Positions 1-64,000 of a stretch of DNA of 64,000 nt are shown piece by piece. Position 1 is the stretch's first letter. Each line of letters opens with the position of its first letter. The notes beneath the pieces are model-generated. The model made no database searches. It had not been told where the DNA came from and saw nothing but the letters and a program-made list of their open reading frames with translations. Position numbers and translations under genes: made by a program. The stretch is taken from the NCBI GenBank assembly GCA_964270895.1, contig OZ185447.1. One strand, written 5' to 3'. This DNA comes from Podarcis filfolensis (taxonomy: Eukaryota).

Positions 1-2102
1 TCCTGAAAGCGCCACAACCAGGATCAGATCTTTCCATTAAATGTAAGATCAGATATATTTTTGCCTTTAAACTCTTTCCTTTTGCTACATCTCCCTTATC
101 GGCATTCACAGTATCATTGATTTTTTAGTTTAAACAGGAATTAGAGCCTGATTTATGGCAACTATGGTCAGAGATAAAGACTTATGCAACCAATTTTGAT
201 TGGTGACATCCAGTGCTATTTTTCTAGGGGGGAAAGGTGCCAGAACCCACCATGAATGCCTCTTTTGTTCTCTTATAATGGCATTGGCATCCGCCTGAGA
301 GGTACCGGAACAGAGTTCCAGCGAGTTCCAGCTGAACTTCCAGACTTTGGTGATAAGAAATGTGACTGAAAATGCACTGCAAAGTGCATAACACTTGCTT
401 CACACAATGTTGTCTAATCCCCCTGCAAACTAATTCAGGGAGGCATATGGTTTTCAGGATTTTTGTCAGAATCCTGAAAACTGTTCCTTGAAAATCTACC
501 TTTATTGAGATTCCGAACTGCAGCCTCAAGGAAGCTCAGAAAATGCTGTGTGTGGTCATTTACATGTCAAGTAAGCATTTCCAGACATCTTCTGATGTTA
601 GTGTCTACCTCAAGAAAGGGGGGGTGTGAAACTATCTCCACTAATGCAAACTATCATAACCTCCAGAACTGTATTATTCAAAATAGTACCTGCTTTCTTA
701 GATACTGAGCAGCTAATGTCTTTTTGTTAGTATTCATACTAAACTTCCCTACTGCTAATCATGTCCCTGTTAGCTCCACTGGTGCCCGTTTTGTAATTGA
801 ACACAGACTGTGTAGTCTGTGCGCCCCACAGGAAAGCTAATGGGCTTTTCATTTTTCTTGTGCCAATGCCGGAGTCCCGCTTTCCTTTGAAAATGAGGCT
901 GATGGGCCATATGTCTCTCCAAACTTTCAGCGTTGGCTTTGCTTCTATGACTTGCCATGGCACACACACCCATTTAAACTGTCAGCATCTGGCTCATATA
1001 TGACTATGGAGGTAGGAGAAAAGGCTCCTCTTCACTACAACATGACAAACAGCAATCTTCCCTTCAATCAACTGGATAGCAAATGCTCTTTAAATAGGAG
1101 GATGAGATTAAGACAGTCAGCTTGCCATCTTCCAGCTCCTACATCTAACATGGCTTTCTTTGCCCCCACATTCATGTCCACTAGTATATGCCCAAGTTAA
1201 CAGGGGTCTTTTTCAAGATGCAAGGACAGGGCACGCTTTATCAACACCCACCCATACAGTCCTCAGTTCCTCCCCTCCAATTGCCAACAAAATGCTACTG
1301 CAGCTTGCATAATAAAGAAACAGCTTGATTTCACAAAACCCCTTTAACAAATAGGGCAAGCGAGAGCACAACTGACTCCACCCCAAAGGCATTAGCCACA
1401 ATGTCCAATTCATAAGATTTCTGGTCATGCACTCTTCTTAAACTGAGCAGGGGACTTGTTCATATTTTCAGCACCATAACTCTACACCTACACAAATTCC
1501 TACATGTTTACAGCAACAAAAAGGCAACAAGTCCCATCCACACTTTGATGTGACAGCAAATGCATGTCTACCAGCTGGAAGCCACAGTATTCTTGGTGCT
1601 TTTGCTTATGTTGTATTCCAATTTGTAGACAGAAACAAAACAGTGGGAGGCTGCTGGGATAATGAGTCACACCGCACATTGGGTCCTTAGTATTAAAGTA
1701 TATCTTGGCAGGCCTGAAAACTAGAGTTCAGAGAAAGGCTACCAAGGTAATGAAAGATAAGACTATGGATCATGCTCTGTTTTTCTAGAAAAAGAAATAT
1801 ATACAGCACCTGGCCCAACAACACAAAATTTGAGCTAGCTCCAGATATCAGTAGGTAAAAAGTTATTTTGAGAAAATTAGAGGTGTGTGCTATGGGATGG
1901 GGTGGTCAGATCAGTCTTTGAAAAGACTTTCCACCTTTGAAACAGGGGTCAAAGCTTAAAGTGCTGCTTGGTGTGAAGTCAATCTAGTTTGACTATTACT
2001 AACAGCATACTGGTAACTTTAATTCAGCAGACATGTTCTCTGTAATAAAAGGAAGAAAACTTTGTCGTTATTTTTCTTACCACTTGTGAATTCCACACTT
2101 AC

Positions 2103-2210
2103 CCTTTCTGCCAAAGATCCAATGTCACCTGAAGCCAATGGATCTGTCACCAAAGATGTCAACATCCCACACAAAGGACTAGGCAAATCAGCCTCCTCGC
2201 CAAACTGCTG
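2103..2210 (-). CDS. KASH5: KASH5 exon (QQFGEEADLPSPLCGMLTSLVTDPLASGDIGSLAER)
   Basis: 108 nt, ttcag/gtaagt; ADLPSPLCG matches human ADLSNPLCG. Confidence 0.8.
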
Positions 2211-5200
2211 CTGAAGACAGCAAGGGACTATCATCATTTTATAGTCCAATAAATCTTAAGTCTTTCTTCAACATACACTTCTGTGACACAGGTACTGCTT
2301 TTCTCCAATACACAAAAGTGTAATATCTTGTTACTGGCAAAATGTTATTTTTCTCCCATTTAGCACAACAACAGCTACTACGAGTGTTGTAATTGTGTGA
2401 GTATCACAGGCGGTACTGGATAGTGGCTGCAACATCACTAGTGCTGAGCAACAACTCCCTTCAAACTAGATAAATGTGTAACCCTGTACAGCAAGCATCT
2501 ACCCAAGACTCTGGGTTTGTCTGAGTTAAGTCTTGAGATCCTTTCCATTTATGGTGAGAGCAATGGTAAGACATTCCAAGAAGCAATACTCATTTGTGGA
2601 GTCTTACTCTCTGTGATTCTTCAATTTCCATCCAGAGTGGCTGTGCAGGGACCTGTGAGCAGGTCTTCACATTTTCTAGGAAATCTCCTGGCAGCCTGCA
2701 TCAAAAAGAATGTTAACAGTTCATTGTGTCAAACAGAACTGCAAACAATTAAAATGGGAGTTTACATGAACCTCCTTGGCCACATAACTGAGGATCAACA
2801 ACTTACCTTGTAATTAACAAAGCAAAATTAACAATAAACATTAACATAAAAATAACAACATAAAAATTAACAACGCTATTAGTACTCTTCTACACTAGAA
2901 TTTCCTCTGGAATTTTCATGCTTTGCTCACTTACAATTTATGTGTCATCTGCATGATGTTATCAAATCATTGTCCTCCTGGGTTCTCCCAATGGTGATTC
3001 TGTCTTTTGTTCAGACTATACTATCACAATCTCCACAGGGGTAGATCACCTTATGAAATATACTCAGAGTTGCAAAGTGATTTCATGCTCTTTATTCAGC
3101 TCATAGTGGTGAGGAGGAATGAATGAATGAAAGTCCCCTCAAAGTATCTGCTTTATATACATTATTTACACAATGGGCTGCACATGATTGGCTAATTCCG
3201 GAATTCTACTGTAAGCCAATCAAGTTGTGGATTCACTTCTATCTGGAGCATGATTGGTTGGTTCCTGCCAACCAATCATACTGCTGCATTGTTCTAGGAC
3301 CAATCAGACTGCTGCATTCTGAATCCTATTGTTCTAGGACCAATCAGACTGCTGCCTTTTGGATCCTATTGTTCTAGGACCAATCAGACTGCTGCGGTTT
3401 GGATCCTATTCAACTCAGTACATAACACCTTAGTACTATTCTTCTGTATTTTTCAAAAGCTGTACAGTGATATGCCAAGTGGGTGTACCTATCATCATGT
3501 ATCTATTCTTTCACACACCTTCACTATTACCCTTTCCGGTCAGTGCTACTTTAATAGCATGCATATTTTTAATTACTCTTTTAATTCACACTAAAACACC
3601 TTTTCAACTATAGTTTAAAAAATATTATTAAAATATTTCTCCAGGACTGCTTGGTGTGTTTTAGTACAATTATTTTTAATGAATCTATAAAAACACATGC
3701 AGCCTTTCTGGTTGGAATCATTTCTTAATCGGTTAATTTGTGCCAAAACAGTTTTTTAGCTTAGCCTTCCTTTTTTTTAAAAAAAAAAAGGTTATTATAA
3801 TCCCACAATAGCACTGAAATAAAAACAAAACAAAACACTTTTTCCATTTACTATTGCAGCAGGAGATATGAGGTTTTATCAGTCAGTTATGAAAGATGGT
3901 AAGCTTGGATGCAACCAAATTTGTTTTTAAAAGACTTTCTGTTTGTATCTGTCAAAGACTGTTTAGGTCTGGATAACATTAGGATAGCGAGGTAGATTAG
4001 ATCACCTTAATATATATTTTTCCAGCTCTGATTTTAAAAATCAAAATGACTCCTTTAGTAGAAGTGCAAACCTCTGTCTCAATAAAGTGCAGAGCAAAAT
4101 TATCCATGTTCGTAACACACCCAGACCTGACCTCAGTGTCTCCCTAGCAAGTCAAAACAAATTATTTTAGATTCTTAGTGCTAGTCACAAAGAACTGGGT
4201 CACAGAACATGATGTGCGTGCGTAAGAGAGAGAGATGGACAGGTCTCGGAGAGGACAAAACTAATTTCTCTTGAGACAGCAAATTAAGCTGCATCTGTTC
4301 CGTTTCTTGAGCACTCCCAAGGTACAACTACCTGGGGCCAAAGAAATCATTCCCTAAACATTCCAGCTCCCTGCTCAGCTGCTTTGTGGACTTGTTAAGT
4401 CTTTAAACAAAAGAAGAAGAACAAGAACAGAATGAGAGCAATAAGGATGATATGAACAACCTCATTTAGTCTTGGACAGATCATGCAACTATGAACTGTC
4501 CCCTCTGAGGAAAAAGCTGTCTGCTTTCACTGTCTGAATATCTGCCTCCAGGGGGCACTCAATTTTAACAGCTTTACCAGAGCTTAATATTACACTACTG
4601 AAAAAGTATTGAAAAATTACTATTAATAATATAAATAACAATTTTATTTATGCATTTAGTTAAAATTTGTATCCTGAACCATCACTAAACCTCAGGGTGA
4701 AGTAACACAATTTAAAACTAGCACTTCCAAATACAAGGGAATTAAACAATACATGATAAAACCCCATATGCTTCAGAAGCTTAATTTTATGCAATTAAAA
4801 TTAAATGAAAAGGTCTTGCTAACAATCCTCAAAAACATAATAGCTTACTTAGTGGTATATTCTTAGAATATGATTCATACAGAATTCAAGCTAATCATAA
4901 ACAGCGAGAATTTTGACAATTGCCAGTTAAAAGAATGAAATAATTAAATCATTTTGAAATTGCTTTGGGGATTTTTATTTATTTTATTTTTTTGGAAAAT
5001 TCAAAAGCATTTCACTGTCCCGAAAGGATAATTCTTAGTTTAACACAATAATGATTTTACAGGCAACTGTAACAAAAATCATACAGCTTTCCCTGGCTAG
5101 ACACCACACCTTCCTTTATACGAGATACATCTGGGCTTGCTGTATCCTAACCACCCCCCAAAACACCTGGCTTATTCTGGCAACACTTACACGTATTGGT

Positions 5201-8200
5201 CCTGATAGGATTGGGACAGGTGTTCTTGAAGTCTGCTAACCTCCAGTTTCAGTTCCTAATGGAGATCACAAAGAGAACCTGATGTGTAAGTATGGTAGCT
5301 ACTATACTAGCACAAAGTAAAGTGGGGAAGTCTGTATGGGTCTACCTTGCAAGGTCTTGTGTACAATTCTATAAACTTTTCAGTGTTTCTTTTTTTAAAT
5401 GTTTATTGAATTTTCAGTTTAACATTTCAAAATAAACAATTTACATAATACCATTTAATCAGTGGCTTCCCTCCTTCCCCTTCCATGGTTCATTTTGTTT
5501 GCCTATTATACCTGCATATTTTACTATAACCATTTTAGTCAGTTCTCCAATCGTACAATACTCGAATATTAGTTAACCTGTTGAATTTATCTTAATGCTG
5601 CCAGCGTTTTCAGCTGTGTGCAATTATTTTCCATATACTCAACAAAAGGTTTCCACTCCTCTTCTTGCTCTCTTCTTCTATATGTTAGACCTGCTAGTTC
5701 CACAAATTCTATCATCTTAAATTGCCAGTCTTCCTTACAAGGGACCGCCCTCACTTTCCATTTTTGGGCTAATAAAACACGAGCTGCTGTTGCAGCATAC
5801 ATAATTTTTTCTGACACCTGGGAACTTCTGCTTGAACTATTCCTAACAAGAATGCCTTTGATCTTTTTGGGAAAGTTGTTTTAAACATTTTTTTCATCTC
5901 ATTGTAAATCATTTCCCAATACTCTTTAACCTTTTTACATGCCCTCCACACATGAAAAAAAGGTTCCCTCCATTTCTTTACATTTCCAGCACAAATCTGA
6001 TTCTACTTTATACATCTTAGCCAACCTACTCAGAGTTAGATACCATCTATGGATCATTTTCATGTGATTCTCTTTCAATGTGCAGTAAATTTCAAATCAT
6101 ATCTTTTTTCCATTCTTTGAGGCAGCTTAAATTATTAACAATCAGGATCGTTGGGAATAATTTTAGGAAGTACAGTGGTACCTTGGTTCCTGAACGGCTT
6201 AGTTGCCGAATAAATCACAAACCCAGAACTGTTCCAGTTTGTGAATGTTTTTCGGAAGCCAAACATCCAACACGGCTTCTGCTTGAGTGCAGGAAGCTCT
6301 TGCAGCCATTGGAAGCTGCGCCTTGGTTTTCAAATGGATTCAGGAGTCTGTTTGACAGATTAAGTTTGAGAACCAAGGTACCACTGTATATTAATTTTGA
6401 TGGCTGAAATTTAACCTAGTAGGGAAAGCGTCATCCTTTACCATATTGCCAACTCTTTTTAAATCTCTTTCCACAGTTTAATATAATTATCTTGAAATAA
6501 GTTGAGATTTCTCACAGTCAGCCAAATCCTCAAATTTCTCGACTGCTCATCCATGTTTTTGACTAACATCTTGGTCTTTTCTGTGTCTATTTTAAAACCC
6601 GCCACTTCTCCAAAACATTTAATTTGCTCTAATGCCTTGGGAACATTTATGTTATGTTGTTTCAATGTTAACTCCACATCATGTGAAACTTTTCAGTTTC
6701 ATTTGTTTAAATATGAAAGAGTTATGTTAGCAGTTTTTGCACTGTATGCATACTGCTCCCCATCCAGTAGTCTATGTGTCCCTTTTCCTAGGGTAGCCTC
6801 TGCTATCTGTCATAGACCGAAGATGAGCCTTTGGGATCTACAACTGTGAACCTGTTATTCATCATTTCCCATTCCTTATCATTATTACCAATTCTGACTT
6901 GGTTTTTCTGTTGTCATAGAATTTGATGGGGGATACTTCTGGTTAATACACAACTAACTCCAAATACAGCTGCCAGTCTGCTGATGGGGGCATCTGGATG
7001 AGAACATGTGATACCACTGTTGTAATATCTGCACTAGCTGTCCATCTACTGTCAAGCTGCGATAAAGATCCTCATATTGTCTTATGAAGCCCTGGACAGC
7101 TTAGGTCCAGAGTACCTTGGGGACCACCTGAACCTTTATATCCCTGCTTGGTGACAGAGATGATCTTCAGGAGCATTGTTGGAACACTGTTGGTTGTTTC
7201 CCAAGTTGGTGAGGATCATTTGACAACAAGAAACCCAAGACTTTAGTGTCATCAGCCCAGTATCGTGTACTCTGACAACAGAGATTTAGCAGGTGCCTTC
7301 TATTTCAACTTTTAAGCTCCTGCTGAAAACTTTTCTAGTCCATCAGGCTTATGCAGGCAATTAAGAAGACATCTTTCCATAGTAGTTGACTATTTTCTGA
7401 TTTTAACGTTTTTACATGTTTTTTATTGTATGGTTTTACATTTTTTAAAAAAATAAATAGCAGTATATAAATATTTTTATAAATAAATAATTGTTCACCC
7501 TAGACTGTAAAATATATATATCACTTTAGATTCCTCCTAGTCCCAGATTACCTGTACTACCAGTCTGTATTCATCCAAGGTGACTGTTAGTTCTTCAGCG
7601 TATTTTGTTTTCTGTAAACACAAAACATAATCAAACATAATAAAAACCAAACAAACAAGAAAGTTACTCAACCTCATCTCAAAGCAAACCATAATCTTAC
7701 AGAAGCTCTGTCACCAAACTAATTTTTCAAAATATGGATGGTTTCTTTTCAGAACCAAGTTATGTCTAGCGATGAGGTTGCAGTGACACCTAGTGATCCC
7801 TGAATACAGAGACAAGCCAAAGCTGGAAAAAATGTTAGAAGAAGGGTACATATAATACTTCAAAGATTATCAAGTCATACAAATAGGACCATAATGTTTA
7901 ATCAATTATAACTTTAAAACTATTGTTTTTACCCATGTGGAACTATAATCAATCAAATAAAAGTTGTGCAACTAATCACAATTAATCAACTAAGATTTGT
8001 TTAATTAGGTGGCAATATAACGTACAAACTAGCAACTTATCATGATGTCATGTACTCATTCAGATAGCTTCTTTCCCAACGGAAATACAGGGGAATTGTC
8101 TTCATGACACAGGTGGATGCTGCAAATGACTCCCTGTTCATACCACTGGAAACTACCACTCAGTCCATGGACTCACCAATGTACAAAATTGTTCAATGGG

Positions 8201-11200
8201 TAACCTGTAATTAAACCCAGTGTGTTCACAGGATAGCAAGAACTCTTTTCTTCCATGCAAAGAGGTGTGCAATTTGAAAATTAACCACATTACGAACAAT
8301 ATGTGGTGCTACTATCACCCACAGTGTCACTGAACCCAGGAAAAGAGATACTCCCAGACGCTCACCTCCATCATAGCACCTTAATTTCAGACTTCCAATT
8401 TGTCATTTTTCCTATGTATACCTCACCTCATTTAGGGCAGCATCTTTGCAGGAGATAAGGTTTTCATATTCAGAGATCTGGGACTGCAAGAAGAAAGCAG
8501 AATACAAATAGCTGCCCTCAAGTTATAGTCACAAATCCATACTACAAAAACAGCAGTCATCTGACAAACTAGTTGAACATGGATATTTTTAAGTACCTTC
8601 ATTTTAGCCTTCTTTGTAAATAGGTCTTTGATTTTACACTTTGAGCTTTCTTTCTCCAGAAGCAGTTTCTTGTTCTAGAAGACAAATGCAACAGACTTTT
8701 AAAATTACTATCTCCCATGTGCTGCATCAGTTTGTTATTACACAGCTTCTGGGGTTGTTGTTTTTAGATTAATAAGGAAGATATCCATTCTGAAAGGATA
8801 TCATGGTGTGTGCATATGTGTGATGATATCCTGGAGGAGGACATGTTGTTTCTTGTATGGAATTTCATTACGCATGCAGTGATTTGTATGTAATGGATGC
8901 TTATTCTCCATTGTGCAGTTAACAGCTGAGATTTCACCTCTACTGTAATGCCACAAGTGCAAACAGCAGTAACCTGCACTGAACCACATGCCTCATTTTC
9001 TTACATTTGTGTTATCCTACAGCTGACATGGCTGGTTTTACTTTTTTAAAGTCCCCATCGCCCCTGCTCACCATCTCCTGCACTTTATCCAATTGAACAG
9101 AAAGGAACTGCTGCTCTTTTACCTAAAGTTTGGAAGGGAACGTTACAGTTTGATTAGCCTGTATGAGGATCCAGAATTCCAATATAACATTTTTCAGCAG
9201 AAGGATAACCTGGTCTGTGAAAGCTTCTTGTGCAGATATATTATCCAAACAGGAATAAACAGTAGTTTCTAAAAAGCCAGCTGTCACAAGTTCATCAAAC
9301 ATGCTTTACAGAATTATCCACGTGCACAACACATTTGCATGTGTATTCAACTACATGAACTCCTTTCTTCTCTGTTTCAGAAGAACTGGCTGAGATAAAA
9401 ACTCTCCAAGCCAAAATCCAAAATGTCATTTGAATAACTCAAACAAATTGAGACAACGGTGTGTAAGCTTTACAAAACAGGAATGTTTACCAGAAACTAA
9501 ACTGAAGCACCTACCAGCTGTCGGGCTTGTGTGTGCAGTTTACTATTTTCTTCTTCCAGACTTTTTGAGAAAACCTTCAGATCTTCTAATTCATTTGCCA
9601 TGACCCTAGCTTGTTCCAAGGCTGGCTGGGTGCTGTAATAAAGAATGGTGGTTGTTTAGTTATAATGATCTGAATTCTACCTCTAAACTTCACAATCATC
9701 AAGCTATGTGAGAAAGACCCAAAAACTGGAGACAAAACAGGGGGTTGAAAAGTAAAAGAAAAGCTTAATCCAAACCCAAATATATGTTGAGTAGGTAGCA
9801 CTGCACTCAGAAGGGAAGGAAATAGGGAATGGCATTGAAGGTAAGGAAATACATGCACATCAGAGGGTACAGTGTCAGATTACAATAACTCCCTTCAGCA
9901 CAACCAATGGCCCCTCAATGTTCCATAGATTCAACGAAGCTCTTGCCCCACTTCCTACAGCCCTGTCTTCATTACTGACTAAATCTTCTACTATTTGCCT
10001 TCTTGTATTAGTCATAATTAATGATACCAAGTCAAGCACTTTCAACATTTACCCTCTCAGCTTCCCCTTCAGGTCACATATCTCCTCAGAAAGTCTTGAG
10101 TTGAGCTCTTCTGCAGCCTCAATAGTCTTTTGCAGCTTGATGTTCTGCACTGCTAGCTGCTTGTTGCCATGTTGCAGATCTTGGATGCTGTTTGTTAGGT
10201 CTACAGCATCTTCCCTTTTGTTAGAAAAAAAGCAGGTGGGAAAATAAGCCAGAATTATATTTTCCCTTTGTTTACATCATGAATAAATTTACATCAAATC
10301 CTGTTTTTCCTTCCTCTGCAGGTGATCAGAGGAAGTTAGATAGCCTTCACCAAGACTGTTCTTTAAAGAGGAAGAGAGAAAATAATCCAAAGTAAGAAAC
10401 GTTTTGCATATCTATTTATATTAGGCCTCACAGAACTCCCAAGGCAGGAAGGACAAAATTATTATATTAGTGAAGCTCAGTGGCGTAGCGTGGGTTGTCA
10501 GCACCCGGGGCAAGGCAAGTAATTTGCGCCCCCTAACCCGTGGATTTGCGCCCCCTAACCCTACAAATCTATGCCTATGAATGATGGTCCCTCTCTCTCT
10601 CTCTTTCTCATATTCCAATTGATTCCCATTTCCGCCGCTCGATCCCCGAAGCTCTCACCCAGCGAAATTCGTGCGTAATTACGCTTCGCCATCCCTAATC
10701 CTGCCGCTTCCACCGGGAAATCATGATGGTGCGTTTCTCCTCTCCAAACTTTCCCCGGCCCTTTGCCGGCCGGCGCAGCCCTTTTGGCTATGAGCTCCCC
10801 TCCTTCTCTGCCCGCTTCCAACCCCACCTCCCCGTCCAGCCTCCCTACCTCCTGAAAAAAGGCGCCGGCGCCGAGCAGGACCCCCCCCCGCGGCCATCGG
10901 AGAGAGGCGGGGCCGAGGGAGGCGAGCCAATGGGCGAGGCGGGGCGGGGTAGGTGGCCACGGGGGCGGGCGCTGCCGCAGTCCTCGGGTGGGAAAGGTAG
11001 GAGCAGGCGGAGGCTGGCCGGCCGCTCTGACAATAGGGGCGGGCCGAGGGCACGACGCGGCTGGGCCCTCTGGACTCGCGCCCCCCCAGATGTTGCGCCC
11101 GGTGCGGCCAGCACCCCTGGCACCCCCCACGCTACGCCACTGGTGAAGCTGGAGATTAATTTCAAAAGCACAACATGTACAGCAACATTCCCTAAACCTG

Positions 11201-13555
11201 TGTCCCCAAAAAATACAACTCCAATCAGCCTCAACCAGCATTGCTAGTGGTCAGGGATGATGGGAATTGTAGACAAGGCTGATGCAGAGTCGCAATTTTT
11301 TTAATGTTACTATTATGCTTTCTTAAAAGTTGAGAAAGTCACAGATTCATGTATCTTCTCCATCCTTCATCCATGCATGCAAGCAAGCAGCATTAGAATT
11401 CAAGCACAAATTCCGGCCAGGCAAAAATACATTGGGCAGGAGAGGAGCATGGCTCCAGAAGGTGTATGACCTAGGGAGAGTTCTGAGGGACAGATAAAGA
11501 GGCCTGCATTTGGCACCCAGGCCTGAGGTTTACCATCCCTACTCTAACTACTCATCATCTTAAAAGAAAATTCACCATGCCTCAGGTTCCCTTAGAATAC
11601 TAACAATACAGACATCTCTCAGGGAATTTAATATTGAAACCAAGGCCATGTGTAAGGCAATATCTGACTACTACAATTACTAACCCCTCTTGTCGACAGT
11701 CTGCGATCCAATCTTTCATAACTGCACAGAAGGTAGAAAAATCAACAGCAATCCCTCTCTCTTGAGGGTCCAACATCTTATATAGAGACCGAAACCTCCA
11801 GTCTTCACAGTTCTGCCCTGTCATCTCCTGCAAGTATTCAATGATTCGGAAGACAGACACCTCTCCTATAACCAGAATTCAGGTAGACAGAATTACACAG
11901 GTAGGTAAAAAACTCAAATATAAAAACTGCATAGAACAATAAATCTGGATTTAGATGTCTCTGCTATCTACCAATGCAAGCTATTATGATACGTTTTATA
12001 CGTCTTTGTTTCTCCAGTTTAGAAGAAATGAGGCATTTGTAACTGATAAAACCGTCAGTCATAAATATATGAACTGTATATATAAACTAGTCTACATATC
12101 TGTATTGTTTTAAAATACCCCATAGCAGTAGCTCACAAAGCAATTTTGCTTGGTCTGAAAAGTAATGTGAATTTATATTTAATTTTTAATCCATTAGCTT
12201 CTAGTCTCCATGATTAAAGAAAATGAGTGACTTATCAGGAACCAACTTTCAAGAAAAATAGGATTTTTAAAGGAATAGTAGCGTTGTACCACTGCTTCCC
12301 TTTCCCACCCACTTCCTTCTTATTATCACTTATTTTCTTGTCTTTTCTTCTCTTTCTATTATACCTTAAGTAAAATAATTTTATGTAACTTTGAAGTACT
12401 GGGAGGAGTCCTGGATAATGTCTATCAATGAATGATTTTTATTTATTTTTTTGCACATCCTAGTCAATAAAACTTTGTCTAAGAAGAAGAAAGTATTCCA
12501 TCTTTCTGCTAGGACTTATTGTCATTAAAGTTGACCTGGAATTGTGTGTTTCTTCAATACAGTGATGTTAGGTTCACTGACAAAATGACATATAGCCAAG
12601 AGTCTATAATATATAACCTGATGCTAAACTATTCTGAAAGGTGTTTGCACATCTTAACACAAAACTGATCTCCCAGCAGTTTTGAAGACTGATAGTTCAA
12701 AACTTTCTACCTGTTTGTTCTGGATCACAGGCCTTGAATGTGCATTTCAGAACATGTTCTTCGGAGCACTGGCCTGCATTCAGGGTGATATTCTTGCTGC
12801 TGACGCCAATGCTGTCCTGTGGCATTGCTAAGGAACATGAGGAAGTAATATTTATATAAATGATTTTTTTTCTAAGCCTAGATTATCTGCAGACCAAGTC
12901 ATCCTTCTGGGGCTGTTATGAAATGTATTTACAATCCCATTACTGAGGTGAGGGCATCTCAATCTGCTTGATAAAACCTTGGTAAATCAGCTGGGGGGGG
13001 GGAACTATGGTGGAAATCATATGAACTGGGGCGCTTCCAGGTGACCTTTTTACTGAGCATGCATCTTGATTTGTTTGCAGGGAGATTTATTATGTTACCT
13101 CAAAGCAAGTGTTAATTCAAACTTTCCAGTGCATTTCCCCATCACTTTCCTTTTCATTAAAAGTCTGATCTTTTGGGGAAGCAGATTTGTTCCTCCTTAT
13201 TAATTATAACTGTGTGACCTGAATAATAATAATAATTTATTATTTATACCCCGCCCATCTGGCTGGGCTTCCCCAGCCACTCTGGGCGGCTTCCAAAAAA
13301 ATATTAAAATACTGTAAGACATCAAACATCGAATTTGCTGATATGTGACTGAATCCCAACCAAAAATGGCAACAGTCCGGAAGTGCCCTGAGGAAGGGGA
13401 AATGGTTCTAGGAGCAGATGTTTCTGACGCAGTTACAATACTGTTAAATGACTGGCAGCTTAGAATGACCAATGCCTACTTTCTCTCGACAAGAATGCAG
13501 TTAACTGTCCAACTGCTTCATTTTCAAGTGACTTGTAATAAATATCCTCCATCAT
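2103..13555 (-). CDS. KASH5: KASH5/CCDC155 meiotic LINC-complex protein; partial gene model, C-terminal TM/KASH exons not found in window
   Basis: Frame-consistent GT-AG exons (minus): 13555-13480, 12827-12711, 11865-11685, [10360/10355-10293], 10214-10053, 9632-9515, 9122-9072, 8674-8597, 8483-8427, 7611-7552, 5255-5191, 2695-2608, 2210-2103. Peptides align in order with human KASH5 (EF-hand-like N-terminus, then coiled coil). Adjacent to DKKL1/TEAD2 as in human. Confidence 0.9.
2608..2695 (-). CDS. KASH5: KASH5 exon (LPGDFLENVKTCSQVPAQPLWMEIEESQR)
   Basis: 88 nt, tgcag/gtaaga, phase 2/0; matches human LPEG...PSLGLEIEAIRQ. Confidence 0.85.
3054..3427 (-). mobile_element. Solo LTR in KASH5 intron
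   Basis: TG...CA ends, 5-bp TSD CCTTA (3049-3053 and 3428-3432), minus-strand TATATAAA (3152-3159) and AATAAA (3091-3096), internal 40-bp repeats. Confidence 0.8.
3291..3410. repeat. Three tandem 40-bp units inside the solo LTR, each with a CCAAT box
   Basis: gttctaggaccaatcagactgctgc...atcctatt at 3291, 3331, 3371. Confidence 0.95.
5191..5255 (-). CDS. KASH5: KASH5 exon (ELKLEVSRLQEHLSQSYQDQY)
   Basis: 65 nt, attag/gtaagt; matches human ELRLEISRLEEQLSQTYE. Confidence 0.88.
5390..6690 (-). mobile_element. Degenerate 5'-truncated L1/Tx1-like LINE (ORF2 3' part)
   Basis: Broken frames ...ALEQIKCFGEVAGFKIDTEKTK and YAATAARVLLAQKWK; A-rich tail near 5390; interrupted by a MITE at 6171-6388. 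Boundaries approximate. Confidence 0.7.
6171..6388. mobile_element. Tc1/mariner-type MITE nested in the L1
   Basis: TIR CAGTGGTACCTTGGTT with TA on both sides. Confidence 0.85.
7552..7611 (-). CDS. KASH5: KASH5 exon (KTKYAEELTVTLDEYRLVVQ)
   Basis: 60 nt, tacag/gtaatc; matches human RTRDVESLAQTLEEYRVTTQ. Confidence 0.88.
8427..8483 (-). CDS. KASH5: KASH5 exon (SQISEYENLISCKDAALNE)
   Basis: 57 nt, tgcag/gtgagg; matches human RQLFECEHLICQRDTILSE. Confidence 0.88.
8597..8674 (-). CDS. KASH5: KASH5 exon (NKKLLLEKESSKCKIKDLFTKKAKMK)
   Basis: 78 nt, tctag/gtactt; matches human NGKLLAERDGVKKRSQELAMEKDTLK. Confidence 0.88.
9072..9122 (-). CDS. KASH5: KASH5 exon (VKEQQFLSVQLDKVQEM)
   Basis: 51 nt, tttag/gtgagc; matches human EKEQQHLVAEMETLQEE. 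Confidence 0.88.
9515..9632 (-). CDS. KASH5: KASH5 exon (TQPALEQARVMANELEDLKVFSKSLEEENSKLHTQARQL)
   Basis: Matches human TQQALQFAKAMDEELEDLKTLARSLEEQNRSLLAQARQA; phase 2/0. Confidence 0.92.
10053..10214 (-). CDS. KASH5: KASH5 coiled-coil exon (EDAVDLTNSIQDLQHGNKQL...EEICDLKGKLRG)
   Basis: Matches human ADLLSSLEDLELSNRRLVGENAKLQRSMETAEE; GT-AG, phase 2/2. Confidence 0.92.
10293..10360 (-). CDS. KASH5: KASH5 tentative linker exon ((NS)LGEGYLTSSDHLQRKEKQDL)
   Basis: Long pyrimidine tract with AG at 10361 or 10356, donor gtaaat, 78-nt downstream intron. Keeps frame with both neighbours, but homology is weak. Confidence 0.4.
10478..11142. mobile_element. Young non-autonomous hAT element (665 bp)
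   Basis: 17-bp perfect TIR CAGTGGCGTAGCGTGGG, perfect 8-bp TSD GTGAAGCT (10470-10477 and 11143-11150), CpG-rich interior. Confidence 0.92.
11685..11865 (-). CDS. KASH5: KASH5 EF-hand-like exon (EVSVFRIIEYLQEMTG...FCAVMKDWIADCRQEG)
   Basis: tatag acceptor, donor gttagt (alternative gtaatt 4 nt further); matches human VAQVLAYLEAVTG...FLVVMRDWIAACQ. Confidence 0.93.
12711..12827 (-). CDS. KASH5: KASH5 exon (MPQDSIG...SEEHVLKCTFKACDPEQTG)
   Basis: ttag acceptor, gtagaa donor; matches human SLEEQILNSTFEACDPQRTG. Confidence 0.9.
13480..13555 (-). CDS. KASH5: KASH5 candidate first coding exon (MMEDIYYKSLENEAVGQLTAFLSRE)
   Basis: ATG at 13555, open frame to a phase-1 donor gtaggc that joins exon 12827 in frame. 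Weak resemblance to the human N-terminus (VG..TA...RE). Confidence 0.5.
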
Positions 13556-14514
13556 CACACACAGGTAAGTTCTTTGACAATCAGAACTTGGTTCCACAGA
13601 TGTGTTCTTATCCAGGAAAAATAGATTATAAGGTCACTTCTGTGTGTACCTGCAACAAGCAAAACAAGAACATAATTCCAGTATCTGTGAAGCAAAAAAG
13701 CTACTTGGGTAATTAATTTGCCAGGCTTTGTAAAAGTAGCAAAATGCCTAGGTGAATTACCTCAAATTAAACTCATCTGGACTGCACCAAATGCACAACT
13801 TCATCTGTTCGAAGTCTCATAAGACTTTAAGGCTACGTAACACTATACCCACTTATCTGGGAGTAAGCTTCATCAAACTCAGTGGTACTTGAGTAGACAT
13901 ATATAGGACTGCCATGTGAAAGTTAAACCTGGCTTAAACATTTCACTAAGAAATAGAATGATAAAAAAGGGAGTTACTTTCATATCTCTTTGTGCGGCAG
14001 TAGCGTGGATGTAATGTAGTTGACTAATTTGGAAGGTTTTATTTGCTAACATCAGAATTATATTAGAAAACAGTATTTTCTCTCCTACAGGGCACTCTGT
14101 GCTGTGTGAGAACAACAGGCACAGGTTTTCAGCTGTATCATAGTGTCATGGACCTTGGATTGACTATATGATTTGCCATTTCACATATGTGGAGTGACCC
14201 CCAAATTTAGGTTTATTTAAATCAAAATAATGTATAATTAGGTTGAGATCCCTCCTATGATGGTGTGGTTTTAGTTCGAACAAATTAATTGGCGAGTCCA
14301 ACCTACTGTGAATGGCATATTCTATGGAGGTGAAGCATGGGGTTGGCACATCTATCTTTCCTTTTCTCAATTCAGAAAGCTGTTTTTTGGGGTGAAGGGA
14401 TGCATTATTGCATGAGAAACAAGACAGGATTGATATGGATTGCATATTCACTGCTTCACAAACCAGCGGTGGGAGGGCATTGGATGCAGAATTATCAACT
14501 GTACGCAGCCACAG

Positions 14515-14760
14515 TACAGTGGTACCTCAGGTTAAGTACTTAATTCGTTCCAGAGGTCCATTCTTAAGCTGAAACTGTTCTTAACCTGAAGCACCACTTT
14601 AGCTTGTGGGGCGTCCTGCTGCCGCCACTCCGCCAGAGCCCGATTTCTGTTCTTATCCTGAAGCAAAGTTCTTAACCTGAAGCACTATTTCTGGGTTAGT
14701 GGAGTGTGTAACCTGAAGCGTATGTAACCTGAAGCGTATGTAACCCGAGGTACCACTGTA
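14515..14760. mobile_element. Tc1/mariner-type MITE
   Basis: TA-CAGTGGTACCTC...GAGGTACCACTG-TA. Confidence 0.9.
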
Positions 14761-15229
14761 TTTAATCCAAAGTAACAGTTTATTTGGTAAAAGAGTATGT
14801 ATTAATAGCTGTGGAAGGCCAGGTTGCATTTGCAAGGGGAGTAATTAGGCGTTTTTATTGATTTACTGTGGATGGCGGTAGGGGTCTAAGGCAGGTGAGG
14901 AGGAAAGCTGTTTCCTGATCCAAAAGTTTGGCTTTGGCTGTTCCGCCTATGAAGGCAGCTCAGTTAACAAGATATAGGGATAAAGGACTGGTAGCCATAG
15001 TCGGTACAAACCCCAAGGTCGTTGGACGGAAGAATCTTTTTAACCGTGGCTGCTTTTTTGAAGACATTTTCAATGGCAATGGATTTCGGGATATTTTATG
15101 TGGCTTTAAGCTTTGTTTTCGAACTTGTGCCTGCCGCAACTGGTCTCCTCAGGGAGGAAAATAAATTCAATCAATAATTAAAATTTCAATAAATAAATAG
15201 CTCGAGCATGCTTTGTAGCTTGCAGCGTA

Positions 15230-15850
15230 GCAGCTTAGCCATTATGGGCCGCCAACAGACGGCTTAAGCGAGGCCGGGTTGCTTTCGCTTCTCGAGTTGG
15301 CAGCAACGTTAGGAATTGGGAGGCTATAAATCCACGGGAGGGAGATTTTTGGAGACCCTCGGCCACGACACGGGTTAGGTCTAAATGTTCACCTGCGAAG
15401 AGAGAGAGGGGCGTTATCGTGCCCTTTTATCAACTGAAACGGGGCAGATTTGTACAGAAAGGAATCTACCGTCAAGGGGAGGGGGGCGTGCAGGAAGGCC
15501 GTTTAGCGGGGACTCTTTGTTTTCGCACCGCGCAGCTCTCTCAAGCAGCCTTTATTCGCGAGGCTGAGGAAGAGCAGCCCCTCACACGAGGGAGAGAAGC
15601 CAACCGAGAAGCCGAGGTCGAAGCGTCCGAGCGAGGGAAGGAGACGCGGACGGAGAAACCTTGTCTCAGCGAGAACCGAAGCACAGACGGAGATATTCCT
15701 CCGCCGCGGCCTCCAGACAGCGGGAGACGCGGAAAGCCGGACTCGCGCGCCGAGGCGTTGCTATGGGAGACGCAGGGAAAAAGGCGGGAAAACGCGGAAG
15801 CGGCGACGCTTGCGCCTGTTCCTTGGGCCCGTCGGTGTTTCCTTAGGAAG
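15230..15850 (-). promoter_or_regulatory. CpG-rich island, probable KASH5 promoter / 5' UTR region
   Basis: Dense CpG and GC content about 2 kb upstream of the first coding exon. X-box-like GTTGCTATGGGAGAC at 15757-15771. Strong minus-strand acceptor (ctctctctcttcgcag) near 15392. Confidence 0.6.
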
Positions 15851-15950
15851 GTGGAGAGGCAGGAAGTTCCTCTGTCAAGCCTTTCTCCACCATGGAAAGA
15901 TGTGCTCGCCTGCTGGCTAGCTCTCTCTCCACCAAACTTTTCTAGCCAGC

Positions 15951-16057
15951 CATGGGAGTAGCCAAGGTGGGGGGGACAGCTGCCTCTCTTTAATCAATAC
16001 TGTACAAATCTAAGGTTCTGTCCCCACCCCTAACAAAAATTTCTGGCTACGCCCATG
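15951..16057. mobile_element. Short hAT-type MITE
   Basis: TIR CATGGG(A/C)GTAGCCA; 8-bp TSD tagccagc/tagctagc with 1 mismatch. Confidence 0.7.
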
Positions 16058-16171
16058 TAGCTAGCTAGCCCTCTTGTTTTCTGCACCCTCCTCATTGGTT
16101 TAATTATTAATTTCTATACCATCCTTCGTCTGAAGAGAACAGAACAATTTACTGTAAAATAAAAAGCACAC

Positions 16172-16652
16172 CTTTGTTGGCATCACCTTGCCAACAAAGG
16201 TCCGTATAGTTAAAGCCATGGTTTTCCCAATAGTGATGTATGGAAGTGAGAGCTGGACCATAAAGAAGGCTGATCGCCGAAGAATGGATGCTTTTGAATT
16301 ATGGTGCTGGAGGAGACTCTTGAGAGTCCCATGGACTGCAAGAAGATCCAACCTATCCATTCTTAAGGAAATCAGCCCTGAGTGCTCACTGGAAGGACAG
16401 ATCATGAAGCTGAGGCTCCAATACTTTGGCCACCTCATGAGAAGAGAAGACTCCCTGGAAAAGACCCTGATGTTGGGAAAGATGGAGGGCACAAGGAGAA
16501 GGGGACGACAGAGGACAAGATGGTTGGACAGTGTTCTCGAAGCTACAAACATGAGTCTGACCAAACTGCGGGAGGCAGTGGAAGACAGGAGTGCCTGGCG
16601 TGCTCTGGTCCATGGGGTCACGAAGAGTCGGACACGACTAAACAACAACAAC
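16172..16652 (+). mobile_element. 5'-truncated RTE-BovB LINE (ORF C-terminus and (CAA)n tail)
   Basis: Open frame PTKVRIVKAMVFPIVMYGSESWTIKKADRRR...AWRALVHGVTKSRTRLN; CAA tail; TSD aaaaagcacac/aaaaagtacac. Confidence 0.93.
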
Positions 16653-16731
16653 AAAAAGTACACAAAAATGCTTGCATGCCTTGTGGGATATCTTTGGGAG
16701 AAGAAAAGTCTCAGGAGTAAACCCTACACAA

Positions 16732-16839
16732 CATGGATGTAGCCAGGATTTATGTTGGAGGGGGAAGGCTTCATGTCAGGGGGAACAGAAGCTCAAGTAT
16801 TTGTATTGATTGCGGGGGTGGGCCTTGGCTACGCCCCTG
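16732..16839. mobile_element. Short hAT-type MITE
   Basis: Imperfect TIR CA(T/G)GG..GTAGCCA; perfect 8-bp TSD CTACACAA (16724-16731 and 16840-16847). Confidence 0.8.
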
Positions 16840-17448
16840 CTACACAAATCCAGAGTGGAGTACTAAAAATAGTTGTGTGGCGCCTTGTATGCCTCCTTCC
16901 CGCGACTCCTGCAGCCAAGCTGGTGCCAAACGTATTGCTCTGCTTTCCTTTTGAGGGGGACAGCCCATGAACTCCATACACCACCCAGGATTGCACGCCT
17001 TGCAATGTATACTATAAGCAAGTCTCCCAAAAGTAACTCCTCAGCTTCCTAGTTCTCTTGCCATTTCCTGCCTAAGCTGAACCATTTCCCTAAAAGTGTA
17101 CAGAAGATGGGATTTTCAGAATGCAGATGTTCTTTTTAGCTATAAATATTTAACAGTTCCCACTGTTGAATAAATTTCTTTGGTGTAAAGAATAAGAGAC
17201 TTTGGTAATTAAGCAGTGTATAAATAGCTTAAATAAATAAATCTGCATTGCGAACAAAGCAACATTTGCACAGCTAGTGGTGTGAATGATTTAATTAACA
17301 AAAACTTTTCTTTTTTTTTTGCTGAATGGAATCTAGAAATAAGTGGATTATGAGGGAAAATACAGAGATTAATATGAGAAGCATAAAACGGGTTGTGAGC
17401 ATTGAAGAGTAACAAGCTATTTAAATCATGGGCCAAAAACTATTGTAA

Positions 17449-17791
17449 TTAGTAAAAGCCAGGCCCAATGTACTGCCCCATTTCATTGGCCAATTGCTTG
17501 AGTTCCTGGAAATCTGCTTGTTTGGGATCAGCCATATCTTCCTCCCATGGCAACTGCCTTTTCTCGTCATAGTCTTCACTGAGCCCCTTTGGTTGGCTAA
17601 TATCTTCCATGGAATAAGGAGCTCTGGGCAGATTGACTAATGCCAGTTGGCCATCTTGCACAGAGTCATCATAATAAGCATCCTCTTTGTCACGCCGCAT
17701 TAGGATTGGCTGGTAGAAAGAGAGCTGTTGGTCTAGTCTACTAATATCCACACTGTTCTCTGGATTTTCACATGTGGAAACTGTTGTATAT
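17449..17791 (-). CDS. DKKL1: DKK-like terminal exon 7 (YTTVSTC...acidic tail...QYIGPGFY stop)
   Basis: cctag acceptor, phase 2, supplies the last Cys of CRD2, TAA at 17451-17449. Confidence 0.88.
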
Positions 17792-17831
17792 CTAGGAGAG
17801 AAAGCAACCGATTGACAAGACTGAATGAGTG

Positions 17832-17888
<57 letters not shown>

Positions 17889-20800
17889 TGCACACACACA
17901 CACACAAACAATATATATTTAGGCACACAGTGCTTTTTTTCTAAAAAAATGTTTAGGGGTACTCTCATTTTCCTACTCATACTGCCCCTCAATGAGGCCA
18001 AACGTTAGAATCACAAAATGTTTAGGGGTATGTGTACCCCTGCGTACCCCAGAAAAAAGCACTGAGCACACACACACACCCCCACACACACTGTACTTTT
18101 CTGTGTATAAGACTAGGTTTTTTTACTTTAAAATTATGTGAAAAACTGTGGGTCATATACACGGGGCAATCTCCCCCCTATTTTCTTAAATTGGAGTCCC
18201 AAAAAGTAGGGGGCGTCTTATACATGGGGGCATCTTATAAATGAAAAAATACGGGGGGAGGGAGTATCATCCCAGTCCAATCAACATTAATTGCATCTTG
18301 CAGAGTATCCTAAAACAATATGTGGAGCAAATGCAATAATATAAGACTTCATTTATTTTATCTTAAATCAGTCTTGCAAAACAGAGTACAATTTTATTAG
18401 CACATAGTTTATTGGGGTATTATTATTGTAATTAATTTATTAACTGCCTTCTGCACAACTGTCTTAATGTGATGTACAATAAAAAGCAAAGCAAAAAAAA
18501 ACATGCAAGAAACAGCAGATACACTTAAAACAAAACTAAAACAATGCAAAACAGACAGTCTTGCAGCTACTTTAGTTGCAGCTTTCTCTTGTGAAGAATT
18601 CTACAGAGACAGAATCCTCCTTACCTTTTACCTCTGCACTTCAGCCCTTGGGCACATGGGCAATACTGGCTAGGTTTGGGAAAGGCTGTGAGGCTGCCCC
18701 AACCCATCAGTCCAAAGAGGGAACTGCTGGGAATCTGGCATACTTCCCCTTCCTTTGGATAAGGAGTGCAGACTGGGAACGAGAGAGCTGTGTTGGAGAT
18801 AGGACAAAGATTATAAAGGATTATGTGAAGAAAATCCATAAAGTAAAATCTGCCTGGAATATCTGCTATACAAGATACACTGGATTGGTTCACACGTAAC
18901 ACTAAGACAAACTATGTCGTGGCATGAATGAGCTACTATACTGGTGCACATTTAGAAAAATTCAGCCACTTAGCTCCTCTCCTTGTGAGTTAAACCATAG
19001 TTAGTCTCTTAGCATTATGTGCAAATCCAGTCTTGTGGTTTGTTTCAGTAGCCCAAACCAAACAGAAGCTATAACCAATACCTGCTCTTGGCTTACTGAT
19101 TGTGAGAATGAGGACAGGGGTTATATCAGGACCATGGTGTGAGAGGCAAAGGTTAACTGCCTCTCCACAGGCACTGTGGTCTCAGTCTGGATTATAGTCC
19201 CCAGGAATTGGTACTTTCAGTTTAAAAGCTTTCACGCAACTCCAAGTAAAGCAGTCAACATCACAAAATATGAGCAGACCAAATACGAGGGTAGGAGGAA
19301 GTAGATTATCACACCGGAGGCATGAGTACATAAAAACCATCTTACAATTGCTGGCAGTGCAACACAGCCCCTGAGCACACTTGTCCTGGCGTGGGTCACA
19401 TCTTGTTCCGCTCTCACCACGGCTCACTCCTTTTGCACACCTGCCCCACACACAGAGGTATCCTAGACAGCATTCCCTGTCCTTCCAGCATATCTAGGAG
19501 ACAAAGCATGATGACGACACAACATCTAGGAGGTGAAGCATGATGACGACACAACATTTATTCTTTGAAGCTCAAAACTAGAAAATTCATTTAAAATACA
19601 AGGCACTACCAGTGAAAAGACCCTGCCTTATTTTATTTATTCAGGATATGCTACTCAAAAGGCCAGCTTCTGTGTTTGCATTTCAAAATATGAGCAGACT
19701 AATACCAAAATTGCACAGGACCTTTTCTCTCTTTTTCTGATACCCTTTTTTTCCTTTCTCGCTCTTGCTCTCTTCCTGGCCAGCAGGCTGTCTGTCAGGG
19801 GACGGGCAGATTCCTCTTGCCAGAGGCCTGAACTGATCACATTTGAGAGCTTTTGAAATTAGGCAGAGGGCCACATGCAGCCTAGGACTGCAGGTTGCCA
19901 GCACTCTTGTAGAAAGACTTTTGCTTTGGAGCCTCTCGTTTTAGAATACCCCTTTCTGCAGTAGAAATATTTTCCAGGGACAGTTCTGGCAGCAAAGTTG
20001 AGCGTACTCACTGTATTCTTGACCTTACACTGCCGACACCGGGAAGCAAGGAAGGACTTAAAGCAGAACTGGTCCTTTTGGCAGTCACTGTCACTCACAC
20101 ATTCCTGCTGGAGAGGAAGGACATATTTAAAAAGGGCTACAAGATCATTGCACTAGCAAGTTCCCTATTTCGTTGCTGGGTAATGGCTGAATTTAAGACT
20201 GCAGTTGGCTTCTGTGGAGCATCTTAGCTGGCTACTAGGATGGGACTTCTCCCTACCTCAGCTCAAACCTGTAAGTTTCCCATAGATAGCTCTACATGTA
20301 AGAAAAGGTAATAGAGTGTTACTCCTTTTGGAATATTAATGGTTACTGCAAACTTTATTTCTGAATGCACAGCAGAATATAAACAGCTCCGTTTCCCATG
20401 TATATTCCCAACTAGCATTGTATACAGTCGTAGGGAATTTAACTGTGTGCTTAAGCACAGGCTCCAAGCTCTCCCATTCCTTGCTTCCCTTGAACTAAGA
20501 CAGGGGTGGGGGAACTTTTTTCAGCCCAAGGGCCACATTCCCTTCTGGGCAGCCTTCCAGGGGCCGCATGCCAGGGGTGGGGTCAACAGCGGTGACTTGC
20601 AAAGGCCAGATTCCTATACAACCTGCATCCAGGGAAGCAAGGACCATAGTTCAAGGGCACATCTTCCGAAGCTGGCAAAAGCATTCAAGAAGATTGTGGA
20701 GCAGAACTGGTGAACTCATAGGGAGGGTGTGCAGCCTACAGAAAGTCCTGATGGCTATTTAATGAGGCCTGTAGGGTCACATTTGGTCGCCAGCCTGAGC

Positions 20801-23333
20801 TTCGCTGCTCCTGGACTAGGAGAAGCTCTGCTGCAGGCCTTCATCAAGAGCCCTGCTAGAGAACTGTAGAGAAGCCCATTGATAGAGCTTTTAATGTTAC
20901 CAACACTTGTGTGGAACTTGGAGCCAGTGTGGTGTAGTGGTTAGAGTGCTGGAATAGGACCCAGGAGACCAGGGTTTGATTCCCACTTGGCTATGAAACT
21001 CACACTGAGTGACCGTGGGCCGGTCACAGTCTCTCTACCTCACAGGGATGTTGTGAGGATAAAATTGGGAGGAAGAGAACCAAGTATGCCACCTTGAGCT
21101 CCTTGGAGGGTGTTATAAATGTAATAAATAAAGAAAACAAAAACACAGCAGCCCCAAGAGTCTATCTCGTCACCTCTCCCACCTCGTGGAAGAATTCAGA
21201 TCAGACAAAAAGAAAGCACCCACACAAGCAGTGCTTGGAGCATATGAAAGACAGTCGGAAAATTGCAAATAAACCTCTTATCCCTCTCAGGCACACCACC
21301 TGTTTTGCCTTACATGCCACAAATTCTCCTGCAAACTACCTCAGTTTGGAAGTGGCATTTCTAGTACACAGATGTTTTTCTTAAAATGTTTGTGCCATTT
21401 ATCTCCACAAGAATCCTTCACAAGTGTGGCGTACACAGGATGCTGAGTGTCGCCTTCCAATGTACAGCACCCATTTCGAGAATTGTTTCAATTCTTACTC
21501 TTACATACAGTACACACACACATAAAGCACAGCTGGAAAATACCGTAGTTTTAAGTATGGTCTGATATGACAGTCAGATGCATAATGATCTCTTGGTGGT
21601 TTGTTGTTTTCTCTTCAAAAAGAAGACATAATGTGGGAAACCTCTTTCAGTTCAGGTTTCCTTTTTCAATGCAAGTGTGAACCTGTTCGATTTGAAAGGA
21701 AGAGTGAAGTGCCAGATAAAACCTCAGAAATTCATTTGGGCGAGTGATTTCCAATGGATCTGCCTCTCCCCATCATTCATGCACAGAAACGTATGGCTTA
21801 TTTTTTGTTTTGTAATTTATTCCAGTCGCAGAGTACAGCTTTTCTTGGTACGGAACTATATAGCGAGCCAAGAACAAGGTTGCTGTTGAAGCTGCTAGTC
21901 ATATACTGAGTTTTCAGATTTTAACAAGAATTTGCTTCCTGTTATCAGATTAACAAGTTGCTCTACTCTGTCTCAAGCAGGGCGGAATTTTGTTCTTGTT
22001 TATTTTCTCTCTCGTGTTTTTCTGTAAAAACAATAACAAAGATGATTTAATTTTTATTGTTTTTACAGGGGGGGAAATACAAAGGAGCATGGTGCTGATA
22101 GCACCAAGGTCACAGGTTTGATCTCCGCATGGGACAGCTGCATATTCCTGAATTGCAGGGGGTTGAACTAGATGATCCTTGGGGTCCCTTCCAACTCTGA
22201 TTCTATTGCATATGGAATATCTTTATTTAATGTTGAGCATCAATCAGTACAAATTTATTCAGTCGATTGCTGTTTCCTGGGCTGGTGACTATCCAATTTA
22301 ACTCCATGTTTTTATCTAGCTGCTCAGATACCAAATTTTGTTCTGTGTGGAAATGATTCTGCATATCTTTATTTCGAAATTTCATATATATTTGGGGATG
22401 TAATGTTTTATTCCATGTTGTGAGGCCTTTTGATTATAGACAGTGAGCCTGAAACCAAGACTGATGGGGGGAAATGGGTTACCTTGGCACAGAACTTTGA
22501 ATGCCCCAGCACAGACAGATTTAACTTACAGGCCAGCTTTTAGGTCTAACCATTTCCCAGCCTGCTACAAGAAGAAAGTGCCAGAAAGGGGGGGGGTGTA
22601 TATATATTTCTCTCTTCTTTCCTTCCTCTCTGCACAGAGACGATTCTAGTCTGTTTTCTTAGAGCCAAATGTTGCTGTTTCTGAACAGGGCTGGGCATAA
22701 TCAAAGAGGAGAGCAAAATTGAAGTAACCTGACGGGCCCTTGATTTCAGTGGGGGAGTTGGGCTGCTCTCATTGAAACCAACAGGACAAACTGCTCACAG
22801 TTTGAGGGTGTAATATCAAACACTGCTGGTAATTACTATAGCTTGTAGGTCAGTGACAATATGACAGGTGTAAGAAGAATTATGGGAATTACGGTATTGT
22901 GGAAATAATAAGAATTACCAGTATACTCCCTTGCTACCAGCTATGTGTGGGGTGGAACTGCTGCCACCTCTCTCTTTCCCTTCAAATTCAACACCTACCT
23001 TTTCCACAGTTACATCTGCACCATACATTTAAAGCACATGCCGCTCCTGATAAGAATCCTGTAAGCTGTAGTTTGTTAACAGTGCTGGGAACTGGACTCT
23101 GTGATAGGTAAACTACAGTTCCCCGAGTTCTTTGGCGGAAGCCATGTGCTTTAAATGTATGGTGTGGGTGTGATGGTAGCAACACTTAAGAACATTTCAC
23201 AGCAGTCACAAATGTGTCTTCCTTCCCTGTGTTGTTTTCCCACTGTTGATTTTAAATTGTAAGCTCCTTGCAAGCAGAGATCTGTGTATGTTGCCTATGT
23301 GCACTGTTACATGCAGTGGTAGCACAGGAAGAT

Positions 23334-23372
<39 letters not shown>

Positions 23373-26300
23373 TGAATCCCAGCCAGGATTCAGGTGGTTC
23401 TATCTGAGCTATTCTGTATTCAGGAACCTGATTCTATAACATTAGAAAAGAAAAATACAAATTGCTCGTTCTCAGGGTTTTGTTTTCAAAAGGAAAGATT
23501 TTTATTTCAAGAATTTGAGAGAAACTCTTTTCTCCTTTCGGAGGATTCTCTCCCCAGCCTGCCACCCTGTGGATGTGAAAGAGGAAATAGCTAGGAAACC
23601 AGAGACATTCTCTGCTGCCCAGGCAAATTGGAGGTTTCCCTCCTGCCTTATATTTTCCTCCAGAAGAAAAGGAAATGATGCTTTCGTGGGAGGAGCTTGC
23701 GGTTTGGGGTGACAGGCAGGGCCTTCTTCTTGATGGGGTGGGGGGCTGTCAAAAGCCCATTCCGAATGGCCAGCAGCCTGTGCCTCCTGTCAGTGGCCGG
23801 CTCTTCCTTTTCCCAGTTGGCTTCGGGGATGGGCTTGCTCTTAAGGTGCTGGGGCAAGCGGAAGATTAGAAAGGTCAGCCTAGGCCTAGGCTGGGGTGGG
23901 CCCAGCTTGAGGAATCTGAGCCCAGTGCTCTCTCTGTCTGCCTCAGCGCCATTTTCTTCCTGACTAGCCACTGGCTTTTTCTCCTGGAAAGATACAGATA
24001 AAATGCAACCAGGGTGAGGATATTACCTCAGTGGTTTGTGGGAATCAGCCTGAGAAGGACTTTATGCTTAGAATGAGAAGTGGGAGGGTTTCCAAGCTGG
24101 GGGTCCACATTCTTTTACCCCCTCCAGGAGAGAAGAGGGGGTCAGAGGAAGAGGAATTCCTGGGATAGGGAAAAGACCAATCTACGGGAATAGGGAGAAA
24201 GAGGGGGCAACCTGTGGCCCTCCAGATGTTGCTGGGCTCCACCTCCCGTCATTCCCTGACCCCTGGTCCAGAAGTTCACCCATCCCTCCGTTTGGGGAAA
24301 GCAGAGGTATACTAGTCTAACAAGGTTTATTGGCCATGATAGTTGAACTGAACTGCCAGTATCAAATAATGGGGACAGATAGCACAGGGCAACTGCAGCC
24401 TTCCATCCCTACTTATAAGCTTCCCAGCGTAAAAACCCACCTGTGTAGATCAGGCTAGTTTCTACCCCTCCCTATTCTCTATCCAGGGAACTGAGAGGCA
24501 TGATCAGAGTTCTAAGACATATTCAAGCCCGGCATAGACATGCAAGGGGGATATGAAGTATGTCTGCAGAAGGAGAGAGGTCTAAAGACCAGACAGAGAG
24601 GTCTGGAGAGACGCATCTAGAATCTAACACACAGCTTGCCACACACACCAAGTCACACGCAACCAAAAAATTAGCTGAGGAAAGGTGAGTGGGCTTGTCA
24701 CCCTCCTGAGCGCACACTGACCTCCTCCTCTTCCTCTTCCTCTTCCTCCGGGCGGGCGTCTGCCTGTTCAATAGAAGTCACCGTTTTCTCTGAAAACACC
24801 ATCTCGCCTGTACGGTTATCAGTCATCTGCATATTTTGAGAGAACAACATTAAGATTGCATGGGAGCAACAGAACAAATGAAGAAGCCTCCTTACTTTTA
24901 AACATTTGTGAGGCGGCATCATGGCTGACGGCAGAAACATCCTTATGGCCAAGGCTCCACAGAGCTATGGGGACAGTTGACTTGGCTTCACAGGGGCAAG
25001 GGGATGTCCTCAAGTACCTGCACTAGACTTGCGACCCCCTTAGGAAAGAGGTGGAGAGCCTATGCCTGTCCCATCAACCCAAGACAACATGACCAGGGGT
25101 CATGGATTATGGGAGTTGTAGTCTAGCAACACCTGGAGAGCACCCTTATTCCCCTCACAGAGCTGTGGTTCTCCACGTGGCTCAACAGTCAATTCCTCTG
25201 CCCAGGGAACTCTGGGAATTGTAGCTCTGTGAGGGCAACGCAGGTCTCCTAACAATGCTCAGCACCCCTTAACAAACTACACTTCCCAGGAATCTTTGGA
25301 GGAAGCTCTAACTGTTTAAAGATGTATGATGCCACTTTAAATGTACAGTGCCAATGGGGCCCTACTCAGATTAGACCCATGGAAACTAATGAATCCAAGT
25401 TAGTCATGTCCATTAACTTCAGTTGGTCTGCTAGCATGGGACAGAACCCATAGTCTACAAACAGCATGCACCAGATTATAATACCAATGGTGGACTGTGG
25501 GAGGGAAAGAATACATGGGGAAAGATTATTCCATGGCTTTGTTGGGATGGTTGGTTACTTGAATTGCAATATATACACGGAGAGCCATTTGTCAGAATGG
25601 GTGAAAGCTGACAGGAAACATGAACTTGCTTCAAGAACCATGTCAAGGTTCAGCCTTGCCAGATAAGCAACTGGGAGTCCAGGACCTAAGATCTATTCCA
25701 GGCTGGCCAAAGGGGTTCCGCTGACTGTGGCTGAGCATCTAAGCTGTCCTCTGCTGCCTTGTGCATATATTTTATATATTACTGACGAAATGCCTTTTAG
25801 TCTAGAATTTGATGTCCCCAAATGGCTACCCAACGACAGGGATGGCCTGGACACCACCAACTATATTGATCAGAACTTGCACCCCCAGGTATTGAATTCC
25901 CAGCCAGTGAGGTAAGCTGAGCTTAGTTATTCATGGTTCTTCATTTTGGTTTTGGTTTTCAATAGCTGACTCACTTTGCTGATTTCATGGTGGCTGTAGA
26001 CAGTGGCATTCCCCACTTTCCTCTGGTGCTTCTCCTCGTTGTGATAGTTTGAGGGCAGCTTGCTGATATCCACAGAGGGCTCAAGCTGGTCTTTCCCCAG
26101 CACGTCCTCCTACACAATAGACAAAAACGGATCATTATACTGTGTAGGGAAAGGAGACAGAGGGTCCCTTCGGATGAACTGTTTATTGAGCATCCTGATT
26201 CCCTTGGACAAAACTTACACAGAGGTTAGATTATGCGCGGTCTTTATTTAACATTCATTTTTATTTGTTTGCAGGGAGGTTATACAACAATGAGCGTTAG

Positions 26301-28310
26301 TGTTGCTTTCATTCCAATTCGCTTTTGGAGTCTTTGCATGTCTTCCGGTATTTTATCCTTTCCGCTCATTTCCTCATCACTTTCCTAGCCATTTCTTTTG
26401 GCTTTTTTTGGCTTTTTTTTTTTTGGCTTGGACTTTTCTTTGGAAAAGTCCATTTCTTTTTCAAAGTGAATTTCATTTGCACTTCAATTGTGCAAACCTA
26501 AACTCTGGGGATGCATTCGGATCCCACCTGCAAAATGCTCACTGTTTGTGCAAGATACCGTCTTGCCCACCCTAATTTGACCTTTTTACAATAAGGAGAG
26601 TGACAGGGAAAGTGTGAGTCAACAGTTGCTTAACACAACCACCGTATAACCTCTCCAACAAACAAAATGATCGATAAAGAGCCATCATTGTCATTCCGCC
26701 CCACAAACTTCATGCAAAGAAATCAAGTTGAATGATTAATAAACAGGTCTGGAAGCCCAACAGCATCTTCTCCCTCTTTCCAAAAAGTAGCCTTCATCAG
26801 AGGAATAGGTTAAAATAATAATAAACATAAGTTTGTTTTCTTACTAGTCTTCTGTTTATTTTTGAAATAAATAAATAACAATGTGTTTTTTTAAAAAAAG
26901 AAACAAATTTGAGGAACAGCTACCAAGAATGATAGCCTTAATGGTTCGTAGCTGGTCAATTTCATCAAAGGGTACTTTCAGATGAGAGATCCCTCTCAAG
27001 TATGGCTGGCCAGACACCACTTAACTGTTTAACTGCCAAGGCCCAAGATGTCTAGCAGAATCCTCAGTGCCTGCAGGTGAGAACCCTCCCCTTTCCGCAG
27101 CTTCTAAGAATTCTCATGGAGGAAAATAATAAACAGGTCAGTGTGATTTCTGCAGCAAGGCAGAAACAATTTAGATTTAAACTTGAAGTTTCAGTCTGGA
27201 AATTAACCATTACAAGACAAGATGCCACACCCACAAAATGCTCACAAGCTGTTGTGCTGTCAGGGCAGGACTTTGATGCATACTTCTATAAGACCACTGA
27301 GTCTGAAATTGCTCACAAGAGTAGATTTAACGGGTTTATTATGCCAGCACAAAGTATTAATTTCAGCATTCAAATTTCAAAGCAGAAATTAAGGATTAAG
27401 GTGCTTTCCAAATATGTGGAATTGGGCATTCTTAACCCCCAAACCCCAGCTTTTGAACCTTAAAATCATGAGAGATTTGCTTGTGAACCTCTGAGAAATC
27501 AACATTTTACATTCCCAAAGGCTGGGAATTGATGCTATTCTAAATTCCCATAATGTAATTAGCACTGGAACACTTTCTCATCCACCTCCAGGGGAAAGCA
27601 CACACCCAAACAAACATTAACTGTGAACACATCATTATTTAAAGCACACGACATGCCCCAGAGAATCCTGGTAACTGTAGTTTACTCCCACAGAGCCACC
27701 ATTTCCAGCACCACCAATAATACACTATAGTTCCCAGGACTCCCCCCACCCCAGCCTTTCTGGAGAAGGAAAATGTGTTTTAAATGTATTGTGCGTATGC
27801 AACCTGAGTGCATCATGAGCAAGAAAAAGAATGAGCAGGTTGTGGGGAATCAGATGATAATGAGAACGAGATGGAGAAAAGTTGTTTGAGATCTTCCTTG
27901 GGCTTTAAATGTAAAGGATGGGCAGATTCCATCCAGAATTCCTAGATACTGTGCAGTGTTTACTGCAGCCTCCACCAACCTGGGGCTGGTGGGAGTCGCA
28001 GACCAAATCAGCCAGAGGATACCAGGATTATTGCAAGAATCCTCCCTTTAAAAAACCCCCAACTCATTACAGATGTTCACAGAGCATCTGAAGCATCCCT
28101 TCTATTATGTGGAATGGGTGTGTGTGGATCTGAGGCTCCCCCTCTCCCTCTCTCATCATCATCATCCCTTACCCTGCTCTGCTCAAAGATGTTGCGAAAC
28201 TCCTTGAAGAGCCTCTCCACGCTGGGGGGCAGGAAGGCAGCAGATGCCGTGCTCCTTCCTTGCATCAGAGCTGTCAGGCACCATAATCCCCACACCAGCG
28301 GCAGCAGCAT
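17449..28310 (-). CDS. DKKL1: Dickkopf-3-like secreted protein at the DKKL1/Soggy locus; complete, 7 exons, 374 aa
   Basis: Exons 28310-28173, 26109-25975, 24826-24722, 20104-20012, 19493-19346, 18787-18625, 17791-17449 give 1125 nt in one frame. Signal-peptide-like N-terminus, soggy domain (KLPSNYHNE...VGNATV...MTDNRTGEMVFSE), two 10-Cys domains. Symbol assigned by synteny. Confidence 0.88.
17840..17885. repeat. (TA)n microsatellite followed by (CA)n
   Basis: Direct reading; lies near the last DKK acceptor. Confidence 0.95.
18625..18787 (-). CDS. DKKL1: DKK-like exon 6 (CRD2: LSFPVCTPYPKEGEVC...YCPCAQGLKC)
   Basis: cacag/gtaagg; matches DKK3 LLFPVCTPLPVEGELC...RCPCASGLLC. Confidence 0.94.
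19346..19493 (-). CDS. DKKL1: DKK-like exon 5 (ICWKDRECCLGYLCVWGRCAKG...CAQGLCCTASN)
   Basis: cctag/gtaag; matches DKK3 LCTRDSECCGDQLCVWGHC...CQPGLCC. Confidence 0.94.
20012..20104 (-). CDS. DKKL1: DKK-like exon 4 (CRD1 first half: ECVSDSDCQKDQFCFKSFLASRCRQCKVKNT)
   Basis: cagcag/gtgagt; Cys spacing of DKK3 ECIIDEDC...C...CQPC. Confidence 0.93.
20921..21117 (+). mobile_element. tRNA-derived squamate SINE (MIR/Squam-like)
   Basis: gagccagtgtggtgtagtggttagagtg A-box head, cacagggttgttgtgaggataaaa core, A-rich tail. Related copies near 38210, 43230, 50936 and 61560-61742 (minus). Confidence 0.7.
22085..22206 (+). mobile_element. SINE with tRNA head and CR1-type 3' tail
   Basis: ggttgaactagatgatccttggggtcccttccaactc...attctat is a CR1-like 3' terminus. 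Confidence 0.7.
23334..23372. repeat. (GTT)n microsatellite
   Basis: Direct reading. Confidence 0.95.
24722..24826 (-). CDS. DKKL1: DKK-like exon 3 (MTDNRTGEMVFSEKTVTSIEQADARP plus 9 Glu)
   Basis: tgcag/gtcagt; matches DKK3 ITNNQTGQMVFSETVITSV. Confidence 0.9.
25975..26109 (-). CDS. DKKL1: DKK-like exon 2 (soggy domain: EDVLG...SKLPSNYHNEEKHQRKVGNATVYSHHEISK)
   Basis: tgtag/gtgagt; matches DKK3 NLPPSYHNE...KVGNNTIHVHREIHK. Confidence 0.93.
28173..28310 (-). CDS. DKKL1: DKK-like exon 1 (signal peptide MLLPLVWGLWCLTALMQG...)
   Basis: ATG at 28310, hydrophobic N-terminus, donor gtaagg, 46 codons. Confidence 0.85.
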
Positions 28311-28800
28311 CTTGGGCCGATCCCTGATTCTGTCGCTGCCAGAGCCAGACCTGCGCAAAAGGCAGAAGCAGAGAAGGGGAAATATCGGAGAGAGAGGAGC
28401 TAACCCAGCAGGCACCGCCCCTGCCGGCTATTCTCAGACCCTCCCCTCCTGCACTCAGGCGTCCACCCAACCCCACAACCCTTCGTCCCTTTGCTCTGCC
28501 CCAGAACAGCCCACGTGGACCAGTGCTTAGAGGCCCAAAGGGACAGAGGCCTTTCCCCCCAAATCCCAGGCAAACCAAGTCGAAAAAAGCAAGGATGGGG
28601 ATCCTGTAGCCTTACAGGTGCTTTGGGGCTCCCAAGGGCCGTGGGTCGGGCCAGAGCACATGCTGTGCGTGCAGAAGGTCCCTGGCTCAATCCCTGGCAT
28701 CACCAGGTGTTGGAAACCCTGAAGGGGAGCTGCCAGCCAGTGCAGTAAACACTGAGGGTAGATCCACACCATATATTTAACACTCATTTAAAGAACATGA

Positions 28801-28965
28801 CATAGCTGTCAACTTTCAGATTTGAAAATAAGGGATCAGCAGCCTCACCTGTCCCAGGGACAGTCTACGGGATATCTAACAATCCGGGATAGCAGCGGGA
28901 AGCAGCGGGAAACGGCGCTGGAATAAGGGAATTTCCCACAAAGAAAGGGAAGGTTGACAGCTATG
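28801..28965. mobile_element. hAT-type MITE upstream of the DKK-like gene
   Basis: 13-bp TIR CATAGCTGTCAAC; 8-bp flanks gaacatga/gaacgtta (6/8). Confidence 0.7.
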
Positions 28966-31126
28966 GAACGTTATTTCCCCCAATGACTCCTGGGAGCTGT
29001 AGCTACCATGCTCATAGAGCAACAATTCCCAGCACCCTTAACAAACTACAGTTCCCAAGATGATTAGGGGGGGAGTTGTGTGTTTTAAATGTATGGTGTG
29101 GATCTGCCCTGAGGTGGTGGCACCAATAGACAGACTAAGTGTGTTCCAGCAGAGGGTGGTCTATGAGGAAAAACAGGGCTCTCAAATTTCAGCAAAGAAA
29201 TACGATACTAAAATTTGCCCCCCTCCATTTACACCATTATTGTGGTGCCCCCCTCCCCATGGCACCAGCGTCCAGCACATCCCCTAAAATCACCTCTGAT
29301 ATTGGCCTGCTACCCTCCTCGCACCCACCCCTTCTCGGCACCCACACCCTTCGGGGTCAGCCACCCCTCTGCCCCACACAGGGGCTGCAGCCCACCTCTT
29401 CTTAACCCCCTCGATTCACTAGCCAGCCTGTAACTAAGCAGAACTCCCTGTCGGTCAGTTTCTGACAGGCCCATTTGAAAAAAGGTTCCGGTTCCGGAAT
29501 GTGCCAGCTTTGCCTGGCATCTGTCAGGACAGAGCAGCTGTTTCTCCACACAGACCCATAAAGTGTATGTGTGGGGTGTCTTTTTACAGCCTTCCCATAA
29601 GCTGCCAGAGGTCCCTTGAATGATTTAGAGGGCCTCACATCCGTCACCCTATTTGCAATGTTTAGTTTGAGCTAGAGTTGACTCCAGAACATAACGTGAA
29701 TCCTGGAGAGTTCAGCACTAGACGGAACATATGAAGTAACAATAAAGGACACGTCTGATCATGTCAAGAGCGCTTTCCCCTCACCGTTCAGGAAACAGTC
29801 AGCTGCAGAATATTAAGAAGCAAGGCTTTTAGGTCAGATGGGCTGGCCTTCAAAGCCCGGGAAGGCAGGTGAAGACCGCAATCCTAACTCCACTTACCTG
29901 GAAGTAAGCACCTCTAAATTCAATAGGTCTTACTTCTGAGTAGATATGGTTAGGATTGCACAAACGTCCACCTCAGTGTCTTCTCCCTCTGCCTCCAGTA
30001 ATCCAAAGGACCAGATCCCCACATCTCTTTATCATCCACATATTTAAACCCAGCTGCTAAACCCAGCACAACTTACAAAAAAGGAAAAGCAGCACACAAT
30101 AAAGGCCAAGATATTCAACATTAAAAGCACAGGACTGAAAGAAAACATCTTCGAAGGAGGACTTATGGAGATCCCTGCTGGATCAGCCCTAGGTCCATCT
30201 AGGCCACACACAGGGCCTGAAGGGCATATTGCTTGTGGACATGGAATTTCTATTAAGTCATAGTGGCCAATGGTGGTCATAGTGTGGTGGTTAAAGTGTT
30301 GGATTAGGACCTGGGAGACAATGGTTCAAAATACCCTCCCAGCCCTGCACCTCACTGGGTGATCTTGGGACAGCCTCTTGGCCAAATTTACCTCACAGAT
30401 TTCCAGTGGGCATCAAATAGAGCAGGAAGAACTCTATGGCTGACTACACATCATACATGTAAAGCATATGCCCACCCTTCAATATCTTGCGAACTGTAGT
30501 TTCTCCCTCAGAACTACAAGTCCCAGCACCTTTAAATTACAATTCCCAGGGTTCTTTGGGGAAGTCATTTTTCGAGTCAATCCCGACATACCCCCACGCT
30601 TCCTCTTGTCCCCTTGCTTTTCCCCGGAAGAACAGTGGCAATTTGTGTTTTATTTTGCTCCAGTTTAGCACTGAAGTGCAGGTTTTCCCTGGGAAAGGAG
30701 CAGGGCAAGGGGGAAATTGCTCGGATTCATGCCTAGAAAGTGTGGGTCAAGCAGAAAACTCTTCAAGCCTCTGCTTTCTAGGTAACAGGACAAACGGAAA
30801 TGTGGATGAGCCCAAGTAGTGCTATTAAAAACTCAGATAGCAACAGATCTTTGAAGAGCAGCATGCTGTTTATGGAGCTGGTGGAAGTTGTGGTCCAAAA
30901 AACATCTGGAGGGCCCCAGACGGGGGAAGGTTGCTTTTAATTACTGTACCACGGTCATTTTCAATCTGTGTTCCTCAGAGACTTGAACTGGGTTGCTAAC
31001 TAACCAGACAGAAACACTTTTCACAGCAGTGTGGTTTGCAGGTATTATTAGCTGGTGACAGTGCCCACTAAGCAATCCCTTACTTAACAAGTTAAGTACA
31101 GTACTGTATTATCACTTGCTAATACA

Positions 31127-31444
31127 GGGATGTGGGTGGCGCTGTGGGTTAAACCACAGAGCCTAGGACTTGCCGATCAGACTCCCATTGCTCGGTCCCT
31201 GCTCCTGCCAACCTAGCAGTTCGAAAGCATGTCAAAATACAAGTAGATAAATAGGTACCGCTCCGGCAGGAAGGTAAACGACGTTTCTGTGCGCTGCTCT
31301 GGTTCCCCAGAAGCAGCTTAGTCATGCTGGCCACATGACTCAGAAGCTGTACGCCGGCTCCCTCGGCCAATAAAGCGAGATGAACGCCGCAACCCCAGAG
31401 TCGGCCACAACTGGACCTAATGGTCAGGGGTCCCTTTACCTTTA
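31127..31444 (+). mobile_element. Sauria SINE
   Basis: gtggcgctgtgggttaaaccac head, gctcctgccaacctagcagttcgaaagc core, ctttaccttta tail. Confidence 0.88.
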
Positions 31445-32111
31445 ATAGCTGCAGAACAAGCTGCCATTAAGAGCACAGGAGCAGGGTCCAGTAACAAAGT
31501 TGGCAACTGTAACCCTAAAGTCTTCTCCTGCAGGACACAGCCACAGCAGGGAGTTGAATGAATTGTTTAGAATCACTCTTAATATTTTGCACAGGGTGAC
31601 AGCTAGACATCAGAAGAGCGGACCACACCCTGAAAAATTGCATGCTAGCATGCATCCCAGAATACTCCACAGTGTGGAGGTACTGTAGCAGATATGCAGA
31701 GGTCCTGCCACAAAAACAAAATAACAAAGAAAGTAAATCACAGATTAAAGTGTTTTCTGGGGGCAGAAAGTTTGGAACCCACTGTATAGCAGCCCTGTAA
31801 TATAAACATTGGATTCCTGCGACTGGTTCTCATGGCCAGGAAGCTACTCGCTTCCATAAGAACAATGGCTGCATTTCTGCCATGTCACCATTAGGTGGTG
31901 ACTTATGATTCCAGTGAAACTGACATGTACCGTATTGTCAAAAGTCCACCATGATTAAAAATCCAGGAAATGACTCTCCCCGCCTGGGAAGTGTGTGCAT
32001 GTGTGTGAACTGGAGGGGGGGGCAGGGGAGAGATTTCGTCATTCCAAACCCTCTCGCTAAATTCATATGGGAAATCAGAAGCCTAGGAGTAGAGCACAAC
32101 CTTCTCTCCTC

Positions 32112-32990
32112 TGAAATAAAAAATTTAAGGTCTTATATATATAATAAATGTTCATGAATGTACCAAGCAAGCACGTACAGTGGTACCTCAGGTTACATAC
32201 GCTTCAGGTTACATACACTTCAGGTTACAGAAATAGTGCTTCAGGTTAAGAACTTTGCTTCAGGATGAGAACAGAAATCGTGCGGTGGCCGCACAGCGGC
32301 AGCAGGAGGCCCCATTAGCTAAAGTGGTGCTTCAGGTTAAGAACAGTTTCAGGTTAAGTACAGACCTCCAGAACAAATTAAGTACTTAACCTGAGGTACC
32401 ACTGTACATAGATATGTGGACCACATGTCTGGAGCAGCACAGGAAGACCGTCCTGAAACCATTTTGAATCCCAAAATGACCAAATGTTTTCTCTGCAAGG
32501 ATGGAGGGGGTGAGGGAACCTTCCCATTGTCTCAGGAATTGGGAAATCACCATCTCAGAGGAATGGCCAGACCAATTATCAGATTACCTGGCAGACAGGA
32601 AAAACCACAACATTCAAATTTCTGTTGTAGACCACCTTTTCTGTGATGTACCATAGGTATGATGTTTGTGGGGGGTGGTCTTGGGTTACACCCCTTCTGT
32701 GATGTAGGTATGATGTATGGAGGGGTGGTCTTGAGCTCCAGGGCAGGGAATTTAAAATGTCTATATAAGGGCAGGCACACCTTTGTTTTGGGTCCTCCTC
32801 CTCCTGCGTGTGAGGGGAGCACCCTGTTGCAACAGCTTTAATAAAGATCAGGCTTACTAGCTGCTTTGCTTCTCAATATTCTCTGGTTGGCCTCTGTTAT
32901 TTTCTCCTACCAATAGGGAACCCACGTAAGGACTCTATACAGGCTCTTGGATACCCCATAAGGGGAAAAGGTCTGATTTTGTTTACAACA
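32112..32990 (+). mobile_element. Solo LTR copy 1, interrupted by a MITE
   Basis: Aligns along its length with the reverse complement of 40945-41560; TATATAA 32762-32768, AATAAA 32840-32845, ends ACAACA. No TSD recognisable. Confidence 0.8.
32176..32406. mobile_element. Tc1/mariner-type MITE nested in the LTR
   Basis: TA-CAGTGGTACCTC...GAGGTACCACTG-TA; absent from LTR copy 2. Confidence 0.9.
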
Positions 32991-33718
32991 TGGTCTATGT
33001 CAGATTCTAGATGGAATCGGGGCTATTCATGCATGCAAGTTCTTTGTTCCACATGACATCAAAAACACAAATCTACCCACTCCCCATTTAACCCAAATCT
33101 GTGCTTACCACATAAAATATCGTAAGTAAAAAAGTACAGCGTCTATTTTACCTCTGCAAAAACTGCTAGCCAGTCATGTGTGTGGTGACTGGAGAGACTG
33201 CATATTTCACTGCCACACTCCTTAATTCTGCTTGTTCCTCACCTGAGCACAACCTAGCCATTTTGTTTCAGGTGGCCTTGAGGTGAAATTGCTGGGACTT
33301 CCAACCCTGGGAACATTGGCAACTGTCTTGAATGTTTTCCACTTTCGAATAATCTTTCTCACTGTAGAATGATGGACTTAAAATTGGTTGGAGGTGGCCT
33401 TATAACCCATCCCAGTTTCATGGGTAACAACAATTGCTTCTCTAAGAGCATTGCTGATGTGTTTCCTCTTTGGCATTGCGCTACAACACACCCAAATGCC
33501 CCAGGCCAGCAAATTGAAACTTCAGCTTTTATAGAGATGGGCACATTTGCTCATGATCAATTAAGCAAAGGCATTTGATTAGCTGCTACTTAGCTTCTTA
33601 ATTTCTATAGAAGCAGTAAGGGTGTATTTAGTTTTTCTCCATTTTGGCTTTATTTCTGTTAAATAAATCATGGCACGGTGCAATATGTCATGTGCTGTTG
33701 TCCATCCAAGGTTGTATT

Positions 33719-33948
33719 TACAGTGGTACCTTGGGTTAAGTACTTAATTCGTTCCGGAGGTTCATACTCAACCTGAAACTGTTCTTAACCTGAAGCACCA
33801 CTTTAGCTAGTGGGGCCTCCTGCTGCCGCCACCCCGCCAGAGCACGATTTCTGTTCTCATCCTGAAGCAAAGTTCTTAACCTGAAACACTATTTCTGGGT
33901 TAGCGGAGTCTGTAACCTGAAGCGTATGTAACCCGAGGTATCACTGTA
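33719..33948. mobile_element. Tc1/mariner-type MITE
   Basis: Same TIR family with TA flanks. Confidence 0.88.
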
Positions 33949-34199
33949 CCTAATTTTCAGACCTGCTAAGGAAAGATGATTTCCTCATAGCCAGCTGCTT
34001 CTGTCTGGCTTTTGGTACCTGCTAGTCAGATACCTCTGGGAAGCCTACAAGGAGGCCTTGAAAACAAACAAATGCAAGCCCTTTGCTGTGGCTTCCTGCG
34101 CCCTGGTCTTCCCACGACTTGCTGCCTCTGAAGCAATTTAGGGCTAATTTATCCTCCACGAATTTGCTTTAGAATGTAAACGAGGGACGCTGCCCAGAT

Positions 34200-34730
34200 C
34201 TTGAGGAAGTTAACTTGTGCGTCGTTCCTTGTTTTGCAACATTATCACCCGGTCCCCTAAGAAAGGTATCGCGCGCCCTTTCCTGGTCCCGTTTCCTGCT
34301 TGGCGGGGTGTGTGCGTGTGTTTTTGTGTGTGTGTCCTGTATGGACACGGAACTCCGCCCCTTCCAGCCCTCGGCTCCTCCCCTCGTGGAACTGACTCAC
34401 TGCTGCTAATTTAATTCCTCTGCTCATTCCAAGGATTCCAGAGGAAAACTGTCACCTTTCCAAAATACCACGCAGGCCTGTTGCTCCTCTGCGCGCACCA
34501 CCACGCTGCTCTTCTTCCCATTTCCAATCCCAAGGAGTGGGCAGGAACCTCCTGGATGAGTCAAAATTAACCCTAGCGGTGAAGAGCCTTTAATACTCTT
34601 TTTTTTCACGCCCCCTTCCCCCCCTTAAAGCAAAGTTCAGGGAAAGTTTCTCCTTTACGTTCTCCCCCCCCCCCCCCCGCCTTCACTAGCGCGCACAAAA
34701 CCGGCCTCTTGGGTATCTTCTGAAAGTAAG
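34200..34730 (+). promoter_or_regulatory. Probable TEAD2 promoter / non-coding first exon
   Basis: CpG-containing, repeat-free stretch with a strong donor (tgaaa|gtaagt at 34726). MCAT CATTCCA at 34425-34431 and AP-1 TGAGTCA at 34557-34563. TSS not determinable from sequence. Confidence 0.5.
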
Positions 34731-37700
34731 TAATATTTCCTCCCCTCCTCCCAATCGTTCGTTCTGTTTAATTTCCTACTTGGGAGCAAGCCCTGACAGG
34801 GAAGATTTCGATTTAAACGTGCATCTGGTGGTGAGCTGTGATTTAGCTTTTGATTTTGGTTTGCAGGGAGGAAAAAACGTTGCTTGCAACTTTTCTTCTT
34901 TTGTGGGAAAAGTCTACCACTACGTACTTTAATTTTAATTTAAAGAAGTGGAAGACTGGAAGCGTGAGGGTTTCTGTATGCGTACATAAATATATTGTGG
35001 TTTTAATTTATTTTATGTATAGGTACTGATATATAGGTATTGAAATATATATATTTGTCACTGGATTGCTTGGGACTATGTTTCCAAAAGATCGTCATAA
35101 TATCCAGTAATTTGTGTGAGTTTCACGCTGTATTCTTTAATTTTGCACGTAAGTAGTAGGTTGGCGCCGTTAACCCTCTTAATATATATAAACGTTTTTG
35201 AATGTGAAATCTCGAAGCAGAGAGGTGGGAGGGAGTACCACACCTTTTTTAATGGCTTGATTGTGTGCCTGTGAGTTTCTCTTTGTCTGAGTAAAGGACA
35301 GGGGCTATAACTTTTTGTCTGAAAGCCAAGAGTTCATGAGGTTGCTTGCAGGGGGCAATTGTGTGATTCGGTGTCGTTTTGATAGCGAGTTTCAATGGAG
35401 GGCGGAGATGGGTTTGTTCCAAATTTTATTTTGTTAAGCTTGATTCTCCACTTGGAAGGGATGTAGTGTGTGTTTGTGTTTTAACTTTCCCCATCTCCTC
35501 TCTCCCTCACAATGTCAGCCATTAAGGGAGGGCAGTCTTTATCTTACCTGATCTATACATTCCCCACTGCCCCAAGGGGTCAACAAACACTTCCTGAAGT
35601 CCTCTGCCCATTTACTTCTAAGCCACACACAATGGGAATTACTTCTGAGTAAACATGGGGGGGGGAGTACCCTCCTTCAAAGATATCTGTGTGTGAGTGA
35701 TGATTCAGAGACTTCTGAGCAAGGAAAACCCTCTTTTTAAAAATCAAAATGTAGAAATTCTGATTTGTGGGCTGCCTGATTAGTGTTGTTAGGAAATACC
35801 TGAGCCCACACAGGCCAAAACAAGGCTCATTTTTGAAATGTTCTGTGAAAGGGAAAAGTTCAAACGTATGTCACGCCTACTGTGTTGTGGATGGCCAAGA
35901 TCTGAAATATAGAAGTGTCATCTGGCAATCCTGGTTCTAAGGCAATGGTGATCCAACTTCAGGCTTGAAGGATCTACTTCATTTTTTACTGCAACCCTGA
36001 GATCCCTCAACCAGAGCCAGATGCAAAATGGTGGTTCGGGAAGTGGAGCCAGTTCTCTTCTGCTGCCTGTGAGTGGGAGAACCAGCTTACAATAAGATTC
36101 CCTTGTCCAAAACTCTGGAGAGCTGTTGCTGGTCAGTGTGAACAGTACTGCACCATATGCACCAATGGTCAAAGCTGCTATAAGGCAGCTTCTGAATAAG
36201 AGTCCTCAGTGGATTATAACAATAAGCATTCAAGCTGTCCAGCAAAACTATACAGTACAAAGACTGGGGCAACCACAATGCACTCAGGTTAATGTATGAT
36301 CTACTGGCAGTTATACAAATAGCTAATGGTAGTAGAGTTGCAGGGGGTAATTTTAGACCTGGGACTTATTAGTCCTTGTAGATAGAAATGTGTGCTACTT
36401 TTGTCAACATGTCGGCAGCCCCTTCCACATTTGGGGGTTCTCTGCCCATTCATCTGAGCAGGAATACTGGCCTTCTCCCCCCAAAGTCTTGCCCTGGTGG
36501 CATTACTGAGAAGTAGAGCTGCCATCTGCCTGCCCTTTATTTTAGGTGCTTCAATTCCCTCTCAGCTCCCACCTCACTTTGTCAAAGGCCCTTCGCTAGA
36601 GTCAGGAAAAAGTTTTTGGATGAATAGCCGTGATCTCCCTGAGTTCCTCACATTCAAGCCCAAAGCATCTTTGAGTATTTTTAAAAACAGACTTTTGTGT
36701 TGCGTCCAACGCTAGCCCTTCGCGGTGTAGTAGTCCCAACCGAAACTAATGGAAATGATTAACTTTGGGCTCATTAATTTCAGCTGGGTTGATCCTGAAT
36801 AGAACTTGGTTAAAATTACAACCCTGTGTCTCCAAAGGTTGCCTTATTTCAGGCTGGTTTTCTCAGGAACAGGTAACACTGGGGGAGTTTTGTTAAGCCG
36901 TAAGGAAAATTTGCCAGTCTGCCTGTCTTGCGTGTATAGGTGGCGTTGTGATTGAATGTTCTGTGTTCCACATCTAGTGAGCAGGTGTGTTGGCGCTGAA
37001 ACTGTTGTATGCTTCATGTTGTGGCTTTTGCAACTGCAGCGCCTGCAAGCAAGGATGGGCCAGTAAATGTGTGTGTATGAGAGGGGTGGGGGTGGGCAGG
37101 TTGGATACAGCAGTTTCCATTTGCACAAGACCTTGATGTGACTTGTTCCAAAAACAAACATGACCTTTCACATGGGTGCATGCGTTTCTCAAATTACAGG
37201 ATGAGGTTGGGGCCCATTGCTGCTTTGTGGAGGGCAGCTTGCTTTTCTTAACTTCCATGCAACTTTTTTTTCTTTTCCTTTGTACACGAAAACTTGTGGA
37301 AAGCAAATCAAAACACTGCATTTGAGGCATTTTGGATTGTGTATTCGGAGCTACCTGCGACTGATCCTTTTGTCTGTGTCTGCTGCAAACTCTGCAGAAC
37401 TGTTAAGCTTTTTGAATGGGAAGTATAGATCCCACCTTTGTCTTTTGAAATTTTACTCCATTTTGCAGGCTCTACACAGGATCAAAATTATCTTAGCATT
37501 TCCTCAGTTCGTGGCATACAAAGGCATTGAATGAGACCTACCCTTCAGTTTGGCTTGCTCTCAAAATGGAGTCTTCATAAACTCCTCCTTTTAAAAAAAG
37601 AAAACTTCAGCCCCAACAACAATTGCTGGAGCTCTTTCTCTGTGCATCATATTCCTTTTGTTTATTTTAGCTTTATTCGGGTTTACCACTTGCATTAAGC

Positions 37701-37838
37701 GCCTTCCAAAATAACAGTCTGCAGGGTCTGTTGGAAAAATGGTTTTTATTAGAAAGGTACATAGATAGTAAAATGTGTAGCTCAATCGTATGCTTACTCC
37801 CAGATAAGATTTGAACCATGCCATCTAATCCTAAACCA

Positions 37839-38203
37839 GTAAAAGGTAAAGGACCCCTGGACAGTTAAGTCCAGTCAAAGGCGACTATGGGGTTGTTGCG
37901 CTCATCTCGCTTTCAGGCCAAGGGAACTGGCATTTGTCCACAGACAGCTTTCTGGGTCATGTGGCCATCACGACTAAACCGCTTCTGACGCAATGGGACA
38001 CTGTGACAAGTGCCAGAGCCACAGAAATGCAGTTTTCCTTCCCGCTGCAGCGGTACCTATTTATCTACTTGCACATGCTTGCTTTCAAACTGCTAGGTTG
38101 GGAGAAGCTGGGACATAGCAATGGGAGCTCACCCTGTCACAGGGATTCGAACTGGCAAGTCCAAGAGGCTTAGTGGTTTAGACCACAGCGCCACCCACGT
38201 CCC
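37839..38203 (-). mobile_element. Sauria SINE
   Basis: Reverse complement of the 31127 family; gtaaaaggtaaagg tail. Confidence 0.88.
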
Positions 38204-40944
38204 TAAACCAGTGTGGTGCAGTGGCTTCAGCTGTTTTGCAAGACAACTGTCATCAACTCCAGGTTGGGGAAGACTGAGTTGGACTAGGACCAGGGAGGCC
38301 CAGGTTCACATATCTATCCTGCCAGGAACCATGCTAGCTGACCTTGGGCCAACTACTACCTCTCAGCCTAACCTACCTCACAGGGTTGTTCAGAAGATAA
38401 AAAAAGAGTCTGGAAAGAACCATGTATGTTAGCTAGCTGAGTAGCTTGGAGGAAGAGTGGGATATGAAATATATAATTTACTCAGAAATAGCTAGAGTTC
38501 GTGGGATTTACTCCCATCTGATATAAATTGTAGCTGTAGTTTATCAGGCATAGGCTCCATTTTTTAATACCTTTAATTCCAGTAGTGCAGAGTCAAAAGA
38601 GCATAATTTTGCTGTGGAACGTGGTGGAAAGAAACAAAGGCTGCTGGAAAATGCTAAGAGAAAAAAAGTACTCGAATACTGAGCATAGATACTCTGTACA
38701 CTGATTTGTATAGTTACTTTTCACTTAAGAGCTACAGTTCCCCTTAAACTACAGTTCCTAGGAAGCTGTATGCTTAAAATGTGTTTTAAATGTATGTCTG
38801 CCTGCCGATACCTATGTTTAGCAATTTGTGGCCCCTTGACAGCCCAAAAGGGGAGAGAGAACCAACTCTTTCATAGTATACAAAAGCTCTTCTGTCTGCT
38901 TGAATGAAGGCAACTTTTTTTTTCCTTTTTGCCATAGACAAGTGGCTATTACAAGTGTCTCAGAGCTGTTTATAAACAGAGTTTATATATCAAGCACTTG
39001 GTTCTTTCTCAGTAAATAACACTTTCAAGCAGTTTTTCTTTCTTTCGGATTTGTGCAATGCAATATGGATACCCTCTCCTTTCCTTTGTTCCATACTTGT
39101 GTGGAGATATGCCAGAGCAAGTGGGGGTATCAACTAAATGTCAGCTCAAAATGTCTGCCTAATGTCTGAGGCGAGATGCTTCAGTATGGATTGTCCAGAT
39201 GACAATATTCTTCATTGTATACTCATATTGGTTTATGCGGAGATGGTACTTGTGCGCAACTGTTATAGGCGTCCTTTCTCCCTCTGTCTGAATTATCCGT
39301 TCAATGTTTGTCCTTCTTTCGAACCTTTGTTTTGTTGCCAAAGAACATCCAATTGCCTTTCTTTCCGATGATTCTACGGCTCAGCTTTCCCAAAACTAGG
39401 CTGCACTCTGAAAATCACTTAAGTAGTATAAGTGGTTTCGAGATTGCAGCAGTACAGGAAATCCAGTTGGGTGGGACAAGCCAACCCCCCCCCCCCCGGA
39501 AGAGAAGACTTGAAGGAAGCTGTTCCCTCTGGATTTGTTGTGGATGGGAAGTTTGTCAGGCAAGCCTAGTTCCCTCCCCATCTCACCCCGCCCCTTTGCC
39601 ACTTAAAAATCAGAGGAAAACCTCGGTACAAAAGCAAAAAAAAAAACCAAAATCAGTTGTTCTGACTTCCACAACGCATGTCCTTGGCCTGGTTCTGAGG
39701 AAGTTTGTGGTTGTGATTAATCTCACGCCAGGGAAGTGCCTTTCTTCGTAAAAAGTTTTATCCGTCTGGGAAGGTTGCAGCTGTTGGGAGCCTTCTGGCG
39801 GCAGCGGTGGTGCAGGGTTAGCAAAGGAAATAAAGGCCCACAATCCTAAAAGGCGGGGTGGGGGGAATCTGATCACAGATTAAAGAGCCAGCCCCCTTCC
39901 TGTCTTTTAAAGCAAGACGTAATCCATGCTGGAAGGCCTCTTTGTTTTGCTGCTGATTGTGCTCCCAGGGGTCACTTGTACTGGCGTAACCAGCAAAGAA
40001 CCGGGTTTCCACTTGACAGGGAACAGTGAGGGGCGGGGGGACAGGAGAGGCCTACACCTTTTCGTTCTTTCTTTCCCCGTTCAATCTGGTTTCTCTGGAG
40101 GAGACTTAATTGGCCTATGCTGGACTTTCCACTCAGACAACGACAACAACCCAGTTTTTGCTCTTTACATTTCAACCCTGCTTGCCTCTCCAATCCAGTA
40201 CAAATTTTTCACTCCCACCAACACCAGCGGTGGCCAAAGGCTTTCAGGGTCTACAGTAGACCTAAGGTCTACTGACTGGCCACGCCTCCCCAAAATGAAG
40301 CAAACCTTGCTATTAACAACTGTCAATTAGATCCCCCCCATGGAGAAACATGCTGCTTTCTTCAGCACCCTTAAGAGGTTTGCCACTTTGGCTCCATTTG
40401 TTTTATTTGTCAGTGGTGCTGCTTTTCCCCATGTTGCTCTGTGTCCGTATGACACCCCCCACCCCATATAGATATTGATGCCAAAGGCCAATCCACCCAC
40501 CTCAATACTATCACGTTGTTGGCATCTTGTCAGTCTCAAGGGACAATGGAGTGCGCCTGCAGGGGTAACCTCAAACTGCTGCATTAGCCGCACTGAAGTG
40601 ATATCCCCTCAGTGCATGCCTGAGCAGTGTGTATGGAGGTCCTGCGCTGCCTAGACAAGACCCCCCTTGCTTGGACTCGCCGATGTTGTCCAAAGGAAAG
40701 CAGAGCAATATTTTTGGTATTGGGTTGGCTGCAGGAGATGCTGGAAGGAGGCGTTCAAAGCGCCATCCAACCATCTTAGGGACTCAATTCCGGATTTGTG
40801 TAGGGTTTACACCTTAGCTGGTACTCAGCACCTTTCTCCCCAACCAGTGAAATGGTTTTTTAGCCTTCCTTTCCTCTACCATGAATAGAAACAATTCACA
40901 AAATACATTTAAAGCTCTATGATACCACTTGAAAAAGTTGTGAC

Positions 40945-41560
40945 TGTTGTAAACAAAATCTGCCCCTCTTCCCTTATGGGGTATCCAAGAGCCCGTATAG
41001 AGTCCTTATGTGGGTTCCCTATTGGTAGGAGAAAATAACAGAGGCCAACCAGAGAATATTGAGAAGCAAAGCAGCTAGTAAGCATGATCTTTATTAAAGC
41101 TGTTGCAACAGGGTGCTCCCCTCACACGCAGGAGGACGGAGGAGGACCAAGAACAAAGGTGTGTCTGCCCTTATATAGACATTTTAAATTCCCTGCCCTG
41201 GAGCTCAAGACCACCCCCCCAAACATCATACCTACATCACAGAAAAGGTGGTCTACAACAGAAATTTGAATGTTGTTTTTCCTGTCTGCCAGGTTATCTG
41301 ATAATGCCTTATCTGATTGCCTTTCCTGGTAGTCTGGCCGTTCCTTTGAGATGGTGATTTCCCAATTCCTGAGACAATGGGAAGGTTCCCTCACCCCCTC
41401 CCTCCTTGCAGAGAGAACATTTGGTTAGTTTGGGAGTCAAAATGGTTTCAGGATGGTCTTCCTGTGCTGCTCCAGTCATGTGGTCCACATATCTATGTTT
41501 GTGCTTGGTTGGCACATTTATGAACATTTATTATATATATACCTTAATTTTTTTATTACA
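40945..41560 (-). mobile_element. Solo LTR copy 2 in TEAD2 intron, antisense
   Basis: TG...CA ends, perfect 4-bp TSD TGAC (40941-40944 and 41561-41564). Confidence 0.87.
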
Positions 41561-42976
41561 TGACTTCCCCTAAAGAATTCTGGCAGCTGCAGCTTGTTGA
41601 GAGTGCGGAGAGGAGACCCCTATTCCCCTCCCAGAGCTATCATTCCCAGAGTGGTTTTAACAGTCAATCCCTCTTCCCAAAGAACTCTGGAAGATAGTAG
41701 CTCTGCAAGGGAAATAAGAGTCTCTAACAACTCTCTGCACCTCAACAAACTATAGTTCCCTAGTAGATCTGGTGGCTGAGCAGTGGTGAGGCCTAGGCAG
41801 ATCAGGCCTCTTAAGAAACTTCTATCTTAGATCTACTGCTCTGTTAGTTTTCAATAGGTAGGCCTGCTGTCTACCTACAGGTGAAACTGGCACCCAGATA
41901 ACATCTTTCCACTGCCCACAGAAACCCTGTCCTGTGCCTGGCCTCCCTTCACCTCCTCCAGACCTTAATTAATTGCACTGCTGCTATGATCAGCTTCACA
42001 GCCCTCTCCTCACTGCGTTTCACTAAAAACAGCAACTCCCCAAAAACCAGGTTAACAACATGGGATTGCACTTCAGGGTTGCCGTACATTACCTCTTTAC
42101 TTCCTCCAGGAAAATGGGCATAACAACAGTACTTGGCAGGGCAGGCGTACCCCACAATCTCGGCCATAGTCCTTTCCCCTGCAATATGGGTCTATTATGC
42201 TATACCATGTTCACAAATTGAGAAGAAAATCACTCCCCCCCCCATATGAAATAAGTCCTTAGGGCATGAGTGCCTGACTTACTGCTAATTTTTAATTGAC
42301 ATACTACTGCCTAATCACAGCTACACTAAATCCAACATACTTGAACTTTCTATTGGGCAGCAGTGAAGGAGCAGTCAAGGCGTCACAAACCAATAGTCAA
42401 TAATGATAATGGGAGTTTCACTCTAGCCTCTGACTCAATGGCTTGAACCGCTTTCCTAAATGTCTGTCATTTAGGTGGGATTTCACTCACAGGCTGCAAA
42501 CATTGAAAAGTAGGAGAAGGCTTGTTCCCCATGAAACAAATTGAGAATTGGGGGCTGCACATTTTTGCCTCAAATCTTGGGTTCTACAGAAGCTAGAAAA
42601 AGAAAAAAAGTTGGAAATCTGTGAGCATCTGCCGGTGTCGAAACCCTTCCTTGTCACAGCTAAAACTTGAGATGATGGTCCTTAGCCTTGCTGTCTCACT
42701 TAAATACTCTTTAAATACAGGGTAGTTGTATCAGCAGCCATTACTCATTGCTAAATTGAACCTCTGCTATTAGAGGTAATATACCTCTGTTTACGAGAGA
42801 CAGAGATCAAAGAGCGGGGGATTTTTGTTCCTTTGTGCTCTAGTTAAAAGTTTATCGGGGGCATCTGATAGCCACTGCTGCTGAGACAATGCTGGACAAC
42901 AAATATTATTTGCCTTGCTGCTTCCAATCAGTTCTCTGGTCAGCATAGGAATGGGCAACTTAACTCGCAATAGAAG

Positions 42977-43205
42977 TACAGTGGTACCTTGGGTTACACA
43001 CGCTTCAGGTTACACACGCTTCAGGTTACAGACTCCGCTAACCCAGAAATAGTACCTCGGGTTAAGAACTTTGCTTCAGGATGAGAACAGAAATTGTGCT
43101 CTGGCAGTGCGGCAGCAGCGGGAGGCCCCATTAGCTAAAGTGGTGCTTCAGGTTAAGAACGGACCTCCAGAACAAATTAAGTACTTAACCCAAGGTACCA
43201 CTGTA
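42977..43205. mobile_element. Tc1/mariner-type MITE
   Basis: TIR with TA flanks. Confidence 0.88.
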
Positions 43206-43955
43206 TATAGGGCATATCCCAGTGTCATTTTAGGACCTGGGAGACCAGGGATCAAATCCCTACTTGGACATGGAGCTCGCTGGATGATGTTGGACCAGTC
43301 ATTGCCTTTCTCAGACTAACCTACCACACTCACAGGGTTGCTGTGGGGATTAAATGAGGAGAGAGGAGAACCATGTACGCCATCTTGAGCTCCTTGGGAT
43401 ACGAAGGCAATAAATATGCAGAAGGTGCCAGGTTCAGTCCTCTGCATAGAATTGTAGCATTGGAAGAGTGACCATGAGGGTCGTCTAGTCCAACCCCCTG
43501 CAGTCTTTTGCCGAGCGTGGATCTTGAACCCACAATTTAGAGTCTCATGTTGTACCATCTGAGCTATCCCAGGTAGGCTGGGAATGTCCTCTGTCTGAAA
43601 TCCTAGAGAATATTATCGACCTAGTGTAAATAATTACGCTAAATGGACCAATAGCCTGACTTGGGAAGGTGGCTTCCAATGCCCTTCAGATATTATTGAG
43701 AACCCCCAGCTCCCATCATCCATAACCATTGGGCATGCTGGCTAGGACTGGGGGGAGTTAGGAGTCCAGGAGCCACAGGTTCCCCACCCTTGGTCTAGGA
43801 CTAACTGTATGACACCAAGCTTTCCACAGGTAAAAACAACCAAATGGGAAGGAAGGGAAAATGGAGGTGAGCTGTTGCCCATCTTCTGTCAGTTAGGAAA
43901 CTTTCCGCTCCTCCATCCCTCAGATCTGATTGCCGCCTGTTCTGCTTTCTTTCAG

Positions 43956-44165
43956 GTAACCCTCCTGACACCATAGAGCCTGGCAGCTGGGGCCAGGGGG
44001 CCAGCCCCTCTGGGGAGATGGGGGACGCTGGGGAGAAGGGTCTGGACAACGATGCAGAAGGGGTCTGGAGCCCTGATATTGAGCAGAGTTTCCAGGAGGC
44101 CCTGGCCATCTACCCACCCTGTGGGAGGCGGAAGATCATTCTTTCGGATGAGGGGAAGATGTATG
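43956..44165 (+). CDS. TEAD2: TEAD2 first coding exon (IEPGSW...[38 protein letters not shown])
   Basis: ttcag acceptor, gtaggt donor; invariant TEA N-terminal motif. Confidence 0.97.
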
Positions 44166-47100
44166 GTAGGTGGAACTTAACTTTGACCCATTAGACCGGC
44201 TGCTCTTGTCCTTGGTTCTCTTTGGGGATCGTCCTGCAAGCCATAATATATGATGAGAAGCAATGGGCTTAGAATACGTGAGGTAAAAAAAGAAGACGAC
44301 GCTTTTCTAGCTCCCTGAAGAAATGGAAGGAGTTGGGAAGGTGGCCACTGATGGTGCTGTGTTCCTGCGGTATACCGCTAGCAGTGCCTTTTCCCTTCCA
44401 GCTCTGAGAGGGGGAAAGAGGTGGTCCTCAGATGCAGCCTTCATGGTACTGTGCCATAGATGCTGTGCAGAAAGCTCTCTTTAGGGACAGAAAAGAAACA
44501 AAAGAGCCAGCAGGGCCAGGAAGAGAAATGAGGGAGCTAAATGCACCATTGTAAACAGAGGCCCTACAATGTGCCGCGCTAGACCTATAACGACAGAGAC
44601 TCACCTGGAGGCAGTTCTTACTCTCCATAGGCGAGTGGCTAATGACAGTTCAATTTTCAGTTATACAATTTGTACCATCCCTTTCTTTTAAGGAACTTCT
44701 GCATCAATATCCTGCATTTGGACAAGTCACTCTCTCTTAGCCTGACCCACCTCACAGGGTTGTTGTGAAGATAAAACCACAGAAAGCACCCTGGGGTCTT
44801 TAGAGGCAGTGTGGGGTGTACTTTTGGTGATGGGGGACAACCGTGTGCAAGGTCTGCTGGAGGAGGGGTCAGGTTTGCATCCGCCCACCTTTAAACGTCT
44901 GCAGTGGGCGTGACCTGACAGTCCAGATGATTCAGAAGTTAGCAGGGTTGTGTCTCTGAGCACGTGCAGAGTTGGGGAGACTGCAACCTCAGCATGCTTT
45001 GACCTGCCCCATGTGGCAAGTTATCACTGTTGTCAGCAGCATGGTCAAGAGAGGCGGGGGAATGCCACCTCTGTATATGGTGCTCAAGTTGGATGGGTTG
45101 TTTTCCTGATTTCTTGCCTCTTCTCTCTCAGGCCGCAATGAACTCATTGCCCGCTACATTAAACTGAGGACAGGCAAAACACGGACAAGGAAACAGGTAA
45201 ACGTGATGGGCTTGACATGAAGCCTAAGACTGCAGGAAATAAATCCGAGGTGTGTGGGGAGAATGAGGCCTGGTGAGATTTCCTCCTTTCTCTCCACAGA
45301 GTTTCCTGCTAAGTCTCTCCCCCAACTCCTTCCACAGGTCTCCAGTCACATCCAGGTTTTGGCCCGGCGGAAAACCCGTGAGATTCAGGCCAAGCTCAAG
45401 GTGAGTCCCTTCCCTGCATTCCCTGAAATGTTTATGACAAGCTTGCACCTCTGGATTCCCTACCCGTCCTGCTGAAGGAGTAGTAGTAAGGGGGGTACAT
45501 ATTTACCCCCCCAAAGTCCCATAATGCTTTGCTGGTACTTGGGACAAGCTCTAAGTTTGAGGGAAATTATTGGGAAAGTGCCATCAATCAACCCCCTCCC
45601 CTCCCCGTCTCTGAGGGAATTGTTTTTTATTATTATGTGTTCCGTTTATTACCCATCATTCACCATCAACATTAAAAACAGCTAAAACAAATCACAGTCA
45701 CTGGAATAGGGTGGTTCCTGAAAACACATCTCTCAGGTGTCAAAGGTGGCAACTACAGTGGTACCTCGGTTTTAAAACAGCTTAGTTCACGAACAACTTG
45801 GAATTCGAACGCCGCAAACCCAGAAGTAGGTGTTCCGGTTAGCGAACTTTTTTCAGAATCAGAACTGTTCCGTTTTGAGTGTTACACTTCCTTTTTCAGT
45901 GCCACACTTTCGTTTTGAGTGCCCCTGCTCCTGTTTGCACATGAATAGGAGTGGGATGGGGCAGCTCAGCTGGGGACTGGAAAGCCTCCGCTTCCCAGCT
46001 GAGAGATCCCCGCCCCACTCCTGCTTGCATGGGAGTAGGAGCTGGATTGGGGCTGCTCACATGGAGAGGTGCAGGCTCCATCACACTTTTCCATTGAGGG
46101 GTATATGGCTGTGTTCACCTCAATAGAGAAGTTTAAAGGAACATCATGTGCCAAGGCAGAGACAGCCCAACAGCTGCCTCAGCAGTGGTTTTGGGGCTCT
46201 CAGATGCAGCTGCCGGGCTGCCTCCACCTTTGCCACCCCAGCAACTATTCCGCCTGGCTGCCTTCAGGTGGTGCAGGGGCTCTGATGCTGAGGTGGAGCT
46301 CCTTTAAACTTCTTCCTTGGGGGGAGTGAGGCGTGAATCCCTCAATGGAAAGTGTGACAGAGCCTACACTTCCCCAGCTGAGCAGGCCCATCCAGCTCCT
46401 ACTCCCGTGCAACCAGGAGCAGGGGCAGGGATCTCTTTGGAATGCTTTGGTTTTAGAATGGACTTCCAGAACGGATTAAGTTTGAAAACCAAGGTACCAC
46501 TGTATAATGAAGGCTTCAGGCCTAGGGGCTGCTACAGGGGATGCCTTCTCTTGGGCTGCTACCACCCCATCCCAAACATCTGACAGCCCCCGCTGCCGAC
46601 CTCAACATCTGAGGAAAGAAAGCACACTTTGGGATATTTAGGATATTTAGCCATTTAGGGCTTTAATGTGAGTGCCTTGAGTTTCCCGGATAACAGAAGT
46701 GGGGCAAGCAGCTGTGGTGGCAAGTGAGAAGAGCTCTTCCCAGCTGCAGTGAGGTAGCCGCCATTTTAACTTCCCCAAAGCCCTGTCACCTCCAAAGTAG
46801 CATTGTGCTGCATCTGCAGGGGGCTGGTTTTCTTTAAGTTGCCTGCACTGGACCAAGCATGTTGTTTTTTTCAAGACTGTCGTCCCGTCCCACCTGTCCT
46901 GCTTGGAGCTGGGAGAGGAGCTCTGAGCAGCTGCAGCAAGCAAGGGGAGACATCCGTCTTAATCTTGGCCCTCCTACATCCCTGATGTTGGAGCATTGCA
47001 TTGGGCCCTGGGGAGGAATTAACAATGATGGCTCCCTAGCAGCTGCTCTGAGCGCCTCTCGACACGAAGCAGACAGAAAGGGGCCCAGTGCAGGCAGCTG

Positions 47101-49474
47101 CCCTGAGCAGGTGGGCCTGTTTTAAGGAAACCTCGCTGATCGATGCTAAGAGGAGCCCTGAAGGGCTTCAGCAAGTAAAAGGAGCCCACTTGAAACCCCC
47201 CCCCCCACATAGCTGTGATGCAGCACTGCTACCATGTCAGGGACACTAAAGGCGCAGTTAAAGGGACTCTTCATTGCTTCAGTCTATCAGCCGCCTTCTC
47301 AGTGCCAAACACCATGGTAGTTTTTTTTCCTGTAGAGGCCAGGCTGGAGGGGATAGGTCAGGGAGTTCTGAGATTTGAACAAAGCTTAGTAATTAGCAGG
47401 GGAAGAACAAAGTGTGACTGCAAACCAGGAATCCTGGTTTTCTGAGGAGATTTTTTAATAGGACAATATTGATATTGACCTCCCTAAGGAGTCCGTTCCA
47501 CTGTCGAACAGCTCTTCCTGTCAGAAGCTCCTTCGATATTTAGTCGAAATCTCCTTGTAATTTGAAGCCATTGGTCTGAGTCCTACCCTCCAGGGCAGGA
47601 GAAAAGCTTGCTCCATCCTCCATGTGGCAACCATTTAGGATATTTGAAGGTGGCTATCCTGTCTCTGAGAAGACCACACCCTGAAGAAGTGCTTAGAAAT
47701 CACTGCACTGGACTCCATTACGAAGAGAGGTTGAGAGAACTGGTAGCCCACCAAAGTAGAGACTGAGAAACCAGTTCTCTCAACCTCTCTTCGTAATGGA
47801 GTCCAGTGCAGTGATTTCTAAGCACTTCTTCAGGGTGTGGTCTGAGCCTCAGCAACTGATGCAGCCCCCTTTCTGGAGCTAAGCAGGTGTGGGTCTGGCC
47901 AATGCCAATATATACCACCTTGAATTCCATAATGGAAGGGAAGGCAGCATGTAAATGATGATAATTATACTATTGTTTGTAACTCAATGGCTCACAAGGG
48001 GGCTAACCCCTAGGCACTCCAGGGTGAACACCTTATAACAGGGGTGTTTAACCAACTGTCCTTGAGGCACTGCTGGCTTCCAGGTCCCATCAGCCCCAGC
48101 CAACATGGCCAGTGGTCTGGCATGATGAGAGTTGTTCTCCAGTAGTGAGTGATCCCTTCATCATCGGCTTCCTCAATGAGAAGACATGTGATGACTGATG
48201 GTTTGCCTATATGGCACCCTGTCCCCTACAAATGTCTCCTGTGGGGTGATAGCCCCAGAAGAAATTACATTACCCCCACAGTCAAAGTTATGTGTGTCAT
48301 TATGCACCCCATAACCCCCTGAAACTTCCAGACCCTTCACGGCTGATATGCAGGCATTCCTCAGTAGAGAAATCAGTGTGGAAAAGGAGGCCTTGAGGGT
48401 AGGATGTTTTGAGAACTCCTGCGCAAGGGAACGGGCATTTGCAAACCAAGATTTGTCTCTCTTCAAGGACCAGGTAGCAAAGGACAAAGCGCTTCAGACT
48501 ATGGCAGCCATGTCTTCTGCTCAACTCGTATCTGCCACGGTCCTCCAGGAAAAACTGGGCTTGTCAGAACCCCACTACCCACCCAGCACCACCGTAAGCA
48601 TGTGGAAGAGGGGCTGTGAGGTGGGGTTTCTATGGGGCTGTAATGCTACGACAGGAATGGGGAACCTGTGGGCTCCCAGATGTTGTGGGACTGCAGTTCC
48701 CATAATCCCCAGCAATTAACCATGCCCACTGGGGCTGTTGAGAGCAATAGTTTAGCAAAACCTGCAAGCCCCCAGGTTCCCGGTTCCTGTTCTCTTTCTG
48801 TACTAAAAACTTAGATTAAGGTTTCTGCCAGTTTAGCTCTCAACTCTCCCCAAGGAATCTTGGGAATTGTAGTTTGGTGACATTCAAAAGAATTCTCTGT
48901 GTTAGATCATTAGCTCTTTCTTGGAGAGAGGAAATTATTATTAAATGGTGTTTAAGTTAAGAGTTGTTGCTGAATAAATGAAACTTCAGCTGACAGATCA
49001 TATGTACAAGCATTGGTCAATTATATTTGCATTTGGGCAAAACTATGTTTTGGAAGCAAGAAGCACGCTTCCTAAGTTTTTTAGATCAGATGACTTCGCA
49101 GACGTCATCACCACAGAAGAGGCATTCTCCTCTTCCAAGATGCAGTCTTAGTTTTTATAAACACTTGTTTGTTTGTTTGTTTGTTTGTTTGTTTGTTTTA
49201 ATAATCACTCTCCACTGAATTTGGTCAATTAAACGGTTTTAAAAATTAATTTCATCAGTTCAGAGTAAACAGAATAAATGTTGCAGCCCTAACTTAAGTA
49301 TGTAGTGCAGTTTTTAATTCTTCTGACTTTTCCAGTCCACAGAGTTCTTCCAGTTTTGGACAGGGGATGCAAGCCAATCCCGAGACACTCTAGAGTAAGT
49401 TGTTGTTGTTTTCAGTCATTGACACACATGCACTGCTGGGAGCAGCAATTTGTCTAGCATTTCTGCAACACACA

Positions 49475-49522
<48 letters not shown>

Positions 49523-52500
49523 GCAATGCCCCCCTGTTGAAAAGCCATATCTTGACTCTCCTCTTTCCCCCTCCTACCCTTAGCGTCAAGCCTATCCTCC
49601 AAGCGCCATACCCCATCCCAGTCCCAGCACCCGCTGCTGTCCCAGGTAAGCCACCATCTTCCTAAACCACTTGCCTTCCTCCGAGGCGGGGAGGGGGGTG
49701 AGAGTGCGCCAGTCAGCCTCAGTGCCTTCTCCCTCGGCTCGGCAGGTTACCACGCGCCCCCAGGGAGAGCCCCCCGCCTCCCCAGCGCTACCTCTTGGCA
49801 GGGAAGCCACATTGGTACGGAAACGCTTCGGCTGGTGGAGTTCACTGCGTTTGTGGAGCGGCAGGCAGAACAAGATGCGGTGAGATGTGCACCTATACTT
49901 AACACCATTCGCACACTTGCGCCTCGTGCCAGCTGTCCCCATACATTGTCTTGAAAAGTTTGGGAGTTGGCCTGATGATGTAATCGGCCGTGTGTTGGAG
50001 ATCTAGTTTCAAGACTCCACTCGGTGATGAGATGCTTAGCGGGTGGCCTTGGGCCAGTCCCAGTCTCACTGCCTAACCTGTCTCACAGGGTTATTTAAGA
50101 GGATAAAATAGGACAGCTCTGTTTATGTTGCCCAGAGTTCCTTGGAGGAAGGGCAGGGCTTGATAAACAGAAGTGGATGGAGGGACGAGTATAAGAAACT
50201 ACAGTGGTACCTCGGGTTAAGTACTTAATTCGTTCCAGAGGTCCGTTCTTAACCTGAAACTGTTCTTAACCTGAAGCACCACTTTAGCTAATGGGGCCTC
50301 CTGCTGCCGCCGGAGCCCGATTTCTGTTCTTATCCTGAAGCAAAGTTCTTAACCTGAAGCACTATTTCTGGGTTAGCAGAGTCTGTAACCTGAAGCGTAT
50401 GTAACCTGAAGCATATGTAACCCGAGGTACCACTGTACATGCAGCAAGTGGAGAAGCTAAGCTTAAGAAACCAGTACAGTTGTACCTTGGATCCCAAACG
50501 CCTTGCCAGTCGAACGTTTTGGCTCCCGAATGCCGCAAACCCGGAAGTGAATGTTCTGGTTTGCGAACGTTATTTGGAACCCGAACGTCCTCTGTGGCTT
50601 CCGATTGGCTGCAGGAGCTTCCTGCAGCCAATCGGAAGCCGCACCTTGGTTTCCAAACGTTTTGGAGGTCGAACGGACTTCCGGAATGGATTCCATTTGA
50701 CTTCCGAGGTACCACTGTAGGCTGATACTCATCTCAAGATTAAATTTGGAGAGACAGAAATGTGGTGAAGTAGCTAAAAGTTTGAGCTGTGTAGGGCGGG
50801 AAATTTGGGGTTCAGATCCCACCATTGCCATGAACTTAGGATACTGGACTAGGTGGGGCATTGGCCTGATCCTGAAGGCTCATCTTATTAGGTGACCTGG
50901 AGTAAGTTGCTGTCTCTCATCCTCTGACCACAAGCCAGTGTGGTTTAGTGGTTAGGGTGTTTTATTAGAGTTGGTGTAATCCAGTTTCTAATCCCTAATT
51001 AGATGTGAAACTCGCTGGGTAATCTTGGGTTAGTCACTATCTCTCCATCTGACTTACCTCACAGGGTTATTGTGAGGATAAAATGAGGAGAGAGAACATT
51101 GTGTACTACCTTTAGCTCACTGGAGGGAAAAGCAGGATAAACATGTCATACTTAAAAACAACAACAACAACCCAGCAATATCAGAATTGCACATATTGTA
51201 TTCCTGCTTTACTGAGTTAATTGGGAGGATCACGGCAGTAACATTTGCATCTGATGAAGTAGTCCCTAGTCCACAAAAGCTTACGCCATAATAAAATGTG
51301 TTAGTCCTTAGCTTAAGGTGCAGCAACAGACTAGCATGAGTACCATATTGAAAGCAGTTGTAAAGCACTTTTTAAAAAATGCTATTTGCATTCTAGCTTC
51401 TTCTGGCAAGCGATTCAGTAAATCAAAATTCGGGCAGCTGGTGCCAGTCTGCATCATTCCGTCTCTGACTTCCTCCCTTTCCTCCCGGCAGTGTAAGCAG
51501 CAACACCGCTTTGTGCATATCGACCCGACACCCGCCTCTGACTCCCCGCTGGAGACGGTGGACGTACGCCAAATCTACGACAAATTCCCTGAGCGGGGAG
51601 GTGGGCTGCGAGACCTGTATGACCAGGGGCCTCCTCATGCCTTCTTCTTGGTCAAGTTCTGGGTGAGAATCGCCCTGCTTCCCTCAATCCCCAACAAGCT
51701 AGGAAGGCAAAAGCTCCATTGCTGCATTATGTATAGATATTTACCTGGCTAGTTTGCTGGGGCCGGTGGATTGCCTTGGTGGTTCAAAGCAGATAAAGCA
51801 GATTCTGGGTACATTCAGGCCAGATCTCCTAGAAAAGCTTGGCATGGCTCCATCACTGTTTGGGTGGAGGGGGCAAATGAGCCATTTTGAATAGTGACCT
51901 AATGAGTACATTGTTGTTGCTTCAGCTGTGCACATTAGCCGCCTTCCAGCTTCAAATAGGATCCGGCGGGTCCCAGCCAGAAAAACTGTTGCAAGGGAGC
52001 TTTGGTCTCTGCTCCTAGCTAATTGAAAGCTGCTCTAACCATCTTTACAGCTACAGAAAAATGCCATTGAGCCTGTAATAAAATGTTGCAGTATAGGGTG
52101 CTCCTATTTACCGTACCCGCCAGCCATGACCCCTCCCACATGGTTCCCACCACTCCAAACAACAGCCTGTCAGCATTCTGAAGCTACTGAGCATGCTCAG
52201 TCTTTGTTGCCATGTTTTTGGTGGATTTCCCCTCTGTGTAGGGTTTTTATTTCCTAAAGATGTTTCCTACTGTTGAAAACCTTGGAGGAGACGCAAGCCT
52301 TCCGAAGCCTTCCATTTGTGGCATGGCTGATGTTAATTTGGCACTGTCAGGATTGGCCCTTGGAGAACTTAGTTTGCTATTTGTGTGTAGAATAATGGCT
52401 ATGCTGTTATATTGCTATAACAATGCACACAAAAGCCAGGTCCTCAAGCAAATAGAATTGCAATGGTTCACAGAAGTAATAATTGCATACAGGATATGCA

Positions 52501-55482
52501 AGGTTACTTGCAAACACCCCCCAAGGCCAACCCAAATGAATCATCAATAGCAAACTTTAGAACATTGTCTTATCCACCAAGGCCAGACCTCAGAAGATCA
52601 CAAAAAGGGCAGGAAGGTGATCCCCACCCTCTCTCCTCCTGGCCCCAGCAAGTGATGTTCAATGGCATATTACTTCTCTGCATGTGGGGTTTTTGTTTAG
52701 CTGCTGTGGCAAGTAGTTGTGGAATAGACACTCTTGTCCCACCCCCACTTATGAAGTACTACCTGAAATGTATGACATCCTGCTTTCTATATCAGTCGGG
52801 GTGGGGTGGAAAAAAAGAAAAGAAAGAAAACACTGCATTTTCCCCCCATTTCTCCTGTTACCATAGGCTGATCTGAGCTTTCCCCTCCTTGAAGAAGAAC
52901 CAGGGGGCACAGGAGGGGCCTTCTATGGGGTGAGCAGCCGATACGAGGGCCCACGGGCTCTGACTCTCAGTTGCACCTCCAAGGTCTGCTCCTTTGGCAA
53001 ACAGGTGGTGGAAAAACTGGAGGTGGGTGCGGGGGGGCAGGGGAGAGTTGGCAGGGGGATGACGGGACTTGGGGGGGAGTGGATGGGGAGAGAAGGGGGG
53101 GTTGCCACACTGGCGGGTGGGGGTGCTAGAGGAACAGGGTTCGTTTACGCCTAAGAAGCTTCTGTGCAGCAGCTTGTGCAAAAGTAGCCACGTCGGCCAC
53201 AATGAAAGTTGCCTTTTACCCACTGAGTACACACCACACCCATGAGGAATCCTGGGGAATGTAGTTCACCCCTTACAAAGCCACACTGCCCAGCACTCTT
53301 GGCAAACCACAGTTCCCAGGATTCTTTGGGGGAAGCCATGTGCTTTAGAGGTGTGGTGTGCATGCAGCCTGTTTCTCTGTTTAGCCCATTGCTGCATGCT
53401 CTTATCTCTCCAGGATTTTGGGTGGGGGCAGAAGCATTGTTAGGGTGACCCAGGCAGCTTGAGCCTCAAATCTCCTGCCTTTCCCTCTCCGCCCCAAACT
53501 TAAACCCAAACCCTGCTTATAGGGCTGCTGGGACTACATTTGCATCTATGCATCTAAACTGGCATATGCAGATTTGTGTCAAGGGCCTGTGTTCTCATCC
53601 CTTCAAATACGGTATTTGCAGTGCCCCTGGGCAGGAATCTCTCAGGCCACCTGTTTCCTTATCCTTTTACCAGGCCATTGTGTGTGGGAGGTTGAACCTT
53701 CTGGCTTTTTGCATGCAAAACACGTGTTCCGGCATTGAGCTGTTGTGCTTTCCCTTGCAGCCAATGTGGTGCCCCTCAGACATTGCTGGACATCCGCCCA
53801 TGCTCATTGGCCTGAGGCTGACTGGTCTTCAGAGTCCAAAAACATATTGAGGGCACCAAGTTGGCTGTTTCTGCTCCTGCAGAGATATGGGGAAGCTCTG
53901 GCTCTCCAGATGTTGGACCCCAACTCCCATCATCCCTGACCATTGGGCTAGGCTGGCTGGGGTTGATGGGAATTCGGCTCCAGCATCTTGAAGGCTGCAG
54001 GTCCTCCATCCCTTCATCAGAAGCTTTCCTTCTGATGTGCTGGATGCAGGGAATCTGGTACCCCACTCACCCGATGGAGACCATTAAAAAAAGGGAGACC
54101 TGCAGCCTAATGCTGTGCGTGTCTTAAACTATAGAAGGACCTGGAAGCTAGGAAGATCTGCAGGGTCAAGAGCAACTTGGCCTAGAATGTTTAAGAAGTT
54201 AAGTGTGTGCGAGTGTGAAAGTGTTAAGCTGTATCAGCTACTGGACATTGAGGAGTTAAGATTTGCATCCCACAAACAGATTTACAGTACTTGGAAGTTG
54301 GGGGGGAAACAGGCTTAATTTCAGTTGAACTAATCTTTGCATCGTTTAAGTTTAGGAGTGTGAGTCTTGCTCCTTTTAGAAGGTTGTCCCTATGGTGGCG
54401 GAGGAAGAGAGGTGGCTTCTTCCTTCGGACAAAGGTGGTGTGCATGTGTTAGGTTCTCTCTGTCTCTCATATGCCTGCTTTGCCATTAACCACTCCCATC
54501 TCCCCAACTCTGCAGACTGCAGAGCCTCCCCACTGGGAAGATGGACGCTTTGTTTTCCAGCTGCAGCGCTCACCGCTGTGCGAGTACCTCATCAACTTCA
54601 TCCGCAAACTGCGAACGCTGCCAGAAAAGCCGATGATGGACAGCGTGCTTGAAAACTTCACCATCCTGCAGGTATTTGGGGAAGGAAACGAGGGGCCAAT
54701 TTGCGCGCTCTCTATCTCTCTCCCTCTCTTTCCTTCCCTGGGGGAGGAGAAGGCAGAATAGGGAGCCAAGCCAAAACTTGAATTCTCCATAAATAGAAAC
54801 TCCAGTCCTTGACCGACCCAGAGTCAGTACAGTACAGGGCAACCTTTTAATTTCCCTCAGCTCTCCAGGGTGATGCATTGTGGGGAATCTAAATGGCACT
54901 TATAAAATCCTCCAGTGGCAAGTTCTAGCTTAGGAACATTCCTTCATGTAGGATAGCAAGGGCAGTGTGGCGTGATGCCTCTTCTAAGATTATGCTGGTT
55001 GTGCCTTGTGCATCCATGATGTAATAGTGTGCTGGTTGTAACTATTTTTTCTTATGTGGAAACACAGGCATAACCGAACAGTGTAGAATTCAATTGACAG
55101 ACTTACGCTTCTTTTAATTGGGAAGCAACCCTTAATAAATGCTTGTGTTTTGCAATTTGTGAGTCAGCTGTAAGGCAGTGGAGACCTGGTACAGCAATAA
55201 GGGTGAGGGAAGGGAAAATGGCAGCACCTGTCAAATTTGTTATGGGGGCTGCAGCAAGCTCCCTGTGGGAGAGATTTAGAGAAATCTCATTAAGCTCCTA
55301 GATATGGGCAGGATTGTCCCCTTGCACTGCTGTGAAACTTGTCAGAATACGCTCCATCCCCTCCACAGGTTTTGCGGGATCAAGAAACTCAGGAGTTACT
55401 TTTATGTGTGGCCTTCGTGTTTGAAGTGTCTGCCAGCGAGCATGGGGCACAACACCACATCTACCGGCTGGGCCGGGAGTGA
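43973..55482 (+). CDS. TEAD2: TEA-domain transcription factor TEAD2; complete, 11 coding exons, 432 aa from AUA or 417 aa from AUG 44018
   Basis: Exons 43973-44165, 45132-45196, 45338-45400, 48468-48593, 49336-49394, 49584-49645, 49746-49879, 51492-51662, 52867-53022, 54516-54671, 55369-55482 give 1299 nt in frame. TEA domain and YAP-binding domain present. TEAD2-like motifs ([33 protein letters not shown]) and CD37/DKKL1 neighbours. Confidence 0.92.
45132..45196 (+). CDS. TEAD2: TEAD2 TEA exon ([22 protein letters not shown])
   Basis: 65 nt, invariant TEA sequence. Confidence 0.97.
45338..45400 (+). CDS. TEAD2: TEAD2 TEA exon ([21 protein letters not shown])
   Basis: 63 nt, cacag/gtgagt. 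Confidence 0.97.
45754..46504. mobile_element. Long Tc1/mariner-type MITE with internal inverted repeats
   Basis: Terminal CAGTGGTACC/GGTACCACTG with TA; segment about 46340-46425 is an imperfect inverse of about 46020-46100 and about 45920-45975. Confidence 0.8.
47445..47843 (-). mobile_element. CR1-like LINE fragments including the fold-back palindrome
   Basis: Minus frame reads ...[11 protein letters not shown], resembling the CR1 ORF2 C-terminal [14 protein letters not shown] motif. Confidence 0.65.
47671..47843. repeat. Perfect 74-bp inverted repeat with 25-nt spacer
   Basis: 47671-47744 is the exact reverse complement of 47770-47843 (checked base by base). Confidence 0.97.
48468..48593 (+). 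CDS. TEAD2: TEAD2 exon ([31 protein letters not shown]...)
   Basis: aag acceptor, gtaagc donor; conserved DQ..KDKA.Q.MA.MSSAQ. Confidence 0.95.
49336..49394 (+). CDS. TEAD2: TEAD2 exon ([19 protein letters not shown])
   Basis: tccag/gtaagt; resembles human TEAD2 ASELFQFW. Second in-frame acceptor at 49354. Confidence 0.8.
49478..49520. repeat. (TG)n microsatellite
   Basis: Direct reading; in a short TEAD2 intron. Confidence 0.95.
49584..49645 (+). CDS. TEAD2: TEAD2 proline-rich exon ([21 protein letters not shown])
   Basis: cttag/gtaag, phase 2/1; DVKP motif. Confidence 0.92.
49746..49879 (+). CDS. TEAD2: TEAD2 exon, start of YAP-binding domain (...[22 protein letters not shown]...)
   Basis: ggcag/gtgag; WQG..IGT..LRLVEF.AF motif. 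Confidence 0.95.
50200..50437. mobile_element. Tc1/mariner-type MITE
   Basis: TIR with TA flanks. Confidence 0.9.
50475..50719. mobile_element. Tc1/mariner-type MITE, different internal subfamily
   Basis: TA-CAGTTGTACC...GGTACCACTG-TA; about 40 bp from the previous copy. Confidence 0.85.
51492..51662 (+). CDS. TEAD2: TEAD2 YBD exon (...[15 protein letters not shown]...[12 protein letters not shown])
   Basis: 171 nt, ggcag/gtgag. Confidence 0.97.
52867..53022 (+). CDS. TEAD2: TEAD2 YBD exon (ADLSF...FYGVSSRYE...[15 protein letters not shown])
   Basis: 156 nt, catag/gtggg. Confidence 0.96.
54516..54671 (+). CDS. TEAD2: TEAD2 YBD exon with the acylated-Cys motif (RSPLCEY...[10 protein letters not shown])
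   Basis: 156 nt, tgcag/gtattt. Confidence 0.96.
55369..55482 (+). CDS. TEAD2: TEAD2 terminal exon (...[22 protein letters not shown] stop)
   Basis: cacag acceptor, TGA at 55480-55482. Confidence 0.96.
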
Positions 55483-57093
55483 TGAACAGCTTTTACCCCA
55501 CCTCCATGCTCCAAAATGGGTCACTCGCTGCCTCACCCACCAGGAGGTCTACGGCCTGTCTGTGAACTGTGAATGGACTGCTATGACAACTGCTGAACCT
55601 TCTGTGATAATGGCTTTTTTGTCACCTGGCAACCACCGGCAAACCCAGCAACTGATTCTACCAATGGATATCCTCCTCTCTCCCTGATGGCCACAAAGTT
55701 AGGCCCGAGGCCCAAGCCCAGAAGCACTGCTGTTATTCAGTGGAGAAGCTCGCAGCCATGGCAACAGCATTGTCGAGCAGCAGTGCTTTCAGGGCAAGCT
55801 CCCCCCACCCTGTTCCCAGTCAAGCTGTGGGATATCAGGAGTTAACCTCTACCATACATATGTCATGGCAGATCTTGACCGAGAACATCCCCCTCCGTGC
55901 GGCTGGGATTTCACACACTCCATTGTCAATGAGACGCATGGCATTTTCGAGGACGGTTGCTTTCAATAATCTGGCAGAAGTTTGATGTAACTTAACCTGT
56001 CTGTGTGAGAATTAGGAGTAAGGAGATCAACCTGTTTTGGGGGTGGGCCACACCACTTCACCTCAGGTAGCAGGGTCCACATGATTGTAGGTTCCTCCCC
56101 AGAAAAGCTAGTGTTCTGTGTGTGGGGTTTTTGGTATGGAGAAGCATTCAGTAAGGCGAGCCTCTGCTTGCAGCCTGAGGTGACACAGCCCTGATGAAAG
56201 CAGTATACATTTGATCCTGCAGGCTCTCTTTACGTGTACTACACCTAATCTGGTGTTGTTTTTAACCATGCCTACGGGGGGGGGGGGGCGGTGGAGTCCC
56301 ATTGTAGAATTTAGTGGGGCTTACTCCCTGTCGCACTGGAGGTGGAGATGTTCACCTTTCAGAGGCCTATTACCTCACAAGAGATTCAAGGCTTTGTCTA
56401 TACACGCAGCAGAATGAGGAGGTAGAACGGCTGCAGTGGGGCCAACACTACAGACTACATGCAGGCGATTCTATTCGTTATTATTCCCAGGTGTAAACTC
56501 CCTTGAAGAACACCAGCAAACCCAGGGAGAAAAGTTCGCCTGCAGGCCTCTGCCTGCAGTGCTTGCTTTCTGCTAGCAAGAGTTTTATGTAGGCCGGCAC
56601 CCGAAAAGAAGGTTCAGCGGGCCGGTCTTTGAGCTGAAAATAACCGTTCCTTTCAACAGGAGTGCAGAACCTTTCTTTCCTGTTGGAGGCCAGTATAGCC
56701 TCAGCACCCATTGTTTGGGGCCCACCTTCTAGTGGTGGGTGGGGCACCCCATTTTACCCCTTCCTTGCCACTGCCATGAATTTGGCCAAAGGCTCCTAAT
56801 TGCACTCCTCCTTGGGGTCCAGGTCCCACTATCTCTAGGTAAGGCAGGGAGAGACCTTTGTGGAACCCAGGTGAGCCACTGCCAGTCCATGAAGATGATA
56901 ATTAGGGTCAGACTCTGCCTACGGCAGCTTTCTCTGCTGCCGCCCTGTAGCTGCAAATGGGGAAGTAACATGGTTTATTCCACAGCTTTGTTCTGCTGGC
57001 TGTTTAGACCCAGCCTCTGATGGAGCGAAGTGTAAGAACGAGCCAAGCTTTGCTTAAAAGTGTGGGGTGTACGAGACACATTTGGACTTTATG

Positions 57094-57329
57094 TACAGTG
57101 CTACCTCAGTTTACGCAGTTCACGAACTTAATCCGTTCCGGAAGTCTGTACTTAAACTAAAACCGTTTTTAAACCGAGGCGCACTTTCCCTAATGAGGCC
57201 TCCCGCCGCCGGTGCCCTTCCACCGTTGATTCCGTTCTTAGACTGAGGTAAAGTTATCAAACCAAGACACTATTTCCGGTTTTGTGGAGTTTGTAAACCA
57301 AATCGTTCTTAAACCGAGGCACCGCTGTA
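57094..57329. mobile_element. Tc1/mariner-type MITE, degenerate TIRs
   Basis: TA-CAGTGCTACCTC...GAGGCACCGCTG-TA. Confidence 0.8.
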
Positions 57330-57618
57330 CTTTCTTCGTATACAGTCCTTTTCCCTTGCCCCTTTGCCATTCACAAGGTTGCAGCAGTCTCTCGCTTTGG
57401 TGGGAAAGGGGGCAAATTAAGTGATCTTGCATAAAGTTTATTTTGACATAGTACGGAGGTCTGAGTGATTTTTCGTTACCCCTTCAGCCCATTCTCACTC
57501 GAGAGGCCTGTAGGTTTGCAGCTTTTGCTGTGGGGTCGACTTCTTTGGAAGGCAGGATGGAAGGGTTCATTAGCAGACTGGTTGGAGCAGGATTAACCCT
57601 TTCTTGGGTTTTGTACTT

Positions 57619-57946
57619 GCGGGTGGTGCTGTGGTCTAAACCACTGAGCCTCTTGGGCTTGCCGATCAGAAGGTCGGCGGTTCAAATACCCACAACGGGG
57701 TGAGCTCCCATTGCTCTGTCCCAGCTCCTGCCAACCTAGCAGATAAATAGATACCGCTGCAGCAGTAAGATAAATGGCATTTCCGTGCGCTCTGGTTTGC
57801 GTCTCATTGCACCAGAAGAGGTTTAGTCATGCTGGCCACATGACCTGGAAAGCTGTCTGGACAAACGCCAGCTCCCTCGGCCTGAAAGTGAAATGAGCGC
57901 CACAACCCCTTAACCATCCAGGGGTCCTTTACCTTTTTACCTTTAC
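57619..57946 (+). mobile_element. Sauria SINE
   Basis: Same head, core and ctttacctt tail as the 31127 copy. Confidence 0.87.
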
Positions 57947-58548
57947 TTGGGGAGCACCCCACCAGTCACAGAAACCAACGAGTCCGGCACGGTAGGGCAA
58001 GTCAAAAGAAGCACCAGCACTTACCGCTTGTGGAAAAGCTGCAAGTCAGCAGGATGAAGAACTCCCTTGTCGGGACCAGTTCTGCCACAGACCAGCTTTG
58101 TACCAAGGTACGACTTCCCAACAGCCTGTGGCACATACAACCCACTTGGGCTGGGAGGAGCCTTCTGAGAAATGCCATCAAGCTAGAGCAGCCAATGGGA
58201 GGAAGAGGTGTGGCTAAGAATGCCCTTGATAGCTATACCTCTCCTGTTCCTTGATTGCTGTCGTTCTCTTAGGGTTGAGGCCTGCTTAGTCGTTCTTTCT
58301 AGAGGCCATCTTAGCTTGCTCACATCTCCAGAGTGCAAAAGAACCAAAGCAAAACGGCCATTTAGGGATTTTTATTTATTTATTTACAAAACAGGATAAT
58401 AATAATAAAAAACCCAACCCACAAAATGCACAAAACAACCCCAAATACTGTTAAGAAGCAACAAGCTACGGATAAAGGTGAAATTATATATGCGTACCTC
58501 ATTCCACCAGCATCCTCCCTTTTAACCTCTGTTCCCTCACAACTCCAC

Positions 58549-58782
58549 TACAGTGGTACCTCTGGGTGCGAACGGGATCCATTCCGGAGCCCCATTCACA
58601 CCCTGAAGCGAACGCAACCCACCTCTGCACAGGTCGCGATTCGCCACATCTGTGCATGCACGTGACATCATTTTGAGCGTCTGCGCATGTGCGAGCGGCA
58701 AACCCGGAACTAACGTGTTCCGTTACTTCCGGGTCGCCGCAGAGCGCAACCCGAAGCTACTTTAACCCGAGGTATGACTGTA
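58549..58782. mobile_element. Tc1/mariner-type MITE, CpG-rich subfamily
   Basis: TA-CAGTGGTACCTC...GAGGTATGACTG-TA. Confidence 0.8.
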
Positions 58783-60759
58783 TGTCAAACATCCAAGTGG
58801 TTTCTATGCATAAACAGATACACAACACATGCAGCAAGTTAGAAATGGGCTTTCCCATCGGACAATGTACAGGTATAAACAAGTGGAGCAGAATAACAAA
58901 AGTAATGACAAATGATGTGAGTTGAGCGCAACTTTTCCAAATAGTTACCAAGACGTGGGGGGGAGAAGGGGCTTATGTAGCTCCAGCCAAATCTCTGGGA
59001 GACCACCAATGTACGCATGCACACACTGACAGGATTGAGAGCAGAACCTGGCCTTGTTGGGCAGCTGCCAAGACCTAGAAGTGTCCAAGCAGGACCCATG
59101 ACAAATACCTGCCCTCGGTCCCCCCTTAAAATACTTGTTTCTGGTCTTATTGTTCAAAACAGGCTAAGATGCTGGATCTAGAGGCCAGTTTAACTTTTGC
59201 ACCATGCCCCACTGCCATCCCCAAATCTGGAGCTTGCCTGGCAGACACACATGCCCAAGACAAGCAAAGTTTTCCTCCTTCCCTGCGATTTCAAGTGTTC
59301 ACAATGAAGACGTCTTTACCAGAGCTGGCTACGCTCGCTTGTGTTTCTTTTGTGCAAGAAGAGCCCATCTGAGAAGGATAAGTGCATTCAAACTGTTGGA
59401 ATGGGGAGGCAACCTGTGGCCTTCCAGATGTTGAATCTGTCTGAGGTGACGAGTTGGGAGCCCAACAACATCTGGAAGGCCACAGGTTCCCCTCCTGTGC
59501 AGGCAGCTAGCTGGGGTGTGCATGCGTTAAGATTATGAGAGACAAAAATTGGACCAAACTTGTCATGGCGGGGAAGCCCACAGTCTCAACATGCGCAATA
59601 ACAGAATTAACAACCAGAAAATGGGAAGGGGAGAGCAGGGCCGCGGGGTAGAGAAGGGCTTCAGAACAAAGATTGGAAGTTTTGTAACGACTGGAAGGGG
59701 GGAGATTGGAGGGGACAATGGCTGTTCTCACCTAGGCATTTTCAGCAAATCCAGCCAAGGTGACTCAGAGCAAGGGTGGGCAACCTGTGGCTCATGTTGC
59801 TGGACTGTAACTTCCATCATGCCTGTGATGGTTGGGGATGATGGGAGTTGGGAGTCCAGCAGCTGGGAGGGCCAGAGGATGCTCATCCCTGGGTTAGACA
59901 TTACAGTACAAGGTGTAAACTGAGTGGGTTAAAAGAATTTCACAGGCACTCCCTTTTGGAGTACAAGTCCCATCAGCCCCAGCTAGGAGGGCCAGAGATT
60001 ATGAGAGTTTTAGTCTAGCAATATCAGGAGGGCCACAGGTTTCCCATCCCCAATTTAAAATGTTGCACCTGAGCACCATCGCTCGAAAACATGGCTCGTC
60101 CAAGTTCTCAGTACTTTTCTTTCTTTCACTGCTAAATAAAATTTAAACATTTTAACATCAGCTTTGTTTTCATACTACGAAAGGCAGGATTAATTCCGAA
60201 ACGAGCTTATTAAGGAATTTTACGGAATAGTCAATAGAATTGTTATGGTTATTATTATTAGTAAAAAAAACACCTTTAAAAATACACATTTGCTTTCCAA
60301 GTTATGTTTTGTAATCCACTCGAGTCTGGCAGTGAACTCTCTATTCTGCCAAACAGTGCTGAAGCAAGGTCTAGCCTTGGATGTCACGAAATGAACACTC
60401 AAGAGCCAAAATAATCAGAAAAATGTCGGGACTAAATCTTTTGGCATTATTACATCAAATTTCAGAATGGATAAGCTTATGGTTTGGGGAGATTTAAGGG
60501 CTAAATCATCTGTTTTGCTGTATGAAGAGTTCTGCAGGGTATTGTAATGGATTCTCCTGACAGCTGCAACTCCTGAGAGTTTAATTTCTTTCCTCAAGGT
60601 TATGGTAGAACCAATCCTAACTCTGTGCAAGGAAAGGTTAGGTAGAGAATCTCCATAGGCACCTTGCAGCCCTGAAGTGGAAAGTTTTGAATTTAAAGGG
60701 ATGGATTCCATTGCCGCCCCCTATAAAATCTGGAACTCTGAGAAGGGGCGATTCGACTC

Positions 60760-60837
60760 CTAGGAATAGCGAGTCAGCTTGTCATAGTTGGGTCCGATGG
60801 TCCTACACAGAAACATCGATAGCGTCATGAGGCAGAG
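60760..60837 (-). CDS. CD37: CD37 tetraspanin terminal coding exon (LCLMTLSMFLCRTIGPNYDKLTRYS stop)
   Basis: ctctctcttcccacag acceptor; matches human CD37 [25 protein letters not shown]; tail-to-tail with TEAD2 as in human. Upstream exons not found, presumably beyond 64000. Confidence 0.85.
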   Translation of the reverse strand, partial: LCLMTLSMFLCRTIGPNYDKLTRYS

Positions 60838-62057
60838 CTGTGGGAAGAGAGAGATCCAGTTAAAAGAGGGCTCACGTTGCTGCTCTGATACAACCACTGG
60901 CACCAATGGGGGGCAGCCCCAGCTGCATTTCGTGGGACATTGATCACCCAGAGGGTGGACCTCACAGGAAACACCAGGGCAGCCTTCGCATTCTGGAGTT
61001 GCCTGGGCTTTTTAAAAACAGGTTTACGGAAGAAAGCAGAAGGCCATTGTCTCCCCCCCCCCCCCCGCCCGCCCCCATCTAGCTGGATAAGGAGGGAGGA
61101 GAATTTAAACTATCTACAGTGTTTGAAATCCCCCAGGTGCCACCTAGTGCGGGTCCAATTGCCACCACATGGAGACCTGATGATGCCAGGTTCGCGACTG
61201 ACATCTCCATCTGGCTGGCCCCGCCAGCTTTCTTAAACAGGTTGCACAAAACAAATGAAATACCGTGAAAATCCCTGAAACGAAAAGTAATCGACTAGAA
61301 ATATTATCTTGTGGAAATCAACTAAATAATAAAAATCAAAAAGCTTAAGGGAAAAAAATTAGAAAAACCTAAAATAGAACAAAGCCTTAACGGGATGCCG
61401 GCTGCAAACCCCGTTTCACTGAACTATTCAGTCTCCTCAGAAGGAAACAGAATTTTAAATGACCAAAATTCAAACAAGGGTAGAACACCAAAAATTCTGA
61501 CGTATTATAATCCTAGCTCGACCTAGGTAAAGCAAAACAGGTCAGCAGAAAAGCTTGTTTATTGCATTTATATCCCACCTTTTTCTCCAAAGAGTTCATG
61601 GTTCACCCCCATCTCAGTTAATCCCTACAATGACCCTGTGAGGAAGGTTAAGAGGCTGCGACTGGCCCAAGGTCATGACTGAGTGGGGATTTGAACCTTG
61701 ATCTCTCAGGTCTGATACTTTAACCATGGCACCACACTGGCTTCCTAGATTTCTGCTACAGGCCAGCTCTATGAATTAAGTAGGTAAATAAATATGGGGA
61801 AAGCAAAATGTCATTTAAGAGAAGGATCTGAAATATTTTCCTTAATGCCTGATTTTTTTATTATTATGGGTTGTTTTATTTGATGCTTTAATGTGTTGCA
61901 AACCGCTTTGAGATTTTTTTATTTAAAATATAAAGCAGTATAGAAATGAAATTAATAATATTAATAAACCCCACGGGTGGGGGGTGGGGAGGAAAGTCGC
62001 CCAAACATTCCGTTGTGGCAACCGTAACCCAAGTTTAAGGTGCTATTTGGCGATTGA

Positions 62058-62302
62058 CAGTGGTACCTCGGGTTAAGTACTTAATTCGTTCCGGAGGTCC
62101 GTACTTAACCCGAAACTGTTCTTAACCTGAAGCACCACTTTAGCTAATGGGGGCCTCCTGCTGCCGCCGCGCCGCCAGAGCCCAATTTCTGTTCTTATCC
62201 TGAAGCAAAGTTCTTAACCTGAAGCACTATTTCTAGGTTAGCAGAATGTGTAACCTGAAGCGTATGTAACCTGAAGCGTATGTAACCTGAGGTACCACTG
62301 TA
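62058..62302. mobile_element. Tc1/mariner-type MITE
   Basis: CAGTGGTACCTC...GAGGTACCACTG-TA; left TA mutated. Confidence 0.88.
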
Positions 62303-64000
62303 TATCTAAAAGTTTTTAACACTGTCTACAGATTATCCAGCAGAGGGAGGGTTCTTCCTTTTAAAGATACACTTTCATTTCTCCTTCCAGCAACCCCAAG
62401 GAGGAGGCAGGCAATTATAGCACCCATTTTGCAGGTGGAGAGGAAGTGCCTCACTCAGTGCGTTATTCGTGGAAGTGGCTGAACATGAGCTCGCATCTCC
62501 TGGCAAAACAGTCTCTACACAGTTGCGCAGTCTGTTTCCCCTGACAGAACTTGCACCACAACTCAGGCCCATCGCAGCACAGGCTGAGGTAGGAGTTTCA
62601 GGATGAGCATCTGAGGCCCAGCAACCTGCAGTTTATCTGTAGGAGCATGCATGCACACACACGCCGCGTGCGCTCCACACCCATGGCAATCCCAAGGCCA
62701 ACACAACGCGGCGCTTGCCAGAACCGTCTTATTCTTGCAGTTAAAGCGCCATTCCTTAGGTAGAAGGATACAGTCCCTGGCCACCACATTTCTAAATGGT
62801 CTAATAGCCGAGGCACCCATGCACACACATCTACAGCACTCAGAAGGACATACAGCATCTGGAGTGGGCCACAGACCAGCATGGAAACATGCAACGCCTG
62901 ACGTCGTAAGGACCACAAGACAATGCATACAGAGCACTCTGAACATTCAGAAGCACTACACAAGTGCTAATTATTTTGTTACCATCACGAAAAAAACACC
63001 CTGCTTTTCTTCTACTCTGGAAGGCAATGCTGGTCTTGTGCTAGTGACAATAGACATTGTTCTGCTACAGACCAAGTCTATTCAAAACATTCAGATTCGG
63101 TTTATGAAGCGGAAGCATGCTGGGTTCGGCCTTCATTTCAATCTGTGCACTTCGACCTGGAAAGCCCTACTTGCCATTCGTTCCAGATATGAATAGGCAA
63201 GCAGGCAATTACTCAGTGGTTCAAGCAGGGAAGCAGAGAGAGCACTTCAGGAACACAGGGCAGCTGCCTTGCACTGTACAGAGTCAGACCCTTGTCTCAG
63301 AATTGTCCACACACCAGCAGTGGCTCTCCAAGATTTAAAGGCTGGGATCTCTTAGTCCTGCCTTGAGACCATCTGCATGCAAAGCAGGTGAATGCATTAT
63401 TCTATATTGTTTTATTCTTTTGTTTTGCTTTTTTATTTTATTTGGAGCTTTGTGATATTTGGTGTGTGTTTTTGACTTGCTCTTGCCTTGGCATTTCAAA
63501 GAGCTGCTGTGTTTAAATACTGGCTTCGGAATGGACGGAGATGCTGATGAGATCAGAAGGGTGTGTGCATCTTGGAGGGAGCAGGGTGGGTTATCAGTAA
63601 TGATTCCTCCCTCCCTAGAAATAACCACTCTGAACTCCCTCCTGTTGCATTTTAGCTATATTTTGAAATTTTCTTTCTAGTCCCTCCACCGCTTTCTCGT
63701 TCTCTTTCCCCTTCTCTCTTTCTTTTATGGAGGGTAAAGGCTCGGTCACTCTAAACACTTCCTCTTCTTGCTCTGAGGGGGCATCAAGGCTCCCCTTGCG
63801 AAGCAGCCTAGAGGGCAGGCACGTGGCAACTGACTGCGAGGAGGAAAAGGGGGAAAGGAGGCGCTGATACACACAGATTTGCAGCAGCTAAATCCCTACC
63901 AGGCCAAGGCAAAGCTCAGCCTTTCCACTTCACCTGGAGTAATTACCTTGCCAATACTCGAAGTAGATGTCCCTGTGCGGGCAACAGCAAAAGGGTTTAA

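Follow-up and report, generated by a model that had tools for sequence, protein, structure and literature searches.

The DKKL1/Soggy orthologue of the lizard Podarcis filfolensis is most likely a gene with two outputs, a short Soggy-type protein and a long protein built like DKK3. DKK3 would be its old paralogue, and mammalian DKKL1 the remnant left after loss of a module that encodes two cysteine-rich domains (CRDs). Because two lizard proteins are predicted, one Soggy-like and one DKK3-like, mammalian DKKL1 looks like what remains of an old sister gene of DKK3. The window analysed is a stretch of 64,000 nucleotides from contig OZ185447.1 (assembly GCA_964270895.1), which had earlier been annotated from its letters alone (the sequence-only reading).

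DKK1, DKK2 and DKK4 inhibit Wnt signalling and bind LRP5/6 and Kremen. DKK3 is reported not to bind LRP5/6. Mammalian DKKL1 (Soggy-1) is a small sperm protein, an acrosomal glycoprotein. DKKL1/Soggy has been reviewed as a DKK3-related protein without CRDs, and the function of the soggy domain has been called unknown (PMC10778571). The sole comparative paper found states that reptile DKKL1 has the Sgy domain only, and gives the short form of turtle DKKL1 as testis-enriched (PMC10967326). In the literature, no paper describing the long DKKL1 proteins was found. Models of them already exist in RefSeq and Ensembl under the name "dickkopf-like protein 1", which lowers the novelty.

Gene structure and genomic position

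The gene runs on the minus strand from 28310 to 17449 (table 1). Splice-site reading gives seven exons with GT-AG boundaries at all six introns, and the exon phases join into a single open frame of 375 codons with its stop in exon 7. The intact seven-exon frame of the sequence-only reading stands; its length is corrected from 374 to 375 amino acids. The model is 98.1% identical to a RefSeq isoform of Podarcis raffonei (P0105), with equal exon structure, a match far beyond chance. A blastn comparison of positions 28400-17300, minus 21149-20951, with Sceloporus, a member of another lizard family, returned only eight aligned blocks. These are the seven exons, the first lying in a conserved block at 28369-28163, and an alternative terminal exon within intron 3, here called exon 4'.

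Both neighbours that the sequence-only reading gives for mammalian DKKL1, TEAD2 head-to-head and KASH5 adjoining, were recovered at the lizard gene by tblastx. Downstream, KASH5-like minus-strand exons occur from about 13555 towards lower positions, and the KASH5 product of the garter-snake locus used for comparison (L003) carries Pfam KASH_CCD. The reference for TEAD2 was the TEA-domain gene adjoining platypus DKKL1, and the platypus order is TEA-domain gene, DKKL1, KASH_CCD gene. KASH5 is also found downstream in turtle, snake and python loci, and a TEA-domain gene upstream in a caecilian locus.

Table 1. Features of the DKKL1 locus and its neighbours in the window.
Feature	Position	Strand	Description
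TEAD2, first coding exon	43976-44167	+	head-to-head neighbour; tblastx, 70% over 64 codons
Exon 1, coding part	28310-28173	-	ATG, putative signal peptide, first N-terminal helix; 46 aa; donor gtaagg
Exon 2	26109-25975	-	soggy core, LPSNYH motif, NAT sequon; 45 aa; conserved in Sceloporus
Exon 3	24826-24722	-	soggy second half (MTDNRTGE..., NRT sequon), poly-Glu run; phase 0 end; conserved in Sceloporus
Exon 4' (alternative terminal, within intron 3)	23983-23648	-	acceptor tttccag/GAG, phase 0; 111 aa + stop
AATAAA poly(A) signal	23506-23501	-	~140 nt past exon 4' stop; motif only
Exon 4	20107-20012	-	CRD1 first half, 5 Cys; both ends phase 0
Exon 5	19493-19346	-	CRD1 second half, 12-residue linker, CRD2 start through CCTASN
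Exon 6	18787-18625	-	CRD2 middle, Cys 5-9; aligned to DKK1 CRD2 of 3S2K
Exon 7	17791-17449	-	final CRD2 Cys, acidic tail, C-terminal motif FQELKQLA..MGQY.GPGFY, stop
ATTAAA poly(A)-like signal	17295-17290	-	~155 nt past long-isoform stop; motif only
KASH5 (CCDC155), first detectable coding exon	13555-13465	-	tblastx to KASH5 of garter-snake locus L003

Predicted short and long products

Joined to exon 4', exons 1-3 encode a predicted Soggy-type isoform of 237 amino acids with a basic tail (pI 11.0). This tail is that of the short isoform of P. muralis (P0041) bar a few substitutions, and the exon is 97% identical to its Zootoca counterpart. In BLASTP the tail matches DKKL1 of bilby (E 2e-7) and platypus (E 2e-5), and a profile built from the short forms of squamates recovers DKKL1 of marsupials and monotremes at 1e-30 to 1e-17. 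Judged from these matches, the lizard tail and the C-terminal half of the marsupial and monotreme proteins are homologous. Because exon 4' encodes a tail of the mammalian type, the locus looks like a two-output gene. The sequence-only reading had taken a full DKK3-like gene as the ancestral state; the full CRD form is borne out, exon 4' had been missed, and the ancestral DKKL1 locus was probably a two-isoform gene.

The predicted long product contains 21 cysteines, of which one lies in the N-terminus, ten in CRD1 (residues 129-177) and ten in CRD2 (190-269). The N-terminus, a putative signal peptide, is hydrophobic (MLLPLVWGLWCLTAL..., GRAVY 1.02) and conserved across orthologues. Sequons occur at residues 80 (NAT) and 95 (NRT), and the tail encoded by exon 7 (271-375) is acidic (pI 4.15) and probably disordered. 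The ten cysteines of each CRD, both sequons and the acidic tail had been noted before, and each was located in the window protein. CRD1 matches Pfam Dickkopf_N (PF04706) over the full profile (1-51) at 47.5 bits (E 2.3e-12; cut-off 25 bits) with the 98%-identical P0105 as proxy query, and window exon 4 alone reaches 27.3 bits. Scanned exon by exon, neither the soggy exons nor the tail nor exon 4' matched a Pfam family; Pfam offers no model for soggy. Foldseek matches CRD1 to that of DKK4 (5O57, rmsd 1.8), and CRD2 to DKK1 CRD2 in its LRP6 complex (3S2K_C, probability 1.00, TM 0.73), with further CRD2 matches to MIT1, DKK2 and colipase. CRD2 also matches DKK1 CRD2 chains in phmmer (E 6.5e-4), and as modelled it is a colipase fold with ten cysteines. 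In the AF2 model the soggy domain shows three long beta strands at 69-112 (pLDDT ~79), and pLDDT in the CRDs is ~80-86.

The architecture is that of DKK3 (Dickkopf-3/REIC): behind a putative signal peptide come a soggy domain bearing the two sequons of DKK3, CRD1, linker, CRD2 and acidic tail. All 20 CRD cysteines align and are invariant over 19 long DKKL1 and DKK3 proteins. The soggy cores align as well, with LP.(N/S)YH, GN.T and DN.T conserved and L-P, Y-H and G-N invariant in DKK3 and DKKL1. Twelve residues separate Cys177 from Cys190, a linker of DKK3 length (~12-13) and unlike the ~50 residues of DKK1/2/4; published values are 13 in DKK3 and 51-56 in DKK1/2/4 (PMC10778571). With DKK1/2/4 the lizard protein shares a Pfam Dickkopf_N CRD1 and a colipase-fold CRD2, but those proteins have no soggy domain. 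After the CC of CRD2 the window protein reads TASNSLSFPVC, as the first annotation had it, and the alignment agrees with its view that this CRD2 is DKK3-like and unlike DKK1. The two-residue insert of DKK3 is present, H-F-W of DKK1 is replaced by S-L-S-F with the insert, and there are two more loop insertions relative to DKK1. The H-F-W stretch is an LRP6 contact of DKK1. We infer that the long product, like DKK3, would not engage LRP5/6 as DKK1 does. It differs from DKK3 in lacking the N-terminal LNEMFREVEELMEDTQ helix motif and in having a longer tail, which ends in FQELKQLA..MGQY.GPGFY; this motif is absent from DKK3 and conserved from lungfish through lizards. The gene differs in lying beside TEAD2 and KASH5 and in having an internal alternative terminal exon.

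Relationship to DKK3 and to mammalian DKKL1

Trees of the soggy domain and of the CRDs, built separately, each split DKK3 from a DKKL1 clade that holds the lizard protein, at 100/100. Both trees are unrooted and include no shark, lamprey or invertebrate DKK3. In the soggy tree the DKKL1 clade (26 rows) includes echidna, platypus and four marsupials; mammalian DKKL1 is represented by these monotremes and marsupials only. These CRD-less proteins nest among CRD-bearing proteins of lizards, alligator, salamander and lungfish, in agreement with the earlier proposal that the CRDs were lost later in mammals. Separate DKK3 genes are present in Zootoca (P0200) and Sceloporus (P0168), and DKK3 sits on another chromosome-scale contig in Zootoca, Sceloporus, Hemicordylus, Eublepharis, Pogona and Tiliqua. 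The assignment of the gene as DKKL1 orthologue and DKK3 paralogue is upheld by both trees, by synteny and by the separate lizard DKK3. As these comparisons have it, DKKL1 and DKK3 are old paralogues.

With mammalian DKKL1 the lizard gene shares its position, its placement in the soggy tree and a short isoform of the same make-up with a homologous tail. It differs in CRDs that are kept under selection in lizards and are absent from the monotreme and marsupial proteins. The textbook definition of DKKL1 as a protein without CRDs fits the short isoform alone and not the long one. The absence of CRDs describes mammals, not the history of the DKKL1 gene.

The duplication would date to the 2R genome duplications. 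It is unlikely, though deserving of some weight, that the split was instead a duplication in lobe-finned vertebrates only, distinct from the 2R event behind TEAD1/TEAD2. Searched exhaustively with phmmer, the exon 7 tail matched only lungfish, amphibians, squamates, turtles and a contig that is crocodilian-like by sequence (P0005), with no ray-finned fish or shark match, and the unrooted trees would allow the root to be placed on the branch of ray-finned DKK3. However, human DKK3 lies near TEAD1 and human DKKL1 beside TEAD2, the arrangement that a block duplication leaves behind. An old split also accords with the long stem on which the DKKL1 clade sits and with the species-tree-like order inside both clades.

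One transcription unit or two

RefSeq predicts both isoforms in P. muralis, Lacerta agilis, Zootoca and Rhineura and lists the long form only for P. raffonei; Ensembl likewise predicts both in P. muralis. Annotation problems were flagged at several loci: the models of P. lilfordi, Pogona and Paroedura are chimeric or split, and turtle has relic exons. The clusters matched in the ESM Atlas bear only the names DKK3 and 'dkk3a'.

The locus might consist of two transcription units, a short DKKL1 (exons 1-3 and 4') and an independent DKK3-like gene (exons 4-7), the 375-residue join being an artefact; this is improbable. RefSeq does split the locus so in the gecko Paroedura picta, where 'DKK3-like' models with unrelated 5' ends (P0002, P0028) set the CRD module apart as a gene of its own, but the N-termini of these models have no homologues elsewhere and no signal peptide. 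Exons 4-7 make sense only as part of a secreted product, because they have no signal-peptide start exon of their own and yet keep all 20 cysteines at a dN/dS of ~0.18. The junction of exon 3 with exon 4 is in phase 0 on both sides, and for alligator and at least ten squamates joined soggy-CRD models are given by two pipelines. Two RNA-assembly contigs (L006, L007), encoding a protein close to that of lungfish, carry the soggy domain and both CRDs in an uninterrupted 382-codon reading frame. Frog CRDs follow directly on an exon-1-like signal peptide and helix, which also speaks against an independent gene.

In RNA-labelled runs of a sister species (labels guessed), sampled words of exon 7 stand at 0.43-0.47, vs 0.53 in its DNA, and words of exon 4' at 0.97. 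Contigs from RNA runs may derive from pre-mRNA. Logan contigs with exon 7 or exon 4' reading frames (P0003, P0004, P0240, P0005, P0115) are uninformative on splicing, because none of the five frames extends into the preceding exon and frames begin in intron-like sequence (P0240, P0115).

Selection, decay and loss

The order of exons 1-3, 4' and 4-7 is common to Zootoca, Sceloporus and Alligator sinensis, and exon 5 measures 148 nt in all three. Compared with a close and a distant lizard, dN/dS of the CRD exons is 0.175 and 0.186, and that of exon 4' is 0.17 and 0.29. Both 3' modules are under purifying selection.

That the lizard CRD exons are decaying, untranslated relics, as in Anolis, is a reading largely refuted and left with very little probability. 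Relics of this kind are indeed present in Anolis, python and a turtle, but in Podarcis all six introns have intact splice sites, the frame is open, the 20 cysteines and the C-terminal motif are intact, and dN/dS is 0.18 against both the close and the distant lizard. Elsewhere the CRD exons are undetectable or mere relics (platypus, snakes and Anolis, with relics in Anolis and python) or half-decayed (turtle). No CRD relic was found in the 4.4-kb gap between platypus DKKL1 and KASH5. The loss in mammals put forward in the sequence-only reading is sustained, but it is not specific to mammals, since snakes, Anolis and in part a turtle share it. Frog proteins named 'dickkopf-related protein 3-like' (Ranitomeya, Rhinoderma, Leptobrachium, Xenopus laevis) belong to the long DKKL1 clade and share its C-terminal motif. 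What they are missing is the soggy core; their loss mirrors that seen in mammals.

A translocated DKK3 orthologue, the outcome that the first annotation had named as fatal to its own view, is ruled out in spite of the overall DKK3 architecture: the gene is excluded from the DKK3 clade at 100/100 in both trees, the DKK3 N-terminal motif is absent, and six lizards have a separate DKK3.

Proposed mechanism and implications

A two-output DKKL1 locus would work as follows. (i) Exons 1-3, encoding a putative signal peptide and the soggy domain with its N-glycosylation sites, close in phase 0; either 3' module could be joined to them. (ii) In one route, the proximal terminal exon 4' with its own putative poly(A) signal would yield the 237-residue protein with a basic tail, of mammalian DKKL1 type. 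(iii) In the other, exon 4' would be skipped and exons 4-7 joined, yielding a 375-residue secreted glycoprotein of DKK3 architecture: soggy domain, CRD1, 12-residue linker, colipase-fold CRD2 and an acidic tail with the conserved end motif. (iv) Two processes would compete to set the route: use of exon 4', with its splicing and polyadenylation, and splicing onward to the distal exon 4. (v) Mammalian DKKL1 would be the remainder once the distal CRD module was lost. (vi) The same module would have decayed independently in snakes, Anolis and partly turtles, and frogs would have done the reverse, keeping the CRD module and losing the soggy core. Both splice routes are presumably used in Podarcis.

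A further step is tentative, at rather less than an even chance. From a dual-output ancestor, the long product would rank as a genuine fifth Dickkopf ligand of vertebrates with its own docking or sorting motif and distinct receptors, and Soggy a surviving minor isoform. If so, the long product would have persisted for ~400 My in lineages ranging from lungfish to lizards and crocodilians, would use a set of receptors other than that of DKK1/2/4, and would have FQELKQLA..MGQY.GPGFY for docking or sorting. It would also have been discarded repeatedly (in mammals, snakes and Anolis, with turtles in progress), frogs having discarded the soggy half. The reciprocal pattern of loss would therefore be a natural experiment on the role of each half.

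If the two-output reading is true, the origin of Soggy is explained: it would be the proximal-terminal-exon isoform of a sister gene of DKK3. An unstudied full-length Dickkopf would then join the set of Wnt modulators in lizards, crocodilians, amphibians and lungfish. Lineages that are knock-outs by nature, namely mammals, snakes and Anolis without CRDs and frogs without the soggy core, could be used to probe the role of each domain.

Gene structure and genomic setting

The long form of DKKL1 was rebuilt from the sequence as seven coding exons on the minus strand. Each of the six introns begins with GT and ends with AG, and the phases of the exons give a single frame. The sequence-only reading had proposed an intact seven-exon frame of 374 aa; its splice sites and open frame stand, but the frame has 375 codons. 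The N-terminus is hydrophobic. The other features claimed for the protein are present: the sequons NAT (80) and NRT (95) in the soggy-type region, ten cysteines in each of CRD1 (residues 129–177) and CRD2 (residues 190–269), which are joined by a 12-residue linker, and an acidic tail of 105 residues (pI 4.15). The model shares 98.1% identity, and its exon structure, with RefSeq protein P0105 of Podarcis raffonei. The neighbours are also as had been described, with KASH5-like exons downstream on the same strand and TEAD2, seen as a TEAD first coding exon on the opposite strand, head-to-head.

Features of the DKKL1 locus in window coordinates
Feature	Position	Strand
ATG of long form	28310	-
Poly-Glu run, exon 3 end	24722-24750	-
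Exon 4'	23983-23648	-
32-bp tandem duplication, 5' of exon 5	19494-19557	-
Microsatellites, intron 6	about 17830-18100	
RRD.E..YYD tail motif	17600-17700	-
Stop of long form	17451-17449	-
KASH5-like exons	from about 13555	-
TEAD first coding exon	about 43976-44167	+

The poly-Glu run (GAG/GAA repeats) comprises nine Glu here and seven in P. raffonei, and its length differs among close relatives; exon 3 measures 105 nt in the window, 99 in Zootoca and 90 in Sceloporus. The 32-bp duplication (CACCTCCTAG / TGTCTCCTAG) spans the polypyrimidine tract and AG of the exon 5 acceptor. Splicing at the more 5' copy would lengthen the exon by 32 nt and cause a frameshift. This duplication is common to Zootoca and absent in Sceloporus. 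The intron 6 microsatellites, of (TA)n and (CA)n type, lie directly 5' of the exon 7 acceptor.

Relationship to DKK3

In an unrooted maximum-likelihood tree of the soggy region (44 proteins), DKK3 of tetrapods and ray-finned fishes is split from a DKKL1 clade at 100/100. DKKL1 of echidna, platypus and four marsupials falls inside the latter, in the company of CRD-bearing proteins of lizards, alligator, axolotl, the frog Ascaphus and lungfish. An unrooted CRD-region tree (37 proteins) again gives the split at 100/100, and branching order within each clade agrees with the species tree. In human, TEAD1 is linked to DKK3 and TEAD2 to DKKL1; a 2R origin of the DKK3/DKKL1 split would fit this arrangement. 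A later duplication, within the lobe-finned lineage, is judged unlikely but carries some weight: the trees are unrooted, and an exhaustive phmmer search, run with the tail of exon 7, recovered relatives from lungfish, amphibians, squamates, turtles and the crocodilian-like Logan contig P0005 only.

Two alternative 3' modules

Intron 3 (4.6 kb) holds an eighth coding block that the sequence-only reading had missed. This alternative Soggy-type terminal exon, exon 4', is an important addition. Its strong acceptor (tttccag/GAG) is in phase 0, matching the end of exon 3, and its 111 codons and stop are followed about 140 nt further on by AATAAA. The exon product is basic (pI 11.0), and with exons 1–3 joined to exon 4' the protein has 237 aa and is of the same type as mammalian Soggy. 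Its tail differs by a few substitutions from the P. muralis RefSeq short isoform P0041 and aligns with the C-terminal half of DKKL1 from bilby (E 2e-7) and platypus (E 2e-5); the caecilian short-form tail is weakly similar. With a squamate short-form profile, DKKL1 of marsupials and monotremes is recovered at 1e-30 to 1e-17, as are short forms of tuatara, turtle, crocodile and caecilian.

Indirect support leads us to predict that the long mRNA, with exons 1–3 spliced to exons 4–7, is real in lizards. Exons 3, 4 and 4' are all in phase 0; exons 4–7 by themselves encode no signal peptide but evolve as a disulfide-rich secreted protein; and joined RefSeq models exist in at least 10 squamates and alligator. 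Each of these points counts in favour of the long mRNA. For P. muralis, Ensembl gives the same 373-aa joined protein as RefSeq. Two RNA-assembly contigs (L006 and L007, 1.7 kb) have an open frame of 382 uninterrupted codons that covers the soggy domain, the two CRDs and the tail, and the encoded protein is close to that of lungfish. In sister-species runs whose RNA labels are guessed, sampled exon 7 words reach 0.43–0.47 in RNA-labelled runs versus 0.53 in DNA, and exon 4' words reach 0.97 in RNA-labelled runs.

That exons 4–7 form a gene separate from a short DKKL1 is improbable. Paroedura picta RefSeq does split off the CRD module as a 'DKK3-like' gene (P0002, P0028); however, the 5' ends of these two models are unrelated, and their N-termini are non-homologous and without signal peptide. 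Two further deposited models, P0021 (Podarcis lilfordi, 452 aa) and P0024 (Pogona, 449 aa), run from exon 4' directly into CRD exon 5. Both are chimeric, combining the alternative 3' modules, and hence probable mis-annotations. A translocated DKK3 orthologue, the explanation named beforehand as refuting, is rejected: both trees place the protein outside the DKK3 clade, and lizards including Zootoca, Sceloporus, Hemicordylus, Eublepharis, Pogona and Tiliqua each carry a separate DKK3 on a different chromosome-scale contig.

Constraint and C-terminal motifs

Comparison with Sceloporus by blastn (28400-21150 and 20950-17300) gives only eight aligned blocks, exactly the seven exons and exon 4'. 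Low dN/dS indicates purifying selection on the coding sequence of each of the two alternative 3' modules.

Nei–Gojobori dN/dS of the 3' modules
Segment	vs Zootoca	vs Sceloporus
CRD exons	0.175	0.186
Tail (rest of exon 7)	0.10	0.31
Exon 4'	0.17	0.29

The CRD cysteines are invariant (20/20) across 19 DKKL1-long and DKK3 proteins. The last ~20 residues of the long form (FQELKQLA..MGQY.GPGFY) are almost constant from lungfish to lizards, and the ~70 residues ahead of them vary freely; DKK3, in contrast, has no counterpart of this motif. A second tail motif, RRD.E..YYD, opens with a dibasic pair, after which come acidic residues and tyrosines. It is kept from lungfish to lacertids and alligator but not in Sceloporus, Rhineura or Eublepharis, and may serve for processing or for tyrosine sulfation.

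Domains and predicted structure

In the long protein, scored on P0105, the Pfam Dickkopf_N profile is matched from end to end (47.5 bits, cut-off 25). CRD2 can be aligned (E about 7e-4) with DKK1 CRD2 as present in three LRP6 complexes, 3S2K, 3S8V and 5FWW. Where DKK1 has its H-F-W stretch, the lizard protein has S-L-S-F and an insert of two residues, and its loops carry two more insertions; this bears out the proposed DKK3-like, non-DKK1 pattern. An AlphaFold2 model based on 19 aligned sequences predicts the soggy core, with three long strands (pLDDT about 79), and both CRDs (about 80–88) confidently; confidence is low over the tail, a short C-terminal helix excepted. The best Foldseek PDB match is DKK1 CRD2 (probability 1.00, TM 0.73); other top matches are MIT1, a prokineticin-family toxin, DKK4 CRD1 (rmsd 1.8 Å), DKK2 CRD2 and colipase. 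DKK3 has been reported to bind neither LRP6 nor Kremen2, and to bind CKAP4 through CRD1 (PMC10778571). By analogy, the long protein would be expected to be a secreted modulator acting unlike DKK1.

Repeated loss of either half

Exact spliced coding sequences recovered from Zootoca, Sceloporus and Alligator sinensis each have the order exons 1–3, 4', 4–7, with near-identical exon sizes (exon 5 is 148 nt in all three). Elsewhere, either half of DKKL1 is lost repeatedly, lineage by lineage, which adds to the earlier interpretation. By tblastn (E < 1), no CRD relic was found within the 4.4 kb DKKL1–KASH5 interval of platypus or at the garter snake locus. At E < 0.1, the sole CRD-module relic in a python (Liasis) is the very end of exon 7, and Anolis carolinensis retains an exon 6 with a Cys-to-Gly change and a stop and a frameshifted exon 7, exons 4–5 being undetected. 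The Anolis soggy exons (locus L009) are unusually divergent (NYH motif to DYR, GN to EN); the annotated gene there is 26 kb and overlaps opposite-strand TEAD2. The turtle Mauremys mutica (locus L002, 15799-16267) has unannotated relics of CRD exons 4 and 5 downstream of annotated DKKL1. Its exon 4 is without one Cys (..CRELK.. versus expected CQECK), exon 5 is intact with all Cys kept, and exons 6–7 were not found at E < 1. In sea turtles, ORFs resembling exon 7 are deposited as unnamed proteins in their own right (P0006 cluster). In frogs other than Ascaphus (P0010, P0012, P0047, P0013, P0014), signal peptide, CRDs and tail are kept and the soggy core is missing; the NYH motif is absent, and the CRDs directly follow the signal peptide and first helix. 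Bird sequences were absent from all DKKL1 search results, and no conclusion is drawn from this.

Implications

The observation of a DKK3-like protein with both CRDs at the DKKL1 locus is confirmed, and its interpretation as the ancestral state of DKKL1 is supported. NCBI and Ensembl name the reptile proteins "dickkopf-like protein 1", in records carrying a Dickkopf_N domain; the bare observation is therefore already in databases, which tempers its significance. No paper found in the searchable literature describes CRDs in DKKL1 or its two-isoform structure, and none presents DKKL1 as a DKK3 paralogue that has been pruned. One comparative paper describes turtle DKKL1 as a testis-enriched protein of 222 aa and four exons, adjoining CCDC155, with the Sgy domain only (PMC10967326), and according to a recent review the soggy domain has no known function (PMC10778571). 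The predicted long protein is a new, uncharacterized addition to a known family rather than a new kind of system. The findings offer a clear, testable account of Soggy's origin and add a predicted, unstudied Dickkopf ligand in non-mammalian tetrapods.

What the first reader, a model, noticed from the sequence alone, without database searches (positions are those of the whole stretch)
43956..44060. Lizard TEAD2 appears to initiate at a non-AUG (AUA) codon collinear with the TEAD1 AUU start
Seen: GACACC-ATA-G (43973-43975) has A at -3 and G at +4 and opens [16 protein letters not shown], with an in-frame AUG 15 codons later (44018). Established: TEAD1 starts at AUU, TEAD3 at AUA and TEAD4 at UUG, whereas mammalian TEAD2 uses AUG. 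TEAD1 reads IEPSSWSGSESPAENM, with the same IEP.SW, SP at 11-12 and Met at 16. Inference: non-AUG initiation with a leaky downstream AUG is ancestral for all four TEADs and was lost in mammalian TEAD2; this gene would make 432-aa and 417-aa isoforms. Caveat: the frame is open back to the exon start, so an upstream coding exon is not excluded.
Basis: partly seen in the sequence, partly recalled or inferred. Interest (0 to 1): 0.75.

Follow-up and report, generated by a model that had tools for sequence, protein, structure and literature searches.

The report
Lizard TEAD2 probable AUA start codon
In this wall lizard the TEAD2 gene has no normal AUG start where its frog and lungfish counterparts have one; an AUA stands there, so some of the protein probably starts at AUA, as its sister genes TEAD1 and TEAD3 do, but this is inferred from comparison and not measured.

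Summary
ATA lies at 43973-43975 in GACACC-ATA-G, 17 nt into an exon that starts at 43956, and an in-frame ATG follows 15 codons later at 44018. My spliced CDS gives 432 aa from ATA and 417 aa from ATG.

The gene is TEAD2 by three tests: synteny (KASH5, DKK-like gene, TEAD, CD37), a protein tree, and best PDB hits to TEF-4.

Three routes by which other squamate gene models obtain an upstream in-frame AUG are all closed in this window.

At the collinear codon:
- ATA: gecko, boa, an unidentified squamate mRNA and a lungfish-like mRNA.
- Ile in the protein models of four more lizards.
- ATG: the agamid Phrynocephalus, frogs, a caecilian and Protopterus.
- ATT: one unidentified contig.

Against a functional start:
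- Varanus has GCA.
- Colubroid snakes carry an 8-nt frameshifting deletion.
- The 14 codons after ATA show no third-position bias (4, 5, 3 variable sites by codon position), against 0, 0, 8 just after ATG16.

Verdict: AUA initiation with leaky scanning to AUG16 is plausible (about 0.5). "Non-AUG is ancestral for all four TEADs" is not shown.

The parts
34392..34725 (+). Predicted non-coding exon 1 (5' UTR). The 5' end is unknown; the donor is GAAA|GTAAGT after 34725.
   Evidence: It is 77-81% identical to the regions upstream of TEAD2 in Varanus, Phrynocephalus, Eublepharis, Naja and Candoia, and the donor is conserved. The homologous sequence is the 5' UTR of a squamate mRNA contig (L003), where it is spliced directly to exon 2.
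34556..34570 (+). Four-codon uORF, ATG AGT CAA AAT TAA. It is the only ATG in the 358-nt predicted leader and is out of frame with TEAD2.
   Evidence: It is present in Varanus, Phrynocephalus, Candoia and the L003 mRNA, and absent in Eublepharis and Naja.
34626..34628 (+). In-frame TAA, 38 codons upstream of the ATA in the exon 1-exon 2 mRNA. No ATG and no efficient near-cognate codon lies between them.
35395..35466 (+). ATG-containing element (MEGGDGFV...), homologous to the upstream coding exon used in Pogona TEF-4 gene models. In this window it has no GT donor that is in frame with exon 2, and it ends in TAG.
43844..43870 (+). Intronic in-frame ATG, used with a retained intron in Zootoca isoforms X3 and X4. 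Here it is closed by TGA at 43868-43870.
43956..44165 (+). Exon 2: 17 nt of leader, the ATA, the 15-codon candidate extension, ATG16 and the start of the TEA domain.
43973..43975 (+). Candidate non-AUG start codon AUA, in the context GACACC-AUA-G.
   Evidence: Orthologues are compared.
43976..44017 (+). Candidate N-terminal extension, codons 2-15 ([14 protein letters not shown]).
44018..44020 (+). In-frame AUG (codon 16) in the context GGGGAG-AUG-G. It is the start used by most automatic squamate gene models.
45132..55482 (+). Remaining ten coding exons of TEAD2: 45132-45196, 45338-45400, 48468-48593, 49336-49394, 49584-49645, 49746-49879, 51492-51662, 52867-53022, 54516-54671 and 55369-55482 (with the stop).

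Best explanation
The window holds the TEAD2 (TEF-4) gene of a Podarcis wall lizard.

Its mature mRNA is predicted to join a conserved non-coding exon 1, ending at 34725, to exon 2 at 43956. In that mRNA the TEAD2 frame is closed by a TAA 38 codons upstream and holds no AUG before codon 16.

Scanning ribosomes first meet AUA 43973-43975 in a strong context (A at -3, G at +4). A fraction of them start there with initiator Met-tRNA, giving a 432-aa protein that begins M-EPGSW. The rest scan on and start at AUG 44018, also in good context, giving the 417-aa protein.

The AUA occupies the ancestral start position of the TEAD2 clade. That position is AUG in frogs, a caecilian and Protopterus. It is also the position of the AUU start of TEAD1.

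Shown: the sequence anatomy, the orthology, the collinearity, and the codons present in other species. Inferred: the exon 1-exon 2 splice in this species, any initiation at AUA, and the ratio of the two products. AUG16 may well give the major product.
For: Orthology:
- KASH5 lies upstream (Pfam KASH_CCD 52 bits and EF-hand_9), followed by a DKK-like gene.
- A CD37-like tetraspanin tail lies downstream (Pfam Tetraspanin).
- The squamate TEF-4 clade has 100/100 support.
- TEF-4 is the best PDB hit for three YBD exons.

No upstream AUG:
- The exon 1 frame holds a TAA and no ATG.
- The same pattern, an in-frame stop with no ATG after it, holds in Phrynocephalus, Eublepharis and Candoia, in Naja (in the ATA frame, which the deletion separates from ATG16) and in the L003 mRNA.

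Start position:
- ATA is present in Eublepharis, Candoia and L003.
- ATG is present in Phrynocephalus in the same CCTGACACC context.
- Ile is kept in the Zootoca, Lerista, Pogona, Tiliqua and Hemicordylus proteins.
- Tiliqua models start at an AUG 7 codons further upstream and read through the extension.
- A at -3 and G at +4 are invariant in all 8 squamate DNAs.
- The only indel in an intact lineage is in frame (9 nt, Eublepharis).
- W6 and S11-P12 keep the spacing seen in all TEAD paralogues.
- Frog, caecilian and Protopterus proteins start with Met at this position.
- A lungfish-like mRNA has ATA there, behind a 538-nt leader with no AUG at all.

Precedent: TEAD1, TEAD3 and TEAD4 use non-AUG starts that are conserved in vertebrates (PMC3105428). 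TEAD1 uses AUU even though an AUG lies downstream (PMC5666671).
Against: - In four intact squamates, the variable sites in codons 2-15 fall 4, 5, 3 by codon position and pairwise dN/dS is roughly 0.4 to above 1. The 13 codons after ATG16 vary only at third positions (0, 0, 8; dN = 0). The clear coding signal therefore begins at ATG16.
- Varanus has GCA instead of ATA.
- Naja and Thamnophis share an 8-nt deletion. It puts the ATA out of frame and leaves a TAG in the ATG frame. The extension is therefore dispensable.
- AUA is among the weaker near-cognate start codons (general knowledge).
- No conserved downstream hairpin is present.
- AUG16 has a good context.
- The exon 1-exon 2 junction here rests on homology and on one mRNA contig from another squamate.
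Confidence: 0.5

Rival explanations
1. AUG16 (44018) is the only start that matters. The AUA is a relic of an older start codon. It and the following 42 nt are now 5' UTR, kept by slow decay or by nucleotide-level constraint near the real start. Any initiation at AUA is trace-level noise.
For: - Coding-type substitution begins exactly at ATG16: 0, 0, 8 variable sites by codon position downstream, against 4, 5, 3 upstream.
- [14 protein letters not shown] is invariant in the species analysed there, while 7 of 14 upstream residues vary.
- Varanus lost the ATA, and colubroid snakes frameshifted the stretch, yet both kept the gene.
- The 3' half of the stretch stays conserved in colubroid snakes, where it cannot be coding.
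- Most automatic gene models start at M16.
Against: - ATA or ATG is kept at the position in 7 of 8 squamate DNAs, with invariant -3 and +4.
- A change to ATG in Phrynocephalus, and an AUG 7 codons upstream in Tiliqua models, would both lengthen the protein. They should be selected against if the stretch were harmful or meaningless as protein.
- The W and SP motif keeps the spacing shared with all paralogues.
- Varanus, which lost the start, has changed residues (P3, S5) that are invariant in the lineages that keep the full-length extension.
Confidence: 0.37
2. The stretch is coding but AUG-initiated. In this lizard an alternative first or internal exon, not recognised here, supplies an in-frame AUG, as the gene models of Pogona, Lerista, Hemicordylus and Zootoca propose for those species.
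For: - The frame is open to the exon start.
- Several Gnomon and other models in other squamates add upstream AUG exons.
- A conserved ATG-containing element exists at 35395.
- No transcript data for this species could be obtained.
Against: - The three homologous routes are closed in the window: the exon 1 frame by a TAA, the 35395 element by the lack of an in-frame donor and by a TAG, and the intronic ATG 43844 by TGA 43868.
- The upstream exons proposed in different species are unrelated to each other.
- The one real squamate mRNA contig, L003, joins exon 1 directly to exon 2.
Confidence: 0.08

Closest known systems
TEAD1 (TEF-1) AUU-initiated N-terminus (Xiao et al. 1991, as cited in PMC5666671 and PMC3105428)
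   Same: The near-cognate AUH codon is at the same position. It is followed by E-P-x-S-W, S-P at residues 11-12 and, in mammals, Met at residue 16. The TEAD1 non-AUG start is conserved throughout vertebrates (PMC3105428).
   Different: The TEAD1 extension is nearly invariant across tetrapods, and the AUU is reported as the sole start. In squamate TEAD2 half of the residues vary, no third-position bias is seen, and the start was lost twice. The codon is AUA, not AUU.
TEAD3 and TEAD4 non-AUG-initiated N-termini (PMC3105428; ribosome-profiling support in bioRxiv 10.1101/2022.05.02.490320). The AUA (TEAD3) and UUG (TEAD4) codon identities are from my memory of RefSeq.
   Same: They belong to the same gene family and have a non-AUG start ahead of the x-S-N-x-W ... 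S-P tail. TEAD3 uses the same codon, AUA.
   Different: Those starts are experimentally or ribo-seq supported in human and are curated in annotation. The lizard TEAD2 case rests on comparative sequence alone.
AUG-initiated TEAD2-clade genes of frogs, a caecilian and Protopterus (NCBI models named TEF-4, TEF-1-like or TEAD4.S)
   Same: They are orthologous by the tree (99/99 support). Their start Met sits exactly where the lizard has AUA (M-DPNGW against I-EPGSW).
   Different: They use a normal AUG and have no AUG at codon 16. Their next Met is at about codon 23.
Mammalian TEAD2
   Same: Same locus (KASH5, DKKL1, TEAD2, CD37). The lizard YBD exons hit TEF-4 structures best.
   Different: From memory, not checked here: the mammalian protein starts at an AUG about 11 codons upstream of the G-S-G-W motif, so its start is not collinear with the lizard AUA.

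Membership tests
TEAD2 (TEF-4) orthologue | Conserved gene neighbourhood: KASH5/CCDC155, DKKL1-type gene, TEAD2, CD37 | tested here: met
   Pfam gives KASH_CCD at 52.2 bits (cut-off 43.3), EF-hand_9, and sub-threshold Dickkopf_N hits (20-25 bits, cut-off 25) upstream on the minus strand. A CD37-like C-terminal exon lies at about 60745-60834 on the minus strand, collinear with the tetraspanin gene next to TEAD2 in Candoia. The human gene order is from memory.
TEAD2 (TEF-4) orthologue | Groups with named TEF-4 proteins rather than with TEAD1, TEAD3 or TEAD4 | tested here: met
   The tree puts the window protein inside squamate TEF-4 (100/100) and apart from the TEAD1 clade (100/98) and the TEAD3 clade. 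TEF-4 is the top PDB hit for three exons. No mammalian full-length TEAD2 or TEAD4 was in the tree.
[quoted passage not shown] 2011, PMC3105428) | A near-cognate codon in good Kozak context opens an in-frame stretch upstream of the first AUG | tested here: met
   GACACC-ATA-G at 43973, with 15 codons to ATG 44018.
[quoted passage not shown] 2011, PMC3105428) | The extension is bracketed upstream by an in-frame stop with no intervening AUG, in this and other species | tested here: met
   Window: TAA 38 codons upstream. Phrynocephalus 14, Eublepharis 47, Candoia 10 and, in the ATA frame, Naja 10 codons upstream. The L003 mRNA has TAG 33 codons upstream, and the lungfish-like mRNA has TGA 48 codons upstream. 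For the window this rests on a predicted splice, not on transcripts of this species.
[quoted passage not shown] 2011, PMC3105428) | Coding-type conservation of the extension across species: purifying selection and no frameshifts | tested here: inconclusive
   The frame and the EPGSW and SPS-E motifs are kept in nine squamates, with one in-frame deletion in the gecko. However, there is no third-position bias (4, 5, 3), dN/dS is near 1 at the variable codons, colubroid snakes carry a frameshift, and Varanus lost the start codon. Fourteen codons in four or five species give little power.
[quoted passage not shown] 2011, PMC3105428) | Direct evidence of initiation: ribosome profiling, an N-terminal peptide, or start-codon mutagenesis | not testable with these tools
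No ribo-seq or proteome data are available here.

The most novel reading that the evidence does not exclude
The start codon of the TEAD2 clade has switched repeatedly between AUG and near-cognate codons at one fixed position. It is AUG in frogs, a caecilian, Protopterus and Phrynocephalus. It is AUA in most squamates and in a second lungfish-like species, and AUU in an unidentified contig. Squamates added a back-up AUG at codon 16. That made the upstream start dispensable and allowed its independent loss in Varanus and in colubroid snakes. This would be a natural series for studying how non-AUG starts arise, persist and die.
Probability: 0.35. Interest if true: 0.6.

Novelty: new member of a known kind. 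Interest (0 to 1): 0.45.

Why it matters
TEAD1, TEAD3 and TEAD4 are textbook cases of conserved non-AUG initiation, and TEAD2 is treated as the AUG-using exception (PMC3105428). If lizard TEAD2 also starts at a near-cognate codon, two things follow:
- The exception would hold for only some lineages (AUG also stands at this position in frogs, a caecilian, Protopterus and one agamid).
- Most automatic squamate gene models, which start at Met16 (Tiliqua and Phrynocephalus models are exceptions), would miss 15 residues that carry the W and S-P motif shared by the family.

The AUG/AUA/AUU interchange at one homologous position, together with two independent losses, would give a compact comparative system for asking why some genes keep inefficient start codons. 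The practical consequences are modest, and the claim is still only comparative.

Tried and rejected
- **RNA reads.** There is therefore no transcript evidence for lacertids. They were used only inside local scripts (CDS assembly and the tree) and were masked for the local tblastn.
- **Downstream hairpin.** The fold of 43956-44060 has a z-score of +1.8, which is less structured than shuffles. The small local stem is not conserved. I rejected a hairpin that would boost near-cognate initiation.
- **Rfam.** A scan of 34000-44050 found nothing.
- **AUG depletion of the leader.** The window has 1 ATG against 3.5 expected, which is not significant. Only the lungfish-like mRNA is striking, with none in 538 nt.
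- **Failed look-ups.** Three encoding-contig look-ups failed (Tiliqua X6, Pogona X5, Zootoca X4) because only the longest isoform is indexed. The Tiliqua AUG and the Pogona exon could not be seen in DNA.
- **Short-query protein search.** It returned mostly TEAD1, TEAD3 and TEAD4 fragments.
- **Organism of the Logan runs.** A paper search for the run accessions found nothing. L003 is not a tegu as I first assumed. It sits next to the geckos in the tree, and its 90% cluster mixes many squamates.
- **Turtles, crocodilians, birds, tuatara and monotremes** were not reached.

Full report
**Observation.** An acceptor (tttcag) ends at 43955. The exon begins GT AAC CCT CCT GAC ACC, then ATA at 43973-43975 with A at -3 and G at +4. 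The frame then reads [15 protein letters not shown] before ATG at 44018. I joined eleven coding exons with AG/GT borders, from 43956-44165 through 55369-55482. The protein differs at one residue from a Podarcis raffonei TEF-4 isoform and at three from a P. muralis isoform, apart from an alternative exon. The window therefore comes from a Podarcis wall lizard.

**Identity of the gene.**
- Upstream on the minus strand are KASH5/CCDC155 (Pfam KASH_CCD at 52 bits, EF-hand_9) and a Dickkopf-type gene.
- Downstream is the tail of a CD37-like tetraspanin, collinear with the tetraspanin next to TEAD2 in five other squamates.
- From memory, this is the human 19q13.33 gene order.
- Three YBD exons hit TEF-4 structures best.
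- In a maximum-likelihood tree of 38 TEAD proteins the window protein lies in the squamate TEF-4 clade (100/100). That clade is sister to the frog and caecilian genes, then to the lungfish genes, then to the shark 'TEF-1-like' genes (99/98). All of these are separate from TEAD1 and TEAD3. No full-length mammalian TEAD2 was available for the tree.

**Is there an upstream AUG?** A 400-nt block at 34376-34774 is 77-81% identical to DNA 4.4-10.5 kb upstream of exon 2 in Varanus, Phrynocephalus, Eublepharis, Naja and Candoia. It ends in a conserved donor, GAAA|GTAAGT, after 34725. A spliced mRNA contig from an unidentified squamate (L003) carries the homologous sequence as its 5' UTR. In that contig it is joined at exactly that donor to exon 2.

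With this junction the window's TEAD2 frame runs back 38 codons from the ATA to a TAA at 34626. That stretch holds no ATG and no efficient near-cognate codon. The same bracketing, an in-frame stop with no ATG after it, holds in Phrynocephalus, Eublepharis, Candoia and the L003 mRNA, and in the ATA frame in Naja.

- The intronic ATG that Zootoca isoforms X3 and X4 use has its counterpart at 43844, but a TGA follows at 43868.
- The ATG-containing element that supplies the Pogona N-terminus has its counterpart at 35395. It has no GT donor in frame with exon 2 before a TAG.

I could not check transcripts of this or a related lacertid.

**The start position in other species.**

| Species or source | Codon or residue at the collinear position |
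|---|---|
| Eublepharis | ATA; a 9-nt in-frame deletion follows |
| Candoia | ATA |
| L003 mRNA (unidentified squamate) | ATA |
| Naja, Thamnophis | ATA, but a shared 8-nt deletion puts it out of frame and leaves a TAG in the ATG16 frame |
| Phrynocephalus | ATG, in the same CCTGACACC context |
| Varanus | GCA |
| Zootoca, Lerista, Pogona, Hemicordylus (protein models) | T-I-E-(P/S)-G-S-W |
| Tiliqua (protein models) | Same Ile; four of six isoforms start at an AUG seven codons upstream and read through |
| Frogs, a caecilian, Protopterus | Start Met exactly at this position |
| Lungfish-like mRNA, sister to Protopterus | ATA, A at -3 and G at +4, behind a 538-nt leader with no AUG in any frame and an in-frame TGA |
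| Unidentified contig L002 | GCCACCACC-ATT-G |

A at -3 and G at +4 are invariant in all eight squamate DNAs. The collinear position is therefore an old start site whose codon alternates between AUG and AUH.

**Evidence against a functional extension.**
- In four squamates that keep the frame, the variable sites of codons 2-15 fall 4, 5, 3 by codon position, and pairwise dN/dS is about 0.4 to above 1. The thirteen codons after ATG16 vary only at third positions (0, 0, 8; dN = 0). The unambiguous coding signal starts at ATG16.
- The loss of the ATA in Varanus and the frameshift in colubroid snakes show that the extension is dispensable.
- Codon 16 Met is confined to squamates within the TEAD2 clade. 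The next Met is at about codon 23 in amphibians, 19 in sharks and 24 in L002. A 'leaky downstream AUG' is therefore not ancestral.
- I found no conserved hairpin that could boost a weak start codon.

**Evidence on the other side.**
- The invariant residues (G4, S5, W6, S11, P12, S13, E15) are the W and S-P motif that all TEAD paralogues carry at the same spacing.
- Varanus, which lost the start, has changed P3 and S5. It differs from the window at 9 of 42 sites in the extension but at only 1 of 39 sites just downstream. This is suggestive but, by my estimate, not significant.

**Conclusion.** The best reading is dual initiation: some ribosomes start at AUA 43973 and the rest at AUG 44018 (confidence about 0.5). 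The main rival is that AUG16 is the only meaningful start and the AUA is a relic (about 0.37). An unrecognised upstream AUG exon is unlikely (about 0.08).

The literature held here treats TEAD1, TEAD3 and TEAD4 as the non-AUG members (PMC3105428, PMC5666671, bioRxiv 10.1101/2022.05.02.490320). A search for TEAD2 together with non-AUG found nothing relevant. This is a new member of a known kind, supported by comparison only. The wider claim that non-AUG initiation is ancestral to all four TEADs and was lost only in mammalian TEAD2 cannot be decided from these data.

Noticed in passing
window 34392-34471: A deeply conserved stretch of the TEAD2 5' UTR or promoter-proximal exon 1. It holds two adjacent TEAD-site-like motifs (CATTCC AAGGATTCC), followed by CTGTCACCTTTCCAAAATACCAC. 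It is nearly identical in all squamates sampled and still 82% identical in the 5' UTR of a lungfish-like mRNA (L007 31-117). It could be an autoregulatory TEAD site or a translational control element.
   Followed up: partly
window 37101-37264: An intronic block in TEAD2 intron 1 that is 88-89% identical to Naja, Candoia and Phrynocephalus and 77% identical to Eublepharis. This is more conserved than the coding exons. It has no Rfam match and is not present in the L003 mRNA. It is probably an enhancer.
   Followed up: partly
window 39312-40167: A second long conserved block in intron 1, 68-74% identical over 0.4-0.9 kb in Varanus, Candoia, Phrynocephalus, Eublepharis and Naja. Its nature is unknown.
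   Followed up: no
L006 (Naja) about 13000-13060 and L010 (Thamnophis) about 9950-10000: The two colubroid snakes share an 8-nt deletion just after the ATA of TEAD2 exon 2, which the boa Candoia lacks. Several cobra gene models then splice into the TATAG|AGCTGG site from unrelated upstream exons to find an AUG.
   Followed up: partly
window 34556-34570: A four-codon uORF (MSQN-stop) in exon 1. It is conserved in Varanus, Phrynocephalus (MSHI-stop), Candoia and the L003 mRNA, but absent in Eublepharis and Naja.
   Followed up: partly
window 17449-28310, minus strand: The gene between KASH5 and TEAD2 has Dickkopf N-terminal cysteine-rich pieces (Pfam Dickkopf_N, weak hits at 19185-19493 and 19862-20152).
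   Followed up: partly
(proteins P0249, P0320, P0313, P0315, P0308, P0309): Public names for the amphibian, lungfish and shark members of the TEAD2 clade are inconsistent (TEF-4, TEF-1-like, TEF-1, TEAD4 S homeolog), although they form one well-supported clade with squamate TEF-4.
   Followed up: partly
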